Source of the DNA: Actinomycetota bacterium
GTDB lineage: Bacteria > Actinomycetota > Acidimicrobiia > Acidimicrobiales > Ilumatobacteraceae
Assembly: GCA_947454105.1 (NCBI GenBank)
Contig: CANGIP010000005.1
Span: 41,635-105,634 of the forward strand
Direction of reading: 5' to 3'
DNA length: 64,000 nt
The notes under the pieces are model-generated. The model saw only the letters and a list, made by a program, of their open reading frames with translations, ran no database searches and was not told where the DNA came from. The translations under genes were made by a program, and so were the position numbers. Position 1 is the stretch's first letter, and the number at the start of each line of letters is the position of its first letter. This document shows, in pieces, positions 1 to 64,000 of the stretch.

Positions 1-24
1 ACTTCGATTAACCAGTTCCTCAGC

Positions 25-822
25 ATGGGAAAAGGAGTTTGGCTACTCTCGGAAATGGCCGGCAATATCGGGGATCACTTGATTTGGCGTGGTACTGAAA
101 GATTGCTTGACGGATTACCACTTGAATTTGAGCGCGTCAGGTGCTCAGAGATCAATGGCGAGAAGACGCAATACAACAACAACAACGACACACTGGTGAT
201 ACCTGGTAGTGGGGCGTTCAACAAGAATTTTCACGGATGGCTACCACAATTGGTACTGAAAGCGTCCAATCAGTTTGGACGAGTTGTTATTTTGCCTTCG
301 GAGTACGAACCAGAGCTTCCCGTTGTCTTTTCAGCGCTCTCTCAGCCAAACGTTTTTCCGTTTGCTAGAGATTCCTATTCGTATAATCAGGTAAAACTAT
401 TTACCCAAGTTTCCTTGAGTCTTGATCCGGCGTTGTACGCCTTTGACTTTGAAACAGCGACGAGGAAAATTGCGCCCAGCAACAATTTGGGTGAAGTTTT
501 GTTGGCTTTGCGAACAGATGCAAGCAGTTTGTTGATGCATCATGGTCTGCAGCCCGGTCCAATGAATAGTGACATCAGTGTGACATATCAGGATCTAGAT
601 CAATTTCTGAAGTCAATTCGAGAAGTAGATACGGTTGTGACCGACCGCCTGCATGTGGTAGTTGCAGCTGTGATGCTCGGTAAGACCGTCCGTTATGTAG
701 ATCCGTGGAGTTATAAAATCAGCAGGTACGTTGATTTTAATTTTCGTCACGAGTTTGACGATCAAATCCAGCAACGTGATTACAAATGGCTTACTGAGCG
801 TGGATTCGCAGTGAGCAAATGA
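25..822 (+). CDS. polysaccharide pyruvyl transferase family protein (CsaB/WcaK-like)
   Basis: 265-aa ORF. 'GNIGDHLIW', 'ARDSYS' and 'VVTDRLHVVVAAVMLGK' follow the conserved blocks I recall for PF04230. ATGA stop/start overlap with the next gene. The frame stays open to the window edge, so the true start could lie upstream. Confidence 0.6.
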   Translation: MGKGVWLLSEMAGNIGDHLIWRGTERLLDGLPLEFERVRCSEINGEKTQYNNNNDTLVIPGSGAFNKNFHGWLPQLVLKASNQFGRVVILPSEYEPELPVVFSALSQPNVFPFARDSYSYNQVKLFTQVSLSLDPALYAFDFETATRKIAPSNNLGEVLLALRTDASSLLMHHGLQPGPMNSDISVTYQDLDQFLKSIREVDTVVTDRLHVVVAAVMLGKTVRYVDPWSYKISRYVDFNFRHEFDDQIQQRDYKWLTERGFAVSK

Positions 823-2141
823 AAGTCCCTACTCAACCACGAATTCTTGGTTATGTGATAGCCCGCAATGAATGGCCACTGCTAGAACTGTCAGTCGCGC
901 ACGCAATAAATTCGGGAATAGACCGCATTGTAATTATTGACCATTGCAGTGATGATGCCACCAGAGAGGGTTTGCAGGCATTGCAACGTTTTTGGTCAGA
1001 CAAGATTGTTGTTTACAGAGTTGACGATTCTCGGTACTTGCAAGAGGCGACGTCTGCATTAGTGATGGCTCTGGTAGACGCTGATTCATTTGACTGGGTA
1101 TATGTCTTTGATGCTGATGAATTTGTCTTGCTTCCTCCAGAATTGAAACTTGGCGAATTGCTTAGCCGAGTGGCTCCCGAAGTTGAGGCAGTACGGTATG
1201 AAATACATCAGTGGGTCGCACCCACTGATTTCAACGACCTTGATGTCATTGAATATTCGCGGATTCGATATCGCGCTGTTGCCAATAACTTTACGAAGTT
1301 GGTCGGCGAGGATCTCGCAGATGAGATTGAGAATGGAAGCCTTAATTTCTTTGACCTTCCGTTTCCAAGCAAGGTCATTGTTCGCGGAAAGTGGGCCCAT
1401 GCTCTTGTCGCTGGTGGGCACCTGATACGGGGAGAGGCAGGGATAGTCGAGATGACTATGGACCCCTCGTCCTTAAGGGTTGGACATGTGCCACTGCTAA
1501 GTCGGCGGCGCCTCGCTCTGAAGTGCGAACAAGGCGCCGCTTTGATACGGGCTGGCTTTGCCCCCGGGCATGGGTGGCAAAGCCAGATGCTCTATCGGTT
1601 GCAGATTGCTGGAGCCCTTGAAGACTTTTGGCGAAATCATTCTGTCACTGATGATCTGCCGCATCAGTTGAATAATTCGTTTCCGGTGACCGCATTAGAC
1701 GAGTCTCTCGCTCAGGCAATCAAGATGGTGATCACTCATGTGGGAGATCTTGGCGCTGGGGCATCTGAGAATTCGCATAATTTTGTCAGAGCGGGACTCA
1801 GCCCAGATGATTTGTGGTCTGGAGCCATATCGTCAATTAATAGACAAATGAAAATTCGTGATGTCCTAGCTGTTCAGCGTGATTTCCTAGCTGTACAGCG
1901 TGACGCCTTGGCCGTTGAGCGTGACGCTCTAGTCGTTGAGCGTGACGCCCAGATCACTGGTCTGGCGTTAGAAATAGAACGGTTGCAAGACCGATACGAG
2001 GCAGCAGAATTTGCGGTAGACGTTCACCGTCAAGAAATTATTAAATTGACTTCAAGTAAGGCCTTCCGCTTGGGGATGTTCATCACATGGCCGGCCAGGC
2101 ACCTGCATTCCGCTATAGCCACAATGAAACGACGTGCTTAA
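819..2141 (+). CDS. GT2-like glycosyltransferase with C-terminal coiled coil
   Basis: 440-aa ORF. 'ILGYVIARNEWPLLELSVAHAINSGIDRIVIIDHCSDDAT...DWVYVFDADEF' fits a GT2 (Glyco_tranf_2_4-type) layout. Residues ~347-420 are heptad-periodic. Confidence 0.6.
   Translation: MKVPTQPRILGYVIARNEWPLLELSVAHAINSGIDRIVIIDHCSDDATREGLQALQRFWSDKIVVYRVDDSRYLQEATSALVMALVDADSFDWVYVFDADEFVLLPPELKLGELLSRVAPEVEAVRYEIHQWVAPTDFNDLDVIEYSRIRYRAVANNFTKLVGEDLADEIENGSLNFFDLPFPSKVIVRGKWAHALVAGGHLIRGEAGIVEMTMDPSSLRVGHVPLLSRRRLALKCEQGAALIRAGFAPGHGWQSQMLYRLQIAGALEDFWRNHSVTDDLPHQLNNSFPVTALDESLAQAIKMVITHVGDLGAGASENSHNFVRAGLSPDDLWSGAISSINRQMKIRDVLAVQRDFLAVQRDALAVERDALVVERDAQITGLALEIERLQDRYEAAEFAVDVHRQEIIKLTSSKAFRLGMFITWPARHLHSAIATMKRRA
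1857..1952 (+). repeat. in-frame 21-bp tandem repeat, ~4.5 units
   Basis: Units are cgtgatgtcctagctgttcag / cgtgatttcctagctgtacag / cgtgacgccttggccgttgag / cgtgacgctctagtcgttgag / cgtgacgcccag. They translate to RDVLAVQ RDFLAVQ RDALAVE RDALVVE RDAQ. Confidence 0.9.
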
Positions 2142-2290
2142 TCTCTCATGCTGGAGTGATATTGAATCGTTTACGGGAGAAAAATGGGAAGTTGAAATCG
2201 TGTGCGCTCATCAGTATCACCAAACGTTTAATTGAAGACCTAGCAATCCTCGCACATGAAAAACTGCATTATTGTTTGTGAACAGTTATC

Positions 2291-3097
2291 TCAAATCATC
2301 ATGTTGAGGGCACTTGTGACTTTGCGACCATGATCTATGTCCCCGCTGTAGATGATTTTGTCAGCAAGTTGTTGATCGGTTTGACGGCCGGTCGCAAGAG
2401 CCAAGAAGGTTGCGGTATCGAGCGTGATCCGGCTTAAGGGTGCCTCGGGCTCATCCTTGACAAGGGCCGCACGTCCATCGACGATCGTGCACACGATGTG
2501 ACGTGGAACTCCACCAGTAATGTCAATCACCACACTCTGGCCATCGGGGGTTGCGGCTCGCTTACCAACCACAATTGGCACGGTACGAATCAGTCGATCG
2601 ATGGTGTGCTCGGCGGCGGGGCCAGAAAGATGCCCAGGAATACCCACAGCTCGACGCATGTCTTGTTCGTGAACCCAACAATCGAGTACGCGAATATGCA
2701 GGAAGTCGGCAGTGGTGCCGGGACCAGTTGGGGTCATAACTTCTTTGGTGAAGTACGACTCGTTGGCAGTGCGCAAGAAATTCAAACGTCGGGCTGCAAC
2801 TTCATTCCACTCGCTTAAGACCTTTGCACCAGTTAATGAACGACGGCTGTCGATTTCGTTTTCGTTGGCTTCGCCGATGGGGTTGCGCACATAATCAAAC
2901 TTGGGTGCCTGGTGTGAGGTGCGCGCGCCACCGCTTTCGGTACTTTCATACGCAACGATGTGCGACAAGTTGTCTTGCACCGACCAACCAGGGCAGTCGC
3001 TCGGAAGTTTCCATTGCGCCTCTGAAAGTTGCGCCCCGAGTTCGGATAACGAAGCAAAACACATAGCTAGTTTGTCGATGGTGTCGTTGGGGATCAT
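2291..3097 (-). CDS. mycothiol-dependent maleylpyruvate isomerase family (DinB-like) protein
   Basis: 268-aa ORF. 'LSEAQWKLPSDCPGWSVQDNLSHIV' matches the N-domain of the TIGR03083-type actinobacterial family as I recall it. Confidence 0.6.
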   Translation of the reverse strand: MIPNDTIDKLAMCFASLSELGAQLSEAQWKLPSDCPGWSVQDNLSHIVAYESTESGGARTSHQAPKFDYVRNPIGEANENEIDSRRSLTGAKVLSEWNEVAARRLNFLRTANESYFTKEVMTPTGPGTTADFLHIRVLDCWVHEQDMRRAVGIPGHLSGPAAEHTIDRLIRTVPIVVGKRAATPDGQSVVIDITGGVPRHIVCTIVDGRAALVKDEPEAPLSRITLDTATFLALATGRQTDQQLADKIIYSGDIDHGRKVTSALNMMI

Positions 3098-3109
3098 GAG
3101 GTTTCCTTT

Positions 3110-3805
3110 TTACGGGGCTGGATTTTGAATACTTTGCCAGTCGCGAGCTTGCAGATATGGCGTAAAGGCTTTGCCGATGAACTCTAAGTCGGCCGGAGTC
3201 TTGGGGGTCTTGATTTCGTACAGCCCGTCTACGCGGGTGTAGGCGACGGTGAGGTCCCACAGTGCGATGGCTTGATCGCCCATAGGTGCCGGCACGACGA
3301 CAGGACCAAACACAGCCTTCTCTGAACGTGATCCTTCAGCGGGGAACAGCACAATCGGCACACCGAAGCCAGCGAGTTCATTGATGACATAGAAGTGGTC
3401 AGCTTTGACGTCGTCGTGGGTTGATTCATCGGCCAATGCCTGGTCCCAGTCGTCGGCGGAAGCTCCAATAGATTCAAGCAATTCTTTGGCTACGGCGGGG
3501 TCGTGGGGCTTGCGCCCATCAGTGTGAAGTGCCTTGCCGCATACCGCATACCACGCATCACACAAAGCCATGTCGCGCCGACGCAAGCGAGCAGCGACGC
3601 GCAATGGGCTCCAACCGTAAGCGAGGGGGCGTTCCCAGGGATGTGGTTTGCCTTCGGGACGGTTGACCTCTTCGAGGCTAAAGAAACGCCAGTTGATCTC
3701 AAGGCCTGTGAGTCGTCGAACTTCACGAATCCATAGCGATGTTTGATACGCCCATGGGCACATTGGATCAAAGAAGAAATCAACTTTGTCAACTTGGTTT
3801 GGCAC
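3110..3805 (-). CDS. DsbA-family thioredoxin-fold protein (Rv2466c/FrnE-like), monothiol CPWA site
   Basis: 231-aa ORF. 'VDFFFDPMCPWAYQTSLW' sits where the CxxC of DsbA-like proteins lies, but the second Cys is Ala. Confidence 0.6.
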   Translation of the reverse strand: MPNQVDKVDFFFDPMCPWAYQTSLWIREVRRLTGLEINWRFFSLEEVNRPEGKPHPWERPLAYGWSPLRVAARLRRRDMALCDAWYAVCGKALHTDGRKPHDPAVAKELLESIGASADDWDQALADESTHDDVKADHFYVINELAGFGVPIVLFPAEGSRSEKAVFGPVVVPAPMGDQAIALWDLTVAYTRVDGLYEIKTPKTPADLEFIGKAFTPYLQARDWQSIQNPAP

Positions 3806-4934
3806 TGCTGAACCGCCGATCTTTGAGACGAAGGAATGGTTTTTCGACGAAGAACCACGAGGCTGCTGTGACAGCAGAAACGATCATGATGCCAATCACA
3901 ATGCGAACTGACTTAGGACCCCATGTGAAATGACGACCCATCACCTGAAAGATCAACATATGCCAGAGATAGAGCCCATAAGAAACTTTGCCGAGTATGG
4001 CAAGTGGTTTCCAGGTCAAAACGCTGTTGCCAATCCATGCATTGTCTGCGGCTGCCAGAATCACCATGCCAGCAAGCAGTGCGATAACAGTGAATCCACC
4101 CTTATATATGAATGACCCGTGCGAGAGTTCATATTTGATATACACGATTCCGAGAAACGCTATAGATGCTGAATAATTCAAGACTTTTCGGTTGATTCGT
4201 ATGTGACGGTATATCAAGGCGAATAGGGCACCGACCAATAATGAATCAACACGCGTGTCAGTACGAATGTACAAAAAGAGCCATGAGACTCCCTGATTCC
4301 ACAATTCGTTGCGGTGCCAAGCAACGACGGCGATTGTTATAGCAACTAAACCCATCATGGCCTTGTTCGGGATTTTGAGAGCAACGAGAGCAATCAGAAT
4401 TGCTGGCCAGATGATGTAGAACTGCTCTTCAATTCCGAGGCTCCAAAGATGTCCTAGGTCATTTTGGGCGGCGTTTGGATGCCACACCACATTCCAGTTA
4501 TTGAGATAGAGCAGAGCGTGCCATGTCGTGCGCCACTGAATATCCATCGGAAATTTTTCCCAACGGGCCACGAAGAAGTCAACAATTAGAATCGCGTAAA
4601 GCGCTGGTAACAACCGCAATGCCCGACGCATATAGAAACGACGAAACATTCCCGGCTGATTCCGTTGCCGGTCTTTGAGCAACAGCGAGGTAATCAAGAA
4701 ACCACTGAGGACAAAGAAGATGTCGACCCCAAGGAAGCCAGGCTCAAGGGTCTTATTAAGCCAATTCCATGGGGTAACCGCATTGAAATAGGGGTCGGTG
4801 CTGACGATCCAATGAAAATGAGCGACGAAAACCTGCAGCACGGCAATCCCACGAATCCCGTCGAGGGCAGGGACATGTCCAGGAAGATCGTGAGAAATGT
4901 CCCGATTTGAAATGGCGCTTTGTCGGGCGGTCAC
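3789..4934 (-). CDS. acyltransferase family 3 (AT3) membrane O-acyltransferase
   Basis: 381-aa polytopic ORF with 'LDGIRGIAVLQVFVAHF' and 'LWSLGIEEQFYIIWP' AT3 hallmarks. It overlaps the downstream gene by 17 nt. Confidence 0.75.
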   Translation of the reverse strand: MTARQSAISNRDISHDLPGHVPALDGIRGIAVLQVFVAHFHWIVSTDPYFNAVTPWNWLNKTLEPGFLGVDIFFVLSGFLITSLLLKDRQRNQPGMFRRFYMRRALRLLPALYAILIVDFFVARWEKFPMDIQWRTTWHALLYLNNWNVVWHPNAAQNDLGHLWSLGIEEQFYIIWPAILIALVALKIPNKAMMGLVAITIAVVAWHRNELWNQGVSWLFLYIRTDTRVDSLLVGALFALIYRHIRINRKVLNYSASIAFLGIVYIKYELSHGSFIYKGGFTVIALLAGMVILAAADNAWIGNSVLTWKPLAILGKVSYGLYLWHMLIFQVMGRHFTWGPKSVRIVIGIMIVSAVTAASWFFVEKPFLRLKDRRFSSAKPS

Positions 4935-4961
4935 ATCAAGAACCTAGTACCGTTGAAGCCT

Positions 4962-5186
4962 ATGGAACGCCCTACAAAGTTTGAGCACACCCGCTTTCTT
5001 GGCGACAAGCGGACCCAGTTGGTGTACGACATTGACAACTGGGAAGACGTAGCGGTTATTGACGAAATTGTGGCTGCCGAAATCGGCTTGTGTTTTGGCC
5101 CCGATACTTTGGTTGAGGCTCGTAACCGTGGCTACACATTGGCAACTCCGGGTAAAACCCGTCGCCAGCGCAAGCCTCGTGCCTGA
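4962..5186 (+). CDS. small hypothetical protein with basic C-terminal tail
   Basis: The ORF-track start at 4920 would overlap the divergent AT3 start, so ATG 4962 is preferred. The tail reads 'GKTRRQRKPRA'. No family recognised. Confidence 0.35.
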   Translation: MERPTKFEHTRFLGDKRTQLVYDIDNWEDVAVIDEIVAAEIGLCFGPDTLVEARNRGYTLATPGKTRRQRKPRA

Positions 5187-5201
5187 AAGTTGTCGTAGCC
5201 G

Positions 5202-5963
5202 ATGCTGAGCAACGGCGCTATTGTCTCGGGCTCGCTGAGCCTGCCGCGCTACCTGGTTCAACCTGCTGGCAAATCCGAGGCCGCGCCGGGCGTGATCATG
5301 TTGCACTCGTTCCCGTTTGGGCCCATTGATGCGCGCCACTCGGCGAGCAGTTTCCCGGAGCTGATGGATCGTCTGGCCAATGAATTGGGTTTTGCGGCGA
5401 TGTGCTTCACATTCCGCGGTTGTGGTGACAGCCCTGGTGATTTTTCATTACAGGGTTGGGTCGACGATTTGCGAGCTGCAATTGACCACATGATTTCTGA
5501 ATCAAGCCCGACGGGGTTATGGCTTGTTGGGTCAAACACCGGTGGATCGCTCGCGATGTGTGTTGGCGCTGACGACCCGAGAATTAAGGGCTGTGCGTTA
5601 CTTGGGCCACGAGCCGACTTTGATGACTGGGCGAGCCAACCTCGAAAGTTTTTGGATCATTGTCGTTCAGTTGGTTCAGTACAGACGCCGCAGTTCCCGA
5701 AAGACTTTGATGAATGGACGCGCGAATTGCGACGCTTCAGACCAGTGCCGGCAGCTCAACGTTTTGCTCCACGCCCATTGTTGCTGTTGCATGGCGACGA
5801 CGATGAAAGTGTTCCAGCAACTGATACTCGTCAGTTAGCAGAAGCACATGGCGCAGCCGAAATGCGAGTGCTCGAAGGTGCGGGGCATCGAATGCGCCAC
5901 GACCCGCGAGCGATGGCAGTGTTGTTTGGTTGGTTGGATCGTCAACGTTTGGATGGCGAGTAA
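5202..5963 (+). CDS. alpha/beta hydrolase fold protein
   Basis: 253 aa. 'SNTGGSLAM' (nucleophile-elbow-like), 'LLLLHGDDDESVP' and 'GAGHRM' occur in Ser-Asp-His order. Confidence 0.6.
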   Translation: MLSNGAIVSGSLSLPRYLVQPAGKSEAAPGVIMLHSFPFGPIDARHSASSFPELMDRLANELGFAAMCFTFRGCGDSPGDFSLQGWVDDLRAAIDHMISESSPTGLWLVGSNTGGSLAMCVGADDPRIKGCALLGPRADFDDWASQPRKFLDHCRSVGSVQTPQFPKDFDEWTRELRRFRPVPAAQRFAPRPLLLLHGDDDESVPATDTRQLAEAHGAAEMRVLEGAGHRMRHDPRAMAVLFGWLDRQRLDGE

Positions 5964-6026
5964 ATGGTATGAGTAGACGATCTATTATGAAGAGAAGTTA
6001 TTTAGAGCAATGGATATTGTGATCAA

Positions 6027-8831
6027 GTGCGGCGGCGATCAGAAAACAATGATGTCATGATTTTCAAGAATTCAATTAATGCTCGCGCGCAATCAATTTT
6101 TGATGCGTCGTTTTATGTGAACGTGTATACAGAGGTTGAAAGCAGTGAATTTTCCCCGGTTCAGCACTTCACCCGCGCTGGGTTTGATGAAGGCCGAAAC
6201 CCTTGTGCGCTTTTTGACACTGACTGGTATCGGCACAAGTATGAAATTCCATGCGATGAAAATTGCCTAGCGCATTACTTGCGGGTTGGTTACAAACGCG
6301 GTTTTGAACCAAGCCCATATTTCAATTCAGAATTTTATCGTTCACAAGCTAAAGACATACCTGCAAACATCTCTCCGCTTGAACATTTCCGCACGGTCGG
6401 TTGGAAGCGACTTCTTGATGTGCACCCGTTATTTGATGCGGCTTGGTATCTCGATCAATTGAGCGAACCTCTTGAAATCGGAGTCGTACCAATTGAGCAC
6501 TACATCACCGACGGTTGGCGTACTGGATTTTCGCCAAGCCCGATGTTCATACCGGATTCATACTTTGAATTGAATATAGATGTGAAGTTGGCAGACGGTA
6601 ATGCACTCCATCATTATCTTGAATGGGGCCGTCATGAAGGTCGATCAGTTTCTGAACTGATCGATAGTGATTGGTATGTGGCGCAGTATCCCGACGATTT
6701 GATGGTTCAGTCGTGGGGAGCGTCGGCTCACTTCGCTCGTTTCGGATCGTGTGAAGGTCGAACAATCAGCCCAGATTTATTGGCCCAAAGAATTACTCAA
6801 TTCGCCTGCGATCGGGCACGTCGATTACGAAATCATCTTCGGTTAGACGGATATGGAGTTATATCGTCTGACCCATTTGATCTTGAGGCTCGACTCAACT
6901 CATTGACATTTTTGAGTTCTAGCAACCCACGTGTTTCGGTGATTATCCCGACCCTTAATCATTCAAAAGATGTTGTTGCATGTCTTGAAACCATTGCAAT
7001 CGCCGCTGATCAAACCGCTTATGAAGTCATAGTTGTTGACGATTGTTCGACGCCCGATGAATCGGCGCGACTTTCACGAATCCCGGGCGTTCGTTACATT
7101 CGACACGAGACAAATCAAGGCTTCTCGGGAGCTTGTACTTCAGGCGTTGAGGCATCACATTCAGAGTTTGTCTTGTTATTGAACAATGACACCGAAGTAT
7201 TGCCTGGGTGGTTGGATTCTCTGGTCTCCGAAATGGATACACATCAATCAACTGGTGTGACTGGTTCGATGATTCTCAAAGGCAATATGCGATTGCAAGA
7301 AGCTGGTGGCATTATTTGGTCTGATGCAACTGGAACGCATTATGGAAGTAATGCGAATCCTTGCGGCTACCAGTACCGCTTCCGTCGATCAGTTGATTTT
7401 TGCTCTGGTGCCGCACTTCTCATTCGTCGTGAAGTTTGGAATGTCATACGTGGGTTTGATCAAAAGTTGGCGCCGGCCTATTACGAAGACGTCGATGTTT
7501 GTTTTAACGCGAGGCAACATGGCTATGAGTGTGTGTATCAGCCCAACTCGTTGATTGTCCACCGTGAAGGAAGCACTCACGGCTCATCTTCTTTTGGATT
7601 GAAGCGTAAGCAATTTGAAAATCGCCATCTATTTTCTGAAAAGTGGCATATTGAATTACGTAGTCAAGTTGAAGCACCAACTGATGACCGAGAAAGAGCA
7701 CTTCTTCAGGCGAGAGATCGCCGGCGTGAACGACACATCTTGATTTGTGACTATCAGCAACTAGATCCGAAATCTGATGCCGGGTCAGTCAGAATGAACC
7801 ACATTTTGAAGGAATTCGCCCAACGTGATTTCGTCGTGCACTTCTTGCCGGTGAGTCTTTTTAAGAGCCACAGTTGGGTCAATGACATCACTCTGGATGG
7901 TGTCGAGATATTGAATCCTGGTGACGGAGTTGAAGCATTTTTGTTAAAACACCGCGATTTTCTTGAATGCATGATCGTGTCACGGCCAGAAGTGATGGCT
8001 CAACTCGCAACAAAAATTGCATTGAATGCGCCGCAAGTTCCGCTGATTTATGACATGGTCGATGCCCACGGTATGCGCTTGCGCCGCAAGGCCGAATTGT
8101 TTGGCGATAAATCTACGAAGGATGCTGATCACGTAGAAAGTGTCGAATCTAAAGCAGCTCGAATGGCTGATATTACAATTGCGGTTTCGCAAAGTGATGA
8201 GCAGTACATCCAAAAACTGTGCGGCGAAAATCTGAAAACTGCGATTATTCCGACGATCCATCCGGTTGTTGAAGGTCTTGAGAAGTATGAGAATCGCAAA
8301 GGACTCTTGTTCGTTGGTGGATTTCAACATGACCCAAATGTTGACGCTGCGAAGTTTTTGACAATGGAAGTGCTTCCACGAGTACAACAAAAATTGGGCC
8401 CAGTTCAAGTCACGATTGTTGGAAGTAATGCAACTGCTGAAATTTTCGAATTACAAAGCGATTCGGTCAAAGTTGTGGGTTGGGTTGACGACCTGTTGCC
8501 CTATTACAACTCACACAAAATGGTCGTAGCGCCATTGCGTTTTGGGGCTGGTGTTAAAGGCAAAATTGGTGAAGCTTTGAGCCATGGCATTCCGACGGTC
8601 ACGACCTCGATTGGTGTTGAAGGTATGCCATTGGAGAATGGACAAGACATTCTGTATGCCGATTCTGCTGACGAAATTGCTGATGCTGTTGTCAAGGTTT
8701 ACAACGATGAAAAATTGTGGACCTCGTTGTCGGAAAATGGTCAAAAGAAAATTGATTCGCTTGTTGGCAGCGAAGCACTACGAAGAATGGTTGACAACCT
8801 CTTAGTTCAAGTTAGGGGCCTGAAGGCGTAG
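6027..8831 (+). CDS. three-part glycosyltransferase: N-terminal repeat array, GT2 domain, C-terminal GT4-like domain
   Basis: 934 aa. GT2 blocks are 'VSVIIPTLNH', 'VIVVDDCSTPDE', 'NQGFSGACTSG', 'LLLNNDTEV' and 'YYEDVDVCF'. The GT-B block is 'GKIGEALSHGIPTVTTSIGVEGM'. Start is GTG 6027, with ATG 6057 as an alternative. Confidence 0.8.
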   Translation: MRRRSENNDVMIFKNSINARAQSIFDASFYVNVYTEVESSEFSPVQHFTRAGFDEGRNPCALFDTDWYRHKYEIPCDENCLAHYLRVGYKRGFEPSPYFNSEFYRSQAKDIPANISPLEHFRTVGWKRLLDVHPLFDAAWYLDQLSEPLEIGVVPIEHYITDGWRTGFSPSPMFIPDSYFELNIDVKLADGNALHHYLEWGRHEGRSVSELIDSDWYVAQYPDDLMVQSWGASAHFARFGSCEGRTISPDLLAQRITQFACDRARRLRNHLRLDGYGVISSDPFDLEARLNSLTFLSSSNPRVSVIIPTLNHSKDVVACLETIAIAADQTAYEVIVVDDCSTPDESARLSRIPGVRYIRHETNQGFSGACTSGVEASHSEFVLLLNNDTEVLPGWLDSLVSEMDTHQSTGVTGSMILKGNMRLQEAGGIIWSDATGTHYGSNANPCGYQYRFRRSVDFCSGAALLIRREVWNVIRGFDQKLAPAYYEDVDVCFNARQHGYECVYQPNSLIVHREGSTHGSSSFGLKRKQFENRHLFSEKWHIELRSQVEAPTDDRERALLQARDRRRERHILICDYQQLDPKSDAGSVRMNHILKEFAQRDFVVHFLPVSLFKSHSWVNDITLDGVEILNPGDGVEAFLLKHRDFLECMIVSRPEVMAQLATKIALNAPQVPLIYDMVDAHGMRLRRKAELFGDKSTKDADHVESVESKAARMADITIAVSQSDEQYIQKLCGENLKTAIIPTIHPVVEGLEKYENRKGLLFVGGFQHDPNVDAAKFLTMEVLPRVQQKLGPVQVTIVGSNATAEIFELQSDSVKVVGWVDDLLPYYNSHKMVVAPLRFGAGVKGKIGEALSHGIPTVTTSIGVEGMPLENGQDILYADSADEIADAVVKVYNDEKLWTSLSENGQKKIDSLVGSEALRRMVDNLLVQVRGLKA
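6099..6773 (+). repeat. six tandem ~36-38-aa protein repeats (F-D-x3-Y ... H-[YF]-x3-G-x4-G-x2-P)
   Basis: Residues 25-249 of the 934-aa ORF. Example units are 'FDTDWYRHKYEIPCDENCLAHYLRVGYKRGFEPSPY' and 'FDAAWYLDQLSEPLEIGVVPIEHYITDGWRTGFSPSPM'. The units are diverged at the DNA level. Confidence 0.75.
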
Positions 8832-8841
8832 TGGCTAATAC

Positions 8842-9921
8842 TCAGTTATCGTTTGTAGGTAGTCCTGACGCATTCAACGTATTCATGATTGTTTCTTCGT
8901 CGCACACGACATTGCGAGGCTGACTCACAACCGGTGCAGTGTCGGGAACAAAGTTTGAAGATTTGTTTGTCGATTGAAGCATGTGCTTTTCAAAAATACG
9001 CATCACATGGTCAACGCCAACTTGACGTACTTGTCGTAAGTCGGGCTCAAAATACGGGGCACCAATAGCCGAACCAGAGATGATTTCGTACGACGGGAAA
9101 TACTCAACAAATGGATACAACTTTGTAATTTCGTCAGCTGCTACACGCAAAGTTGCTTTACTAATGGTGGTCGAAACCAAAACATGTCTCGGTTCGAAAG
9201 TGGCAATGAGCGGTACTGGTGACACCGTCAAAATGATTCGAAGGTTTGGGTTGAGTTTTCGAGCTTTGGCAATGAAAATATGCAGATCGGCAATGACTTC
9301 GTTGACTCCGAAATTGATAAAGGCATATTGATCGTCTGAATATGAGCCTCCACTTACACCTGGGGCAACAGGGAAAACCGACCCATCGGTCTTTGAAATA
9401 AATGTCTCGGTGAGTCCGAGAGTAAAGACCAATACGTCACTCTCGAGAAAGATTCGTCGGACTGCTTCTAGGTGTTCATCACGAGATTGAACAACTCGCT
9501 CAGGGGAGTCCCAAGGTTTTGGCTCAATCTGTGGGCGGTAAGGGTCGACAAATCCGCCGACGGTTTCCCATACTTGTTCGCTCGGATTGAATTCTCCGAA
9601 TGCTCGATCAATCAGTTGAATGCCTTGTCGGACTGTGTAGACATTTCCGTACCGAGCTGAGAAGACTCCGTAGTTGCGCGCCGAGTTTGTTTCGTCTGAA
9701 TCGTTGGCGTTACCTTGCTCGGCAATGAAATACGAAAGTCCGCGTTTGACGAGATGGCGGGAAATGTGCTGGGCGAAGCAACTGCCCATTGTTGCGACTT
9801 GATCGCCCGGTTGAATCTGAAACTTCGCTGAGGTCATCGGGTCGAGAGCGCCTGGAGGTGCTTGTGTTACGCCGGTATTCCAGAATTGGTGAGAAGGAAG
9901 TCCGCGATATGGATGACTCAC
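8842..9921 (-). CDS. GSCFA family protein
   Basis: 359 aa. 'VATMGSCFAQHISRHL' is the family-defining GSCFA motif (PF08885). ATGA overlap with the upstream gene. Confidence 0.75.
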   Translation of the reverse strand: MSHPYRGLPSHQFWNTGVTQAPPGALDPMTSAKFQIQPGDQVATMGSCFAQHISRHLVKRGLSYFIAEQGNANDSDETNSARNYGVFSARYGNVYTVRQGIQLIDRAFGEFNPSEQVWETVGGFVDPYRPQIEPKPWDSPERVVQSRDEHLEAVRRIFLESDVLVFTLGLTETFISKTDGSVFPVAPGVSGGSYSDDQYAFINFGVNEVIADLHIFIAKARKLNPNLRIILTVSPVPLIATFEPRHVLVSTTISKATLRVAADEITKLYPFVEYFPSYEIISGSAIGAPYFEPDLRQVRQVGVDHVMRIFEKHMLQSTNKSSNFVPDTAPVVSQPRNVVCDEETIMNTLNASGLPTNDN

Positions 9922-10838
9922 AATTTTCCTCCGTTAGCGATTGGCAACAAGACTTCGTCATAAATCGGCCACAACAGTTCGTGACAATCAACGTCGCGTG
10001 GTTGTTGCACCTCATATTTCGCAAACGAGCTTTGAACAAATTCTTCAAGACCAATCACCGAATGGTCTTCAAGCTTCCACATGAATGCACCTTTGATACC
10101 GAGGCCATTGGCAACTGACGGATAGACCGACCACGAAAAACTAGCCATGAATAGGCCATCAACCATCATGTTTTCGATGGGGATGCTGTCGATGTCAATT
10201 GAGGGATCGATCTGCTTTGCGAGTAGTCGCGCCATTTGTGCCATCGCGGGCACCTTGGGATGGTTCACCGTATGCATGAAAGCGCCAGCACGTTGCAGCG
10301 GGATGACGAAATCGCGGTAATCCAAATGTGGAAATGGAACGAAGTCATGGCGCAACCGATCAATTGAAACTTGCCAACGATCGTGATAGCCGAGTGCGCT
10401 AAGTATTTCGGGTGTGAACAGCGAGATGGTTTGTTGGGCGTTTAGGCCATGTTGCCAAGCCCACAGTGCGATCGCAGAGTTATACGGGCCAGTGGCACCT
10501 TCAACGAGTGACCCATCGCTCATCCATGCATAGACCTGGTCGGGATGAAAAGCATTGAAATAAAGCTCGGGGAAACGGACCACTCTTAGGTGAGGTTTAT
10601 TGACTCGCCCTAACGCCGCCAATTGCATCCCTTCAGGACCAGAAAATAGCCATACATCGGCTTTAGAGAGTTGTTCGTCAAGGACAGAGTCATCCACTCC
10701 TACGCGAGGTACGGGAACAATGACGTCAGCCGGTAAGAGCATCGAAAGTGCAGAGGTCAACCCCCCAGTCATGCAGTTGCTAGAAATAACTATTCGCATC
10801 TCGCTGCTTTCTTGAAAATCAGAGACGATACTCAACAT
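9918..10838 (-). CDS. hypothetical protein, possibly WcbI-like polysaccharide-modification protein
   Basis: 306-aa soluble ORF translationally coupled to the GSCFA gene. 'MRIVISSNCMTGG' resembles the WcbI family N-terminus, from memory only. Confidence 0.45.
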   Translation of the reverse strand: MLSIVSDFQESSEMRIVISSNCMTGGLTSALSMLLPADVIVPVPRVGVDDSVLDEQLSKADVWLFSGPEGMQLAALGRVNKPHLRVVRFPELYFNAFHPDQVYAWMSDGSLVEGATGPYNSAIALWAWQHGLNAQQTISLFTPEILSALGYHDRWQVSIDRLRHDFVPFPHLDYRDFVIPLQRAGAFMHTVNHPKVPAMAQMARLLAKQIDPSIDIDSIPIENMMVDGLFMASFSWSVYPSVANGLGIKGAFMWKLEDHSVIGLEEFVQSSFAKYEVQQPRDVDCHELLWPIYDEVLLPIANGGKL

Positions 10839-10843
10839 GTGAA

Positions 10844-11596
10844 ATGAATATAAGTAACCTACTACTAGTGAAAAAGTGGTCCTGCGTTATATGTGGCTTT
10901 CAAAATAAAAAGTCCGAACCTTCCAGAGAAGCCATGTTGTGTGCAAAATGCAACTCAACCTGGCGAGTCCGCGCAACCGCGTTGGGCGTCTTGGTTGGAA
11001 CTGGTATGCCACAAGCGCCTTTTCCGGAAGTTAACCCCAATTGGTTTTGGCGCGGCGTCGGTACCAGCGATCACATGGCGTTAGCTGGGGCGCTTGCCTC
11101 AAGATTTGATTACACGAATTCTTATTATCATCGGTTTCCTCGCCTCGATTTGCTGAATGTCTCCGAAGACCAACGACGCCAGTTTGGGTTTGTTATTTGT
11201 TCTGATGTGCTTGAGCATGTGCCACCGCCGGCCGATCGGGCGTTAGCCGGAATTGCTGATCTATTAGATGATCATGGTTTTGCAATTCTGTCAGTACCGT
11301 GTGGTGGACGGGTAGTCGCAACAGACGAGTTCTATCCAGGTTTAGCGTCTTGGACCGAATTTGAAGATCGTGTTGAGTGGGTTGACACCAGCGGAAATCA
11401 GCACACAGATTTTGAACCAGAATTCCACGGTGGTGGTGGCCAGACATTGGCATTCAGACTTTGGGGCATGGAAGATTTTTGTTCCCGATTGATTGCTTCG
11501 GGCTTTAATGCAGTTAATGAGATTCCGAATAACAGTGAATTAGGTGTACCAGAGATCGAAGGTTCGGGAATCTTCATCGCTCACGTCAATCGATAG
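10844..11596 (+). CDS. class I SAM-dependent methyltransferase with N-terminal CxxC...CxxC zinc ribbon
   Basis: 250 aa. 'CVICGF...CAKCNSTWRVR' is followed by 'VICSDVLEHVPPP' and 'DDHGFAILSVP' (Methyltransf_11-like blocks). Confidence 0.7.
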   Translation: MNISNLLLVKKWSCVICGFQNKKSEPSREAMLCAKCNSTWRVRATALGVLVGTGMPQAPFPEVNPNWFWRGVGTSDHMALAGALASRFDYTNSYYHRFPRLDLLNVSEDQRRQFGFVICSDVLEHVPPPADRALAGIADLLDDHGFAILSVPCGGRVVATDEFYPGLASWTEFEDRVEWVDTSGNQHTDFEPEFHGGGGQTLAFRLWGMEDFCSRLIASGFNAVNEIPNNSELGVPEIEGSGIFIAHVNR

Positions 11597-11620
11597 AACC
11601 ACGACTATTGAAGCTGAACT

Positions 11621-11636
11621 TTGATTGATTGATTGA
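11621..11636. repeat. (ttga)x4 tetranucleotide repeat in a convergent intergenic spacer
   Basis: Direct reading: ttgattgattgattga. Confidence 0.9.
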
Positions 11637-11699
11637 TCTTGCAATAGTTTTGTGAACTAAAGCATCCATCGAACACGCATTGTCAGCTAAATCTCTGAT

Positions 11700-13244
11700 T
11701 CAATCCCCTGAAATATTCCATATGCCGTCTGAATTTCGTTGGACTTTTGCTTCAGCTTCAGAGTTCTGGCAATCAGAACCATCGCCACTTAAGGTGATGG
11801 AGAGCAAGGACCCAAATGGCTTGAGAAATGCGGCACCGGCCTGCGTTTCTGCGGCAAACCTTTGAAGTTCAGCCTGGGATTCAAAAACAAAACAAAGTGA
11901 AGTGTCGCGCGTTCTCTCAACTTCTTGCGAGATATTACTCAGGCTCTGTCCACGTGAATTCCCGGAGAAATACGACCGCGTGCCACGTCCACTCAAGAAC
12001 AAGAGAGCGACCATGCTGATGACTAATAGATACTGAACTAAGTTTACTAAAAATCTTGAATCAAACTTTGTGTCAACAGTTTCATGTTGATAGACGAAAG
12101 CGGATGCTGCTAAAGGCAGTAATAAATATGTTGAACTATGTTGGTTCGCCTGGGCAAGCACAGGAATAAGTACAGAGAGTCCAAGTATCGGACCTCCAAA
12201 AACTTGGACGACCCGATCTCGACGATATAACCGCATCACAATCAACGTGACCCAAGAAAATATCGCGGTTATCAAGAGAGTTTTTTGGAACGAATTGTTT
12301 GCCACAAGCAAATTCCAATACCAGTCAATATTGGGTCTAATGGCATGGATCGACAATCCATATAGGTCGCGGGCCCCGAAAGATTCCCAAAATTGATTTG
12401 ATGATTTGAGGGAAAACACGCAAACCAGTAACAACCAAAGGACACTGGAGAGGGCATGGAGAGAATAGACCTTTGAAAATCGAGTGATATTGAAAACAAC
12501 AAACAGACTCCAAACGACCAATAGGAATGCTGGTCCAATAAAAATTTGATTACTCAAAATTGCTAGAGATGCAACAAGAGAAATGAGAGGTAGATATGCC
12601 AAGGTCCGTCTTCTAGAGCTTTGGTCCTTCACGCGAGTAAGGAAACAGATTGTCACAGCTACAAAAAAGAAGCCCAGGCAATGGGAAATATTTGCTGCCC
12701 ATAAGACTGTGTCAAAGAGCGAAGAACTCATTGAGAGAAAAGTAAACGAGATTAATAGCGCAGATCGGTAACTCTTCAACGAGTGGTAGAGAAGAAAGTA
12801 GCTCGCCAAAATCAAAGAAAGATTAGTCATTAGATACGGCACGGCACTGCTGTGTCCAGCAGCCAAACCCATGAAGTACCAATACAAGTTGTTGCCGAGT
12901 AGCCGGCCTGCATAAGCAGAACCATTGATTAAAGATCCAGGGCTATCCAGAAATCTTGAGCCCCACAGAAAGTCATCTGCAAAAAAATGTGAACCAGAGA
13001 TCGACACTACAAGTGTTGTGTAAATAGGGGCTAGAGCGAGAAACCAAAATGTTAAGAGTATTTTTCTTTTACTTGTCAAAATAAGGGCCTGCTTCAAGAA
13101 TGAGCTTCTGTTCGGCTCGCACTGTAACGCATGTGGTTGGGCAGAACTTGAACCTTTCAATCGTTTGAAATACTGAAAATACTTGATTTGTCTAGAGTCG
13201 TCATTCAACTTGGGTTGAAGGACATACGTCACTTTAAATCTCAT
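11700..13244 (-). CDS. polytopic membrane protein (GT-C-like or Wzy-like), family unknown
   Basis: 514 aa with many hydrophobic spans. An acidic 'FFADDFLW' motif follows the first span. The sequence is AT-rich. The C-terminal ~100 aa are soluble. Confidence 0.55.
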   Translation of the reverse strand: MRFKVTYVLQPKLNDDSRQIKYFQYFKRLKGSSSAQPHALQCEPNRSSFLKQALILTSKRKILLTFWFLALAPIYTTLVVSISGSHFFADDFLWGSRFLDSPGSLINGSAYAGRLLGNNLYWYFMGLAAGHSSAVPYLMTNLSLILASYFLLYHSLKSYRSALLISFTFLSMSSSLFDTVLWAANISHCLGFFFVAVTICFLTRVKDQSSRRRTLAYLPLISLVASLAILSNQIFIGPAFLLVVWSLFVVFNITRFSKVYSLHALSSVLWLLLVCVFSLKSSNQFWESFGARDLYGLSIHAIRPNIDWYWNLLVANNSFQKTLLITAIFSWVTLIVMRLYRRDRVVQVFGGPILGLSVLIPVLAQANQHSSTYLLLPLAASAFVYQHETVDTKFDSRFLVNLVQYLLVISMVALLFLSGRGTRSYFSGNSRGQSLSNISQEVERTRDTSLCFVFESQAELQRFAAETQAGAAFLKPFGSLLSITLSGDGSDCQNSEAEAKVQRNSDGIWNISGD

Positions 13245-13314
13245 TGATTTGTTTGAAACCGTTATTCGGAAAATTTGCGCAAAAACTGTTCTAGGGTGCT
13301 CACGAGATGAATAG
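13245..13314. promoter_or_regulatory. divergent promoter region
   Basis: 70-bp spacer between divergently oriented CDSs. No specific motif is claimed. Confidence 0.35.
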
Positions 13315-14571
13315 TTGAAGCAACTCGCAGAGGCTCAATTCAGAAGAATAATAAAAGTTAAATACCTGCTCGTGTTTGCGGTCGTTGCCATCGCAATGGT
13401 TCATATTGGGCAAGCCGCCCCGATTCCAGTCCTCAACCAGCCCTATCCTGATGCGCTTTCTTATGTAAGAGAAGCAGTACAGATCTCAGAAGGAGAAGGG
13501 TTCAAGACCGATTTTGACGAGCGTCTGGACATTAAGAGCACAATTAAGGAATCAAAAGGGCTATTTTCGTCTCGTTACCCACCGGGATTTCCAATTTTTC
13601 TTGCCCCATTCGCACTTATCAATGGCGAGCGAGGTGTCCAATGGGGATCAAAAGCTGTATCGGTCATCCTGCCACTTCTACTCGCGCTATTAGCACTAGA
13701 AATTTATGGACCATTAGCAGCGATACTTACCTCAATTTTTGTGATCCTTTCGCCTTTCGCTAGTGAATCAGCATCGCTTGTATTTTCTGACCTGTTTGGA
13801 GCGGTGATTACCCTTCTTGCCATTGGGGCTCTACTTATGGCTAGGCGATTTCCTCAGGGCAATTATTTGACTAAATATTCGTTTGTTCTGTTTGGAGTAT
13901 TTTGTGGTTTTGGTTTGCTGTCCAGAACATCACTTGTCATTCTTCTTCTTGCTGCTGGTTTGGTGTTCATTCGAGAGAAGGCTCTCAAGTTCATCATTAT
14001 CGGCGCATTGCCATTTCTAATTCTTCTCGGTAGCTACCAATGGATCGAATTTGGCAGTCCTTTGCGAAGTGGATATTCCGAGTTTGTCGTAGGCGTCGAT
14101 GAATTTGCCCCAAAATGGGCGACTAAGAGTGAGATATTTGGTGAGCGTGCCTTTATTTATTCAGACCGGTTAAACGGTGGAGCAGTGCGTTGGACTTGTC
14201 CATGTGATGAGTTCGGACCAATGGGCAAAGCTCCAAACATTGTTTTCTATCCTTTGGTTTTAGCTGGAATGTACTGGATTTTTTCCCCCCCAGTGCTGGG
14301 GGTGGTGGGTCTTTTTTACCTTATTAAACGAAGGTCGGTCATCGAGAACAGGTTTGCCATTTGCGTGATTTTCCTAAATCTAGTGATGTCAATTTTTTAT
14401 TTTTATCAGGGCGCTCGTTTGGTCGCTCCAGCGGGGTATCTCCTGCTCCTGTTCGGGAGTGTCGGGTTGGCCAAGTTGCTGACGAGGTTGAAGTTTCTCT
14501 TCATGGGTTGGTTATCAAAGTCTGAGCGTCTTCGTAACGCCAGACGGCCGAGTACTTCAATGCAGTCTTAA
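13315..14571 (+). CDS. GT-C fold membrane glycosyltransferase (PMT_2/ArnT-like)
   Basis: 418-aa polytopic ORF. 'YPDALSYVREAVQISEGEGF' follows TM1, as in GT39/GT83-type enzymes, and 'YPPGFPIFLAPF' is also present. The start codon is TTG. Confidence 0.55.
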   Translation: MKQLAEAQFRRIIKVKYLLVFAVVAIAMVHIGQAAPIPVLNQPYPDALSYVREAVQISEGEGFKTDFDERLDIKSTIKESKGLFSSRYPPGFPIFLAPFALINGERGVQWGSKAVSVILPLLLALLALEIYGPLAAILTSIFVILSPFASESASLVFSDLFGAVITLLAIGALLMARRFPQGNYLTKYSFVLFGVFCGFGLLSRTSLVILLLAAGLVFIREKALKFIIIGALPFLILLGSYQWIEFGSPLRSGYSEFVVGVDEFAPKWATKSEIFGERAFIYSDRLNGGAVRWTCPCDEFGPMGKAPNIVFYPLVLAGMYWIFSPPVLGVVGLFYLIKRRSVIENRFAICVIFLNLVMSIFYFYQGARLVAPAGYLLLLFGSVGLAKLLTRLKFLFMGWLSKSERLRNARRPSTSMQS

Positions 14572-14701
14572 TTGAGGAGTTGCTCAATTCATCAGACGTG
14601 TACCGATCCCAAGGAGACTGGTCAATCTAGATCTCAGTCTTTCAACTAATAGTTGAGTAAAATTCTTTGCAGCCTCAAGCGAGTAGTGAAGGATTGATGT
14701 T

Positions 14702-15790
14702 GTGACGAGCTTTAATAATTGGCCACAGCCGTCTGCTGAAGGAATTGAATCGCTTTTTGACTTTTACCGGGCGCACAAGGTTTTAGTAACGGGTGGCGGA
14801 AGTTTCATTGGATCTCGTCTGGTAGATGCCTTGTTAGAAATGGACTGCTTTGTCACTGTCTTGGATGATTTTTCGTCAGGTAAGAAGAGCAATCTCCAGC
14901 TACAAAATCCAAACCTTCGAATTATTGAAATTGAATTATCCGACAAAGTGAGTGCCGCAGCACATTTCTCAAATCAAGATTTAGTCTTTCACCTTGCTGC
15001 CGTGCACGGTGGGCGCGGTTTCATCGAAAAGTACCCTCAGAAGACTTTGGCAAACCTAGTTTTGGACCACAACGTTTTTGAATTGTCGGTAGCCAACCAT
15101 GTTCAGAGAATCGTGCATGCCTCAAGCGCTTGCGCCTACCCGATTCATTTGCAGGAAGATGCAAAAAGCTTGTTGAAACTGTCCGAACTCGAATTGGGTT
15201 CGATGGATTCCCCGGGTTGCACCCCCGACGGAACATATGGTTGGACCAAACTCATCGGTGAATATCAACTTGAAAAGCTGGTCGCACCCACCGCAACAAC
15301 AGGTCGTTCTGCACGAATTTTTACCGCATACGGAGAGAGGGAAAACGAGTCGCATGCGGCCATCGCTCTCATCGCCAAGGCATTGCTTAAAATGGACCCA
15401 TACCCAATATGGGGCAGCGGTCTTCAGACCCGCAACTTTACCTACGTCACAGACACAGTCCGAGGCTTGCTTCAACTAGGTGCAGATTCTCGCCCTATAT
15501 CATTTGATGTCATGAACGTCGGGACTAGTGACCACATTCCTGTTTTGGATTTCATAGAAACGATTTTTGAAATCATCGGTTGGCATCCCAACGAAATATC
15601 TAAGGATCTGAGTAAGCCACAGGGTGTGGCATCTCGCGCAGCCGACAACACCTACATGAAGAGAACATTTGGTTGGGAACCCAGAGTTTCGATATCCGAA
15701 GGACTCACCCGAACAATTGAGTGGTATTCGCAACTCGAGGGTCGGCCGAATTCAATTGATGCCTTAACGCAACTCCTTGAATCCCGGTAG
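14702..15790 (+). CDS. NAD-dependent epimerase/dehydratase (extended SDR)
   Basis: 362 aa. 'VLVTGGGSFIGSRLV' Rossmann motif and 'YGWTK' YxxxK motif. GTG start. Confidence 0.8.
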   Translation: MTSFNNWPQPSAEGIESLFDFYRAHKVLVTGGGSFIGSRLVDALLEMDCFVTVLDDFSSGKKSNLQLQNPNLRIIEIELSDKVSAAAHFSNQDLVFHLAAVHGGRGFIEKYPQKTLANLVLDHNVFELSVANHVQRIVHASSACAYPIHLQEDAKSLLKLSELELGSMDSPGCTPDGTYGWTKLIGEYQLEKLVAPTATTGRSARIFTAYGERENESHAAIALIAKALLKMDPYPIWGSGLQTRNFTYVTDTVRGLLQLGADSRPISFDVMNVGTSDHIPVLDFIETIFEIIGWHPNEISKDLSKPQGVASRAADNTYMKRTFGWEPRVSISEGLTRTIEWYSQLEGRPNSIDALTQLLESR

Positions 15791-15801
15791 GACAAAGTAC
15801 T

Positions 15802-17352
15802 TTGAGTATCTCTGCTCGTCCGACGCTTTTTGCGAATAATTGGGACAGGTTCGGTGGTCGTGCTTTAGAAATTTTGTCCTGCTATGTGTTGTCTCAACGG
15901 CTTGACTGCAGGTTTTCCTTTTTTTGGCCAAATGATCAGCGATTTCCAGATTTGGAACAGCAGTTAACTTTTTTTTCAGACGAATTTATCTCGAGGCATC
16001 AAATCTTTGAAGATACGCCCGTGGATGCGACGACGTATGTAAATGTCAATACTTGCACCATGGCTGAAGCACAATCGTTAGTTGGTGGTCTTTCAGAAGA
16101 TGCTGTATTAAAGGTCCAGAATTTTTTTGCGTTACCAAAATTCGCCGATGAATCTGTACAAGACGCACTATCGCAGTTTTCGCTCATCGCTAAGAGTGTG
16201 ATGAGTCCAGAGTTCACAGGCTTATTCGATGAAGTTTCAGAATCTCACTCCCGAGGAACCACAATTCACGGCCGATTTGGTGACCTTCTTACTGGTCCCT
16301 TTCGCCAATACGTACCGATTACTAAGTACATCGACTCGATTTCTTATCGCCATTTGCTAGATATCACAAAAGTGGATCATCAAAAAATTACTTTTCTTAC
16401 AGACTCAAAGGCAGTGACTGAGGGTCTCCAGAAAATTCTTGGCGTCGCGATTGATATTTGTTACGAGCCTTTTCTGAATGAAACTCGTGTTGGTCCGTTT
16501 TATGAGCAGTGCATCGACTTATTCACTTTGGCCTCATCTCGTTCGGTGTTTGCGGCTGCCGGTAGTGCTTTCTCACAATTTGCCACAATGTTCGGTGGAT
16601 TGCAGATTGCTGAGGTTCGCACAGCACTTATTGACCACTCGGCGGAAAACTTGTTGGATATTGACTTTGAAGAGCACTATTCAAATTTTGCAACTGAGAT
16701 ACGTGGACCTCTAGAGTCTCGCGACCTGGTGAGCTTTTTGCAGATCCATTGGACGGATCTTGAGTTCAACCGAATTAGAGATTTGCTTGAACGGGCATAC
16801 AACGCCGACCCGAATTACGTCTTTGCCTCTTGCGCATGGTCTGTCATCCAGTTGCTCGAGGGAAACCAAGATCTGTCTCTCAAGATTCTTGAAGTTGCCG
16901 AGCTAGAAGCTCGAAAAGTCTTCGGTACGCATCATGATCCACTCGCTTTAGTTCTCTTGGTTAAATACTGTATTTGCAGTTTGCAGTTTGCACAAAAGGC
17001 CGAGAAGGTGCTGGATGAGCTTCTTAGTCTGTCTCCATATCAATTCTATTTTCCTCCTTATCTGGAGTCTTGGAACAAGAGAATTTCGAAAGAAAGTAAA
17101 ATAAAACTCTCTAAAACTTCTCTAATTTCACGATTGTTTTCCAACCTAAGTGGCAAGAAGCGCCTTCGCAGTGACATTGACTTGACTAAATGTTGGGAAG
17201 TAGTGATGAAGAAAAATGTCAACAAGTCGTTGTACTTGTTGCCGTGGAACGAGGTTCTCAACACGAACCAGAATGAATTTCTCTATTCGTTGACAGAGAT
17301 GCTGCTTGTTAGCAAGTTGGGTTCTGATTATCAACACCACTGCATGCAGTAG
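15802..17352 (+). CDS. hypothetical protein (no family recognised; helical C-terminal half)
   Basis: 516-aa ORF with a TTG start, AT-rich. There are only faint motif resemblances ('HGRFGD', 'SRSVFAAAGSAFSQFA') to fucosyltransferase-like GT-B enzymes. Confidence 0.5.
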   Translation: MSISARPTLFANNWDRFGGRALEILSCYVLSQRLDCRFSFFWPNDQRFPDLEQQLTFFSDEFISRHQIFEDTPVDATTYVNVNTCTMAEAQSLVGGLSEDAVLKVQNFFALPKFADESVQDALSQFSLIAKSVMSPEFTGLFDEVSESHSRGTTIHGRFGDLLTGPFRQYVPITKYIDSISYRHLLDITKVDHQKITFLTDSKAVTEGLQKILGVAIDICYEPFLNETRVGPFYEQCIDLFTLASSRSVFAAAGSAFSQFATMFGGLQIAEVRTALIDHSAENLLDIDFEEHYSNFATEIRGPLESRDLVSFLQIHWTDLEFNRIRDLLERAYNADPNYVFASCAWSVIQLLEGNQDLSLKILEVAELEARKVFGTHHDPLALVLLVKYCICSLQFAQKAEKVLDELLSLSPYQFYFPPYLESWNKRISKESKIKLSKTSLISRLFSNLSGKKRLRSDIDLTKCWEVVMKKNVNKSLYLLPWNEVLNTNQNEFLYSLTEMLLVSKLGSDYQHHCMQ

Positions 17353-17433
17353 CTTCTCACCTCGTTGCTCGGTTGGGGATTTGTTTCGAAAATGAAACTC
17401 GTCATTCACTGAGAGTCGGTTGATGGACAGCGA

Positions 17434-18864
17434 TCAGAATTTGAAATATAAGAATGGACTAAACGTGCTCGAGAGTGCGTACATGGTGGCGATTGGGCCT
17501 ACCAGTGCGATGGCGGCTAGTCGAACAATCGAGGCCGTTCTTCCTTGCGCACGTGAGATATCTCGTCCGATATGAATCTTTGCTGGTAGGCACACCACCA
17601 ACAGTCCAACTGCAAGCCATACCAGCCGCTGGTCGGTCATGATTTCGCTCAAAGTACTCGGCCAACTCAAACCAGTAGGCCACAACATTGACTTAATCAG
17701 GGTAAAGCCTTGGTTAATGTCAACCGCTCTGAATAATGTCCAGCCAATACAGACGACAGCAAAAGTGATGATTCTCCGCAATGGAACGAGCCACTTCGTT
17801 TTGACTTCATTTAATCCAGTCAAGCGTTCAATGATTAAGAAACTTCCGTGGAAGACACCCCATGCAATGAACGTCCAGTTTGCTCCATGCCACAGGCCAG
17901 TCAACAAGAACACGCAGGCCAAGTTGATGTAGGTCCGGTTTGGTCCTTTGCGGTTTCCACCGAGCGGTATATATAGGTAGTCACGAAACCACGATGACAA
18001 TGAGATGTGCCAACGTCGCCAGAAGTCGGTGATTGACACGGCGCTATACGGGTGATCGAAGTTTTCGGGGAAATCAAACCCAAACATGCGAGCCAGACCT
18101 ATCGCCATATCGCTATAACCCGAGAAGTCAAAGTAAATCTGAATCGCATATGAAATTGCGCCGATCCAAGCAACTGCCCATGTCACGCGATTGTCGGGTA
18201 AAGCGAAAGCATGATTAGCGATTGCTGCAACTTGATCGGCAATCAGAATCTTCTTGCCAAGACCCCAGAAAAAGCGTGGTGCTCCAGCGGCAAAGTCGTC
18301 AAGGCGACGACGTGGTGTTTGAAGTAGGTCGGGTTCAATATGCGCGTAACGAACAATAGGGCCGGCAATCAAATGTGGGAAGAGCAGAATATAAGCGGCG
18401 TAATCAAGTAGTCGGGGAGCGGGTTTTGCATCGCCGCGAGAAACGTCAATCACATAGCTCATTGACTGGAATGTGAAAAAGCTGATGGCAATTGGCAGGG
18501 CTAGTGAAAGCTCGAAGTCGGCGTTGATCCCGATCTTGCTCAGTCCACTTGCAAACTGGTGCACGGCGAACCCGCCGTATTTCCAGAGAGCTAATGCTGC
18601 AAGGTCGGAACCTAGTACTAAACGCTTGAGCCAACGTGCTCTGTCGGGTTGACTCGTTCGCCACGCATCAATTTGGACGGCCGCGAAGTGGTTGATACAG
18701 ATTGAAGCCAATAACAGAACGATGAATGCGCCGCCACCCCACATGTAAAAGACTGTGCCGACGAAGGCGATGAAGAGGTTACGTAATCTCCAGCCACCCA
18801 GCCAATAGCCAAGCAAACAGAGGGGAAAGAATGCGAAGAGAAATACGGGATCAGAGAAAACCAC
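17434..18864 (-). CDS. MBOAT family O-acyltransferase (AlgI/PatA/DltB-like)
   Basis: 476 aa. 'MVFSDPVFLFAFFPL' N-terminus and 'LTGLWHGANWTFIAWGVFHG' with the conserved His. Confidence 0.85.
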   Translation of the reverse strand: MVFSDPVFLFAFFPLCLLGYWLGGWRLRNLFIAFVGTVFYMWGGGAFIVLLLASICINHFAAVQIDAWRTSQPDRARWLKRLVLGSDLAALALWKYGGFAVHQFASGLSKIGINADFELSLALPIAISFFTFQSMSYVIDVSRGDAKPAPRLLDYAAYILLFPHLIAGPIVRYAHIEPDLLQTPRRRLDDFAAGAPRFFWGLGKKILIADQVAAIANHAFALPDNRVTWAVAWIGAISYAIQIYFDFSGYSDMAIGLARMFGFDFPENFDHPYSAVSITDFWRRWHISLSSWFRDYLYIPLGGNRKGPNRTYINLACVFLLTGLWHGANWTFIAWGVFHGSFLIIERLTGLNEVKTKWLVPLRRIITFAVVCIGWTLFRAVDINQGFTLIKSMLWPTGLSWPSTLSEIMTDQRLVWLAVGLLVVCLPAKIHIGRDISRAQGRTASIVRLAAIALVGPIATMYALSSTFSPFLYFKF

Positions 18865-20039
18865 TAGTTTGCATCTTTCGATTCAAGTCGTGAAGCCATG
18901 GCATCGAGAAAGTCTTTTGTTCCATATGAGAAAAAGACATCCAGGGGCGGGTCGCTGAAACGGTCACCAACAGCACGTTCAACGCTCATGACCCATACCA
19001 AATCGGCTTGGTTGATTTCTGAAATCAAATCATCAGCAGTGAGCGCGTCAAAATGCACGAATGTAATGTCTGCGAAATAGGGAATGATTCTTGCCATTGC
19101 TTCAACTCCAAATGAGTCGACCATGATGACAGTCTTGGCAGTAATGAGTGAACCTTCTGGTCCGTTATTGGTGTAGCGACGGTAGATGTGGGTCATATCT
19201 TCGGCATCCCATATCTCCGGTGTCCCGGCAGTAATTTCAGGCCGGACCACTTCGTACAACGGAGTTTGATCTATAACCGGGTTGCCCTCAAGAAAAGTTA
19301 AATCACCGGTGTAATCAATGAGTCCCTTATATTGCAGCGCTGAATCGTCCCAAAGCCCGGGTTGTAACTCGTTAATCACAGCCTTCGCCGCAGCAGCACT
19401 TCCAGCGCTATCCCAGTGACTGTCTTTGCGTAAAAACAGAGGTTCGCGTGTCTTTTCCATTGCACTTGATAATGCAGATTTCAGATCAACGTAGCCATCA
19501 ATATTGGCTGCGCTTAACCCTTGCCACAAACCATCCGAATACTGGTTCAAGCAATCCATACTGCTTTGATCATCGGGCAAGAGTTCGCGATGCAATGTCG
19601 TCTTATTTGGTGCGACGGTATAAATCGCTTGGCGACCTGACTTTTCGATCACAGACATGAAGTTGCTTATGCCTGTGACTATTTGCGGAACAACTGCCGC
19701 GCTTTGGCAACCCATGCCGAAATCATCATTCAGAAATAGGTAGCCATCTTTGCCATGAATAATTCGCGGAACTGATCCGCCGCCAAATGCCGGGTCTTCG
19801 TGAAAAACATGTTGGTCAATCCAGCCGTCCGACTTGATTGCCCGCGAACGCAACGGGATGCGATCACCAATGAACTTGCTCAGTGTCGAAAAGCCATCCC
19901 AGCTCACCGAAAGCTCGCTGAAATCGGTCGCCGGACGATTTTCGACTGGCGCGCCACGACGTCCGCTGGCGTAGGCCAAAATTGGTCCGAAGAACAAAAG
20001 AAAAGCCAAGGATGCAGTAGCCAGACGACTGATCTTCAC
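18864..20039 (-). CDS. AlgJ/AlgX-type SGNH-like O-acetyltransferase partner, N-terminally anchored
   Basis: 391 aa. N-terminal hydrophobic anchor, 'LRKDSHWDSAGS' (D-x-H-W block). A 1-nt overlap couples it to the MBOAT gene. Confidence 0.65.
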   Translation of the reverse strand: MKISRLATASLAFLLFFGPILAYASGRRGAPVENRPATDFSELSVSWDGFSTLSKFIGDRIPLRSRAIKSDGWIDQHVFHEDPAFGGGSVPRIIHGKDGYLFLNDDFGMGCQSAAVVPQIVTGISNFMSVIEKSGRQAIYTVAPNKTTLHRELLPDDQSSMDCLNQYSDGLWQGLSAANIDGYVDLKSALSSAMEKTREPLFLRKDSHWDSAGSAAAAKAVINELQPGLWDDSALQYKGLIDYTGDLTFLEGNPVIDQTPLYEVVRPEITAGTPEIWDAEDMTHIYRRYTNNGPEGSLITAKTVIMVDSFGVEAMARIIPYFADITFVHFDALTADDLISEINQADLVWVMSVERAVGDRFSDPPLDVFFSYGTKDFLDAMASRLESKDAN

Positions 20040-20065
20040 CGCTCTTTCTTAGCAGTATGAGTGGT

Positions 20066-21034
20066 TCAACTTTGGGATTTGTGCCAGGTGAAGGCGCTAT
20101 TGATGATGTCTTCGTACGAGCGAGTTGCTGTCCACCCCAGTGTTTGCTGGGCAAGAGTCGCGTCGGCGTACACGATGGCTGGATCGCCAAGCCGACGTGG
20201 CGCAAATTGGTGAGGTACTGGCTTGCCCGACGCCTTCTCGGTGGCAGAGAGAATCTGCAGAACCGATGTGCCAATTCCGGTACCTAGGTTGACGGTCAGG
20301 TTGGGTTTTCCGTCATTCAAGTAATCAACAGCTTTGGCATGGGCATCAGCCAGGTCGTCAACATGGATGTAGTCACGAACCCCGGTGCCATCGGGGGTGG
20401 GGTAGTCGTTGCCCAACACCTTGATTGGTCCACTTGCGCCGAGCGCAGCTTTCATCACCAAGGGGATGAGGTTGGTGGTGATATCCCAGTTTTCTCCCAG
20501 TACTGCGTCGCTGCTGGCACCGGCGGCATTGAAGTATCGCAGGCTGACCCAACGCAAACCATGTGTGATGCCATACCAACTGATGATGCGTTCCATCATC
20601 GCTTTAGTTTCGGCGTATACGTTTTCGGGTTTGATTGCTGCAGATTCAGTGATGGGCAATTGATCGGGATTGCCATACACGGCAGCCGATGACGAAAAAA
20701 CGATCTGTCGCACATCGGCGGCCAACATGCCTTCCACAAGACCGACGGTTCCTTCAACGTTATTGCGCCAATACAGAAGAGGATGAGTCATTGACTCTCC
20801 GGCACTCTTATAGGCCGCGAAATGAATGACGCTGTCAACGTTGTGCTTGCGACAAATTGATTCAACGGCCGCACTGTCACAGATATCGGCGACTTCAAGA
20901 GTCGCACCAAGAAGGTTCTTTTCTGAACCGCGAACAAGTGAATCAAGAACAACGACATCACGATGTTGAGATCGCAATAAGCGCAACGTGTGTGAACCGA
21001 TATATCCTGCACCACCAGTTACCAGGATGGTCAC
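20066..21034 (-). CDS. galE: UDP-glucose 4-epimerase
   Basis: 322 aa. 'MTILVTGGAGYIGSH', 'YAETK', and a GalE-like C-terminal half. Confidence 0.8.
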   Translation of the reverse strand: MTILVTGGAGYIGSHTLRLLRSQHRDVVVLDSLVRGSEKNLLGATLEVADICDSAAVESICRKHNVDSVIHFAAYKSAGESMTHPLLYWRNNVEGTVGLVEGMLAADVRQIVFSSSAAVYGNPDQLPITESAAIKPENVYAETKAMMERIISWYGITHGLRWVSLRYFNAAGASSDAVLGENWDITTNLIPLVMKAALGASGPIKVLGNDYPTPDGTGVRDYIHVDDLADAHAKAVDYLNDGKPNLTVNLGTGIGTSVLQILSATEKASGKPVPHQFAPRRLGDPAIVYADATLAQQTLGWTATRSYEDIINSAFTWHKSQS

Positions 21035-21990
21035 GAAATTCCCTCAACTTCAATGAAGTGCTTGATCATGCGCTTCAACCCATCATGTAACGAAATCGTA
21101 GGTTCCCAGCCAAGAATCTCGGTGGCCAAGGCGATGTCAGGTTTACGTTGTAAAGGGTCCCCGTCGCGTTCGGGCGGTAACGCAACAGAGATGATTTCGC
21201 TTGATGAGCCCGTGAGCTCAATCACAAGTTCGGCAAGTTCGCGCATCGTGAATTCGCTCGGGTTCCCGATGTTGACAGGCATGTTGTAGTCGCTATCGAG
21301 CAAGGCCATGAGGCCTTGAACCTCATCGCTGACATGACAGAACGATCGAGTCTGTGATCCATCGCCGTGCAACGTCAATGGTTCTCCACGCAATGCCTGC
21401 ACGACAAATGTGTTCACAACGCGGCCATCATTCGGACGCATGCGCTCGCCGTATGTGTTGAAGATACGAACAATGCGTACGTCGACGCCGTGCACCCGGT
21501 GGTATGCCATGGTGAGGGCTTCACTAAATCGTTTGGCTTCGTCGTAACAACTGCGCGGCCCAATTGATGACACATTGCCCCAATAGGTTTCGGGTTGTGG
21601 GTGCACCTGGGGGTCGCCGTAGACCTCACTCGTTGACGTGAGAAAGAAAACTGCACCATCGGCTTTGGCGCGATCGAGCAAATTGCGCGTGCCTGTGCTG
21701 CCAACAGCGAGAATTTCGAGGGGCATTGTTGCGAAATCATTTGGTGACGCTGGGCTTGCATAATCGAGCACTGCATCAAACTTTGCTGTGAGCGCTTGGT
21801 GTGCGGGCCAGGGAAGTGTGATGTCATGCTCGATAAGAGTGAACTTGGTATTGCCGCTGAGGTGCGCGACATTTTCGTGACGACCAGTTGCAAAGTTGTC
21901 GATCGCCACAACGTCATCACCACGGGCAAGAAGTGCATCGGCAATATGTGAACCGATGAAACCTGCACCGCCGGCAAGAAGAATGCGCAT
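21031..21990 (-). CDS. uxs: UDP-glucuronate decarboxylase (UDP-xylose synthase)
   Basis: 319 aa. 'ILLAGGAGFIGSH', 'YDEAKR', 'RIFNTYGERMRPNDGRVVNTFVVQALRGEPLTLHGDGSQTRSFCHVSD' is typical of UXS. Confidence 0.8.
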   Translation of the reverse strand: MRILLAGGAGFIGSHIADALLARGDDVVAIDNFATGRHENVAHLSGNTKFTLIEHDITLPWPAHQALTAKFDAVLDYASPASPNDFATMPLEILAVGSTGTRNLLDRAKADGAVFFLTSTSEVYGDPQVHPQPETYWGNVSSIGPRSCYDEAKRFSEALTMAYHRVHGVDVRIVRIFNTYGERMRPNDGRVVNTFVVQALRGEPLTLHGDGSQTRSFCHVSDEVQGLMALLDSDYNMPVNIGNPSEFTMRELAELVIELTGSSSEIISVALPPERDGDPLQRKPDIALATEILGWEPTISLHDGLKRMIKHFIEVEGIS

Positions 21991-21992
21991 GC

Positions 21993-23276
21993 TTAGCGGC
22001 CAATTCCTTGATAGGTAAAACCGGAGCGTTCCCAGTCTTTGCGATCAAGCAAATTGCGTGCATCGACGATCTGCTTGCCGGTCATTTCAGTAGCAATCGT
22101 TGAGGGTGAAATCCATTTGAAATCATCCCATTCGGTAAGAACTGCAAGCACATCGGCACGTGAAGTTGCTTCATCACTTGATGCGGCAATCACAAGATCG
22201 TTCGGTATTCCGGTGCGAACGACATTGACGGTTGGGTCAAATGCCTGCACGCGTGCTCCGAGTTTCATGAGGCGTTCAATGATGGCGATGGCTGGCGAGT
22301 CTCGTAGGTCATCGGTGCCTGCTTTAAAAGTGAGACCCCAAACTGCAACAACCTTGCCAGATAAGTTTCCACCAGCGGCGAGTCGAATTTTGTCAGCGAC
22401 GCGATCGAGCTGCTGGTCGTTGACGGTAATGACACCCTTGAGAAGATCGAATGAATAGTCGGCGTCTTCGGCGATCTTGATGAGTGCTCGTGAGTCTTTC
22501 GGGAAACAACTGCCGCCCCAACCGGGTCCGGGACGTAAGAAGTTTTCGCCGATGCGCTTGTCACTACCAATTCCGACAACGACATCATTGATGTCGGCAC
22601 CGACACCTTCGCAAATGGCGGCGATGGCATTAATGAACGACAACTTAGTTGCCAAGAACGCATTGGCTGCGTACTTAATAGTTTCCGCCGATGCTGGGTC
22701 GGTGATAATGACTCGAGTTGAGAGACCGTCATAGAGTGAAGCAACTTTCATCGCTGCCGCCTGATCGTCACTGCCCACCACAACGCGGTCGGGCTTTAAG
22801 AAGTCTTGGACTGCCGAACCTTCACGTAAAAACTCGGGGTTTGACACAACCTTCACATCGGGGCGCTTCAAAGCCTTTTCAACGACCTTGGTTGAGCCAA
22901 CTGGAACAGTTGATTTATTAACAACGATTGCTTCAAAAGGAAGCACCACAGAGATTTCTTCGGCGGCCCGTTGTACATAACTGAGGTCAGCAGAGCCATC
23001 GTCGCCTTGAGGGGTGGGCACGCAGAGAAAAGCGATGTCACAGTTTTTCGCGGCTTCGGCCGAACCCACGACAAATGACAACCGACCTGACGCCAAGCCT
23101 TCTGCGACAATCTCGGTCAGTCCAAGTTCGACGATCGGAATGATTCCGTCACGGAGCTTGGCGATTTTGTCAGCGTCGATGTCGGCACAAACGACAGTGT
23201 GACCAAGGTGAGCAAGACAAGAGCCGGTAGTGAGACCGACATAGCCAGTTCCAACGACGGCGATGCGAGAAAACAT
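21993..23276 (-). CDS. ugd: UDP-glucose 6-dehydrogenase
   Basis: 'MFSRIAVVGTGYVGL' Rossmann start and 'GWGGSCFPKDS' catalytic Cys block. The ORF track extends to 23318, but the Rossmann position favours ATG 23276. Confidence 0.85.
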   Translation of the reverse strand: MFSRIAVVGTGYVGLTTGSCLAHLGHTVVCADIDADKIAKLRDGIIPIVELGLTEIVAEGLASGRLSFVVGSAEAAKNCDIAFLCVPTPQGDDGSADLSYVQRAAEEISVVLPFEAIVVNKSTVPVGSTKVVEKALKRPDVKVVSNPEFLREGSAVQDFLKPDRVVVGSDDQAAAMKVASLYDGLSTRVIITDPASAETIKYAANAFLATKLSFINAIAAICEGVGADINDVVVGIGSDKRIGENFLRPGPGWGGSCFPKDSRALIKIAEDADYSFDLLKGVITVNDQQLDRVADKIRLAAGGNLSGKVVAVWGLTFKAGTDDLRDSPAIAIIERLMKLGARVQAFDPTVNVVRTGIPNDLVIAASSDEATSRADVLAVLTEWDDFKWISPSTIATEMTGKQIVDARNLLDRKDWERSGFTYQGIGR

Positions 23277-23442
23277 AAGTGTGAGGATAGTAGTTGTAAA
23301 TGAACCAGCCACGGCCATTCAAAAGACCAAGGAAAAATCAAGAAGTAGGAAAGTCTGTCTCACGTTCTCCTTGTGCGGCAGGGGTACGAATTGGGACTTT
23401 GGGTATGCAAGTCCCGGTAATGAATCGCTGGTGTCGTACATT
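23277..23442. promoter_or_regulatory. divergent promoter region (ugd operon / membrane-protein operon)
   Basis: 166-bp spacer between divergent operons. It contains a small hairpin, gggact(11 nt)agtccc, at 23393..23415. Confidence 0.35.
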
Positions 23443-25050
23443 ATGAAGGTGGATGAGAAGCAGTCGGCCCTGTTGAAGTGGTTTGGCGTGGGTATTACGT
23501 CTCTACTTATTGGTATTTATCTCTTTTCACTGACGGCGCACAATACCTACACATTTGATGAATGGATGTTCTTTACAGGTCGTCGCGATTGGAGCTTCCA
23601 TGCCTTAGTTGCAAACCACAATGGACACCTTTCGATTGTCCCCGCAGCCATATACATCGCAGTATTCAAATTATTTGGCTACGCACATTATGAAGTTTTT
23701 CGGTTATTGGCTGTTGTCTTTCATCTAGCAGTGACATTGCTCGCCGCAGATCGCATTCGCCGGCGACATGGGTGGTTCATTGCATCAGCAGTTGGTGTAG
23801 CTCTCGCCCTGATGGGCGGTGGTGGCGAAAATATCTTGTGGGGCTTCCAAATCGGGTTTATGGGTGGCTTGCTGTTCTTCTTCATTGCTTTGCGGTGCTA
23901 TGAACGTTCTTCAGAGACGACCAATCTGGCTTGGTCATTGTTGACCATGATTGCCGTGTGCTTGTCGGTTGGTAGCGCTGGCACTGGCATCGGAAGTATT
24001 TTGGTGTTGTTCTTTCTGACCTTTCGCACACCACAATGGAAACGGCTCTGGTGGGTCAGTGTTGTTCCGGGCATCTTGTATGCCGTGTGGTATGTGCGAT
24101 ACGCAGGGTCGGACAACACGCATTCGGCCGTTCGTGCGATACCGCCATTTGTTGCAAATTCGTCTTCAGCTTCGATGTCGGCAATTTTCGGGATCGACCA
24201 CATTTGGGGTTTATTGATGATCGGTGCCTTAGTCGCATATTTCATTCGTCTTGTTCACACCCACAAGATTTCACGCCACTCTTTAGCCATTCCCCTTTTC
24301 GTGCTTTTCTTCTGGTTTGCTACTGCATATGGGCGAGCACTCTTTGGGCATCCAGAATCAAGCCGATACCTGTACATCGGAATCTTTGGAATACTTTTGT
24401 CATTTTCAGAGAACGTGACATCTCAACAATGGACAACAACTCGTACGGCCAAAATGGTGAAGATTGGTGTAGCGACATTGAGTGCACTCGCAATTTGGGG
24501 TTCTCACTCACAGATGCGATTCTGGTCTGACATTCATCTGTCACTGAGTGAAACTGCAGTCGGACAGTTATCGGTTGTTGAAGCGCATCGCGAGAACATT
24601 GATCCTGCGACAATCATTCAAACAATTGGTCCGGCTCCCGTGTTGCTCGTAGGTGATTATCTAGCGGCGATTGATGCCATAGGTTCGTCACCCGTACAAA
24701 ACGTGCGTGAGTTGGTTTCGGCTCCGCCACAAACTCGCTTGGCAGCCGACGATATTTTGTTTACCTTCGGTTTCGCAAGAGTTGTAGGCACCGAAAACGA
24801 ATTTGCGAACTGTGTGAGCCAACCGGAGTCGCAAAATTTGATATCGGTTGAACCTGGTGGAGAGGTTAATTTTGTCGTGACTCAACAAGTGACAGCAACC
24901 ATGGCGCGATTCTTTGACTTGTATTCGCGAGGAATTAATGACCAGATTCTTGAACCAGGTCATTACGTTGCCTTATTAAAGTCAGATACGTTGGGCGGAA
25001 GTCTCCATGTTCAGTTCAGCGACAGTTCGGCGGTGTTGATCTGTGATTGA
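23443..25050 (+). CDS. polytopic membrane protein, 'FDEWMF' family, paralog 1 (GT-C-like?)
   Basis: 535 aa from ATG 23443; the ORF-track start at 23263 overlaps ugd. Motifs are 'YTFDEWMFFTGRR', 'HNGHLS', 'HYEVFR' and 'NILWGFQIGFMG'. The C-terminal ~170 aa are soluble. Confidence 0.6.
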   Translation: MKVDEKQSALLKWFGVGITSLLIGIYLFSLTAHNTYTFDEWMFFTGRRDWSFHALVANHNGHLSIVPAAIYIAVFKLFGYAHYEVFRLLAVVFHLAVTLLAADRIRRRHGWFIASAVGVALALMGGGGENILWGFQIGFMGGLLFFFIALRCYERSSETTNLAWSLLTMIAVCLSVGSAGTGIGSILVLFFLTFRTPQWKRLWWVSVVPGILYAVWYVRYAGSDNTHSAVRAIPPFVANSSSASMSAIFGIDHIWGLLMIGALVAYFIRLVHTHKISRHSLAIPLFVLFFWFATAYGRALFGHPESSRYLYIGIFGILLSFSENVTSQQWTTTRTAKMVKIGVATLSALAIWGSHSQMRFWSDIHLSLSETAVGQLSVVEAHRENIDPATIIQTIGPAPVLLVGDYLAAIDAIGSSPVQNVRELVSAPPQTRLAADDILFTFGFARVVGTENEFANCVSQPESQNLISVEPGGEVNFVVTQQVTATMARFFDLYSRGINDQILEPGHYVALLKSDTLGGSLHVQFSDSSAVLICD

Positions 25051-26653
25051 GATGCCGAGGTCGTCAAAGTTTTACGCGAAATTGTTGGTTTCTTCGTCTT
25101 GTGCATTGGTCATTGCGATGTATTTGATGTACTTGGGTCGAGGTAACAATTTCTTTTTCGATGAATGGATGTTTGTTGTGAGCCGCCGTGGCTTGTCGGC
25201 TCATGCTTTGTTGAGTCCCCACAATGGACACTTGTCAGCTCTGCCTGTTTTTGCATTTATGGTTTTGCTGAAATTCTTTGGCCTCAATCATTATGAAGCA
25301 TTCAGGTTTGCCGCGGTCATTGTTCATTTGTCGGTGGCGCTCATGGCTTCTTTACTCGTGCGTCGAAACCACGGATGGTTAATCGGCACAACAGTGTTCG
25401 TGGTAATCGGGCTCATGGGGGCAGGATGGCAAAACATTTTTTGGGGTTTCCAAATTGGTTTCATGGGAAGCTTGTTCTTCTTTTTGTTGTCGTTGTATCT
25501 GTTAGATAAAGGTCGAACACAAAATGGGAGTCTTTCCTTTTTGCTCTCTTCTATTTCATTGGCTTGCTCATTGTTGTGTGCAGGTCTAGGAGTCGCTGGT
25601 CTAGCAGTCATTGCGTTACTTTGTTTATTCAGCGCTGATCGTCAACGAACGTGGTGGATACCGGTTGGGCCAGCGGTGATGTATGCGATTTGGTATCTGA
25701 AGTACGGAACCTCGCAAGCAAAATTGTCCGCATTGCACGGAGTTCCGTTGTATGCCAGCGAATCTGCATCAGGTTCAGCCGCCGGTTTTTTCGGAGTTGA
25801 TCAGATGTGGGGTGCGCTAGTCGTTGGTGCTCTCTTCTTTTTCTGTGCACAGCCAGCTATCCGTCAGCGTCTGACCATGAGATCAATCGCACTCATTGCC
25901 TTCGCAATTGTGTTTTGGACGATGGTTGGGCTGTCACGAACAGCAGTATGGGAGCCAAATGCCAGTCGTTATCTATATGTGGGGATTGTTGCTCTTGTTG
26001 TAGGCGTCTTGGACATCATTTTTGTTTCAGAGGCAGCTATCCCGTTGTCGTTGTCGTTGTCGTTGTCGCAAAAAGCAGGAGCGGTTTTGGTGGCATTTTT
26101 GGCGGTATGGGGATCACATGCTTCGTTAGTGCAGGGAGCGCAGTGGCTCAAGATCGAGGGAGACATTGTTAGTGCCGAGTTAGCAGTGGTCATGATGCAT
26201 CGGGAGAGTCTTGATCCACTGATTGCTGTAGATCCAGCACATGCCCCTATGTTGACGGTGGGGCCTTATCTTGCAGCAGTGGATGACCTTGGATCATCAG
26301 CGGCCATTGATCCACAAGACTTGCCGACGGCATCCGAACAGGCCCGACTGGGTGCCGATTTGCTCTTGAATTCATTAGTTAAGCCCCAAACAATGTTTGA
26401 CCCGGCTTTATGCAAGGTTGACAATCAGGCCGGAAGTCAAATTCAACTCATGCCAGGCTCGACGTTGCTCGTCAAGATTTTACAGGGGACCGCTTACGGT
26501 ATATCTCGGTTTGCACCGCAGGAAGTTTCTCGGGCAGGCATGCAAAGTATCGAAGCGGGCCTCTATGAGATTGATATTCCCGATGATGTCGTTGAAGTGC
26601 CCTGGACATTGACGCTTGAAAACTCGGCTGACGTTCGTATCTGTGACATGTGA
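25043..26653 (+). CDS. polytopic membrane protein, 'FDEWMF' family, paralog 2
   Basis: 536 aa, collinear with paralog 1 ('FFFDEWMFVVSRR', 'HNGHLS', 'HYEAFR', 'NIFWGFQIGFMG', C-terminal '..ICD'). 8-nt overlap with paralog 1. Confidence 0.6.
   Translation: MIEMPRSSKFYAKLLVSSSCALVIAMYLMYLGRGNNFFFDEWMFVVSRRGLSAHALLSPHNGHLSALPVFAFMVLLKFFGLNHYEAFRFAAVIVHLSVALMASLLVRRNHGWLIGTTVFVVIGLMGAGWQNIFWGFQIGFMGSLFFFLLSLYLLDKGRTQNGSLSFLLSSISLACSLLCAGLGVAGLAVIALLCLFSADRQRTWWIPVGPAVMYAIWYLKYGTSQAKLSALHGVPLYASESASGSAAGFFGVDQMWGALVVGALFFFCAQPAIRQRLTMRSIALIAFAIVFWTMVGLSRTAVWEPNASRYLYVGIVALVVGVLDIIFVSEAAIPLSLSLSLSQKAGAVLVAFLAVWGSHASLVQGAQWLKIEGDIVSAELAVVMMHRESLDPLIAVDPAHAPMLTVGPYLAAVDDLGSSAAIDPQDLPTASEQARLGADLLLNSLVKPQTMFDPALCKVDNQAGSQIQLMPGSTLLVKILQGTAYGISRFAPQEVSRAGMQSIEAGLYEIDIPDDVVEVPWTLTLENSADVRICDM
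26044..26067 (+). repeat. (gttgtc)x4 hexanucleotide repeat encoding LSLSLSLS
   Basis: Direct reading inside paralog 2. The unit is in frame. Confidence 0.9.
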
Positions 26654-26695
26654 ATGAAAGGTCTAGGCCCGGGCTCAGGGGTACAGTTGAGGTCT

Positions 26696-27886
26696 ATGCC
26701 GATCGCCAATCTTTGTGTCGTAGGTGGCTGCGGCCACGTGGGTTTGCCGTTAGCGATGGCTTTTGCTCGAGCTGGTGTTTCGGTCGTTGCCTTTGACATC
26801 AATCCAGTCGCAGTCAACCTAGTCAACGGTAAAACGATGCCCTTTGATGAGCCCGAAGCACCGGCAATATTGTCGCAAATTATTGATGCCGGACTTTTTC
26901 GGGCGTCAACCGATCCGGCCGAGGTCGCCAAGGCCGATGCGGTCATTGTTGTGGTCGGAACACCGGTAGACGAGCATTTGAATCCAGATACGCAAGCTGT
27001 TCCCGATGCAGTGGCTGCATTAGTTCCGTATCTACGAGATGATCAACTCTTGGTGCTTCGCTCAACAGTTTATCCGGGTGTAACTCGGCTCGTTGAAGAA
27101 CGACTTGCTGCACACGGTATGAAGACGGACGTTGCCTTTTGCCCCGAACGTATTGCCGAAGGCAAAGCCTTCACTGAGTTGTACTCGTTGCCACAGATCG
27201 TGTCAGGTCGTCGGCCATCAGCAGTTGCACGGGCAAGCGAACTTTTTGGTCTTTTAACCGAGAGCATTGTTGAGACGTCGCCTGAAGAAGCCGAGTTAGC
27301 AAAACTCTTTACGAATACCTGGCGCTACATCAAGTTTGCGGCAGCGAACCAGTTTTACATGATTGCTAATGAGCACGGAATCGATTTTGAAAATGTGCGT
27401 CACGCAATTACCTTTGATTATCCGCGGGCCAACGATATGCCTGGTGCCGGATTCGCGGCTGGGCCATGTTTGTTTAAAGACACCATGCAGTTGGCGGCCT
27501 TTAACAACAACAACTTCTTTTTGGGCCATGCCAGCATGATGGTGAATGAAGGTTTGCCGATGTATCTGGTTGACCGCATGGACCGACGGTTTGAATTAAA
27601 GAATCTGACGGTTGGAATTTTAGGAATGGCTTTCAAGGCCGAAAGCGATGACATCCGTTCAAGCTTGTCGTACAAGTTGCGACGCATTCTGCGCTACAAA
27701 GCATCAAATGTTTTGTGTACCGATCCATTTGTGACAACCGACCCAAACCTTGTGCCGCTTGAAGAAGTTCTGGCGAAGGCGGACGTGTTGGTCATCGGTG
27801 CTCCACATTCGGCGTATCGAGGACTCAAACCCAAGCAGGCTGTCGTGGATATTTGGAACCTGTTGGGCAATGGTGTTTTGGTATGA
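26696..27886 (+). CDS. nucleotide-sugar dehydrogenase (UDP-glucose/GDP-mannose dehydrogenase family)
   Basis: 'NLCVVGGCGHVGLPLA' Rossmann motif and 'AAGPCLFKDT' catalytic-Cys block. GAGG lies just upstream of ATG 26696. The ORF-track start at 26654 is an alternative. Confidence 0.75.
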   Translation: MPIANLCVVGGCGHVGLPLAMAFARAGVSVVAFDINPVAVNLVNGKTMPFDEPEAPAILSQIIDAGLFRASTDPAEVAKADAVIVVVGTPVDEHLNPDTQAVPDAVAALVPYLRDDQLLVLRSTVYPGVTRLVEERLAAHGMKTDVAFCPERIAEGKAFTELYSLPQIVSGRRPSAVARASELFGLLTESIVETSPEEAELAKLFTNTWRYIKFAAANQFYMIANEHGIDFENVRHAITFDYPRANDMPGAGFAAGPCLFKDTMQLAAFNNNNFFLGHASMMVNEGLPMYLVDRMDRRFELKNLTVGILGMAFKAESDDIRSSLSYKLRRILRYKASNVLCTDPFVTTDPNLVPLEEVLAKADVLVIGAPHSAYRGLKPKQAVVDIWNLLGNGVLV

Positions 27887-28593
27887 ACCCAAGCGTTTCA
27901 GTTGTTATTCCTGCGTATCAAGAAGGCGAAGGTGTTGTTCCTGTACTTCGTCGCTTGGGCGAAGCAGTTTTGTTGCCATGCGAAATTGTGATCGTCGTTG
28001 ATAGTCCCGATGATTCGACCGTGCCCTTTGTTGAACAACTCGCACTGAGCGATCCACGAGTACGGGTGGCAATAAATACCTATGGTCGCGGACCGGCAAA
28101 TGCAATTCGATTTGGTATTCATGCAGCTCAAGCGCCTGTCGTTGTTGTGACGATGGCTGATGGATGTGATGATCCGTTTCAGATTGATCAACTCACGCGT
28201 TTGGTTGATCGCGGTGTAGTAGTTGCCGCGGCTAGTCGATATGCGCGAAGTGGTCAACAAGTTGGCGGACCATGGATCAAGGGATTCATTTCACGTATGG
28301 CGGGGCTGAGCCTGTATCACGTTGCTCGAGTAGGAACTCGCGATGCCACCAATTCATTCAAGGCCTACTCAAAGTCGTTTATTGACAAGGTAGGGATTGA
28401 AAGTGATCAAGGTTTTGAGATTGGAATTGAGTTAGTTGCCAAGGCTCGTCGCTATCGAATGCCAGTTGCCGAAATACCGACCATTTGGCTTGATCGTGCT
28501 TTTGGTACTTCTAACTTCAAACTTTTTGCCTGGCTACCACGCTATTTGAAGTGGTATTTCTACGCATTCGGTGCCAAGAAAAAACTTCAGTAA
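27883..28593 (+). CDS. GT2 polyprenyl-phosphate glycosyltransferase (DPM1/ArnC-like)
   Basis: 'VSVVIPAYQEGEG', 'IVIVVDSPDDST', 'VVTMADGCDDP'. ATGA overlap with the dehydrogenase gene at 27883..27886. Confidence 0.7.
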   Translation: MNPSVSVVIPAYQEGEGVVPVLRRLGEAVLLPCEIVIVVDSPDDSTVPFVEQLALSDPRVRVAINTYGRGPANAIRFGIHAAQAPVVVVTMADGCDDPFQIDQLTRLVDRGVVVAAASRYARSGQQVGGPWIKGFISRMAGLSLYHVARVGTRDATNSFKAYSKSFIDKVGIESDQGFEIGIELVAKARRYRMPVAEIPTIWLDRAFGTSNFKLFAWLPRYLKWYFYAFGAKKKLQ

Positions 28594-28625
28594 TTTCATT
28601 CGTCATTTTTATTAGGGAGTAAGAC

Positions 28626-29648
28626 ATGAAAGTTCTAGTCACAGGTTCAGCCGGATTCATTGGCGGCTATTTGGTTGAAGAGTTGTTGGGTAAGGGTTAT
28701 GAAGTTGTCGGGATTGACAACCATTCAAAATATGGCCCGATCACTAAGAGTTACGACTCGCACCCCAATTACAAACTGATCGTTGGTGATGCGCGCGATG
28801 TAGACCTGATGGCTTTGGCGATGATGGATTGCGAACATGTCATTGCTGGAGCAGCGCTCATTGGTGGCATCACCTATTTCCATGCGTATGCCTACGATCT
28901 TTTGGCGACTAACGAGCGAATCATGGCTTCAACATGTGACGCGGCAATTCGCGCTCATCGTCAAGGCAAGTTGAAAAAAGTCACTTACCTCAGTTCGTCA
29001 ATGGTTTTTGAATCAACCGATCATTGGCCAAGCGCCGAAGGTGACGAACGCAAGATCGCCCCGCCATTGTCGTCGTACGGGTTCCAAAAACTTGCGGTCG
29101 AATACTTTGCTAAAGCCGCTTGGGATCAGTACAAACTGCCGTACACAATTGTGCGCCCATTCAATTGTGTCGGTGTTGGTGAAATGCGTGCGCTCGGAGA
29201 AGTTGAAGTTTTGTCGGGCAACGTTGAACTGGCAATGAGTCATGTTGTTCCTGACTTAGTGCAGAAGATTCTGAAGGGTCAAGACCCGCTACATATTTTG
29301 GGTGGGGGAGATCAGGTTCGTCACTACACATACGGTGGAGACCTCGCTCGCGGAATTGTGTTGGCGATGGAAAGTGAAGCGGCACATAACGAAGACTTCA
29401 ACCTTTCAACCGCTCAGGGAACGACCGTTCTTGAATTAGCCGAAGCAATCTGGCGCAAGATCAAGGGTCCAGATGTGCCGTTCCGCTATACATCTGATCC
29501 CGGTTATGAGTACGACGTGCAAAAGCGAGTGCCAAGCGTCGCGAAGGCCAAAGAAGTTTTGAACTTCGAAGCATTGACGACTTTGGACGAACTTCTTGAT
29601 GAAGTCATTCCGTGGATTGAAATGGCTGTTGACGAGGGATTGATTTAG
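28626..29648 (+). CDS. NAD-dependent epimerase/dehydratase (extended SDR)
   Basis: 340 aa. 'MKVLVTGSAGFIGGYL', 'YGFQK'. A GGGAG Shine-Dalgarno sequence lies ~7 nt upstream. Confidence 0.8.
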   Translation: MKVLVTGSAGFIGGYLVEELLGKGYEVVGIDNHSKYGPITKSYDSHPNYKLIVGDARDVDLMALAMMDCEHVIAGAALIGGITYFHAYAYDLLATNERIMASTCDAAIRAHRQGKLKKVTYLSSSMVFESTDHWPSAEGDERKIAPPLSSYGFQKLAVEYFAKAAWDQYKLPYTIVRPFNCVGVGEMRALGEVEVLSGNVELAMSHVVPDLVQKILKGQDPLHILGGGDQVRHYTYGGDLARGIVLAMESEAAHNEDFNLSTAQGTTVLELAEAIWRKIKGPDVPFRYTSDPGYEYDVQKRVPSVAKAKEVLNFEALTTLDELLDEVIPWIEMAVDEGLI

Positions 29649-31856
29649 TTACCCTCGGCTAGAGAGCCCAGGAATCTTCTTCAGAAATTGCCGGCGACGC
29701 GAACCCGCTGGCCCAACCAGTGTCCGAACAAACTTGCGATTGTTGGCCTGTGATAGTCGTCGACTGATTCGATTGAGTTTTTCGATTCGTGCGAGATATT
29801 CACTGGTATGAATTTGAGCGAGTACAGGTGCTTCGGCCCAAATAGCATCAACACGGTTCTTCGGACGACCAAGCACTTCGTCGATTAATGTGAGCAATTC
29901 GCGCCCTGCTCGCTGCCAGGTAAAGAGGTTTCCACGCTTGATAAGTTCTTCGACTATTGAGTTGGCCGTTGCGCTATCGCTCAAAATATGAACAATCTGT
30001 TCGGCGGTGCGGACAACATCAAAATCAACGACTGTCGGTATGTCTAACGGAAGAATCTCATCAAGACTGGTGAGACGTGAAGAAAGAGTTGGGGTACCAA
30101 GTCGGGCGGCTTCAAAGGGGACCAACCCGAATCCTTCAGCAAGCGACGGATACAGAATCAAAGATGAATTGCTCACGAGCCACTGTTTTTCGTCTTCACT
30201 TAAAGCATCAAGAATCGTGATATGGTCAACGAGCTCGGGGTGAGACGCGATGAAATCGTGTTCGATTGTTGAAGCACCCCCGAATTTTGGAGTTGCTCCG
30301 GCTAACACCAAATGGCAATCAAAGGACTGACTCATCAATTGATTAAGTACTCGAAGCGCAAAAATACGATTCTTATGCAGGTAATTAACGCCAAGAACTG
30401 TGATTAAACGTGACGTCGAATGCAATGTTGCGGGCCGTTGTGAGGTTGAAGTTCGGGGAGAAGGATTGGTACCGCAATACGTGACGCGATGCACGGCATT
30501 GTCACTGACAACACCTGACCGTCGCCCGTCTTCAAGAGAATATTCGCTAATCCAGGCCACACCATCTACCGATGCGAGAGTTAAGCGAGTCAACTCGCGT
30601 TGGCTAAGCCAACTATGGTCAGACACGAAATATGAAGGATTGTGAAAAGAGATGAAATCTAATTGACCCACGATGCAACGGCCAGCAATACGCTTCATCC
30701 AACGTAATTCTTCTGTGGAGTTGACTTGGTATGGACGAACGATCACGTCAAATCGATATTGACGGTCATCCATAATGTTTGCAATGACTTCGATGTGAAC
30801 ATTTCCAAGAGCCGATAATTCGTTTTGCAACTCCGTTGAGACGGTAGATGAAATGAGCACACTGAATTCTTGAGCAGGCTGTTGTTGGGCGATCGAACGA
30901 ATGAGTTCGTACGTCAATTGCTGAGTCCCTGTCCAGTTTTGACCAAAACAATGACCGTCAATCGCGATCGTTGGTTGTCGAAGTTGGAAGGAGGCTCGAT
31001 TGATTGCTGCCGCTAGGGGCGAATACGGATCTGAAGCAAAACGACTGACCCCACCTCGATAAGTGGGGTATCTCTGATAAACGATTTCGTCGTTTGCTAA
31101 CTGTTGTGGGCGAGCACTCGATGTGAAGCTCGATGAACCTTTATGGAAGACAAAAACATCGTCAGCGACGACATGACGTAACCCGATTTGAATGAGGCGT
31201 TGACTGAAATCAACTTCTTCGCCGTAGCCAGTTCCGAATGTGGTGTCAAAACCTCCGACAAGGTTGAGCGCACGCCGCTTAATGAGAAAACAATGACCGA
31301 TGGCAGTCGGAATCGTTGGCCGGGTGAGTTGCGAAACACTGGCGATTCGCCGAGCTGCTTCAACAACATCAAGCCCGTTAGGAATGTTTGGCCAAGGCAT
31401 ATTGCGATGTGGAAGCGAAAGAATGGTTCCGTTGTTGGTGAAAACTGAAACAGTCGCGATATCTGTCGCACTATTCGCTGCGGCACACATGCGCTCATAC
31501 CAGGTTGGCCCAACAATCACATCGGAGTTAACCAAGATGACGTCTTTATCAAGGGTGGCGTCAAAGGCTGCGTTGCATGCGCCGATAAATCCCTGGTTTT
31601 TCTCGAGACGCAAGACAATGATGTTGTGCGCTAATTGATCCGCTTGTTTTTCTAAATCAGTGAAGAAAGTTCGATCGGGACCGCAGTCATCGACAATGAG
31701 AAGCGAGACAGTTCGCTGGGTGTGATTGAGAATTGATTCAATGCACAAAGCGGTTTCTTCGGGAGCGTTGTAGACCGGAACGACGACCACTGGTGAGGGA
31801 GCATGAACGAGGAGTTTTTTTGCCTCGTCTACTGAGTTGACATGGTGAAGGGCCAT
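29649..31856 (-). CDS. bifunctional glycosyltransferase (N-terminal GT2, C-terminal GT4)
   Basis: 'VVVPVYNAPEE', 'LLIVDDCGPD', 'NQGFIGACNAAF', 'LVNSDVIV', then 'YPSLAEGFGLVPFEAARLGTP'. ATG 31856 avoids overlap with wzm; the ORF track extends to 31925. Confidence 0.75.
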   Translation of the reverse strand: MALHHVNSVDEAKKLLVHAPSPVVVVPVYNAPEETALCIESILNHTQRTVSLLIVDDCGPDRTFFTDLEKQADQLAHNIIVLRLEKNQGFIGACNAAFDATLDKDVILVNSDVIVGPTWYERMCAAANSATDIATVSVFTNNGTILSLPHRNMPWPNIPNGLDVVEAARRIASVSQLTRPTIPTAIGHCFLIKRRALNLVGGFDTTFGTGYGEEVDFSQRLIQIGLRHVVADDVFVFHKGSSSFTSSARPQQLANDEIVYQRYPTYRGGVSRFASDPYSPLAAAINRASFQLRQPTIAIDGHCFGQNWTGTQQLTYELIRSIAQQQPAQEFSVLISSTVSTELQNELSALGNVHIEVIANIMDDRQYRFDVIVRPYQVNSTEELRWMKRIAGRCIVGQLDFISFHNPSYFVSDHSWLSQRELTRLTLASVDGVAWISEYSLEDGRRSGVVSDNAVHRVTYCGTNPSPRTSTSQRPATLHSTSRLITVLGVNYLHKNRIFALRVLNQLMSQSFDCHLVLAGATPKFGGASTIEHDFIASHPELVDHITILDALSEDEKQWLVSNSSLILYPSLAEGFGLVPFEAARLGTPTLSSRLTSLDEILPLDIPTVVDFDVVRTAEQIVHILSDSATANSIVEELIKRGNLFTWQRAGRELLTLIDEVLGRPKNRVDAIWAEAPVLAQIHTSEYLARIEKLNRISRRLSQANNRKFVRTLVGPAGSRRRQFLKKIPGLSSRG

Positions 31857-31866
31857 GGTGACCTCT

Positions 31867-32676
31867 CTACACTTCTTCAGGTAGTCGGCGACCCATTCGA
31901 TTAAAGATGGCCCATCCGAGCGCAAGGCTGATGACAGCAGACACCAACATCATGGCTAGTCGTATGGCGGTTGGCCCTTTGGCGTCGTATAGAAGATCGC
32001 GATAGGTCGTGACGAATGCCCGCATGGGGTTGAGTTGTAAAATCTTGTTCGCCCATGCTGGAGCACGATCTTGAACCACGCTCGGGGCATAGACGACCGG
32101 AGTCAAGAAAAACCAAACTTGAATGAAAATCGTCCACAAATAGGTAATGTCGCGGAAATAGACCGACAAGGTGCTGAGAGCTAATGCAAAGCCTGAAGCG
32201 AAAATTGCCAGCAAGATACTGATGAGGACCACGATTGGTAACCAGGGCAAGAATGGACTGCCGGCAATCAACAAGACAATTGCCAGAAGTCCCATTTCAA
32301 TCGCAAACTGCACGCACGCGTGTAATACGTTGCTGAAGACCAAAACTTCGCGAGGGAAGGCCACACGACGAACGAGGCCCGAGTTGGCGGAGATTGCTCC
32401 CATACCGAGGTTGGTGATCAACGAGAAGAAGTTCCAGGGCAAAAGAGCACATAACAAGAAATAGGCAAAACCCTTTAAGCCGCTGGGGTCTCCAATTGGG
32501 GCGCTTGACTGGAAAAGTACGCCGAAGACGAACGAATAGATGGCAACTGTGGCCAGTGGGTTAAGCATCGACCACGCCCAGCCCAAGAACGAACGGCGAT
32601 ACTTGGTACGGAGCTCACGGAGAGTCAGATTCCATAGAAGTTCGCGGGAATCAAAGACTCGTTTCAGACTTTTCAT
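31867..32676 (-). CDS. wzm: ABC-2 type polysaccharide export permease (Wzm/TagG-like)
   Basis: 269 aa. 'RELLWNLTLRELRTKYRRSFLGWAWSMLNPL' and six hydrophobic spans. Confidence 0.8.
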   Translation of the reverse strand: MKSLKRVFDSRELLWNLTLRELRTKYRRSFLGWAWSMLNPLATVAIYSFVFGVLFQSSAPIGDPSGLKGFAYFLLCALLPWNFFSLITNLGMGAISANSGLVRRVAFPREVLVFSNVLHACVQFAIEMGLLAIVLLIAGSPFLPWLPIVVLISILLAIFASGFALALSTLSVYFRDITYLWTIFIQVWFFLTPVVYAPSVVQDRAPAWANKILQLNPMRAFVTTYRDLLYDAKGPTAIRLAMMLVSAVISLALGWAIFNRMGRRLPEEV

Positions 32677-32755
32677 GACCTTGGAGATCCTAGTTGGTCA
32701 ATTGGTGGTGAGGGTGTTGCCTCAGTGAGCCCTCCATCGGCAAGAATGGTCACGC
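32677..32755. promoter_or_regulatory. divergent promoter region between wzm and wzt
   Basis: 79-bp spacer between the divergently oriented permease and ATPase genes. Confidence 0.35.
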
Positions 32756-33970
32756 ATGTCAAACCAAGCCGTTGTTGTCTCTGGTCTGTGGAAGAACTTC
32801 CGCCTCTATCACGAGCGAAATCAATACCTCAAAGCCGCCATTTTGCGGGGTCGACGAGCCCGCTATGAAGAATTCTGGGCACTCCGCGAGATCGACTTCA
32901 CCGTGCCGACCGGAACGACGTTTGGAGTCATCGGTTCAAATGGTTCGGGCAAGAGCACGCTGCTGAAGTGTCTCACCGGGATCTTGACTCCTGACAAAGG
33001 TTCAGTAAAGGTGACTGGTCGAATTTCGGCGCTTCTTGAATTAGGTGCCGGATTCCACCCCGAACTCACGGGTCGCGAGAACGTTTTTATGAATGGTGCG
33101 ATTTTAGGTTTGACCAAGAAAGAAGTCACCGACAAGTTCTCTGACATTGTTGAATTTGCTGGACTTGAAGAGTTCATTGATACTCCTGTTAAGAATTATT
33201 CGTCAGGAATGTTCGTGCGTTTGGGATTTGCCGTTGCCGCTCACGTTGAACCCGAAGTGTTGCTGATTGACGAAGTGTTGTCGGTCGGCGACGAGAGTTT
33301 TCAGCGTAAGAGTGCCGAACGCATTGAGCAGTTTCGTCGAGAAGGTCGCACAATCGTCTTTGTGAGTCACGGCTTATCGGCAGTTGAACAATTGTGTGAA
33401 CAAGTCGCCTGGATTGAAAAAGGTGAACTGAAAATGATCGGCAATGCGGGTGAGGTGATTTCGGCATATCAGGGTCAGAGTCATCAAGCGACGCGGGTTG
33501 AAGGCGAACAGGGTCAACGCTGGGGCAGTGGTGAAGCACAAATTGTTGCTGTGCAGTTACTTGATGAGGTAAATCAACCTCTTGCAGTATTGACAACGAT
33601 GGAGCCAGCAAAAATTCGCGTCGACCTCACGTCGCACATGCCTCTCCAAGATCCTGTCGTGACAGTACGAATCGATACTTTGATTGGACATCCAGTGTGG
33701 GGTTCTTCGACTCGTCGAAACGGTAAGTCAATGGGACTTGTTGAGGGACCGGCAAGCGTTGAAGTATCAATTCCTTCGTTGCCGTTGCTTGAAGGCGTGT
33801 ACGACCTCACGGTTGCAATAACCGACCATACCGAAATGAGCCCGTACGACCACTGGGAAAAGCGTGTTCGCTTTGAAGTGCGTCAATACAAGGCCTACGA
33901 CTTGGGCACGGTTCACATTCCTGCTGAGTGGTCGATCAGTGGCACTCGCGGTGTGATGCAAGGCGGCTGA
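32756..33970 (+). CDS. wzt: polysaccharide ABC exporter ATP-binding protein with C-terminal Wzt_C-like glycan-binding domain
   Basis: 404 aa. Walker A 'GSNGSGKSTLLK', signature 'YSSGMFVRLGFA', Walker B 'LLIDEVLSVGD'. The extra ~150-aa tail begins 'RWGSGEAQIVAVQLLD'. Confidence 0.85.
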   Translation: MSNQAVVVSGLWKNFRLYHERNQYLKAAILRGRRARYEEFWALREIDFTVPTGTTFGVIGSNGSGKSTLLKCLTGILTPDKGSVKVTGRISALLELGAGFHPELTGRENVFMNGAILGLTKKEVTDKFSDIVEFAGLEEFIDTPVKNYSSGMFVRLGFAVAAHVEPEVLLIDEVLSVGDESFQRKSAERIEQFRREGRTIVFVSHGLSAVEQLCEQVAWIEKGELKMIGNAGEVISAYQGQSHQATRVEGEQGQRWGSGEAQIVAVQLLDEVNQPLAVLTTMEPAKIRVDLTSHMPLQDPVVTVRIDTLIGHPVWGSSTRRNGKSMGLVEGPASVEVSIPSLPLLEGVYDLTVAITDHTEMSPYDHWEKRVRFEVRQYKAYDLGTVHIPAEWSISGTRGVMQGG

Positions 33971-33971
33971 G

Positions 33972-35018
33972 ATGCCGCGCGTCAGTTGTATTACCGTCAC
34001 GTACGGTCCGACTCCAGAAGTTTTTTCATTACTTGAATCGGTACAGCGACATGCGGGTGATATTTCATTCGACATGACAGTGGTGACGCAGCCCTCTGAC
34101 GAAGTTTCAATGGCTGAAGAAATTGTGAACCGAGCACCGTGGGTGCGCGTGATTTCGCTTGATAGCAATATCGGATTCGGACCAGCCAATAATCTCGCAG
34201 TCGAACAAGTAGAGGGCGAATTTGTTGCCTTTTTGAATCCTGATGTGGTGGTGAGCGAAGGGTGGTTGCCTCCGTTGTTGTCGGCGCTTGCCGATCCGGC
34301 GGTATTCGTTGCCGCACCTCCGTTGATGTCAGGAAATGGATACGTCGAAGAAGCTGCACAAGTGATGTTCTCCGATGGTGGCAGCGATGCCATCGGTGGT
34401 CCTCAATGGCCAAATGATTATGAACAAATGATGTTTAGTCGTGATGTTGACTACGCATCGGCAGCGTGTTGGTTAACGCGTCGATCGGTTTTTATTGAAC
34501 TTGGTGGGTTTGATCCGGCGTATGCACCTGCATATTTTGAAGATCCCGATCTGGCGTTCACAGCGCGGGCGCGTGGATTGGTATCACGATTAGTTGTTGA
34601 TCGGCCGGTTGTGCACGCTCATGCCGTTGCTTCTGAAAGTCGTGTGGCGCTGGCTGGACGATCACGCAAGATCTTTCAAGCCAAATGGGCCGATGTACTG
34701 CTATCTCAACCGACTCGTTTGGTTCATGGCGAGGATGGTTCTCGGGCTCGTGACCATATGTGCGCATCACGAACTTTGATTTTGATTGGCGACACCGTTG
34801 CTGACAAAGAAGTGATTGCGATTATTGAGAAGGCTAGTGTTGTCGCTGCGGCACAACCACGAGAACGGGTTGCTGTTGCCTTGAGCCGCCGACCATTTGT
34901 CGAGGGACTGCGACGTAAGTTCAGTCGTGCCGGATTGGAAATCATTCAGCAAGCGCCGCTTGATGTGTTGGCATCGCGTGGTGAATGGGCAACCAGCGTT
35001 GACAGGCATGGCGTATGA
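33972..35018 (+). CDS. GT2 glycosyltransferase (rhamnosyltransferase-like)
   Basis: 348 aa. 'VSCITVTYGPTPE', 'NIGFGPANNLAV', 'AFLNPDVVV', 'YFEDPDLAF'. Confidence 0.75.
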   Translation: MPRVSCITVTYGPTPEVFSLLESVQRHAGDISFDMTVVTQPSDEVSMAEEIVNRAPWVRVISLDSNIGFGPANNLAVEQVEGEFVAFLNPDVVVSEGWLPPLLSALADPAVFVAAPPLMSGNGYVEEAAQVMFSDGGSDAIGGPQWPNDYEQMMFSRDVDYASAACWLTRRSVFIELGGFDPAYAPAYFEDPDLAFTARARGLVSRLVVDRPVVHAHAVASESRVALAGRSRKIFQAKWADVLLSQPTRLVHGEDGSRARDHMCASRTLILIGDTVADKEVIAIIEKASVVAAAQPRERVAVALSRRPFVEGLRRKFSRAGLEIIQQAPLDVLASRGEWATSVDRHGV

Positions 35019-36532
35019 CCAAGTCACGCCTGCTGACAATCGCCGCTGTGATCGTTGGACTTTTCGGTCTCGTGATGCGATTGCACCTATTGCGCACTCC
35101 GGCGGGCGCTTTGAATGCCGATGAGGCGTACACGGGTTTGCAATCATTGGCGATTCTGCGAGGTGACTTGCCAACAGTTATTCGTGGTGCCGGCTACACA
35201 GCTGTTTTAGATAGTTACTTCTTTGCGCCATTTGTTTGGATATTCGGTGCACATGTCGTACCGCTGAAATTGCTCTCGTCGTTGTGGTGGTCTGGTGCAG
35301 CGGTAGTGATGTATGTGCTTACCAAGCGATTTGTTGGACGTTCATGGGGGCTATTGGCGGCGTCAATGGTGTGGGTTGCCCCCGGAGCACTGTTGTTGTT
35401 GTCGACTCGCGCGTACGAGGCTTATGGCCTCGGGTTGTTGACTTCGGTCTTTACTGCATTCGCAACAATTCAAGTAGTCGCAGATCAAGAGTTCAGTCGT
35501 CGTTGGGTGATGATGGCTGGTGCAAGCGCAGGGTTGGCCTTTTATCTACACCCGATGTTTATGGCAGTCGCCGTGCCGATGGTGTTGGTTCCGTGTTGGG
35601 TGCACCGCCGTGAAATTCGCGGATGGTGGATTCCGGCCGTGGGATCCGCGGTGTTTGTCAATATTCCATTGCTGTTTTGGAATGTTCGCCATTCGTGGCC
35701 ATCGCTGTCGCAACCAGCGCCAGCAACTGAATCTGCAGTAACGCGAATTGGGCGATTCTTTAGTGGGTTGTTGCCGCGAGCATTTGGACTACGTAACCCA
35801 GGTGGAGAGTGGATCTGGGGTTCAGTTTCTGTTGTTATTTATGTCGTACTTCTGGCACTCATTGTGTGGGGTGTCTTCGGGCTATCGCGTTTAGGTTCTC
35901 GAGGCTTGGTCTTGGCCCTGCCAACGGTTCTGTGTTGGCCAATCTTGGCACTATTCAGCAATATGGGATTCGTTGATGACGGTCGCTATGCAATCGTGGG
36001 ATTTCCGTTCTTGATTATTGCCTTCGTCATGGGCCTGCGATCGCTCGTGATACTTGTTAAGTGGTCACAATTCACTGGGTATGTCGCCCCGGCCATAGCT
36101 GGGGTTTTGTGGGTCGCTGTCTTTCTGATTCCGTGGGTGAAGAACTATGCGCCGGATGTTGTTGATGACCCAAACGCAAATGTCCAGGCAATCGTCAATG
36201 TACTGGTTGCCGAGAAGTATTCGTATGCCGCTGGCAATTATTGGTTAACGCTGCCGATCGAATACCAAAGTGATCGACAAGTGGTCACTGCTGTTGCGGG
36301 ACATCCGTGGGGTGTTATTTTCCCGTGGCAGCCACAGTTCCCGTGGGGAGTGCGGTTTGCCGACACTCAAGCAAAAGTGATGGCGGCGTATCCATCTGAT
36401 GTTGCGTATGTCTTTTTGCCTGGCGATGAGCAGGTTGGAGCTTTGCGCTTGCCTGTGGAAGAGTACGAACGGAGAGAAGTTGGCGGTGCCGTGCTGTATC
36501 TTCCATTGATGCACTCTGTAGTGCCCGAATAA
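35015..36532 (+). CDS. GT-C fold membrane glycosyltransferase (GT39/GT83-like)
   Basis: 505-aa polytopic ORF. 'NADEAYTGLQSLAILRGDLP' follows TM1. 4-nt overlap with the upstream GT2. Confidence 0.6.
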   Translation: MTKSRLLTIAAVIVGLFGLVMRLHLLRTPAGALNADEAYTGLQSLAILRGDLPTVIRGAGYTAVLDSYFFAPFVWIFGAHVVPLKLLSSLWWSGAAVVMYVLTKRFVGRSWGLLAASMVWVAPGALLLLSTRAYEAYGLGLLTSVFTAFATIQVVADQEFSRRWVMMAGASAGLAFYLHPMFMAVAVPMVLVPCWVHRREIRGWWIPAVGSAVFVNIPLLFWNVRHSWPSLSQPAPATESAVTRIGRFFSGLLPRAFGLRNPGGEWIWGSVSVVIYVVLLALIVWGVFGLSRLGSRGLVLALPTVLCWPILALFSNMGFVDDGRYAIVGFPFLIIAFVMGLRSLVILVKWSQFTGYVAPAIAGVLWVAVFLIPWVKNYAPDVVDDPNANVQAIVNVLVAEKYSYAAGNYWLTLPIEYQSDRQVVTAVAGHPWGVIFPWQPQFPWGVRFADTQAKVMAAYPSDVAYVFLPGDEQVGALRLPVEEYERREVGGAVLYLPLMHSVVPE

Positions 36533-36548
36533 CGAAAGCGAATACGAC

Positions 36549-37271
36549 ATGTGGAACGGACAACGGCTGGCAGTAGTGCTGCCGACCTACAACGAGCACT
36601 TGTCAATTGCGGAATGTATTCGTGGTTTTGAGGCGCTCGGAATTGTTGATGACATCTTGGTCGTGAACAACAATGCCCACCCTGATACGTCGCCGGCGGT
36701 CGCGCCAACAGTGGCACGCGAAGTAGTGGAAACGACTCAGGGATACGGCGCAGCGATTCGACGGGGCCTGCATGAAACAACTGACGCTGATTTGGTGTGT
36801 GTTTGCGAACCCGACGGCACCTTTGATCCGGCTGACCTGATGAAGTTGTTGCCATTCACAAGCGATGTTGACGTGGTGTTTGGTTCACGCACAGTGCAGA
36901 CGTTCATTTTATCGGGTGCCAACATGGGCTGGTTTTTGCGGTGGGGCAACTGGGCGGTCGCCAAACTGACTGAGGTCTTGTACAACACGGTGTATTTATC
37001 GGATGTGGGTTGCACATTTAGAGTGTTGAAGCGTCCAGCAATTGACGAGATGTCGCCATTGTTTGTGGGTAACGCGTCATCATTTGGTTTTGAAATGATG
37101 TTGCTGGCCGCGCAAAAGAAAATGTCAATGGTGCAAGTGCCGGTGAAGTATCAAGAGCGAGTTGGTGAAAGTTCGGTGACGGGTTCGCAGAGCAAAGCAG
37201 TGAAGCTTGGTTTGCAGATGATCGCGATGTGCCTCCGCATGCGTTTCGCCCCACGATCTGGTCGGAAATAA
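36549..37271 (+). CDS. GT2 polyprenyl-phosphate glycosyltransferase (DPM1/GtrB-like)
   Basis: 240 aa. 'LAVVLPTYNEHLSI', 'ILVVNNNAHPDTS', 'VCVCEPDGTFDP'. Confidence 0.7.
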   Translation: MWNGQRLAVVLPTYNEHLSIAECIRGFEALGIVDDILVVNNNAHPDTSPAVAPTVAREVVETTQGYGAAIRRGLHETTDADLVCVCEPDGTFDPADLMKLLPFTSDVDVVFGSRTVQTFILSGANMGWFLRWGNWAVAKLTEVLYNTVYLSDVGCTFRVLKRPAIDEMSPLFVGNASSFGFEMMLLAAQKKMSMVQVPVKYQERVGESSVTGSQSKAVKLGLQMIAMCLRMRFAPRSGRK

Positions 37272-37314
37272 CTGAGGAAATCTGCCAATTCGCCAGACCA
37301 GATCGGTCTGATAT

Positions 37315-39309
37315 TTACGGGGTGAGGGATTCGAGGAATGGATTGAGCCTTTGTCCGATGACTCCGGCGGCGTAATCCGAAGGATGGTCGGTGTAGCTAT
37401 ACATGAAATGATTCCAACGCTCGTGGCGACAGATGCGATCTTCGGATCCGCAGAAAATCTCAGTGGCGTCAAAAATCTCGACCTGCCCCGGGAACTCTTG
37501 TTTCAACTGATCAAACATTTCGCGGTACTTGGTTGTTTGGTTGATGAACGTCTGGATCGGCAACTCACATAACGGGTTGGGTCTGACCAAAAGGCGATTT
37601 AAGAAACCAATAGCGGTGGTGCGTTGCAGACAATCTTCAGGGTTCGGCAACGGAGGGTTATCGATATACAGAACGACTTTTTTACCAGCTTGAGTCAAGA
37701 TCGTGATGCTGTTGCGAAAACCTTCTGTCACGATGTCGTAATAGGGACTGTCAGGTAATTGCGCAAAACTTGTTTCGTCACTGATACCAAACATCGCGCG
37801 AACTGCACCCTCAAGCACGACAACATCAACATCAGGATTCTGAGCAACTGAATCAACGGCGATTCGCGCAAGCTTTTGAAACCGTTCAAATTCGGGAGCA
37901 TCAGAGATAAGCGGGACTGGTACTCCGCTGTCGGAGTTGCCTCCCATAAACAGCCAGCGTCCGTTTTCAGTTGACGTACGAATCAAGCCACCAATCAAGG
38001 CCTCGGCCTTGCTATCACCGATGAGCGCGAAGCGTGGCGTCTCACGATTGTCTTCGAGACAACTAGCGAAAAGATTGGCAACTTTAGCGTCGCCGATTCC
38101 ACACGTATCTTGAACCCAGCCGTTTGCGCCGCCTTCTTCGCCGGAATTGATATCGGGGTTCATTTGAGCGACCTCACGACTGGAGATGCCATCGTTTTCA
38201 AACGTCACATAGCCGACAAGGCCAATGACGACCATTGATGCAACGAGCGCTCCAGTCACCACCTTGACGCGAGGATGAAAACGCAGTGGCTTTTCAATCA
38301 GCCGATAGGTGACCCAGGACAGCAGTACAGATACCACGACTGCTCCAAAACGAACCCCCGCCGATGGAACGGTGCTGGCGATGATTCGAGCGAATGTGAG
38401 TAACGGCCAGTGCCACAAATAGAGCGGGAAACTAATCAGCCCAATCCACACCATTGGTCGTAGTGAGAAAATGCGGCGAGCGGTAAATGTGCGAGAACCA
38501 GCGCCAATCATGAAAGCGGCGCCAACTGTTGGTGCAAGTGCATTCCAACCTGGGAATTTACTTTGCGCATCGAGCCCAAACATCGTGAATAGCACAAGAG
38601 CGAGGCCAAGAAAGGCGAGCAAGTGTTGCGGTTTCGAGGCTCTGTCGGCTGGTGTTTGACGCAACATGACGACCGCCAAAATCGCACCAACAAGTAGTTC
38701 CCAAAAGCGATTGAACGGCGAGTAATACGCTCCGACCACATCGTGGTTGAGTGCATACAAACCAAACCCAAATGAAACGATGGCGAGAACAACTGTTGAA
38801 GCAAGTACATGCAGTCTGATCTTGAAGACAACCCACAACAGCAATGGCCAAACAATGTAAAACTGCTCTTCAATTCCGAGTGACCATAAATGGGTGAGTG
38901 GTTTAACTGCCGATGAGGTATCGAAGTAACCCGATTCTTTCCACAAAATGATGTTGGAGATAAACGAAGCACCCGAGCCAACATGCTTGCCAAGTTGTCG
39001 GTATTCGGAGGCCAGCAAAACAAACCAACCCAATGCATAAACGAATGCAAGCATTGTGACTAGCGCAGGAAAGATTCGTCGGATTCGGCGTCGATAGAAG
39101 CCTTGAATGGTGAAGGTTGATTCGTTCAACCCATTCAAGATATTTGTGGTGATGAGATAGCCAGAAATCACAAAAAAAACGTCCACGCCGGCATAGCCGC
39201 CAGGAACCAACCATGAAAAGGCGTGAAAGATCACGACGGATACAACTGCGAGTGCCCGCAGACCATCGATATCTGATCGATAGTTGTGGGTCAGATGGGC
39301 TTGATGCAT
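37315..39309 (-). CDS. AT3 acyltransferase fused to a C-terminal SGNH-like domain (OafA/YrhL-type O-acetyltransferase)
   Basis: 664 aa. 'IDGLRALAVVSVVIFHAF' and 'LWSLGIEEQFYIVWPLL', then a ~280-aa soluble tail with 'ALIGDSKAEAL'. Confidence 0.8.
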   Translation of the reverse strand: MHQAHLTHNYRSDIDGLRALAVVSVVIFHAFSWLVPGGYAGVDVFFVISGYLITTNILNGLNESTFTIQGFYRRRIRRIFPALVTMLAFVYALGWFVLLASEYRQLGKHVGSGASFISNIILWKESGYFDTSSAVKPLTHLWSLGIEEQFYIVWPLLLWVVFKIRLHVLASTVVLAIVSFGFGLYALNHDVVGAYYSPFNRFWELLVGAILAVVMLRQTPADRASKPQHLLAFLGLALVLFTMFGLDAQSKFPGWNALAPTVGAAFMIGAGSRTFTARRIFSLRPMVWIGLISFPLYLWHWPLLTFARIIASTVPSAGVRFGAVVVSVLLSWVTYRLIEKPLRFHPRVKVVTGALVASMVVIGLVGYVTFENDGISSREVAQMNPDINSGEEGGANGWVQDTCGIGDAKVANLFASCLEDNRETPRFALIGDSKAEALIGGLIRTSTENGRWLFMGGNSDSGVPVPLISDAPEFERFQKLARIAVDSVAQNPDVDVVVLEGAVRAMFGISDETSFAQLPDSPYYDIVTEGFRNSITILTQAGKKVVLYIDNPPLPNPEDCLQRTTAIGFLNRLLVRPNPLCELPIQTFINQTTKYREMFDQLKQEFPGQVEIFDATEIFCGSEDRICRHERWNHFMYSYTDHPSDYAAGVIGQRLNPFLESLTP

Positions 39310-40187
39310 TCCCAGGTGGCGTAGTGATACGCGGGCAAGAAACCAAAGACTCTCGCGATGTATTTGTCAGCAACAGGTGATAGGTCAGTAGGTCGACCCA
39401 TGGCAACGAGGTCTTCAACGTTGAAGCCGTCACCATTTGATGTCGGGCATTCGGCTACATGATTGAGCATGTCGGCGAAATCTTGCGTCACCAATACCGT
39501 GGTTGTGAATCCCGCAGTCCGCAACTTGTCGGTGAGATCCCAGCCAAAGTTGAAAAACACTGGAGTGTTGTCGGCATGGAACTCTGGGGTCGATGGAACA
39601 TGGGTAACCCCGTAACACAGGGGCACCTGTAGGTACATGCGTCCGCCTGGAGCAAGCACTCGGTAAATCTCGCTGAGTGCCTTTTCGGTGTCGGGCACAT
39701 GTTCAAGCACGTGTGGCGTGAGCAAAATGTCGATTGACGAATCGGGCAAGGCCATTGCTTGCAGATCGATCTGAATGTCACCTTCATGAGCTGATAGGTC
39801 ATAGTCACTCGCGGTGTATTTGAAATAGCGGCGCATCATTGAGCGATAACCAGCGCCCATACGCGGACTGGTTTCGAGAACCCGCAGGTTTTTGGCGTAG
39901 CCGCGACGCGACAAGAAACAGAACAACAAGAAGCGATCGCGAGCCACGCTGCCACATCGCGGACAGGTCGCCATTTCGGTGTGATACGGCCCAACGAATT
40001 CATCGCCTGACCAATGACAGATGTTGCACACCGCGACGGCCGTATTGATCGTTTTGGGGTTGACCCATGGTTTGAAGCCGAGTTCCCACCAGGCGCCCTC
40101 AGGTGAGGCTAAACCGACTCGTCGCGCAATGGGCCGCAAAACCTGGCGGACTCGCTGAGACGTTGATTGCGGTGGGCCAGAGGACAT
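39291..40187 (-). CDS. class I SAM-dependent methyltransferase with N-terminal zinc ribbon
   Basis: 298 aa. 'CNICHW...CPRCGSVARDR' then 'LLTPHVLEHVPD' and 'LAPGGRMYLQVP'. Same architecture as 10844..11596. Confidence 0.7.
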   Translation of the reverse strand: MSSGPPQSTSQRVRQVLRPIARRVGLASPEGAWWELGFKPWVNPKTINTAVAVCNICHWSGDEFVGPYHTEMATCPRCGSVARDRFLLFCFLSRRGYAKNLRVLETSPRMGAGYRSMMRRYFKYTASDYDLSAHEGDIQIDLQAMALPDSSIDILLTPHVLEHVPDTEKALSEIYRVLAPGGRMYLQVPLCYGVTHVPSTPEFHADNTPVFFNFGWDLTDKLRTAGFTTTVLVTQDFADMLNHVAECPTSNGDGFNVEDLVAMGRPTDLSPVADKYIARVFGFLPAYHYATWECIKPI

Positions 40188-40267
40188 TGCACTTCACGCT
40201 AATAGGTGGCGGGACTCGGCGGGGGTAACTCCTGATCTCGCAGGTGTCACACGGTTAGGATTGTCCT
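40188..40267. promoter_or_regulatory. divergent promoter region
   Basis: 80-bp spacer between divergent operons. Confidence 0.35.
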
Positions 40268-40558
40268 GTGCGAATTCTTCGAGCCTTAGTTGGGCGTCTG
40301 ACCGGCCGAGATATGCGGGCCTTGCGAGCCGAAGTCGCCGAAATGCGGAACCAGATTCAGGTGATGAGCGATATTTTGCAGTCCCTCAACCATGACATCC
40401 GTTCTGGTTCTGAGCGATCGCTCCCATTATTCATGGGATATGCCGAACGTCTTCGTCTTGATGCCGACACCGCAGTCGGTGCCACACAAGTGATTGAGCG
40501 GCAGATTGCCCAATTGCAACAACGTCTCGACCAGTTGTCTGTGCCGAACCAGGGCTGA
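40268..40558 (+). CDS. small predicted coiled-coil protein
   Basis: 96 aa, GTG start, helix-rich ('LRAEVAEMRNQIQVM', 'IERQIAQLQQRLDQL'). It ends 3 nt before the next GT gene. No family recognised. Confidence 0.35.
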   Translation: MRILRALVGRLTGRDMRALRAEVAEMRNQIQVMSDILQSLNHDIRSGSERSLPLFMGYAERLRLDADTAVGATQVIERQIAQLQQRLDQLSVPNQG

Positions 40559-40561
40559 TCA

Positions 40562-42871
40562 ATGACGGCCCAGCCGCAGGTTCTCGTTGACGGGCGAGTG
40601 ATTTCGCATCCAACTGCCGGTGGGCGAGGAGTCGGGCGTTACACCATTGGTCTTGTGCGAGCACTGCACGAATCTGGTGCAGTAGTGACGGTGATGAACT
40701 CGTCGATTCACGATGAGCAGTTGTGGCTTGATGCAATACCAGCGTTGACAGTCGCTCCCTTCGAACCGAGTACGGTGCGCTTGATTTCGGCTGACACCTG
40801 GTTTATGTGCACGCAAATGATGTTGCACCCGATACCACTTGATGTGGTGCCACGCATGGTGACTGAGGCTGGCTTGCGAGTTGTTGGTGTTCTGCACGAT
40901 GTCATTCCGTATCGGTATCCAGACCAGTATTTAAGTGATCCGAGCGCTCTGAGGCAGTCGCAACTGCGGGCCATGCTCGTGCGCACATTTGATGCAATGG
41001 TTGCAAACTCAACCTTCTCAGCCGACACCGGTGCTTCGGTCTTGAAGTTTGATCGGTCGCGAATTCATGTTGTGGGCGCTGCGGTTGAGCCTCAGTTTTG
41101 TGTGGGATCAGTTTCGGCAGCGCGATTACAACGTCTGATTGACAAAGGTGTTGATGCCTCGCGAGGATTGGTTGTTGCTGTCACGGGTGGTGATGATCGT
41201 AAAAATACATCTGGTCTCATTCGAGCTTGGGGTTCAATTGCCGGTGAACTTCGCAAGTCGCATCAGTTGGTCGTTGCATGTGCGGCAGTGCCAGTCGTTC
41301 GGGCTCGTTGGCGCGATGTTGCCAAATCGGTTGGGCTAACCACACAAGATGTTGTCTTTACCGACACCGTGACCGACGATGAAATGGTTGCCCTGTATCA
41401 GTCGGCTCGGTTGTCAGTGATGCCTTCGCTTGAAGAAGGTTTTGGTTTGCCGGTTGCCGAAGCTGCGGCTTGTGGTTGCGTCACCATCTGTTCGAATAAT
41501 TCATCACTTCCCGAAGTGATTGATTGTGAAGAAGCACTCTTCAATGCCAGTGATGTCATTGATATCGCGCGGGCTATCGAATGGGCGCTCACCGATGACG
41601 AACATCGCGAGCGACTGAGACTTGCCGCAGGGCGAGCTGCGCAACGTTGGACGTGGGCAAACGTTGGGCGAGCGGCTGTCGTGGGATTGAATCGTGGATC
41701 GGGTCGTGCGAATCTATTCCCAGTGAAGCAGCGAATTGGATTGATGGGTCCATATGCCGGTTCGCCGTCGGGTATTGGCACGTATAACGCGCGCTTGGCG
41801 AAGGCGTGGCACGAGAATCGTGATCTGCCCGAAATCATTGAATACGTTGATGTTTCTAGCACTTCAATTGCCGTGAATGATTGTCATTCTGCAGCCGGAA
41901 TGGGCCGGTACTGGTACCCACACGATGTTGATCATCTGATTGTCTCGCTTGGATCATCGCCGTATCACGCGATGTCGGTAGCCCGTGCTTCTGAATACGC
42001 CTGCCATGTCTGGTTGCATGAACCAACTCTTGTTGGCTGTCATGTTGGCATTGGACATCTATCTGGTTCGCGCGAATGGGCCGATGAATACATGCGAGAT
42101 CGATTGCGCGACTGCAATGTGTCTGAGCAGTTGTGGCCTCAAGATTTGCTTGATGCAGAGGCCTACCACGTGGCCGGAATTCATTTCTTAGAACCCGTGT
42201 TACGACACGCTCGATCAGTCATCGTGTCTAGCGACGAAGCCGCCCAAAAGATCCGCACTATTCGAGCGGACGTGCCGATTTTGGTGCTGCCGTTAGCGCA
42301 CGCGATATGTGAACCAGTCGTTCAATGGCCGAGCGATCAACTCGTGGTTTCAGTCGGATGGGTTGATGCCAGTAAGCGTCCAGAAGAAGTGGTGCAGTCA
42401 CTAGCCCGAATGAAGGCACGTTTGCTTTTCGTAGGCGAAGCATCTGACGAGATTCAAAAGCAGGTCAGGGACATGGCCGACAAAATGGGGATGGCTAGTC
42501 GAGTGAGCTTCACTGGGCGTCTCGCTGACGACGACTACGACCGCACATTGCGATCAGCATCATTGGCGATTCAGCTTCGTTTACATGGTGGGCGGGGCGA
42601 GCGATCAGCCGCTGTCAACGACTTGCGTTCACGGGGAATTCCGGTGATTTGCGATATCGGTCGTGAAGAGTCATTGTCGGTGGACGAAATTGAGCAGCAA
42701 GCGCGCGAGTTGCTCGACGCGGAAACCGTTTGGAATAGAGCATCTGCAGAATCGGTGGCAATCGCTCGCTCGTGGACATTCGCTGATGTCAGTCAAGCCC
42801 TTGTCTCGTGGGTTGATCGGTCACATGAGTTTGAAGCGGCAACAATTCATCAGGCATCTTCATTAGGGTGA
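40562..42871 (+). CDS. large two-module GT4-like glycosyltransferase
   Basis: 769 aa. The first GT-B module has 'MPSLEEGFGLPVAEAAACG'. The second half has a degenerate GT-B C-domain ('LLFVGEASDE...GGRGERSAAVNDLRSRGIPVI'). Confidence 0.7.
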   Translation: MTAQPQVLVDGRVISHPTAGGRGVGRYTIGLVRALHESGAVVTVMNSSIHDEQLWLDAIPALTVAPFEPSTVRLISADTWFMCTQMMLHPIPLDVVPRMVTEAGLRVVGVLHDVIPYRYPDQYLSDPSALRQSQLRAMLVRTFDAMVANSTFSADTGASVLKFDRSRIHVVGAAVEPQFCVGSVSAARLQRLIDKGVDASRGLVVAVTGGDDRKNTSGLIRAWGSIAGELRKSHQLVVACAAVPVVRARWRDVAKSVGLTTQDVVFTDTVTDDEMVALYQSARLSVMPSLEEGFGLPVAEAAACGCVTICSNNSSLPEVIDCEEALFNASDVIDIARAIEWALTDDEHRERLRLAAGRAAQRWTWANVGRAAVVGLNRGSGRANLFPVKQRIGLMGPYAGSPSGIGTYNARLAKAWHENRDLPEIIEYVDVSSTSIAVNDCHSAAGMGRYWYPHDVDHLIVSLGSSPYHAMSVARASEYACHVWLHEPTLVGCHVGIGHLSGSREWADEYMRDRLRDCNVSEQLWPQDLLDAEAYHVAGIHFLEPVLRHARSVIVSSDEAAQKIRTIRADVPILVLPLAHAICEPVVQWPSDQLVVSVGWVDASKRPEEVVQSLARMKARLLFVGEASDEIQKQVRDMADKMGMASRVSFTGRLADDDYDRTLRSASLAIQLRLHGGRGERSAAVNDLRSRGIPVICDIGREESLSVDEIEQQARELLDAETVWNRASAESVAIARSWTFADVSQALVSWVDRSHEFEAATIHQASSLG

Positions 42872-44286
42872 ATGTCGCTATGAGTTTTGAAGTTCCCTTT
42901 GTCCGCATCGTGATTTTGTCGTTTGATGGTGGGCAGATGACTCTTGACTGCATTGAGTCGTTGGTGAAAACCGAGTGGCCGCGTGACCGCTACGAAATCG
43001 TGATGGTCGACAATGGTTCGCTAGACGATGTAACTGAACGTGTTCGTGCGCAATACCAAGAAGTGCGCATTCTTGAGCCATTGCGCAACTTGGGTTTTGC
43101 TGGTGGATGCAATTTGGGTATGCAGGGAATTGCCTGTTCACAAGGCAAGCCACTTCGTGACTACGACCATGTGGCGTTGGTGAATAACGATGCCACTGTT
43201 GAAGCAGGTTGGTTGAGAGCACTCGTTGAGGCGATTGAAATGGGAAGCGACGTTGGTGCGGCGAGCGCCAAGATGTTGTTCGCTGATCGATTTACCGGGA
43301 TTGATCTCGAGGTTTCTGAAACATCGATTGCTGGCGGCGGAGACGACAGGCTCGTTGGAGTCTGTGTGTCGGGTATTCGCATTGATGGTCAACGTTCTGA
43401 TGATCGTTTGCAATTTGACGAAGGCTTTCATGGGCCGGTTGGCTTTGACCCCAGTCGGGGTGAAGAGTTTGCTCGCTGGAGCAAAAACCGGGGAGCTCTG
43501 CGCATTGGCGAAACACGAACTGATGAATCTGTTCAACAAGTGGTGTCGTTTCGGTTGTCGGCTGAAACCGAGCGGACTGTCACCCTGCGGTCAGATATCG
43601 ATGAAGTGACCGTGACTGTTGGCGGTGGCTATGCCGACAAGAAGCCAATCTTCACGTGGGTGGATGTGCGGGTCGGTAGCGATGTCTTTGACGTGATCAA
43701 CAATGTCGGTTCAAATCTCTATGAACGTGGATTTGGTGGCGACCGTGGATTTCTTGAACGTGACCGTGGTCAGTTTGAGCAAGCCGTTGAAGTCTTCGCA
43801 TGGTGTGGCGGCGCAGTGTTGTTGAAGAAGGCGTACCTCGATGCGGTTGGCTTTTTTGACGAGCGTTTGTTCTTGTATTACGAAGACACCGACTTGTCAT
43901 GGCGGGGCCGTTTGCAAGGTTGGCGTTATATGTATGCGCCTGGAGCGTTGGTGCGTCACCGCCATGCACAATCATCGGGAGTCGGCAGCGACACCTTCCG
44001 TTTCTATACCGAACGAAACCGCTTATTGGTTCTGGCGAAGAACGCGCCTATCTGGTTGGCCGTACGTTCGGGACTGGGAGAAGTGAGGCGCACTGTCATG
44101 ATCAATGTGCGGCACTTAATTTTGCGTCCATTGACTTTGCGTATGCCAGCGCGTCCTGAAGCAGCGATGAGGCGCCGAGTATTGAAGTCGTATCTTGCGT
44201 TGGTGCCCGCAATGTTGCGAGATCGTTGGTTGATGGACCGCAGTTTTTCACGTCAATCGTTGATGAAGTGGGAAGTGTCAAAGTGA
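42868..44286 (+). CDS. GT2 glycosyltransferase with ~135-aa internal insertion
   Basis: 472 aa. 'VRIVILSFDG', 'IVMVDNGSLDD', 'NLGFAGGCNLG', 'LVNNDATV', then an insert, then 'WCGGAVLL', 'YYEDTDLSWR'. GTGA overlap with the upstream gene. Confidence 0.75.
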   Translation: MNVAMSFEVPFVRIVILSFDGGQMTLDCIESLVKTEWPRDRYEIVMVDNGSLDDVTERVRAQYQEVRILEPLRNLGFAGGCNLGMQGIACSQGKPLRDYDHVALVNNDATVEAGWLRALVEAIEMGSDVGAASAKMLFADRFTGIDLEVSETSIAGGGDDRLVGVCVSGIRIDGQRSDDRLQFDEGFHGPVGFDPSRGEEFARWSKNRGALRIGETRTDESVQQVVSFRLSAETERTVTLRSDIDEVTVTVGGGYADKKPIFTWVDVRVGSDVFDVINNVGSNLYERGFGGDRGFLERDRGQFEQAVEVFAWCGGAVLLKKAYLDAVGFFDERLFLYYEDTDLSWRGRLQGWRYMYAPGALVRHRHAQSSGVGSDTFRFYTERNRLLVLAKNAPIWLAVRSGLGEVRRTVMINVRHLILRPLTLRMPARPEAAMRRRVLKSYLALVPAMLRDRWLMDRSFSRQSLMKWEVSK

Positions 44287-45443
44287 CTCGTCCTAAGATT
44301 GCTATCTACAACTTGTACTGGGCTACCTATGGTGGTGGTGAACAAGTGAGTGGAGCAATTGCCGAAACATTGTCAAAGTATTGCGATGTCACCTTGCTCG
44401 GACCCGAAGAGCCAAATATTGAGGCCACACGAGCCCGGCTTGGGGTTGACCTCAGTGGATGTGCTTGGCGAAAAGTCGTTGACGATCTTGAGGCTGGCGT
44501 TGTGAGTGCTGACTTTGATGTATTTATAAACGGTACCTACCGCAGTCACTCGGTAAATCAGGCCCCAGTTGGTTTGTATTACGTGCATTTTCCCGAGCCA
44601 CCGACAACATCACGTCGTAAAGCGGTTGATGCGGTGGCGCGTACTGGTTTAGGTGCAATGAAGTTGGCGCCACGTGTTCCAAGTCGTCTTGAAGGTGTAC
44701 GTCGTGGACTGCAACGCCGCGTTATTGATCAATCATGGGCAAAGTCGTACACCAAGTTTTTGTCAAACTCGCAATACACCGCAGGCTGGGTGAAGAAACT
44801 GTGGGATGCCGACAGTGAGATTGTGTATCCGCCCGTTCGCACAACTGTGAAGCCAGGCACGAAGGTTGAACTGATCACGTCAATTGGACGATTCTTTGAC
44901 CCGTCACTTGGCCATTCAAAAAAACAGCTTGAGTTACTTGAAGCATTCACGCGCATGTTTTCGTCGCGTGAAGGTATCGGGTCGTGGAAGCTCTCATTTG
45001 TCGGTGGGGCTGATGCAGCAAGTCGCGACTACGCATTGGCGATACGACGTGGTGCAATCGGACTACCTGTTGCCGTTCACTTGAATGCACCTCGCGAGAT
45101 CGTCGAGACCACTCTGGCGACCGCAAGCATCTATTGGCACGGCGGCGGATTTGGCGAAGACGCCGAACTACATCCCGAGCGTTTTGAACATTTCGGCATT
45201 GCTGTTGTTGAAGCAATGGCGGCAGGGGCAGTGCCAGTGGTGTTTGCTGCAGCGGGTCCGGCCGAAATTGTGCGACACGGAGTTGATGGTTTTCATTGGA
45301 AGACGCTTGATGAGTTGCAATTACTTACTCGTCAACTAATGAGTGATGAAGAGTTGCGACTAAAGATGTCTACTGCCGCACAATTGCGGGCTGCCGAATT
45401 CGGGGTAGAAGTTTTCGCGAACAGAATCAGATCTTTGATCTGA
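44283..45443 (+). CDS. GT4 glycosyltransferase
   Basis: 'FEHFGIAVVEAMAAGAVPVV'. GTG 44283 overlaps the upstream stop (GTGA) and has GGGAAG upstream. The ORF-track ATG 44226 would overlap by 61 nt. Confidence 0.75.
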   Translation: MTRPKIAIYNLYWATYGGGEQVSGAIAETLSKYCDVTLLGPEEPNIEATRARLGVDLSGCAWRKVVDDLEAGVVSADFDVFINGTYRSHSVNQAPVGLYYVHFPEPPTTSRRKAVDAVARTGLGAMKLAPRVPSRLEGVRRGLQRRVIDQSWAKSYTKFLSNSQYTAGWVKKLWDADSEIVYPPVRTTVKPGTKVELITSIGRFFDPSLGHSKKQLELLEAFTRMFSSREGIGSWKLSFVGGADAASRDYALAIRRGAIGLPVAVHLNAPREIVETTLATASIYWHGGGFGEDAELHPERFEHFGIAVVEAMAAGAVPVVFAAAGPAEIVRHGVDGFHWKTLDELQLLTRQLMSDEELRLKMSTAAQLRAAEFGVEVFANRIRSLI

Positions 45444-45453
45444 TTTTCAGATC
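45437..45453. terminator. short hairpin spanning two convergent stop codons
   Basis: gatctga-ttt-tcagatc, a 7-bp AT-rich stem. Weak evidence. Confidence 0.25.
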
Positions 45454-47560
45454 AGGTGACGTACCCCATCACGTCAATGAGCACATGGGTGCTTGTCGTT
45501 CCACTAAAACCAGCATCATTGTAGACCTGTAGGGTCCCATCGGTTCCGAGTTGAACGATTGTCATATTGGGAACCGTCAATCCTTTAGTGAAATTGACAT
45601 TTGAAGAATGAGGCATCGGTGATCCGGTCGGCCACACGGCGAGCCAACCCCATGCGCTCGAATCCACTGAAGTGACGTTGAGATAAACGGCTGTGGCGTT
45701 ACTTGGGATCCCGTCAATCCCAGCTACTTGAACCGTACGAGTTTCATTGGCTTGCATTCTTTCTTGAGAAGTTCCGACGCCATTTCGGGTGTCAAATATT
45801 CGAGTTGGTTCAACTGCAGTAGTTTTTCCTTCGCCGTTGCTGCCATGTACGTAGTAGCCAAAAACATCAACGATGAGGTGGGTGCCCGCTTCACCAGTGA
45901 AAAGCCTGACCTTCCCGTTGTCTCCAATTTTGACTACTGCCAAGTTGGAACGATCAACAAGATAAATGAGATTGAGATTTGATGCCGTTGGTCGGGCAGT
46001 GTTGTCTGGGTAGGCGGTGACATATCCAGATCCAGTAGGGGAAACAGATGTGATGTTGAGGACAACAGAGTCAGCATTCGCGGGAATCCCATTTATTCCT
46101 GCCACAGTAAATGTTCGATCATCAAATGGAGAAAATTTTCCACCGGCAACCACTGAGTCATCTCCGATTTGATTTCGTGTATCGACAATCCGAATGGGGG
46201 AGATGCCAACAAATGCATTCCCATGGTTTGGTGCGGTCGCTGCACTCGTATCAAACCATCCCGCAAGATCAGCAACTAGATGACTGTGATCGTTGTAATT
46301 GTAGATACGAATTTTTCCACCCGCGCCGACTCGAGCGAGAACCAGATTTGGGACGGTGACATTGACTTCAGTATTGAGATTGGAAGCACTCGGCCAAGCT
46401 CCGTAGGTGAATTGATCATTGAAGACATCGCCGTTCCCAGCAGGGCGGGGTCCAATTGAGATGAAGCCTTGAGAAGATGGAGAGACTGCAGTGATATTTA
46501 AAAGGACAGCGCTCACGCCACTATTTGGGACTCCTCCGATACCGGTGACTTTTAAGTCATGATTGGCGGCCTGGGCGGCACGGATGTAGGGATTGGTTGA
46601 TGTTTCACTGCCCTCTCCAAAAAGAATTTGTCCATTGGTGATTCCCGTGCCATTGCGCGTATCAAGAATTCGGGTTGGAGTTGTTGAATGGAATCCACCA
46701 GTTGCGGTCGGTGAACTTCCTGAATCAAAAGTGCACACTGGAATACCAAAGCACACTGCATCAAGGTCAATTGCTGGAATATTGTCTGATGAGATATCAA
46801 CGATTCCATGTAGGGCTCGGCCTGTAGCAGTGTCACGGATGTATATGACGTAGTGCCCGTCGTAAGCGATTCCACCCGTCCAAGCATTACCTCGACTCTT
46901 CGAAGATGTGAAGGCCCCGATATCAACTCCATGATTATTGCTTGGTGGATGAACACATGTTTCGTGATAGTTGCAATCAATTTGAAAGATGTCAACTTCG
47001 ACTCGATTGTCTGGCACAACATCGTGCGACAAAATGTCACCTTGCAATCGAAAAGCACCGTTGATCCCAAGTTGCGGTAAATCAATGTTGCCCACGTTGA
47101 GCCAGTTGGCACCCATTGATGAATCAACTTGCACCTGAACGCCGCCAAAGTTCCCCTGCCACGGGTCGTATGTTTGCCAATAGCAAGGGTCATTTTCATT
47201 GATCCCGCTGCATCCGGTAGGAGGGTGGGGATAAATCTCAAGTCGCATCATTGTTGGGGAACCTTGAACTGTCATTCCGTCAGAGAGTGACGTACGCCAG
47301 CCAAAAGTTGGTGAGCTAGGTGCTTGATCGAAGTTCCACAGACGACCACTTGCACTCCATCTCACCATGGCGTCATATGCAGCGGTACCTTCGTTGTTGT
47401 TGTAGATCGCGTCAAGTCCAATTGTGCCGACTGTGCCCTGTGTGATGAGATTGAAGTGAATGGTCGTTGAAGCTGCCGCATTGGCCGTTTGGCCGAAAGC
47501 GAAAAGGCTGGAGACTAAAAAACTGAGCACTATGACGAAGCGTGTTTTCATAACCTTCAT
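45452..47560 (-). CDS. secreted protein: unknown Cys-paired N-domain plus three ~130-aa repeat modules
   Basis: 702 aa. Signal peptide 'MKVMKTRFVIVLSFLVSSLFAFGQTANA'. Modules start at 'TPTRILDTRNG', 'SPIRIVDTRN' and 'EPTRIFDTRNG'. Confidence 0.7.
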   Translation of the reverse strand: MKVMKTRFVIVLSFLVSSLFAFGQTANAAASTTIHFNLITQGTVGTIGLDAIYNNNEGTAAYDAMVRWSASGRLWNFDQAPSSPTFGWRTSLSDGMTVQGSPTMMRLEIYPHPPTGCSGINENDPCYWQTYDPWQGNFGGVQVQVDSSMGANWLNVGNIDLPQLGINGAFRLQGDILSHDVVPDNRVEVDIFQIDCNYHETCVHPPSNNHGVDIGAFTSSKSRGNAWTGGIAYDGHYVIYIRDTATGRALHGIVDISSDNIPAIDLDAVCFGIPVCTFDSGSSPTATGGFHSTTPTRILDTRNGTGITNGQILFGEGSETSTNPYIRAAQAANHDLKVTGIGGVPNSGVSAVLLNITAVSPSSQGFISIGPRPAGNGDVFNDQFTYGAWPSASNLNTEVNVTVPNLVLARVGAGGKIRIYNYNDHSHLVADLAGWFDTSAATAPNHGNAFVGISPIRIVDTRNQIGDDSVVAGGKFSPFDDRTFTVAGINGIPANADSVVLNITSVSPTGSGYVTAYPDNTARPTASNLNLIYLVDRSNLAVVKIGDNGKVRLFTGEAGTHLIVDVFGYYVHGSNGEGKTTAVEPTRIFDTRNGVGTSQERMQANETRTVQVAGIDGIPSNATAVYLNVTSVDSSAWGWLAVWPTGSPMPHSSNVNFTKGLTVPNMTIVQLGTDGTLQVYNDAGFSGTTSTHVLIDVMGYVT

Positions 47561-47605
47561 ATCATCGGCACGAATGAGACACTTTCAAGGTTTGTTCAGA
47601 AATTC

Positions 47606-48262
47606 TTAGGGTTTCTGCGCAATGATCAACATTTGTCCTGCCATTGGTCGCCAGGGGAGCCGCAAATACAGTGGAACAAGTTTGTGGCCAGAACTGAGTC
47701 GACTCTTAAAGGTCATCGGCAAGAATCGAGCCTCGGTTCGAACGTGTATGAAACCATTTTTGACGACGCATTCGGTGAGCGACTTGTCATCAAAAATCGT
47801 GACATGGGTTGGGTCGTCGAAGTAAGTCTTGGCCGAAAGTCGATAATTGGGTTGAATCAAAATCAACAGTCCGCCAGGTTGAAGGACACGCATGACCTCG
47901 GCCAGACAACGGGTGATTGAGTCGTCGTCTAAGTGTTCAAGGAAGTTGCTCGCAGTCACCGTGGCGAATTCGTTGTCGACGAAGCGTGAGAGATCAGTGG
48001 CATCGCCCACATATGCTTCGACATTGTTCGGCACAAGAGTCGCTAGGTCGGGATGGATATCGATAGCGACTCGACGAGAGGCATTGACAGCACTGGTGAG
48101 GTCGCCGTAGCCAGCAGCGAGATCGAGAAGCGCACCTTGTGGATTTATCCACTTTGATAGGTACTTCGAGACATGACGCCACACTTCAGCCCGTGCGGCA
48201 TTTGGCGCCATGCGTGTCGCAAAATATTCGTGACTATCGGGTTGATTGTCTGGTGAAGTCAC
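47606..48262 (-). CDS. class I SAM-dependent methyltransferase
   Basis: 218 aa. 'LLDLAAGYGDLT' (motif I), 'VTASNFLEHLDD', 'LQPGGLLILIQP'. Confidence 0.7.
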   Translation of the reverse strand: MTSPDNQPDSHEYFATRMAPNAARAEVWRHVSKYLSKWINPQGALLDLAAGYGDLTSAVNASRRVAIDIHPDLATLVPNNVEAYVGDATDLSRFVDNEFATVTASNFLEHLDDDSITRCLAEVMRVLQPGGLLILIQPNYRLSAKTYFDDPTHVTIFDDKSLTECVVKNGFIHVRTEARFLPMTFKSRLSSGHKLVPLYLRLPWRPMAGQMLIIAQKP

Positions 48263-48289
48263 ACGATCAGCCTAGTTGGCTCGCTGAAA

Positions 48290-51028
48290 TCAAACGATGT
48301 ACGGGTCGGTGCGGGCGGGATCGAGTCCGTAATGAATAATCGCGCCTTCAACGACGTCGGCACCAACTGCTCCCGTTTGCGCCAAGCTCGCTAAAACCGC
48401 GACAACGATATTGGGCATGTCGACTTCAAAGTGAGCACGTAATGCTTCACGAGTATCGCTACGACCCATACCGTCGGTGCCGAGAGCAGTGAACAAACGA
48501 CCCGGCACAAAACGAGCAATCTGTTCGGGGACAATTTTCATGAAATCGGTAACCGCCACAATCGGATCAGTTGATCCACCAAGCAACGACGTCACGCGAG
48601 CAACCTTGTCGGGATGACTCGGGTGCAAGCGATTGTCTCGCTCGACGGCCAAGGCATCTTCGCGCAACGCCTTATATGACGTGGCCGACCACAACTCGAC
48701 ACCAACATTGAACCGTGTCTTGAGTTCTTCAACTGCGGCGATTGCTGCACCTTGTGCTGAGCCACTAAATAAGACCGTTGCGTTGTGCTTGATATTGCTA
48801 TCGGTAGGTGCAGCCTGCCATTTGTACAAGCCTGACACGATGTGAGCATCGGTGACACCAGCGGGACGTGCTGGCATGACGTAGTTCTCGTTGTACAAGG
48901 TGAGGTAATAAAAGATGTCTGGATCAATTTCGCCGTTGGGTCCTTTGGCGTCACCATACATGCGATTGAGACCGTGCTTAACGATTGCGGCAACTTCATA
49001 GGCGAACGCGGGGTCGTACGACTGACAAGCCGGCACTGTTGAAGCCAACACGAGGCTGTGTCCGTCTTGGTGTTGTAATCCTTCGCCCATCAATGTGGTG
49101 CGACCAGCGGTCGCGCCAAGTAAGAAGCCACGGGTGCGACTATCAGCGGCTTGCCAAATGAGGTCGCCGACGCGTTGGAAACCAAACATTGAATAGAAGG
49201 TGTAAAACGGAACTGATGGAACGCCACGAGTTGCATACGAAGTTCCGGCCGCAATGAAACTGCTCATCGCTCCGGCTTCGGTAATTCCTTCTTCAAGAAT
49301 TTGTCCATCGGCTGACTCGGTGTATGACAACAGCATGTCGTGGTCGACTGGTTCGTATTTCTGACCTTGCGATGCGTAGATCTTGAGTTCTCTGAATAAC
49401 GAGTCCATACCAAAGGTGCGGGCTTCATCGGGGATGATGGGCACAACGCGTGAACCGAATTTTTCGTCGCGTGCCAAATTGCGTAATAAGCGTGTGAATC
49501 CCATCGTGGTGCTCACTGATTGTTCGCCTGACCCACCATCGAGTTCACTGAAAACAGAATCAGCGGGAAGCTCGAGCGGGCGACGAGCGCGCACAATGCG
49601 CTTTGGGATTGAACCGCCAAGAGCACGGCGACGTTCTAAGAGATATTGATACTCAACTGAACCTTCGCTGGGACGGAAATACGGCGGAACGTCGCCCTCA
49701 AGTGCTGAATCGGGGATCTCATCATTGAGGTGCAAACGATCACGAAGAGTACGAATTTGTTCAGCATTCATCTTTTTGATCTGGTGAGTTGCGTTACGAC
49801 CTTCAATGTCGGGACCAAGGGTCCAGCCCTTCACGGTCTTGCACAGAATTGCGGTCGGTCGGCCACTGCCAAGGTTTTGTGCGGCGGCACGATAAGCCGC
49901 ATACAACTTGCGATAGTCGTGGCCGCCACGTGGAAGGGCACTGAGATCGTCATCGCTTAAATGCGCAACCATCTGTCGCAGGCGAGGATCGGGGCCGAAG
50001 AAGTTTTCGCGAATGTAGTTGCCGCTCTCGATGGTGTAACGCTGGAATTCACCGTCAACAGTTGTGTTCATCTGATTGAGCAACACGCCGTCTTTGTCTT
50101 GTGCGAGCAAGTTGTCCCACTTTGACCCCCAGATGACTTTGATGACGTTCCAACCAGCACCGCGGAACACTGCTTCGAGTTCTTGAATGATTTTTCCGTT
50201 GCCACGCACTGGTCCGTCGAGACGCTGCAAGTTGCAGTTGACGACGAATACCAAGTTGTCAAGTTGTTCGCGTGATGCCAGTGACAATGCGCCAAGTGTT
50301 TCGGGTTCATCAGTTTCGCCATCGCCGAGATATGCCCACACGCGACTATTGCTGGTGTCATCAAGATGACGATTCATGAGATAGCGATTGAAACGTGCGT
50401 GATAAATCGCGCTGATGGGTCCAAGACCCATACTCACGGTTGGATGTTCCCAAAAGTCGGGCATGAGTCGGGGGTGCGGATAGCTCGAGAGGCCCTGACC
50501 AGGTCGGGCAATTTCGCGACGGAAATGATCAAGATCGTTTTCGCTTAAGCGGCCTTCAAGAAATGCGCGAGCATAAATTCCGGGAGCAGCATGGCCTTGG
50601 AAATAAATATGATCGCCGGCATTGCCATCATCTTTGCCGCGGAAGAAATGGTTGAAACCAATTTCGTAGAGGCTTGCCGAGCTAGCAAATGTTGAGAGGT
50701 GTCCACCAATACCTTCGGCGTGTTTGTTGGCGCGCACAACCATGGCTGCGGCGTTCCAACGAATGAATGCGCGAATTCTCCGTTCAATATGTTCATCGCC
50801 AGGGAACCAGGGTTCGTGTTCGCGAGGAATGGTGTTGACATACGGCGTTGAAACTGTGGCAGGAAAACTGACTTGGCTCTGTTGTGCTTTTTCGAGTAAT
50901 CGCGACAACAAATATCGAGCGCGTACTTTGCCGTGCACATCGATCACTGCATCAAGTGAGTCGAGCCATTCTTGAGTTTCGCCGGGATCGGTGTCGGGGA
51001 GTTGGTGGACGGAACCGTCAAAGAGCAT
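48290..51028 (-). CDS. aceE: pyruvate dehydrogenase E1 component (homodimeric type)
   Basis: 912 aa, AceE-like throughout (e.g. 'WAYLGDGETDEPETLGAL', 'NLVFVVNCNLQRLDGPVRGNGKIIQELE'). Confidence 0.95.
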   Translation of the reverse strand: MLFDGSVHQLPDTDPGETQEWLDSLDAVIDVHGKVRARYLLSRLLEKAQQSQVSFPATVSTPYVNTIPREHEPWFPGDEHIERRIRAFIRWNAAAMVVRANKHAEGIGGHLSTFASSASLYEIGFNHFFRGKDDGNAGDHIYFQGHAAPGIYARAFLEGRLSENDLDHFRREIARPGQGLSSYPHPRLMPDFWEHPTVSMGLGPISAIYHARFNRYLMNRHLDDTSNSRVWAYLGDGETDEPETLGALSLASREQLDNLVFVVNCNLQRLDGPVRGNGKIIQELEAVFRGAGWNVIKVIWGSKWDNLLAQDKDGVLLNQMNTTVDGEFQRYTIESGNYIRENFFGPDPRLRQMVAHLSDDDLSALPRGGHDYRKLYAAYRAAAQNLGSGRPTAILCKTVKGWTLGPDIEGRNATHQIKKMNAEQIRTLRDRLHLNDEIPDSALEGDVPPYFRPSEGSVEYQYLLERRRALGGSIPKRIVRARRPLELPADSVFSELDGGSGEQSVSTTMGFTRLLRNLARDEKFGSRVVPIIPDEARTFGMDSLFRELKIYASQGQKYEPVDHDMLLSYTESADGQILEEGITEAGAMSSFIAAGTSYATRGVPSVPFYTFYSMFGFQRVGDLIWQAADSRTRGFLLGATAGRTTLMGEGLQHQDGHSLVLASTVPACQSYDPAFAYEVAAIVKHGLNRMYGDAKGPNGEIDPDIFYYLTLYNENYVMPARPAGVTDAHIVSGLYKWQAAPTDSNIKHNATVLFSGSAQGAAIAAVEELKTRFNVGVELWSATSYKALREDALAVERDNRLHPSHPDKVARVTSLLGGSTDPIVAVTDFMKIVPEQIARFVPGRLFTALGTDGMGRSDTREALRAHFEVDMPNIVVAVLASLAQTGAVGADVVEGAIIHYGLDPARTDPYIV

Positions 51029-51125
51029 GGGGATAGTCTCGCAGAGTTACCGATTGGTAGGGGTTCTGCCCGAGATCTGACGTGTCACCGCAAATTGTGA
51101 ACGAGTGTGAGAATATGTACGGCTT
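51029..51125. promoter_or_regulatory. divergent promoter region aceE / rnhA
   Basis: 97-bp spacer between divergent genes. Confidence 0.35.
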
Positions 51126-51611
51126 ATGAGTCACCCGATCGATCCATCCACTATTGAGCGCGCCTTGGTCGTGTACACCGACGGCGCGTGTAGCGGAAAC
51201 CCCGGTCCTGGCGGATGGGCGTGGGCACTTGCGCCATCTGGCGAGCGCACGGGATCGGGCGGCGAACGCAATACGACGAATCAACGAATGGAACTCACTG
51301 CGGCGTTTGAGGCTCTCAAGACCAATGTGCCGATCGCCCAGGCCGAGATGAAGCGACTCATCATTGTGAGTGATTCGACCTACGTCGTGAACTGCTTCAA
51401 AGATCGCTGGTGGGTGAAGTGGAAAGCCAACGGCTGGCGCAACGCCAAAAAAGAGCCAGTGGCCAATGACGACTTGTGGAAACCATTCATTGCGTTCTAC
51501 GAAAGTTTGTCGCCAGCTGAACGACCCGACTTCCAATGGGTCAAAGGTCATAGCGGTGACCCGATGAACGATTTGGTTGATCAGATCGCGGTTCAAGCAT
51601 GCCCCCGCTGA
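51126..51611 (+). CDS. rnhA: ribonuclease HI
   Basis: 161 aa. 'VVYTDGACSGNPGPGGWAW', 'TNQRMELTAA', 'SDSTYVVN', 'WVKGHSGDPMNDLVD'. Confidence 0.9.
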   Translation: MSHPIDPSTIERALVVYTDGACSGNPGPGGWAWALAPSGERTGSGGERNTTNQRMELTAAFEALKTNVPIAQAEMKRLIIVSDSTYVVNCFKDRWWVKWKANGWRNAKKEPVANDDLWKPFIAFYESLSPAERPDFQWVKGHSGDPMNDLVDQIAVQACPR

Positions 51612-51620
51612 CACAAAAAT

Positions 51621-51640
51621 AGCCTTTGAACAGGGCTTTT
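51621..51640 (+). terminator. candidate intrinsic terminator after rnhA
   Basis: agcctt-tgaa-cagggct imperfect stem followed by tttt, 10 nt after the stop codon. Confidence 0.4.
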
Positions 51641-51699
51641 GTGTCGAGTGACAGGATTTGGTCGGGCTTTCTCGGTACGGTTTGAGGGCTCGTGACACC

Positions 51700-54600
51700 A
51701 TGAAAAATCTTTGCAAGACTCTCCTTGCCGCCATGAGCGGAATGCTTGTGGCCTCGACAGTGTCGTGGCTTGCCCCGGTGACGCCCGCGCAGGCAGCTCC
51801 TGGTGACCCCAACGTTGGACTAGCCATTGTCATTGAAGGTCAGGGCAACGGTCACGGACGGGGTTTGAGCCAGTACGGAGCGGTGGGTTGGGCCACGGTC
51901 TATGGCAAAGACTGGACCTGGATTCTTGATCACTATTACGGCGACACCTCGATGGGGGCGGTTGCTGCTGGAACTCGGATGAGCGTTCGTCTGACCGCTC
52001 AAGACGATCTACAGACTGCGGTGATTGCATCTGGTGGGAACGCGTTTTGGGTCGGCGGGACACCGGGTTATTTCACGTCAATGGTCGCTCGCGAAGTCGG
52101 TTCATCGGGCGGGCAGTACACCTATCAAGTGTGGGGCAAAGCTGGTATTGCCGAGTGTCCTTCTTCTAATGACTCATTAGCAAGTTGGATCAGCCTCGGG
52201 AATGTGACGACTGCAGCGGGGTTGCCCTCGGTGACCTTCTCGGTGCCAGGTGCAGATGATCCAGCGACTCCAGCAGCTTCGTTGTTGGGTGTGTGCGATT
52301 CGGCGGGTGCAGTGCGCCATTATCGAGGAAACATTTATGCGTCGAACGGAACATCAGGAGAAAATCGCACTGTCAACGATGTTGATATTGAGTCTTATGT
52401 GCGTGGAGTTGTGCCACGTGAGTCGCCAGCTGCATGGGCCGATCGCGGTAACGGCACAGGAATTAATGCGTTGAAGGCACAAGCGGTTGCCGCGCGTTCG
52501 TATGCATTGGCGCAAGGCGGCGGCTTAGAGAATCGCCGCTATGCATATGCAAAAACATGCGATACGACCAATTGTCAGGTGTACGGCGGTGCCGGAACTC
52601 GCACTTCGGCGACTGCAAATATTGTCGCCATTGAAGATTGGCGAAGCGATCGCGCTGTTGCCGAAACTTCGTTAATGATTCGAGTTCGTGCCACAACACC
52701 GTTGGTGCCGGTCTCAACCGAGTTCTCATCTTCAAACGGCGATCGCACGGCGGGCGTTAACTTTCCAGCTGTCGATGATGCCGGTGACAAAATTGATTAC
52801 AACCCGTACAGTCGTTGGACACGAGTCTTAAGTCTTGAATCATTTGCGGCACGATTTGGCTTGGCAACAATTACCAAAATTGAAACGTCCATTGACCCGT
52901 CGGTTTCAACTGGAACATATGGAGTGACTCCAGCTTGGGCAGTGCGATTCAGATTTTATAACGGAACTCAATCGGTGTATGTGAAGGCATCAGAGATCAA
53001 GTCGGCTTACGATCTTCCGTCGCCGTCAATTTCGGCGCGGATCATCAAGCGCGATCTATCAAGCAATGATGACTTCGTATTCATCGCTGACTCAGTCGGA
53101 GCGAGTATCGCCGATAACGCTGGTGCAGGCGAGTTGCCAACACTTTTGCGGCGAGTATTCAATTCAGATACTTACAGCACCCAAGAGTATCGCTGCACGG
53201 TTGGCAATTGTCCTCCAGCAACTCAAGATGGATTGGCTGTGGCGAATTCACTGACTGGTACTCCCGATTTGGCAATCGTCGAACTTGGATATAACGACAA
53301 TCAGTCAACTCTTGGCGGCGAAATTGACCAGGTGATGACAGCGCTCGTTGCGAAAGGTGTGCGATATGTCGGTTGGGTGAGTATGTCTGAACGTCGAAAA
53401 GTAAGTGGTGTTTCATCTTTTGCTGCTGGCAATCGCGCCTTAGTTGCAGCAACGGCTCGTTGGCCACAACTTCGAATTCTTGATTGGGATGGATACACCA
53501 TGTGTGGTCCTCGAGATCGCTGGTTCTCGGACAGTGTCCATCTCAACACGACTGGCCAAGCCGAATTTGCATTGTGGCTACGCGATCGAGCGATTGAACT
53601 GGGAACGGGTTCCGTATCGTCGCCAAAATGTTTTGTGCAAGTTGAACCAGGTGTTGATTTGCAAGTTCCGGTGCTTGGAGTTTCGGGTATTCCACTCACT
53701 GGTGTGACAGCAGTAAGCATGAACTTGACTGCGGTTGGGCCAACAGCTGAGGGGTATGTCACGGTCTGGCCATGTGGAAGTGCCAAACCAGATACCTCGA
53801 ATGTGAACTTTGTGAAAGATCAAATTGTTCCAAATGCAGTGATTGCACCCGTTGATGCAACGGGCAAGGTGTGTATTGCATCGTCGGTAGGCACACACGT
53901 CGTTGTCGACATCAATGGTTGGTTCGGTTCAACATCTGGATTGAGGGCTGTCACTCCGATTCGTGTTTTTGATACGCGAAGTGGAATCGGAGGTGTGCCG
54001 ATTGCAAAAGTTGGTGCACTTGACGGAAGTGGAACTGCGCTTGAGGTATCGGTGCTGTCGGCGATTGGCCAAGTTGCCGGAGCAGTTTCTGCGGTATCGC
54101 TGAATGTGACGGCAACGGGGACGAGCGCTTCAAATTATGGCGGGTACGTGACTGCGTATCCATGTGGATCGCGACCCAATGCATCGAACCTCAACTTTGT
54201 TTCGAATCAAACAGTTCCAAATGCTGTGATCGTGCCGGTCTCGGCAACTGGCACAATTTGTTTCTACGTGTACGGGCAAGCCGATTTGATTGCCGACGTA
54301 AACGGTTGGTTCGCTGGTGGTTCAGGATTCAATTCATTAACTCCAACTCGCGTCTTTGATACACGTTCAGGCAGCGGTGGGGTGCCCATTGCCAAGGTGG
54401 GAGCCCTTGATGGATCTGGCAGTGCGCTAAAGGTGCAAGTTACGGGAACAAATGGTGTTCCTCCATTGGGCGCAGCTGCGGTGATGATGAACGTGACTGT
54501 TGATGCAACGACGGCTTCTGCGTATGGCGGATACGTGACCGCGTATCCGTGTGACGCGACTCCGCCGAACTCGTCGAACATCAACTTTGTGAGCGGACAG

Positions 54601-54789
54601 ACAATTGCCAACTCGGTCGTCGCGCCGCTGTCGGTGAATGGTGAAGTGTGTTTCTACGTATACGGCCAAGCCCATGTTTTGGCTGATATCACTGGTTGGT
54701 TGGCATCTGGCTCGACGGTTTATACCGCGATGACGCCGGTCCGATTCTCGGACACGCGCTCGGGTCTCGGGCCGATCCCTGGCCGTTAA
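51700..54789 (+). CDS. secreted SpoIID/LytB-domain protein fused to an SGNH-like domain and three repeat modules
   Basis: Signal peptide 'MKNLCKTLLAAMSGMLVAS..AQA'. SpoIID blocks 'GHGRGLSQYGA', 'ALKAQAVAARSYAL', 'CDTTNCQVYGG'. SGNH blocks 'FIADSVG', 'ELGYNDN', 'DSVHLN'. Modules run from ~53635. Confidence 0.8.
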   Translation: MKNLCKTLLAAMSGMLVASTVSWLAPVTPAQAAPGDPNVGLAIVIEGQGNGHGRGLSQYGAVGWATVYGKDWTWILDHYYGDTSMGAVAAGTRMSVRLTAQDDLQTAVIASGGNAFWVGGTPGYFTSMVAREVGSSGGQYTYQVWGKAGIAECPSSNDSLASWISLGNVTTAAGLPSVTFSVPGADDPATPAASLLGVCDSAGAVRHYRGNIYASNGTSGENRTVNDVDIESYVRGVVPRESPAAWADRGNGTGINALKAQAVAARSYALAQGGGLENRRYAYAKTCDTTNCQVYGGAGTRTSATANIVAIEDWRSDRAVAETSLMIRVRATTPLVPVSTEFSSSNGDRTAGVNFPAVDDAGDKIDYNPYSRWTRVLSLESFAARFGLATITKIETSIDPSVSTGTYGVTPAWAVRFRFYNGTQSVYVKASEIKSAYDLPSPSISARIIKRDLSSNDDFVFIADSVGASIADNAGAGELPTLLRRVFNSDTYSTQEYRCTVGNCPPATQDGLAVANSLTGTPDLAIVELGYNDNQSTLGGEIDQVMTALVAKGVRYVGWVSMSERRKVSGVSSFAAGNRALVAATARWPQLRILDWDGYTMCGPRDRWFSDSVHLNTTGQAEFALWLRDRAIELGTGSVSSPKCFVQVEPGVDLQVPVLGVSGIPLTGVTAVSMNLTAVGPTAEGYVTVWPCGSAKPDTSNVNFVKDQIVPNAVIAPVDATGKVCIASSVGTHVVVDINGWFGSTSGLRAVTPIRVFDTRSGIGGVPIAKVGALDGSGTALEVSVLSAIGQVAGAVSAVSLNVTATGTSASNYGGYVTAYPCGSRPNASNLNFVSNQTVPNAVIVPVSATGTICFYVYGQADLIADVNGWFAGGSGFNSLTPTRVFDTRSGSGGVPIAKVGALDGSGSALKVQVTGTNGVPPLGAAAVMMNVTVDATTASAYGGYVTAYPCDATPPNSSNINFVSGQTIANSVVAPLSVNGEVCFYVYGQAHVLADITGWLASGSTVYTAMTPVRFSDTRSGLGPIPGR

Positions 54790-54827
54790 ATTCTGCGAAA
54801 TCGGGTCGGCCTGTCTAGCCTGCAGGT

Positions 54828-55604
54828 ATGGATATCAACGGAGCAAGCGCAATTGTCACTGGTGGGGCATCCGGTATCGGAGCTGCCACCGCTCGTCTTC
54901 TCGCCTCAAAGGGAGCCAAGGTCGTCATCGCCGACCTTCAGGCTGACAAGGGCGAGGCTTTGGCCACAGAAATTGGCGGAGCCTTCTGCAAGGTCGACGT
55001 CACCAAGACCGAAGACATCATGAACGCCATCGAAATGGCCAAGGACATGGGACCACTGCGCGTGCTCGTGAACTCGGCTGGTATCGGCTGGGCACAACGC
55101 ACTGTTGGTAAAGACGGTTCGTACGATTCGGCGGCCAACCTTGATGCTTACAAAAAGGTCATCGCGATCAACTTGGTCGGAACATTCGACTGCATTCGTT
55201 TGGCTGCAACTGCCATGAGTACGACGGAGCCGTTGAATGATGGCGAGCGCGGGGCGATTGTGAACATTGCATCGGTTGCTGCATTCGATGGTCAGATTGG
55301 ACAGGCCGCGTACTCGTCATCAAAGGGTGGCGTTGTTGGAATGACTCTTCCGATCGCTCGTGACCTGGCTGCAATCGGCGTGCGCGTCAACACAGTTGCT
55401 CCTGGTCTCATTAACACACCGATCTACGGTGAAGGTGAAGGCAGCGAACAGTTCAAAGAGAAGTTACAGACCGGAGTGTTGTTCCCGAACCGTTTGGGAT
55501 ACGGCACCGAGTTGGCCTCGATGGTCGTTGAATGCGTGACCAATAGTTACATGAATGCCGAGACCATCCGCGTGGATGGCGGCATCCGCATGCCACCTAA
55601 GTGA
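54828..55604 (+). CDS. short-chain dehydrogenase (3-hydroxyacyl-CoA dehydrogenase type-2-like)
   Basis: 258 aa. 'IVTGGASGIGAATA', 'YSSSKGGVVGMTLPIARDLA'. Confidence 0.8.
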   Translation: MDINGASAIVTGGASGIGAATARLLASKGAKVVIADLQADKGEALATEIGGAFCKVDVTKTEDIMNAIEMAKDMGPLRVLVNSAGIGWAQRTVGKDGSYDSAANLDAYKKVIAINLVGTFDCIRLAATAMSTTEPLNDGERGAIVNIASVAAFDGQIGQAAYSSSKGGVVGMTLPIARDLAAIGVRVNTVAPGLINTPIYGEGEGSEQFKEKLQTGVLFPNRLGYGTELASMVVECVTNSYMNAETIRVDGGIRMPPK

Positions 55605-55614
55605 CTTCGTGAAA

Positions 55615-55657
55615 CTGGTGCAGAATAGTTGCGAATAACGCAACAATTCTGCACCAG
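55615..55657. terminator. strong bidirectional terminator hairpin between convergent genes
   Basis: ctggtgcagaatagttgcg-aataa-cgcaacaattctgcaccag. 18 of 19 stem positions pair and the loop is 5 nt. Confidence 0.7.
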
Positions 55658-55669
55658 AAGCACAAGGGG

Positions 55670-56326
55670 TTATTCGGGAATAATGGCTCCGGTGATGTTT
55701 GCGCCGGTGAGAATCGCGCCGGTCATGTTTGCTCCGGTGAGATCGGCGTAGTACAGGTTGGCATTGGTGAAGTCGACATTGGTGAGGTCGGCGCCGGTCA
55801 ACACTGCATCAGAGAAGTTGGCGCCAGTCATGTTTGCACCGACGAGTGATGCACCATCAAGTTGAGCCTTGCGAAAGCTTGCGCCTTGTCCTTGAGCATC
55901 AGCCAAGTTGGCTTTTGCGAAATTCACTAACGAAAAATTGGCGTTCGTTAAAGTTGCACCGCTGAGGTCGGCACCGCTCAAGTCGGCTCCAGAAAAGCCC
56001 GTCTCAGTGAGATTGGCTTTCGAGAGATTTGCTGTGGTCATTGTTGCTGAGCCGAAAAATGACTTTGTTAAATCTGAACCTGACAGGTTTACCTCGGTCA
56101 TGTCTTTGCCCTTGAAATCCATGTCAATGAAACTGCTATTTGACAGATCTTGACCTACAAAGTCGGCGGGAAGTGAATCGGTAGAAGCATCGCTCGTCAT
56201 TGGAGCCGAGTCGGTTGACGGAGTTGATGCGGTTGACGAACCTTGGGAATCGTCACCACCGCAACTTGTCAAGACAATGAGAGTGAACAATGCGGTTGTG
56301 GCTAATTTTTTTGATGTGTTTTTCAT
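55670..56326 (-). CDS. pentapeptide-repeat lipoprotein
   Basis: Lipobox 'LTSCGG' follows a hydrophobic N-terminus, then an S/T/D-rich linker, then ~30 A(D/N)LxG-type pentapeptide repeats. ATG 56326 is preferred over 56353. Confidence 0.75.
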   Translation of the reverse strand: MKNTSKKLATTALFTLIVLTSCGGDDSQGSSTASTPSTDSAPMTSDASTDSLPADFVGQDLSNSSFIDMDFKGKDMTEVNLSGSDLTKSFFGSATMTTANLSKANLTETGFSGADLSGADLSGATLTNANFSLVNFAKANLADAQGQGASFRKAQLDGASLVGANMTGANFSDAVLTGADLTNVDFTNANLYYADLTGANMTGAILTGANITGAIIPE

Positions 56327-56421
56327 GGTTGTTTCACCGTAGTGAAGAACCAACTCACGAATACTCGTAAAGAGTGTGACACGAATTACTCAATAACAAC
56401 CGAAACTTGGTGTGCAGATTT

Positions 56422-57579
56422 TTAGGTCGTGTAATCGGCGTTAATACGCACATAGCCATCAGTGAGATCGCAACCCCACACAGTGCTCGTTGCTTGGCCT
56501 GTTTGTAACGACACATGAATGCGCACTTCATCGCCGCGCATGTATTCGCTCAGTTGCTTCAGCCCAGACTCATCAACGGCAACGGGGTACACCTCTTGTG
56601 TGCCAAAACGAATGATGACTTTGTTTTGATCGATGTCGGTGTATTGACTGCATTTTCCAACAGCCATTGCAACTCGACCCCAATTGGGGTCGGCACCGTG
56701 AACAGCAGTCTTGACGAGTGGTGAGTTGACAATCGCTTTAGCGACAGTCTTGGCTTGCTCACTGTCTCGGGCTTGGTCGACACAGACTTCGATGAGAGTC
56801 TCGGCACCTTCGCCATCGCGTGCAACTTGTTTGGTGAGTGATTGAGTGACCTGTTCGAGAGCTACTTCTAGGTCGGCAAGATCAATTGCGCCGGCAGCAC
56901 CGCTGGCCAAAACAATGGCTGTGTCAGATGTTGATGTGTCGGTGTCGACTGACACGCAATTGAACGTGCGATCAATCACGCGGCGCCAGATGGCATCGAG
57001 TGCGTCACCATCAACATCGGCATCGGTGAATGCCATGGTGATGAGAGTCGCCATGTTCGGTTCAATCATTCCAACACCTTTGGCAACGCCAACGACTCGT
57101 GCTGGGCCAGAACCGATTGTTGCTTCGGCAATCTTGTGCACGGTGTCGGTGGTCATGATGCCGCGGGCTACTGAAATTGCATCGTTGTTCGGTAACGGGA
57201 ATGGCAATGCGGAGAGTCCAGCACGCACTTTTTCAATGGGGTATTGGCGACCGATGACGCCTGTTGAAGCAATAAGAACATCATGCGGGTCGCAACCGAT
57301 TTTCTTGGCAACACCTTGCACCACTTCGAGAGCATTGGCTAGCCCTTGTTCGCCTGTTGCGACATTGGCGTTTTTTGAAATGACGACAACTGCACGGGCC
57401 GAATGACTTGCAATGTGTTTGCGCGAAACCACAACACTCGGGCCAGCAAATCGGCTTTGCGTAAAGACCCCGGCTGCCGCAACAACGGTTTTGGCAGCAA
57501 CAACTGTGAAGTCATCGCTCGTGTCTTTGATACCAATGTTGGTGACGAAACTCGTAAACCCTTGGGGCAGAGCAGTCAT
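56422..57579 (-). CDS. argJ: bifunctional glutamate N-acetyltransferase/amino-acid acetyltransferase
   Basis: 385 aa. 'GFTSFVTNIGIK' and the autoprocessing region 'PNMATLITMAFTDA'. Confidence 0.85.
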   Translation of the reverse strand: MTALPQGFTSFVTNIGIKDTSDDFTVVAAKTVVAAAGVFTQSRFAGPSVVVSRKHIASHSARAVVVISKNANVATGEQGLANALEVVQGVAKKIGCDPHDVLIASTGVIGRQYPIEKVRAGLSALPFPLPNNDAISVARGIMTTDTVHKIAEATIGSGPARVVGVAKGVGMIEPNMATLITMAFTDADVDGDALDAIWRRVIDRTFNCVSVDTDTSTSDTAIVLASGAAGAIDLADLEVALEQVTQSLTKQVARDGEGAETLIEVCVDQARDSEQAKTVAKAIVNSPLVKTAVHGADPNWGRVAMAVGKCSQYTDIDQNKVIIRFGTQEVYPVAVDESGLKQLSEYMRGDEVRIHVSLQTGQATSTVWGCDLTDGYVRINADYTT

Positions 57580-57587
57580 GTTGACTC

Positions 57588-58514
57588 CTAGTTTTTGTGG
57601 AGAGCGGCGTTGAGTCCGCCCCAGTTGCCCGAACGTTGAGTTGCTTCAATTGCACCCGTGACACTGTTGCGGCGGAACAACAATCCACTTGCCCCCGACA
57701 ACGTGCGACCCTTTACTACTTCGCCATCGGGCAACGTGATGAGTGAACCGCCAGTGACATACAAGCCTGCTTCAACGATGCACTCGTCACCAAGGCTGAT
57801 TCCGATACCGGCATTGGCGCCCAGCAAGCAACGCTCACCGATACTGACAACTTCTTTTCCGCCACCGGAAAGTGTTCCCATGATTGAGGCACCGCCACCG
57901 ATGTCGCTGCCATCACCCACAACAACGCCGGCCGAAATACGTCCTTCAACCATTGACGCACCAAGTGTGCCCGCATTGAAGTTGCAGAAACCTTCGTGCA
58001 TGACGGTGGTCCCCGACGACAAGTAAGCGCCAAGTCGCACACGGTTCGCGTCGGCAATGCGCACGCCAGATGGCACAACGTAATCGGTCATACGTGGGAA
58101 CTTGTCGACCCCGTGCACGTTGAGCAAGTGACCGCTGCGACGTTCTTCCCAGCGCACCTGATTAATGTTTTCGGGCAAAATCGGACCGATATTGGTCCAT
58201 GCGACATTGGTGAGCAAGCCAAATGCGCCGTCAAGATTGAGCGTGCGGGGCTGAGCCAATCGATGGGACAACAAGTGCAAGCGCAAATAGACATCGATGG
58301 CATTGGTCGGTGCAGAGTCGGTGTCAATCACGATTGTGGCAACTGAAACGCGTACGGCGCGCAATGCGTGATGTTGATCGGCAGTAAAGCGATCGGTGAC
58401 TGGTGCAGATTCGCCCCAACCGAGTTCGTGAAACCAAGCATCAAGAACTGTTCCGTCGTTACTGGAACCATTATCAACTCGAGTGACTAGTGCGTGACCC
58501 CATGCTGCGGGCAT
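57588..58514 (-). CDS. dapD: 2,3,4,5-tetrahydropyridine-2,6-dicarboxylate N-succinyltransferase (actinobacterial long form)
   Basis: 308 aa with a hexapeptide-repeat C-half ('[34 protein letters not shown]'). Confidence 0.8.
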
Positions 58515-58538
58515 GACAACTCCTTATGTGCGATGAGA

Positions 58539-60209
58539 TTAAAACGCTTCTGGGCGAAGCGTGGGGAACAAAATGACTTCCTTGATTGACGACACGCCTG
58601 AAAGCAACATAGCAACGCGGTCCATGCCGATTCCGAGGCCTCCGGTTGGTGGCAAACCAAATTCAAGAGCGCGTAAGTAGTCCTCGTCAACTGTGCCACG
58701 TTCAGCATCGCCAGCATCTTTTGCGGCTTGCTCTTCTTCAAAACGCAAACGTTGTTCAACGGGATCGTTGAGTTCGCTATAGCCGTTGGCAAGTTCGCGA
58801 GCACCAACGAATAATTCAAAACGTTCAGTAATGAAAGGGTCATTGCGATCGGCGCGAGCCAATGGTGAAATCTCCACCGGATGACCGGTTACAAATGTGG
58901 GGCGGATGAGCGACGACTCGGCAGTGAACTCAAAGATCTCTTCAATCATCTTGCCCGAACCCCAACGCTTGTCGTAGCGCATGCCCAACTTGTCGGCAAG
59001 TGCACGAAGAGTTTCAACGGGTTGCGACGGGTGGGTTTCAACACCAGTCTTTTCGGCGATGAGTTCCATCATGCTGGCGCGACGCCAAGGTTCGGCCAGA
59101 TCGACAGTGTGGACAACACCAGCGGGATCGGCAATACCAACAATGGTGGTGCCGATCGCATCTCGTGCTGCTTGCACGATGAGTTCTTCGCAGATAGCCA
59201 TAACTTCGCTGTAGTCACCGAACGCCTGGTAGAGCTCCATCATGGTGAATTCGGGATTGTGGCGTGTGCTGATGCCTTCGTTGCGGAAGACGCGACCAAT
59301 TTCGTAGACGCGCTCCATGCCACCAACGATGAGTCGCTTGAGGTGAAGTTCAAGCGCGATACGCAAATATAACTGCATGTCGAGTGAGTTGTGATGAGTC
59401 AAGAAAGGTCGAGCATGTGCGCCACCGGCTTCAACATGCAACACAGGCGTTTCAACTTCAATGAATTCTTTGGCGGCCAACGAACGACGGAAACTTGAAA
59501 TCACGGCATGGCGAACTTCGAACGCACGACGAGCGTCTTCATTCACAATGAGATCGGTGTAACGCTGACGGAAACGAGTATCGGTATCGGTGAGACCCTT
59601 CCACTTGTTGGGAAGCGGACGTACTGCCTTCGACAACAATTCAAGTCGTGACACCTTGATCGACAGTTCACCCTTGCGAGTAGTCATAACGTTGCCGTAC
59701 ACGCCGACCCAGTCACCGAGGTCAAGAGATGCGACATCAGCGAAACCCTCGTCGCCGATGACTGCTTTAGAAACGAACAGCTGAATGTCTGACGAACGAT
59801 CTCGAACGGTTCCGAAAATCAACTTGCCCTGTTCGCGCTTGAGCATGATGCGTCCAGCAATGGCAACTTCGTTATCGGTTTCGGTGCCGGCTTCAAGATG
59901 GCCCCATTGAGAGCGAATTTCAGCCAGAGTGTGCGTGCGGTCAAAACGGTAGGGGTAGGGGTTGACGCCCTTGGCCCGCATCTCGTCGAGTTGGCCGAGG
60001 CGACGACTCTTTTCGGCCTGAAGTCCGCTTCCGGTCAGTTCGGGGATGTCGAGATCTTCGTTTTCGTCGGGGGTATTTGACTCTGCACTCACAAGAGAAA
60101 GACGGTAGTTGCTGGAACGCCGTTGCGCTGAGTTATTTCGGTTTTGCATCACCATTAACGTCGTTCGGTGAGTTGTTGAGTTGACCGCTGTCTCACAAGA
60201 ACCGCTCAA
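58539..60209 (-). CDS. lysS: lysine--tRNA ligase (class II)
   Basis: 'GVNPYPYRF', 'VETPVLH', 'RVFRNEGISTRHNPEFTMMELY', 'GLGIGMDRVAMLL'. The start is uncertain: in-frame alternatives at 60155, 60149 and 60092 would widen the spacer to lpdA. Confidence 0.9.
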   Translation of the reverse strand: MSGSCETAVNSTTHRTTLMVMQNRNNSAQRRSSNYRLSLVSAESNTPDENEDLDIPELTGSGLQAEKSRRLGQLDEMRAKGVNPYPYRFDRTHTLAEIRSQWGHLEAGTETDNEVAIAGRIMLKREQGKLIFGTVRDRSSDIQLFVSKAVIGDEGFADVASLDLGDWVGVYGNVMTTRKGELSIKVSRLELLSKAVRPLPNKWKGLTDTDTRFRQRYTDLIVNEDARRAFEVRHAVISSFRRSLAAKEFIEVETPVLHVEAGGAHARPFLTHHNSLDMQLYLRIALELHLKRLIVGGMERVYEIGRVFRNEGISTRHNPEFTMMELYQAFGDYSEVMAICEELIVQAARDAIGTTIVGIADPAGVVHTVDLAEPWRRASMMELIAEKTGVETHPSQPVETLRALADKLGMRYDKRWGSGKMIEEIFEFTAESSLIRPTFVTGHPVEISPLARADRNDPFITERFELFVGARELANGYSELNDPVEQRLRFEEEQAAKDAGDAERGTVDEDYLRALEFGLPPTGGLGIGMDRVAMLLSGVSSIKEVILFPTLRPEAF

Positions 60210-60240
60210 TCGGCGGCGAAGCGAGGGCTAGCCTGAGGCC

Positions 60241-61605
60241 ATGTCGGTACGTTTTCTCATTATTGGTGGCGGTCCAGCCGGAAATACTGCGGCGACTTAC
60301 GCGGCTCGCTTGGGAGCCGACGTGGTGATGGTTGAACGAGAAATTGTTGGGGGAGCAGCCCACCTTTTGGATTGCATTCCGTCGAAGACCATGATTGCCA
60401 CGGGTGGCGCAATGACTCTTGGTCGCAAGTCGGCCGGTATGGGTCTTGAAGAAATGCGACCCGAAGTTGACGTCGAAGCTTTGACCGACCGAATCGAAGA
60501 TATTAAGGATCATTTGTCGAACAGCACGACTGAACTCTTGGTGAGTCAAGGAGTTCGCATCATTAAGGGAAGTGCCAGCTTTGCCTCATCGCAAAGCGTC
60601 GTTGTCACCACCCCCGATGGTGTCCAAGAAACGATTGAGTTTGACGCAGCGATGATTTCAACTGGTTCGCGTCCGCGCATTCCTGATTGGGTGCAACCCG
60701 ATGGCGAAAGAATCTTGACCACACGCGATTGTTATCCGCCCAAGATTTTTCCGACCAATGTGTGCATTGTTGGTTCAGGCGTTACCGGTGTTGAGTTCGT
60801 GCATATGTTCGAATCATTTGGCGCCAAGGTGTCGCTGGTGGTGAGTCGTCAGCAAGTGTTGCCGGGTAAAGACCCCGAAGTTGCAGCAGTTCTTGAAGAC
60901 GATTTCTTGCGACGCGGAGTTCGTTTGTTGAAGGGTGCACGAGCCGAGTCAATTGAACGTGAAGGCGATGAAGTCGTCATCAAATGTGATGATGGCAGAC
61001 AAGTGCGCGCGAGCCATGCAGTGCTCACCATTGGTTCAATCCCCAACAGCGACGGACTTAATCTTGATGCTGCAGGTGTGCACATGGATGGCGGTGGGTA
61101 CATCCCGATCAACCATCACTGCATTACTAATGTCGAACACATTTACGCGGCAGGTGACGTGAGTGGCAAGTTGCCGCTGTCGTCGGTTGCGTCAATGCAA
61201 GGCCGAAAGATTGCCGAACATGTGATGGGATTGCACACTCGCGATCATCGCCACCTCGATTATGACAAGGCAGCATCGGCGATTTTTACCGAACCCGAAA
61301 TTGCTGATGTGGGGTTAGCTGAGGCAGAAGCATTTGCGCATGGCCGTAAAATACGTGTGACGAAGGTGCCTTTTTCGGCAGCGGCCAAGGCACTAATCAA
61401 CAACGATTCACGAGGATTTGTGAAAATTATTTCTGACCCCGCAACTGGCGTCGTGCTTGGCGGATCAATCGTTGGACGTCATGCGGCCGAATTAATTAGC
61501 GTGATTGCACTTGCCGTGACCGCCAATTTGAAAGTATCCGACATCGTCGAAAGTCTTTTAGTTCACCCCGCCTTGGCAGAGGCCCTGGCCGAAGCAGCAG
61601 AATAA
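60241..61605 (+). CDS. lpdA: flavoprotein disulfide reductase family protein (LpdA/Rv3303c-like, single active-site Cys)
   Basis: 454 aa. 'FLIIGGGPAGNTAA', 'GGAAHLLDCIPSK' (the canonical site is C-x4-C), 'HPALAEAL'. Confidence 0.8.
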   Translation: MSVRFLIIGGGPAGNTAATYAARLGADVVMVEREIVGGAAHLLDCIPSKTMIATGGAMTLGRKSAGMGLEEMRPEVDVEALTDRIEDIKDHLSNSTTELLVSQGVRIIKGSASFASSQSVVVTTPDGVQETIEFDAAMISTGSRPRIPDWVQPDGERILTTRDCYPPKIFPTNVCIVGSGVTGVEFVHMFESFGAKVSLVVSRQQVLPGKDPEVAAVLEDDFLRRGVRLLKGARAESIEREGDEVVIKCDDGRQVRASHAVLTIGSIPNSDGLNLDAAGVHMDGGGYIPINHHCITNVEHIYAAGDVSGKLPLSSVASMQGRKIAEHVMGLHTRDHRHLDYDKAASAIFTEPEIADVGLAEAEAFAHGRKIRVTKVPFSAAAKALINNDSRGFVKIISDPATGVVLGGSIVGRHAAELISVIALAVTANLKVSDIVESLLVHPALAEALAEAAE

Positions 61606-61611
61606 AAACCT

Positions 61612-62088
61612 ATGAGTGATTTTGATCCACCCATCATTGTTGAGTCCCCACGAGCCGATGCACTCGCGAGTATTGGTAAGCGTGCCCTGGCGCAATTCTT
61701 AGATGGGTTGGTGGTCGGAATTCCGTTGTTCGCGATTACTGCTGCTTTGGGATACTCGTTGACCGATAGTTCGTTGAGCAACTCCACGCTTACTTGGCTC
61801 ACGGTGTTGTGGGTGGGTGCCAACTTGATTTACAACATCGTTGCTATCGCCGTGTATGGCTACACCGTGGGGAAACGAATCACCGGAATCAAAGTGGTGA
61901 ATCGAGTTGATGGTGGCCGAGTGTCATGGACGTACTCGGCAGTGCGAGCTCTGATTCCGACTGCAGTTCAACTCGTGCCCGTCGTCGGACCAGGGTTGTC
62001 ACTTGTTGTCTACCTGCGTGCGGTGTTTCACCCGCTTCGTCAGGGTTTACACGATGCTGCGGCTGGCACCATCGTGGTGAAGCGCTAA
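61612..62088 (+). CDS. RDD family membrane protein
   Basis: 158 aa. 'KRALAQFLDGLVVGIPLF' plus hydrophobic spans. Confidence 0.65.
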   Translation: MSDFDPPIIVESPRADALASIGKRALAQFLDGLVVGIPLFAITAALGYSLTDSSLSNSTLTWLTVLWVGANLIYNIVAIAVYGYTVGKRITGIKVVNRVDGGRVSWTYSAVRALIPTAVQLVPVVGPGLSLVVYLRAVFHPLRQGLHDAAAGTIVVKR

Positions 62089-62106
62089 AAGATCAACAAA
62101 GGTTGA

Positions 62107-63921
62107 TCAGGCAATAACGACAACAACGTCGCCAGAACCGACGGTATCGCCAGCCTTGACTTTGATCTCGGTGACCTTGCCGGTCTTTTCGGCCAAAATC
62201 TGGTTTTCCATCTTCATGGCTTCAAGCACACAAACTGCCTGACCTGATTCGACTTCTTGGCCGACCTCAACGAGCACCTTGACGATGGTTCCTTGCATCG
62301 GCACGGTGACTTGACCAGAACCTGCGCCGCCACCTGCGCCACTGCTTGCTGCGCGCTTGGGTTTTGCAGCCTTAGGCGCACCACTCGAGACAACTGCTGT
62401 CTGCTCGGGAACCCACATCGCAACATCAAAACGCTTGCCGTTGATTTCAACGGTGGTATTACGACGAACGAGAGGTTCGGCATCATCGCCAGATGTTGCT
62501 GGTGCAACATTTTCAATTCCGGAAAGATCGAGAACTTCTTCAACCCACTTCGTTGAGTGCTTGAAGGCCGCAAAGTCGGGATGCTTCAAGATTGCCAAGT
62601 CGGCAGGGATGGTGGTGTGGACACCTTCGACGACCATCTCTTCAAGCGCACGAATGGTACGAGCGATTGCCGTTGGGCGATCTTTACCCCACACGATGAG
62701 TTTGCCGACCAAGTTGTCGTAGTACTGACTGATTTCGTCGCCACTTTCGTAGCCCGAGTCGAAGCGCACACCAAAACCATCTGAAGGTACAAGCTTCGTG
62801 ATCTTGCCTGGTGACGGAAGGAACTTTCCGCCAGCGGGATTTTCGGCGTTAATACGAATTTCAATACCGTGACCATTACGACGAGCAGTGACTTCTTCTT
62901 GCGTCATTGGCAATTTCTCGCCACCTGCAACGCGCAGTTGCCATTCAACGAGATCGATGCCCGTGATGACTTCTGAAACGGGGTGTTCAACTTGCAAACG
63001 AGTGTTCATTTCCAAGAAGAAGAATTCGCCGTCTTGGTAAATGAATTCAACGGTTCCGGCGTTGAAATAACCAACAGCACGAGCAGCGAGAACAGCAGCT
63101 TCACCCATTGCTTCTTCAACACCTTCGCCCATCGCTACCGCAGGAGCTTCTTCGACGAGCTTCTGGTGACGACGCTGTGCTGAACAGTCGCGTGTCGAAA
63201 CCCATACGTAGTTGCCGTGTTGGTCGCCGACTAACTGCACTTCAACGTGGCGCGGCCATGTGAGGTACTTCTCAACATAAATTTCATCGCGACCAAAGAA
63301 TGCTTTTGCTTCGCGTTGTGCACTATCCATTGCTTCTTGCACTGACTCGGCGTTCTGCACAACTTTCATGCCGCGACCACCGCCACCAAAGGCTGCTTTG
63401 ATCGCAACGGGATAACCAAAGTCGGCACCGAATTGTTTGATTTCGTCAGCAGTTGTCACGAATTCGGTGGTGCCGGGAACAATCGGGCAACCGCCGCGCA
63501 GTGCTGCTTTACGACTTGAAACTTTGTCGCCCATTTCGCGAATTGCATCGCCTGGGGGCCCGATGAATGCCACGCCCATATTGGTAATGGCGTCAGCAAA
63601 ATCGGCGTTTTCACTGAAGAATCCGTAACCGGGGTGAACGCCGTCGGCTCCGCTCTTGCGAATGGCATCAAGAATCGCGTCAGTGTTGAGGTAACTCTCG
63701 GCTGCGGTTTGACCACCCAGGGCGTAGGCCTCGTCGGCCAGACGCACGTGAAGGGCATTGCGATCGAGCTCGGAATACACCGCCACAGTGGCGATTCCCA
63801 TCTCGCGAGCGGCTCGGATGACGCGGACTGCGATCTCTCCGCGGTTGGCAATCAGGATCTTCGTAAGGGGTTTAGTCGACACAAGTGACAATGTTGGTCT
63901 GATGGAGACCCCTTTCGCCAC
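62107..63921 (-). CDS. accA: acetyl/propionyl-CoA carboxylase alpha subunit (biotin carboxylase + BCCP)
   Basis: 604 aa. 'KILIANRGEIAVRVIRA', 'GGGGRGMKVV', biotinylation motif 'LEAMKMEN'. The start may lie slightly downstream of 63921. Confidence 0.9.
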   Translation of the reverse strand: MAKGVSIRPTLSLVSTKPLTKILIANRGEIAVRVIRAAREMGIATVAVYSELDRNALHVRLADEAYALGGQTAAESYLNTDAILDAIRKSGADGVHPGYGFFSENADFADAITNMGVAFIGPPGDAIREMGDKVSSRKAALRGGCPIVPGTTEFVTTADEIKQFGADFGYPVAIKAAFGGGGRGMKVVQNAESVQEAMDSAQREAKAFFGRDEIYVEKYLTWPRHVEVQLVGDQHGNYVWVSTRDCSAQRRHQKLVEEAPAVAMGEGVEEAMGEAAVLAARAVGYFNAGTVEFIYQDGEFFFLEMNTRLQVEHPVSEVITGIDLVEWQLRVAGGEKLPMTQEEVTARRNGHGIEIRINAENPAGGKFLPSPGKITKLVPSDGFGVRFDSGYESGDEISQYYDNLVGKLIVWGKDRPTAIARTIRALEEMVVEGVHTTIPADLAILKHPDFAAFKHSTKWVEEVLDLSGIENVAPATSGDDAEPLVRRNTTVEINGKRFDVAMWVPEQTAVVSSGAPKAAKPKRAASSGAGGGAGSGQVTVPMQGTIVKVLVEVGQEVESGQAVCVLEAMKMENQILAEKTGKVTEIKVKAGDTVGSGDVVVVIA

Positions 63922-64000
63922 CCCAAACGACGAGAACTTGCCCGGAGAGGCGATTTTTGGCGAAAAAATCGGAAAATTCCCCGATTCTTGGCAAGTTCGG

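What the first reader, a model, noticed from the sequence alone, without database searches (positions are those of the whole stretch)
45455..46681. Uncharacterised ~130-aa repeat module shared by two secreted proteins that flank aceE-rnhA
Seen: the 702-aa secreted protein (45452..47560, minus strand) ends with three tandem modules. The SpoIID-SGNH protein carries three more at 53635..54732, with periods of 387 and 393 nt, plus a 19-aa fragment. All six align by eye to (T/S)PxR(I/V)xDTRxG ... V.G..G(I/V)P ... AV.LN(I/V)T.V ... G(Y/F/W)(V/L)(T/S) ... P ... SN(L/V)N ... VPN ... G.(I/V) ... H(L/V)(I/V).D(I/V).G(W/Y). Copies differ heavily at synonymous sites, so they are old and under selection rather than recent duplications. 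The SpoIID copies carry a conserved Cys pair ('WPCG'/'YPC' ... 'VCI'/'ICF'/'VCF') that the other protein lacks. I cannot assign the module to a named domain. Inference: it is a beta-rich wall- or glycan-binding module that holds secreted enzymes on the envelope, possibly on the polymer made by the adjacent locus.
Basis: partly seen in the sequence, partly recalled or inferred. Interest (0 to 1): 0.7.

Follow-up and report, generated by a model that had tools for sequence, protein, structure and literature searches.

The report
Triple jelly-roll module on secreted proteins
Two secreted proteins in this window end in three copies of an unnamed ~120-residue beta-sandwich module; the module belongs to a very large, undescribed family that almost always comes in threes and probably folds into one compact three-lobed binding or anchoring unit.

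Summary
Protein A (45452..47560, minus strand) and the SpoIID/SGNH protein B (51658..54789, plus strand) each carry three divergent copies of one module. BLASTP between the two arrays gives E=3e-46. The module matches nothing in Pfam, NCBIfam or PDB sequences. An exhaustive profile search still finds 37,859 cluster representatives.

- The unit is a triplet. 129 of the top 150 proteins have exactly 3 copies; 8 have 6 and 1 has 9. In an independent genome sample, 54 of 71 ORFs have 3 and none has 4 or 5.
- AlphaFold2 gives a confident model of the array (pLDDT 91, pTM 0.87), all beta. Foldseek places it among jelly-roll folds, closest overall to single-chain TNF/C1q-like trimers.
- Protein B's "19-aa fragment" is a conserved displaced strand. 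Its first module lacks this strand, which implies a closed ring.

The triplet sits at the N- or C-terminus of secreted proteases, glycosidases, peptidoglycan hydrolases and beta-propellers. None of these has another obvious anchor. A role as an envelope or glycan anchor is plausible but not shown. Linkage to the adjacent glycan locus is not conserved at other loci.

The parts
47477..47560 (-). Protein A signal peptide (aa 1-28, MKVMKTRFVIVLSFLVSSLFAFGQTANA)
   Evidence: Read from the sequence: hydrophobic N-terminus followed by an A-x-A site.
46697..47476 (-). Protein A N-terminal orphan domain (aa 29-288). Not part of the repeat; function unknown.
   Evidence: No Pfam or NCBIfam hit. No PDB sequence hit. 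Only 2 homologs, at 76-77% identity.
46244..46696 (-). Module A1 (aa 289-439), with two insertions
   Evidence: hmmsearch domain E=9.6e-49; alignment.
45839..46213 (-). Module A2 (aa 450-574)
   Evidence: hmmsearch domain E=4.8e-51.
45455..45823 (-). Module A3 (aa 580-702). It ends at the protein's C-terminus.
   Evidence: hmmsearch domain E=3.6e-50.
52357..52674 (+). Protein B SpoIID/LytB domain (aa 234-339)
   Evidence: Pfam PF08486 E=1.4e-19. TIGR02669 E=1.2e-28. PDB SpoIID chains match by sequence.
53104..53562 (+). Protein B SGNH/GDSL-like region (aa 483-635). The match is below Pfam's cut-off.
   Evidence: PF13472 E=2.7e-4, 21.9 bits against a cut-off of 32.9. The same family is recorded for many orthologs.
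53650..53937 (+). Module B1 core (aa 665-760). It lacks the N-terminal PxRxxDTR strand.
   Evidence: hmmsearch E=1.9e-40, matching profile positions 27-124 only. The triple model has no strand in this position.
53941..54324 (+). Module B2 (aa 762-889), with the Cys pair
   Evidence: hmmsearch E=7e-47. Single-module AF2 model has pLDDT 91.
54325..54714 (+). Module B3 (aa 890-1019), with the Cys pair
   Evidence: hmmsearch E=1e-48.
54715..54786 (+). Displaced N-strand at B's C-terminus (aa 1020-1043, ...TPVRFSDTRSGLGPIPGR). Inferred to complete core B1 and close the ring.
   Evidence: It forms an 11-residue strand at pLDDT about 88 in the triple model. It is retained in all 103 full-length orthologs. 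Across the family, an extra terminal strand occurs only where the first module lacks its own (Fisher p=1e-7).

Best explanation
Each module is a ~120-residue jelly-roll beta-sandwich. Three consecutive modules pack into one closed, pseudo-threefold unit. The result is a single-chain counterpart of the homotrimers formed by TNF/C1q-like domains.

This triplet is a non-catalytic extracellular module. It is fused after the signal peptide or at the extreme C-terminus of many unrelated secreted domains. In this window the partners are an orphan domain (protein A) and a SpoIID lytic transglycosylase plus SGNH esterase (protein B).

Its most likely job is to bind a repetitive cell-envelope glycan, either peptidoglycan or a wall glycopolymer. 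Up to three equivalent sites would do the binding, and the cargo would stay on the cell's own surface. Functionally that makes it an analogue of the SLH triplet.

Shown here: the repeat, the triplet quantisation, the jelly-roll fold class, the extracellular setting, the disulfide variant and the permuted strand.
Inferred: the closed-ring geometry (no coordinates could be inspected) and the binding or anchoring role.
For: Triplet unit:
- 129 of the top 150 representatives have exactly 3 modules, 8 have 6 and 1 has 9. The six- and nine-module proteins resolve into triplets.
- In a sample of GTDB genome loci that was not ranked by total score, 54 of 71 ORFs have 3 modules and none has 4 or 5.

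Compact fold:
- The AF2 model of B aa 651-1043 has pLDDT 90.9 and pTM 0.87 and is all beta.
- The highest whole-array TM-scores are to single-chain APRIL/BAFF trimers (4zch, TMq 0.33-0.37), a phage 'C1q domain-containing' protein and a Hyperionvirus protein (TMq 0.34-0.38).
- For a single module, the best PDB neighbours are almost all trimer-forming jelly rolls. They include the Bd2133 fibre tip, the BC2L-C N-terminal lectin, OX40L, C1QL2, APRIL, C1q and a phage cement protein, followed by CBM4 and CBM22.

Ring closure:
- In an isolated module its own N-strand is confident, while an appended next-module strand stays disordered at pLDDT 54-62. In the triple model, B's terminal strand is ordered at about 88.
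- An extra terminal strand is seen in 8 arrays, all of which lack the first strand. It is seen in 0 of 139 arrays that have the first strand.
- All 103 full-length B orthologs keep the terminal strand.

Anchor or binding role:
- Partner domains include Peptidase S8/M6/M10/M23, trypsin, GH12/18/43/44, SpoIID, RCC1/PQQ/NHL/FG-GAP propellers, fn3, Big and cadherin-like domains.
- None of 152 proteins has an LPXTG signal, a TM helix or a hydrophobic tail. 107 of 135 that start with Met have a signal-like N-terminus.
- Cys69 and Cys102 covary, which indicates an extracellular disulfide.
- TNF-like trimers in bacteria are documented lectins or adhesin tips that bind sugars between protomers (PMC10769870; PMC12914763).
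- The hosts are mainly Actinomycetota (Acidimicrobiia, Micromonospora, Streptomyces, Amycolatopsis, Terrabacter), plus MAGs labelled Chloroflexota or Dormibacterota.
Against: - No binding data exist for any family member.
- Model coordinates could not be inspected, so the threefold packing and the docking of B's last strand onto core B1 are inferred from pTM, pLDDT, DSSP and sequence statistics.
- AF2 can over-pack repeats, because intra-module covariation can be read as inter-module contact.
- Structural similarity to TNF/C1q folds is weak: single module TM 0.34-0.50, and no PDB hit at E<=1e-3.
- The triplets have no consistent basic charge. Median pI is 6.7, and the window's triplets are at 5.6 and 4.8. 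Simple electrostatic binding to anionic wall polymers is therefore unlikely.
- tblastn finds no copy in 50,697 phage genomes. Phage endolysins often borrow host wall-binding domains, so this counts mildly against a wall-binding role.
- Other triplet genes show no conserved glycan-synthesis neighbourhood.
- The most conserved residues lie on strands that would form the inner sheet in a TNF-like fold. This strand assignment was reasoned by analogy with the TNF fold and was not computed. If it holds, the conservation may reflect packing rather than a ligand site.
Confidence: 0.5

Rival explanations
1. The triplet is a lectin or carbohydrate-binding module aimed at external ligands such as substrates, other cells or particles. 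It targets the enzymes to their substrate and does not retain them on the producer's wall.
For: The fold neighbours include CBM22, CBM4, a porphyran-binding CBM and TNF-like lectins. Some family members are glycoside hydrolases: GH12, GH18, GH43 and GH44. Bacterial TNF-like tips recognise foreign glycans.
Against: Most partners are not glycosidases; they are proteases, propellers, Ig-like domains and peptidoglycan hydrolases. The conserved positions are nearly invariant across proteins with very different cargo and across phyla. That fits one common ligand or a structural role better than diverse substrates.
Confidence: 0.2
2. The triplet binds no glycan. It is a rigid structural pedestal, an oligomerisation module or a lattice-forming (S-layer-like) module that presents the cargo domains.
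For: The highly conserved residues sit on strands that would form the trimer interface in TNF-like folds. This is inferred by analogy, from the column conservation and the DSSP strands. Modules within one protein are kept alike: 69% identity within proteins against 49% between proteins. That fits selection for symmetry. One homolog gave a weak S_layer_C hit.
Against: The S_layer_C hit occurs in only 1 of 56 proteins and never in the window proteins, so it looks like chance. A spacer would not need exactly three copies at a terminus. No other retention signal explains where these proteins end up.
Confidence: 0.15
3. The modules are independent tandem repeats, like Ig or fn3 strings. The compact pseudo-trimer is an AlphaFold artefact.
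For: Coordinates could not be inspected. AF2 may confuse intra-repeat and inter-repeat covariation. Whole-array TM-scores to known trimers are only 0.33-0.38.
Against: Copy number is quantised at 3, 6 and 9, with no 4 or 5 in the genome sample. The permuted arrays conserve the strand count. The appended strand is disordered in a lone module but ordered in the array. None of these results depends on the AF2 packing.
Confidence: 0.1

Closest known systems
TNF/C1q-like trimeric jelly-roll domains in bacteria and phages (BC2L-C N-terminal lectin, PLTL, Bdellovibrio MAT fibre tips Bd2439/Bd2734/Bd2133, phage C1q-like proteins)
   Same: Both are beta-sandwich jelly rolls of about 120-140 residues arranged in threes. 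These are the best fold neighbours of the single module and of the array. Both are extracellular. Known members bind glycans in pockets between protomers.
   Different: Here the three lobes are encoded in one chain and are fused to enzymes. There is no Pfam TNF or C1q match. Structural similarity is weak (TM 0.34-0.50, E>1e-3). The motif set is distinctive: PxRxxDTR, LNVT, SNLNF, VPN, DxxGW. Some arrays are circularly permuted.
SLH (S-layer homology) domain triplet
   Same: Both come as three tandem copies that act as one pseudo-trimeric unit. Both sit at the N- or C-terminus of many unrelated secreted proteins that have no other anchor. The range of partner domains is the same: proteases, glycosidases, Ig-like domains and propellers.
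   Different: SLH motifs are about 55-residue helical units (general knowledge). This module is about 120 residues and all beta. It gives no PF00395 hit. The ligand is unknown. The resemblance is functional analogy only.
Carbohydrate-binding modules with a beta-sandwich fold (CBM22/CBM4_9 tandem, CBM4)
   Same: Both are non-catalytic jelly-roll sandwiches appended to secreted enzymes. The 4xup CBM22 tandem is the second-best Foldseek hit for the array (E=1.3e-5).
   Different: No sequence-family match. TM-scores are low (0.17-0.38). CBMs do not come in an obligatory set of three. Most partner domains here are not glycosidases.
Viral triple and double jelly-roll proteins (STIV turret protein, 4ind)
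   Same: Both have several jelly rolls in one chain. 4ind is the top Foldseek E-value for the array (1e-5).
   Different: TMq is only 0.21. The viral proteins are capsid or turret components. tblastn finds no related sequence in 50,697 phage genomes.

Membership tests
Any Pfam-A / NCBIfam family | Profile HMM match at or above the curated cut-off | tested here: not met
   Protein A has no family hit, and B's triplet region has none either. Six single modules scanned at E<=10 gave only one chance DUF5992 hit at E=0.017.
Any family with a solved structure (by sequence) | Significant profile-to-PDB sequence match | tested here: not met
   The only hit was protocadherin-9 at E=0.063 over 49 residues.
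TNF/C1q-like superfamily | Jelly-roll beta-sandwich fold that superposes on TNF or C1q domains | tested here: inconclusive
   OX40L, C1QL2, APRIL, C1q, Cbln1 and BC2L-CN are among the top 50 hits, with Foldseek probabilities of 0.5-0.95. All have E>1e-3 and TM 0.32-0.44.
TNF/C1q-like superfamily | Three domains packed around a threefold axis | tested here: inconclusive
   pTM is 0.87 for the array. The best global TM is to the single-chain TNF-family trimer 4zch at 0.33-0.37. Triplet quantisation and the strand permutation also point this way.
TNF/C1q-like superfamily | Sequence signature (Pfam TNF PF00229 or C1q PF00386) | tested here: not met
   No match.
SLH domain | PF00395 match and helical ~55-aa motifs | tested here: not met
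   No Pfam hit. The models are all beta.
SLH domain | Binds a pyruvylated secondary cell-wall polymer | not testable with these tools
   This needs biochemistry. No csaB-like neighbour stood out among 150 flanking ORFs.
CBM (CBM4_9/CBM22-type) | Sequence-family match, or a close structural match with a carbohydrate cleft | tested here: not met
   No Pfam CBM hit. Single-module matches to 4xuo and 1ulo have E=0.04-0.06 and TM 0.31-0.38.
Archaeal S_layer_C (PF05124) | Profile match across family members | tested here: not met
   Only P0121 scores (E=1e-8, summed over six repeats, with no single stretch passing). The family is not among those matched by several of the 56 proteins scanned. The window modules do not match it.

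The most novel reading that the evidence does not exclude
The triplet is the main non-covalent cell-wall anchor of Actinomycetota and related monoderm phyla. On this reading it is a beta-sandwich, single-chain pseudo-trimeric counterpart of the SLH triplet. It would recognise a conserved wall glycan and so define the surface proteome of Acidimicrobiia and of many actinomycetes, including abundant freshwater lineages.
Probability: 0.3. Interest if true: 0.8.

Novelty: new variant of a known kind. Interest (0 to 1): 0.6.

Why it matters
The family has at least 37,859 clusters at 50% identity, yet it has no Pfam or NCBIfam model, no solved structure, and no description in the papers I could search. 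It is attached to hundreds of kinds of secreted enzymes and adhesin-like proteins in Actinomycetota, including cultivated Streptomyces, Micromonospora and Amycolatopsis.

Naming it would annotate a large block of 'hypothetical' surface proteins. If it proves to be a wall anchor, it would explain how these bacteria keep LPXTG-less, SLH-less exoproteins on the cell. It would also provide a new surface-display tag. The obligate triplet and the circularly permuted 'velcro' strand make it a clear case of a homotrimer-type fold fused into one chain.

Tried and rejected
- **Library searches.** Pfam and NCBIfam scans of both proteins and of single modules gave nothing. A module profile against PDB sequences gave nothing meaningful.
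- **Genome scan.** The search for related loci with the six-copy alignment failed because no stretch was conserved enough. I repeated it with seven consensus-like modules and it worked.
- **S_layer_C lead.** The hit is confined to one protein, so I dropped it.
- **Phage test.** tblastn of a consensus-like triplet against 50,697 phage records found no match. There is therefore no support from endolysins or tail fibres.
- **Neighbourhood test.** A Pfam scan of 150 ORFs flanking more than 60 other triplet genes showed no conserved partner or glycan locus.
- **Domain-swap test.** Searching with B's SpoIID-SGNH part returned only close orthologs that keep the same triplet, so it was uninformative.
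- **Charge analysis.** There is no consistent basic character.
- **Positional orthology.** Modules are more alike within a protein than across proteins at the same position. The triplet is therefore not a set of three anciently fixed, distinct positions.
- **Literature.** Six full-text searches found no description of this module.
- **Chance or recent duplication.** Rejected on the E-values and the saturated synonymous sites.
Full report
**1. The observation**

The two ORFs are present as described.

Protein A (45452..47560, minus strand, 702 aa) starts with a Sec-type signal peptide. It has no Pfam or NCBIfam match.

Protein B (51658..54789, plus strand) carries a SpoIID/LytB domain at aa 234-339 and a sub-threshold GDSL_2 match at aa 483-635. 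An identical protein, P0280, is recorded at 1029 aa. The true start is therefore probably Met15, at nt 51700, which exposes a signal peptide.

Motif search, MAFFT and an HMM built from the six copies place the modules as follows:
- A: aa 289-439, 450-574 and 580-702.
- B: aa 665-760, 762-889 and 890-1019, plus a 24-residue tail.

A six-frame hmmsearch finds the module nowhere else in the 64 kb window. BLASTP of array A against array B gives E=3e-46 in register and 5e-32 offset by one module. The copies share 33-61% identity, and at identical residues the same codon is used in only 21-45% of cases. They are therefore old copies.

The Cys pair noted in B is one state of a two-state character. 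Among 635 family modules, 156 have both Cys, 475 have neither and 4 have one. That is the signature of a disulfide and fits an extracellular location.

aceE and an RNase H gene lie between the two genes.

**2. Size and spread of the family**

The six-copy profile matches no Pfam family and no PDB sequence. An exhaustive HMMER scan of 1.84 billion cluster representatives still finds 37,859 proteins at E<=1e-3 and 12,986 at E<=1e-30.

The best 80 are mostly Acidimicrobiia MAGs. Cultivated Micromonospora, Streptomyces, Kitasatospora, Amycolatopsis, Terrabacter, Dactylosporangium and Catelliglobosispora also appear. So do MAGs labelled Chloroflexota or Dormibacterota, one Acidobacteria MAG and one Rudaea genome. 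One named example is an M6 metalloprotease of Pedococcus bigeumensis, WP_140736974.1.

The window itself matches contig CANFKH010000005.1 of MAG GCA_947447735.1. Relatives are labelled as uncultured Actinomycetota or Actinomycetes.

**3. The unit is a triplet**

Of the 150 best representatives, 129 have exactly three modules, 8 have six and 1 has nine. The six- and nine-module proteins resolve into triplets, separated by long linkers or marked by a different linker length. Ranking by total score would favour any higher copy number, so the near-absence of complete arrays with 4 or 5 modules is informative.

A second sample was not chosen by total score. It consists of ORFs around single-motif hits in GTDB genomes. 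There, 54 of 71 ORFs have three modules and none has four or five. Several of the ORFs with one or two modules are short or start at a locus edge and look truncated.

Among the 129 three-module proteins, the triplet is C-terminal in 86 (usually ending at the last residue) and directly follows the signal peptide in 38.

Modules within one protein are more alike than modules at the same position in different proteins: 69% against 49% identity. The number three is therefore maintained while the copies are homogenised or re-triplicated.

**4. Fold**

AlphaFold2 on B aa 651-1043, with 121 homologous rows, gives pLDDT 90.9 and pTM 0.87, and the model is entirely beta.

Foldseek against the PDB returns the following:
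- the STIV triple jelly-roll protein (4ind, E=1e-5);
- the CBM22 tandem (4xup);
- single-chain APRIL/BAFF trimers (4zch), which have the highest whole-array TM at 0.33-0.37;
- behind these, Vip3 and Cry domains, GH101 accessory domains and neuropilin.

Against viral models, the highest TM-scores go to a Hyperionvirus protein (0.38) and a phage 'C1q domain-containing' protein (0.34).

A single module (B aa 760-905) folds with pLDDT 91.1. It has no PDB neighbour at E<=1e-3. Its best matches have TM 0.34-0.50 and are almost all trimer-forming jelly rolls: the Bdellovibrio Bd2133 fibre tip, the BC2L-C N-terminal TNF-like lectin, OX40L, C1QL2, APRIL, C1q, Cbln1 and a phage cement protein. Viral coat proteins, CBM4 and CBM22 follow.

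The module is therefore a distinct jelly-roll family. Its nearest structural class is the TNF/C1q-like trimers. Membership of that superfamily is not established.

**5. The 'fragment' and ring closure**

B1 lacks the N-terminal PxRxxDTR strand, and B ends with one extra copy of that strand.

In the single-module model, the module's own N-strand is confident. The appended strand of the next module is disordered, at pLDDT 54-62. So the strand belongs to the core that follows it.

In the triple model, B's terminal strand is an 11-residue beta strand at pLDDT about 88. It must therefore dock on something that the lone module lacks.

Across 164 arrays, an extra terminal strand occurs in 8. All 8 lack the first strand. 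It occurs in none of the 139 arrays that have the first strand (Fisher p=1e-7). All 103 full-length orthologs of B end with this strand; these orthologs are at least 64% identical to B over the SpoIID-SGNH part used as the query.

The simplest reading is a circular permutation. That is possible only if the end of module 3 lies next to module 1, so the array must be a closed three-lobed ring.

I could not inspect coordinates, so this geometry is inferred. AF2 can also over-pack repeats. The copy-number and permutation statistics do not depend on AF2.

**6. Function**

Partner domains in 113 representatives are very diverse:
- peptidases: S8, M6, M10, M23 and trypsin;
- glycoside hydrolases: GH12, GH18, GH43 and GH44;
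- SpoIID;
- beta-propellers: RCC1, PQQ, NHL, FG-GAP and PD40;
- fn3, Big_9, cadherin-like, TIG and beta-helix domains.

None of 152 family proteins has an LPXTG signal, a hydrophobic C-terminal tail or an internal TM helix. 107 of the 135 that start with Met have a signal-like N-terminus.

This pattern is the one known for SLH triplets: one terminal non-catalytic unit shared by unrelated exoproteins that have no other anchor. Bacterial TNF-like trimers are documented lectins or adhesin tips that bind sugars between protomers (PMC10769870; PMC12914763).

My best explanation is therefore a single-chain pseudo-trimeric binding unit that holds its cargo on an envelope glycan. In this window it would place a peptidoglycan-remodelling enzyme (B) and an orphan domain (A) on the wall. 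Confidence is about 0.5.

Several results count against this or leave it open:
- No binding data exist.
- Charge is not consistently basic. Median pI is 6.7, and the window's triplets are at 5.6 and 4.8.
- No phage genome carries the module.
- The most conserved residues lie on strands that would form the inner, interface sheet in a TNF-like fold. This is an analogy based. If it holds, the conservation may be structural.

**7. The adjacent glycan locus**

Upstream of A lies an ABC-transporter-dependent glycan cluster. It contains:
- Wzm and Wzt, the latter with a Wzt_C domain;
- several GT2 and GT4 glycosyltransferases;
- an AT3-SGNH acyltransferase;
- methyltransferases.

A sits between a GT4 gene and a methyltransferase gene. 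However, 150 ORFs flanking more than 60 other triplet genes show no recurrent glycan genes. Only a handful are sugar-nucleotide, GT2 or ABC-2 genes. The proposed link to this particular polymer is not supported beyond local adjacency.

**8. Comparison and novelty**

The module is not a member of any Pfam or NCBIfam family, of SLH, or of a CBM family. Each of these was tested and not met. TNF/C1q-like membership is inconclusive: the fold class is plausible, but there is no sequence signature and the TM-scores are weak.

It works most like an SLH triplet in architecture and distribution. In shape it is most like a TNF-like trimeric lectin.

I rate it a new variant of a known kind. It is a large, unnamed jelly-roll family used as an obligate single-chain triplet, and some of its arrays are permuted. 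Interest is 0.6.

Noticed in passing
window 46697..47476 (-), protein A aa 29-288: The N-terminal ~260-residue domain of protein A is an orphan. It has no Pfam, NCBIfam or PDB sequence match, and the 5.8-billion-protein search found only two homologs, at 76-77% identity. What protein A does is therefore unknown.
   Followed up: partly
window 51658..51700 (+): An identical protein (P0280, 100% identity to the query region) is on record at 1029 aa, not the 1043 aa of the listed ORF. That points to Met15 (nt 51700) as the real start, which leaves a typical signal peptide ending ...PAQA.
   Followed up: partly
window 29649..45443 and 47606..48262: This is an ABC-transporter-dependent glycan synthesis cluster. 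It has Wzm (31867..32676), Wzt with a Wzt_C domain (32756..33970), several GT2 and GT4 genes including two large fusion proteins, an AT3-SGNH acyltransferase (37315..39309) and two methyltransferases. It also contains a 505-aa ORF with no Pfam hit (35015..36532).
   Followed up: partly
window 55670..56353 (-): A 227-aa pentapeptide-repeat protein (Pfam E=2.4e-55). Its N-terminus looks like a lipoprotein signal (…LTSCGG) and is followed by a Ser/Thr/Asp-rich linker.
   Followed up: no
family-wide (P0121-P0270): Modules within one triplet are much more alike (69% identity) than modules at the same position in different proteins (49%), and positional orthology is only weak. This suggests concerted evolution or repeated re-triplication while the copy number stays fixed at three.
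   Followed up: partly
L054 (Rudaea sp. 3F27F6, NZ_SCNG01000003.1) and L016 (Acidobacteria MAG): Triplet-bearing genes turn up in a genome labelled as a gammaproteobacterium and in an Acidobacteria MAG, outside the otherwise Actinomycetota-centred range. Horizontal transfer, mislabelling or mis-binning were not told apart.
   Followed up: no
loci L003-L070 flanks; P0121-P0176 set: DUF1800 is the most frequent Pfam family among ORFs next to triplet genes (4 of 150). Its usual partner DUF1501 is fused to a triplet in one representative.
   Followed up: no
protein B orthologs P0279-P0398: The SpoIID-SGNH-triplet protein is very common in metagenomes. 3,370 proteins score E<=1e-10, and the best 120 are at least 64% identical over the query, with most complete ones about 1030 aa long. 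The lineage carrying it appears abundant, and the architecture is strongly conserved.
   Followed up: partly
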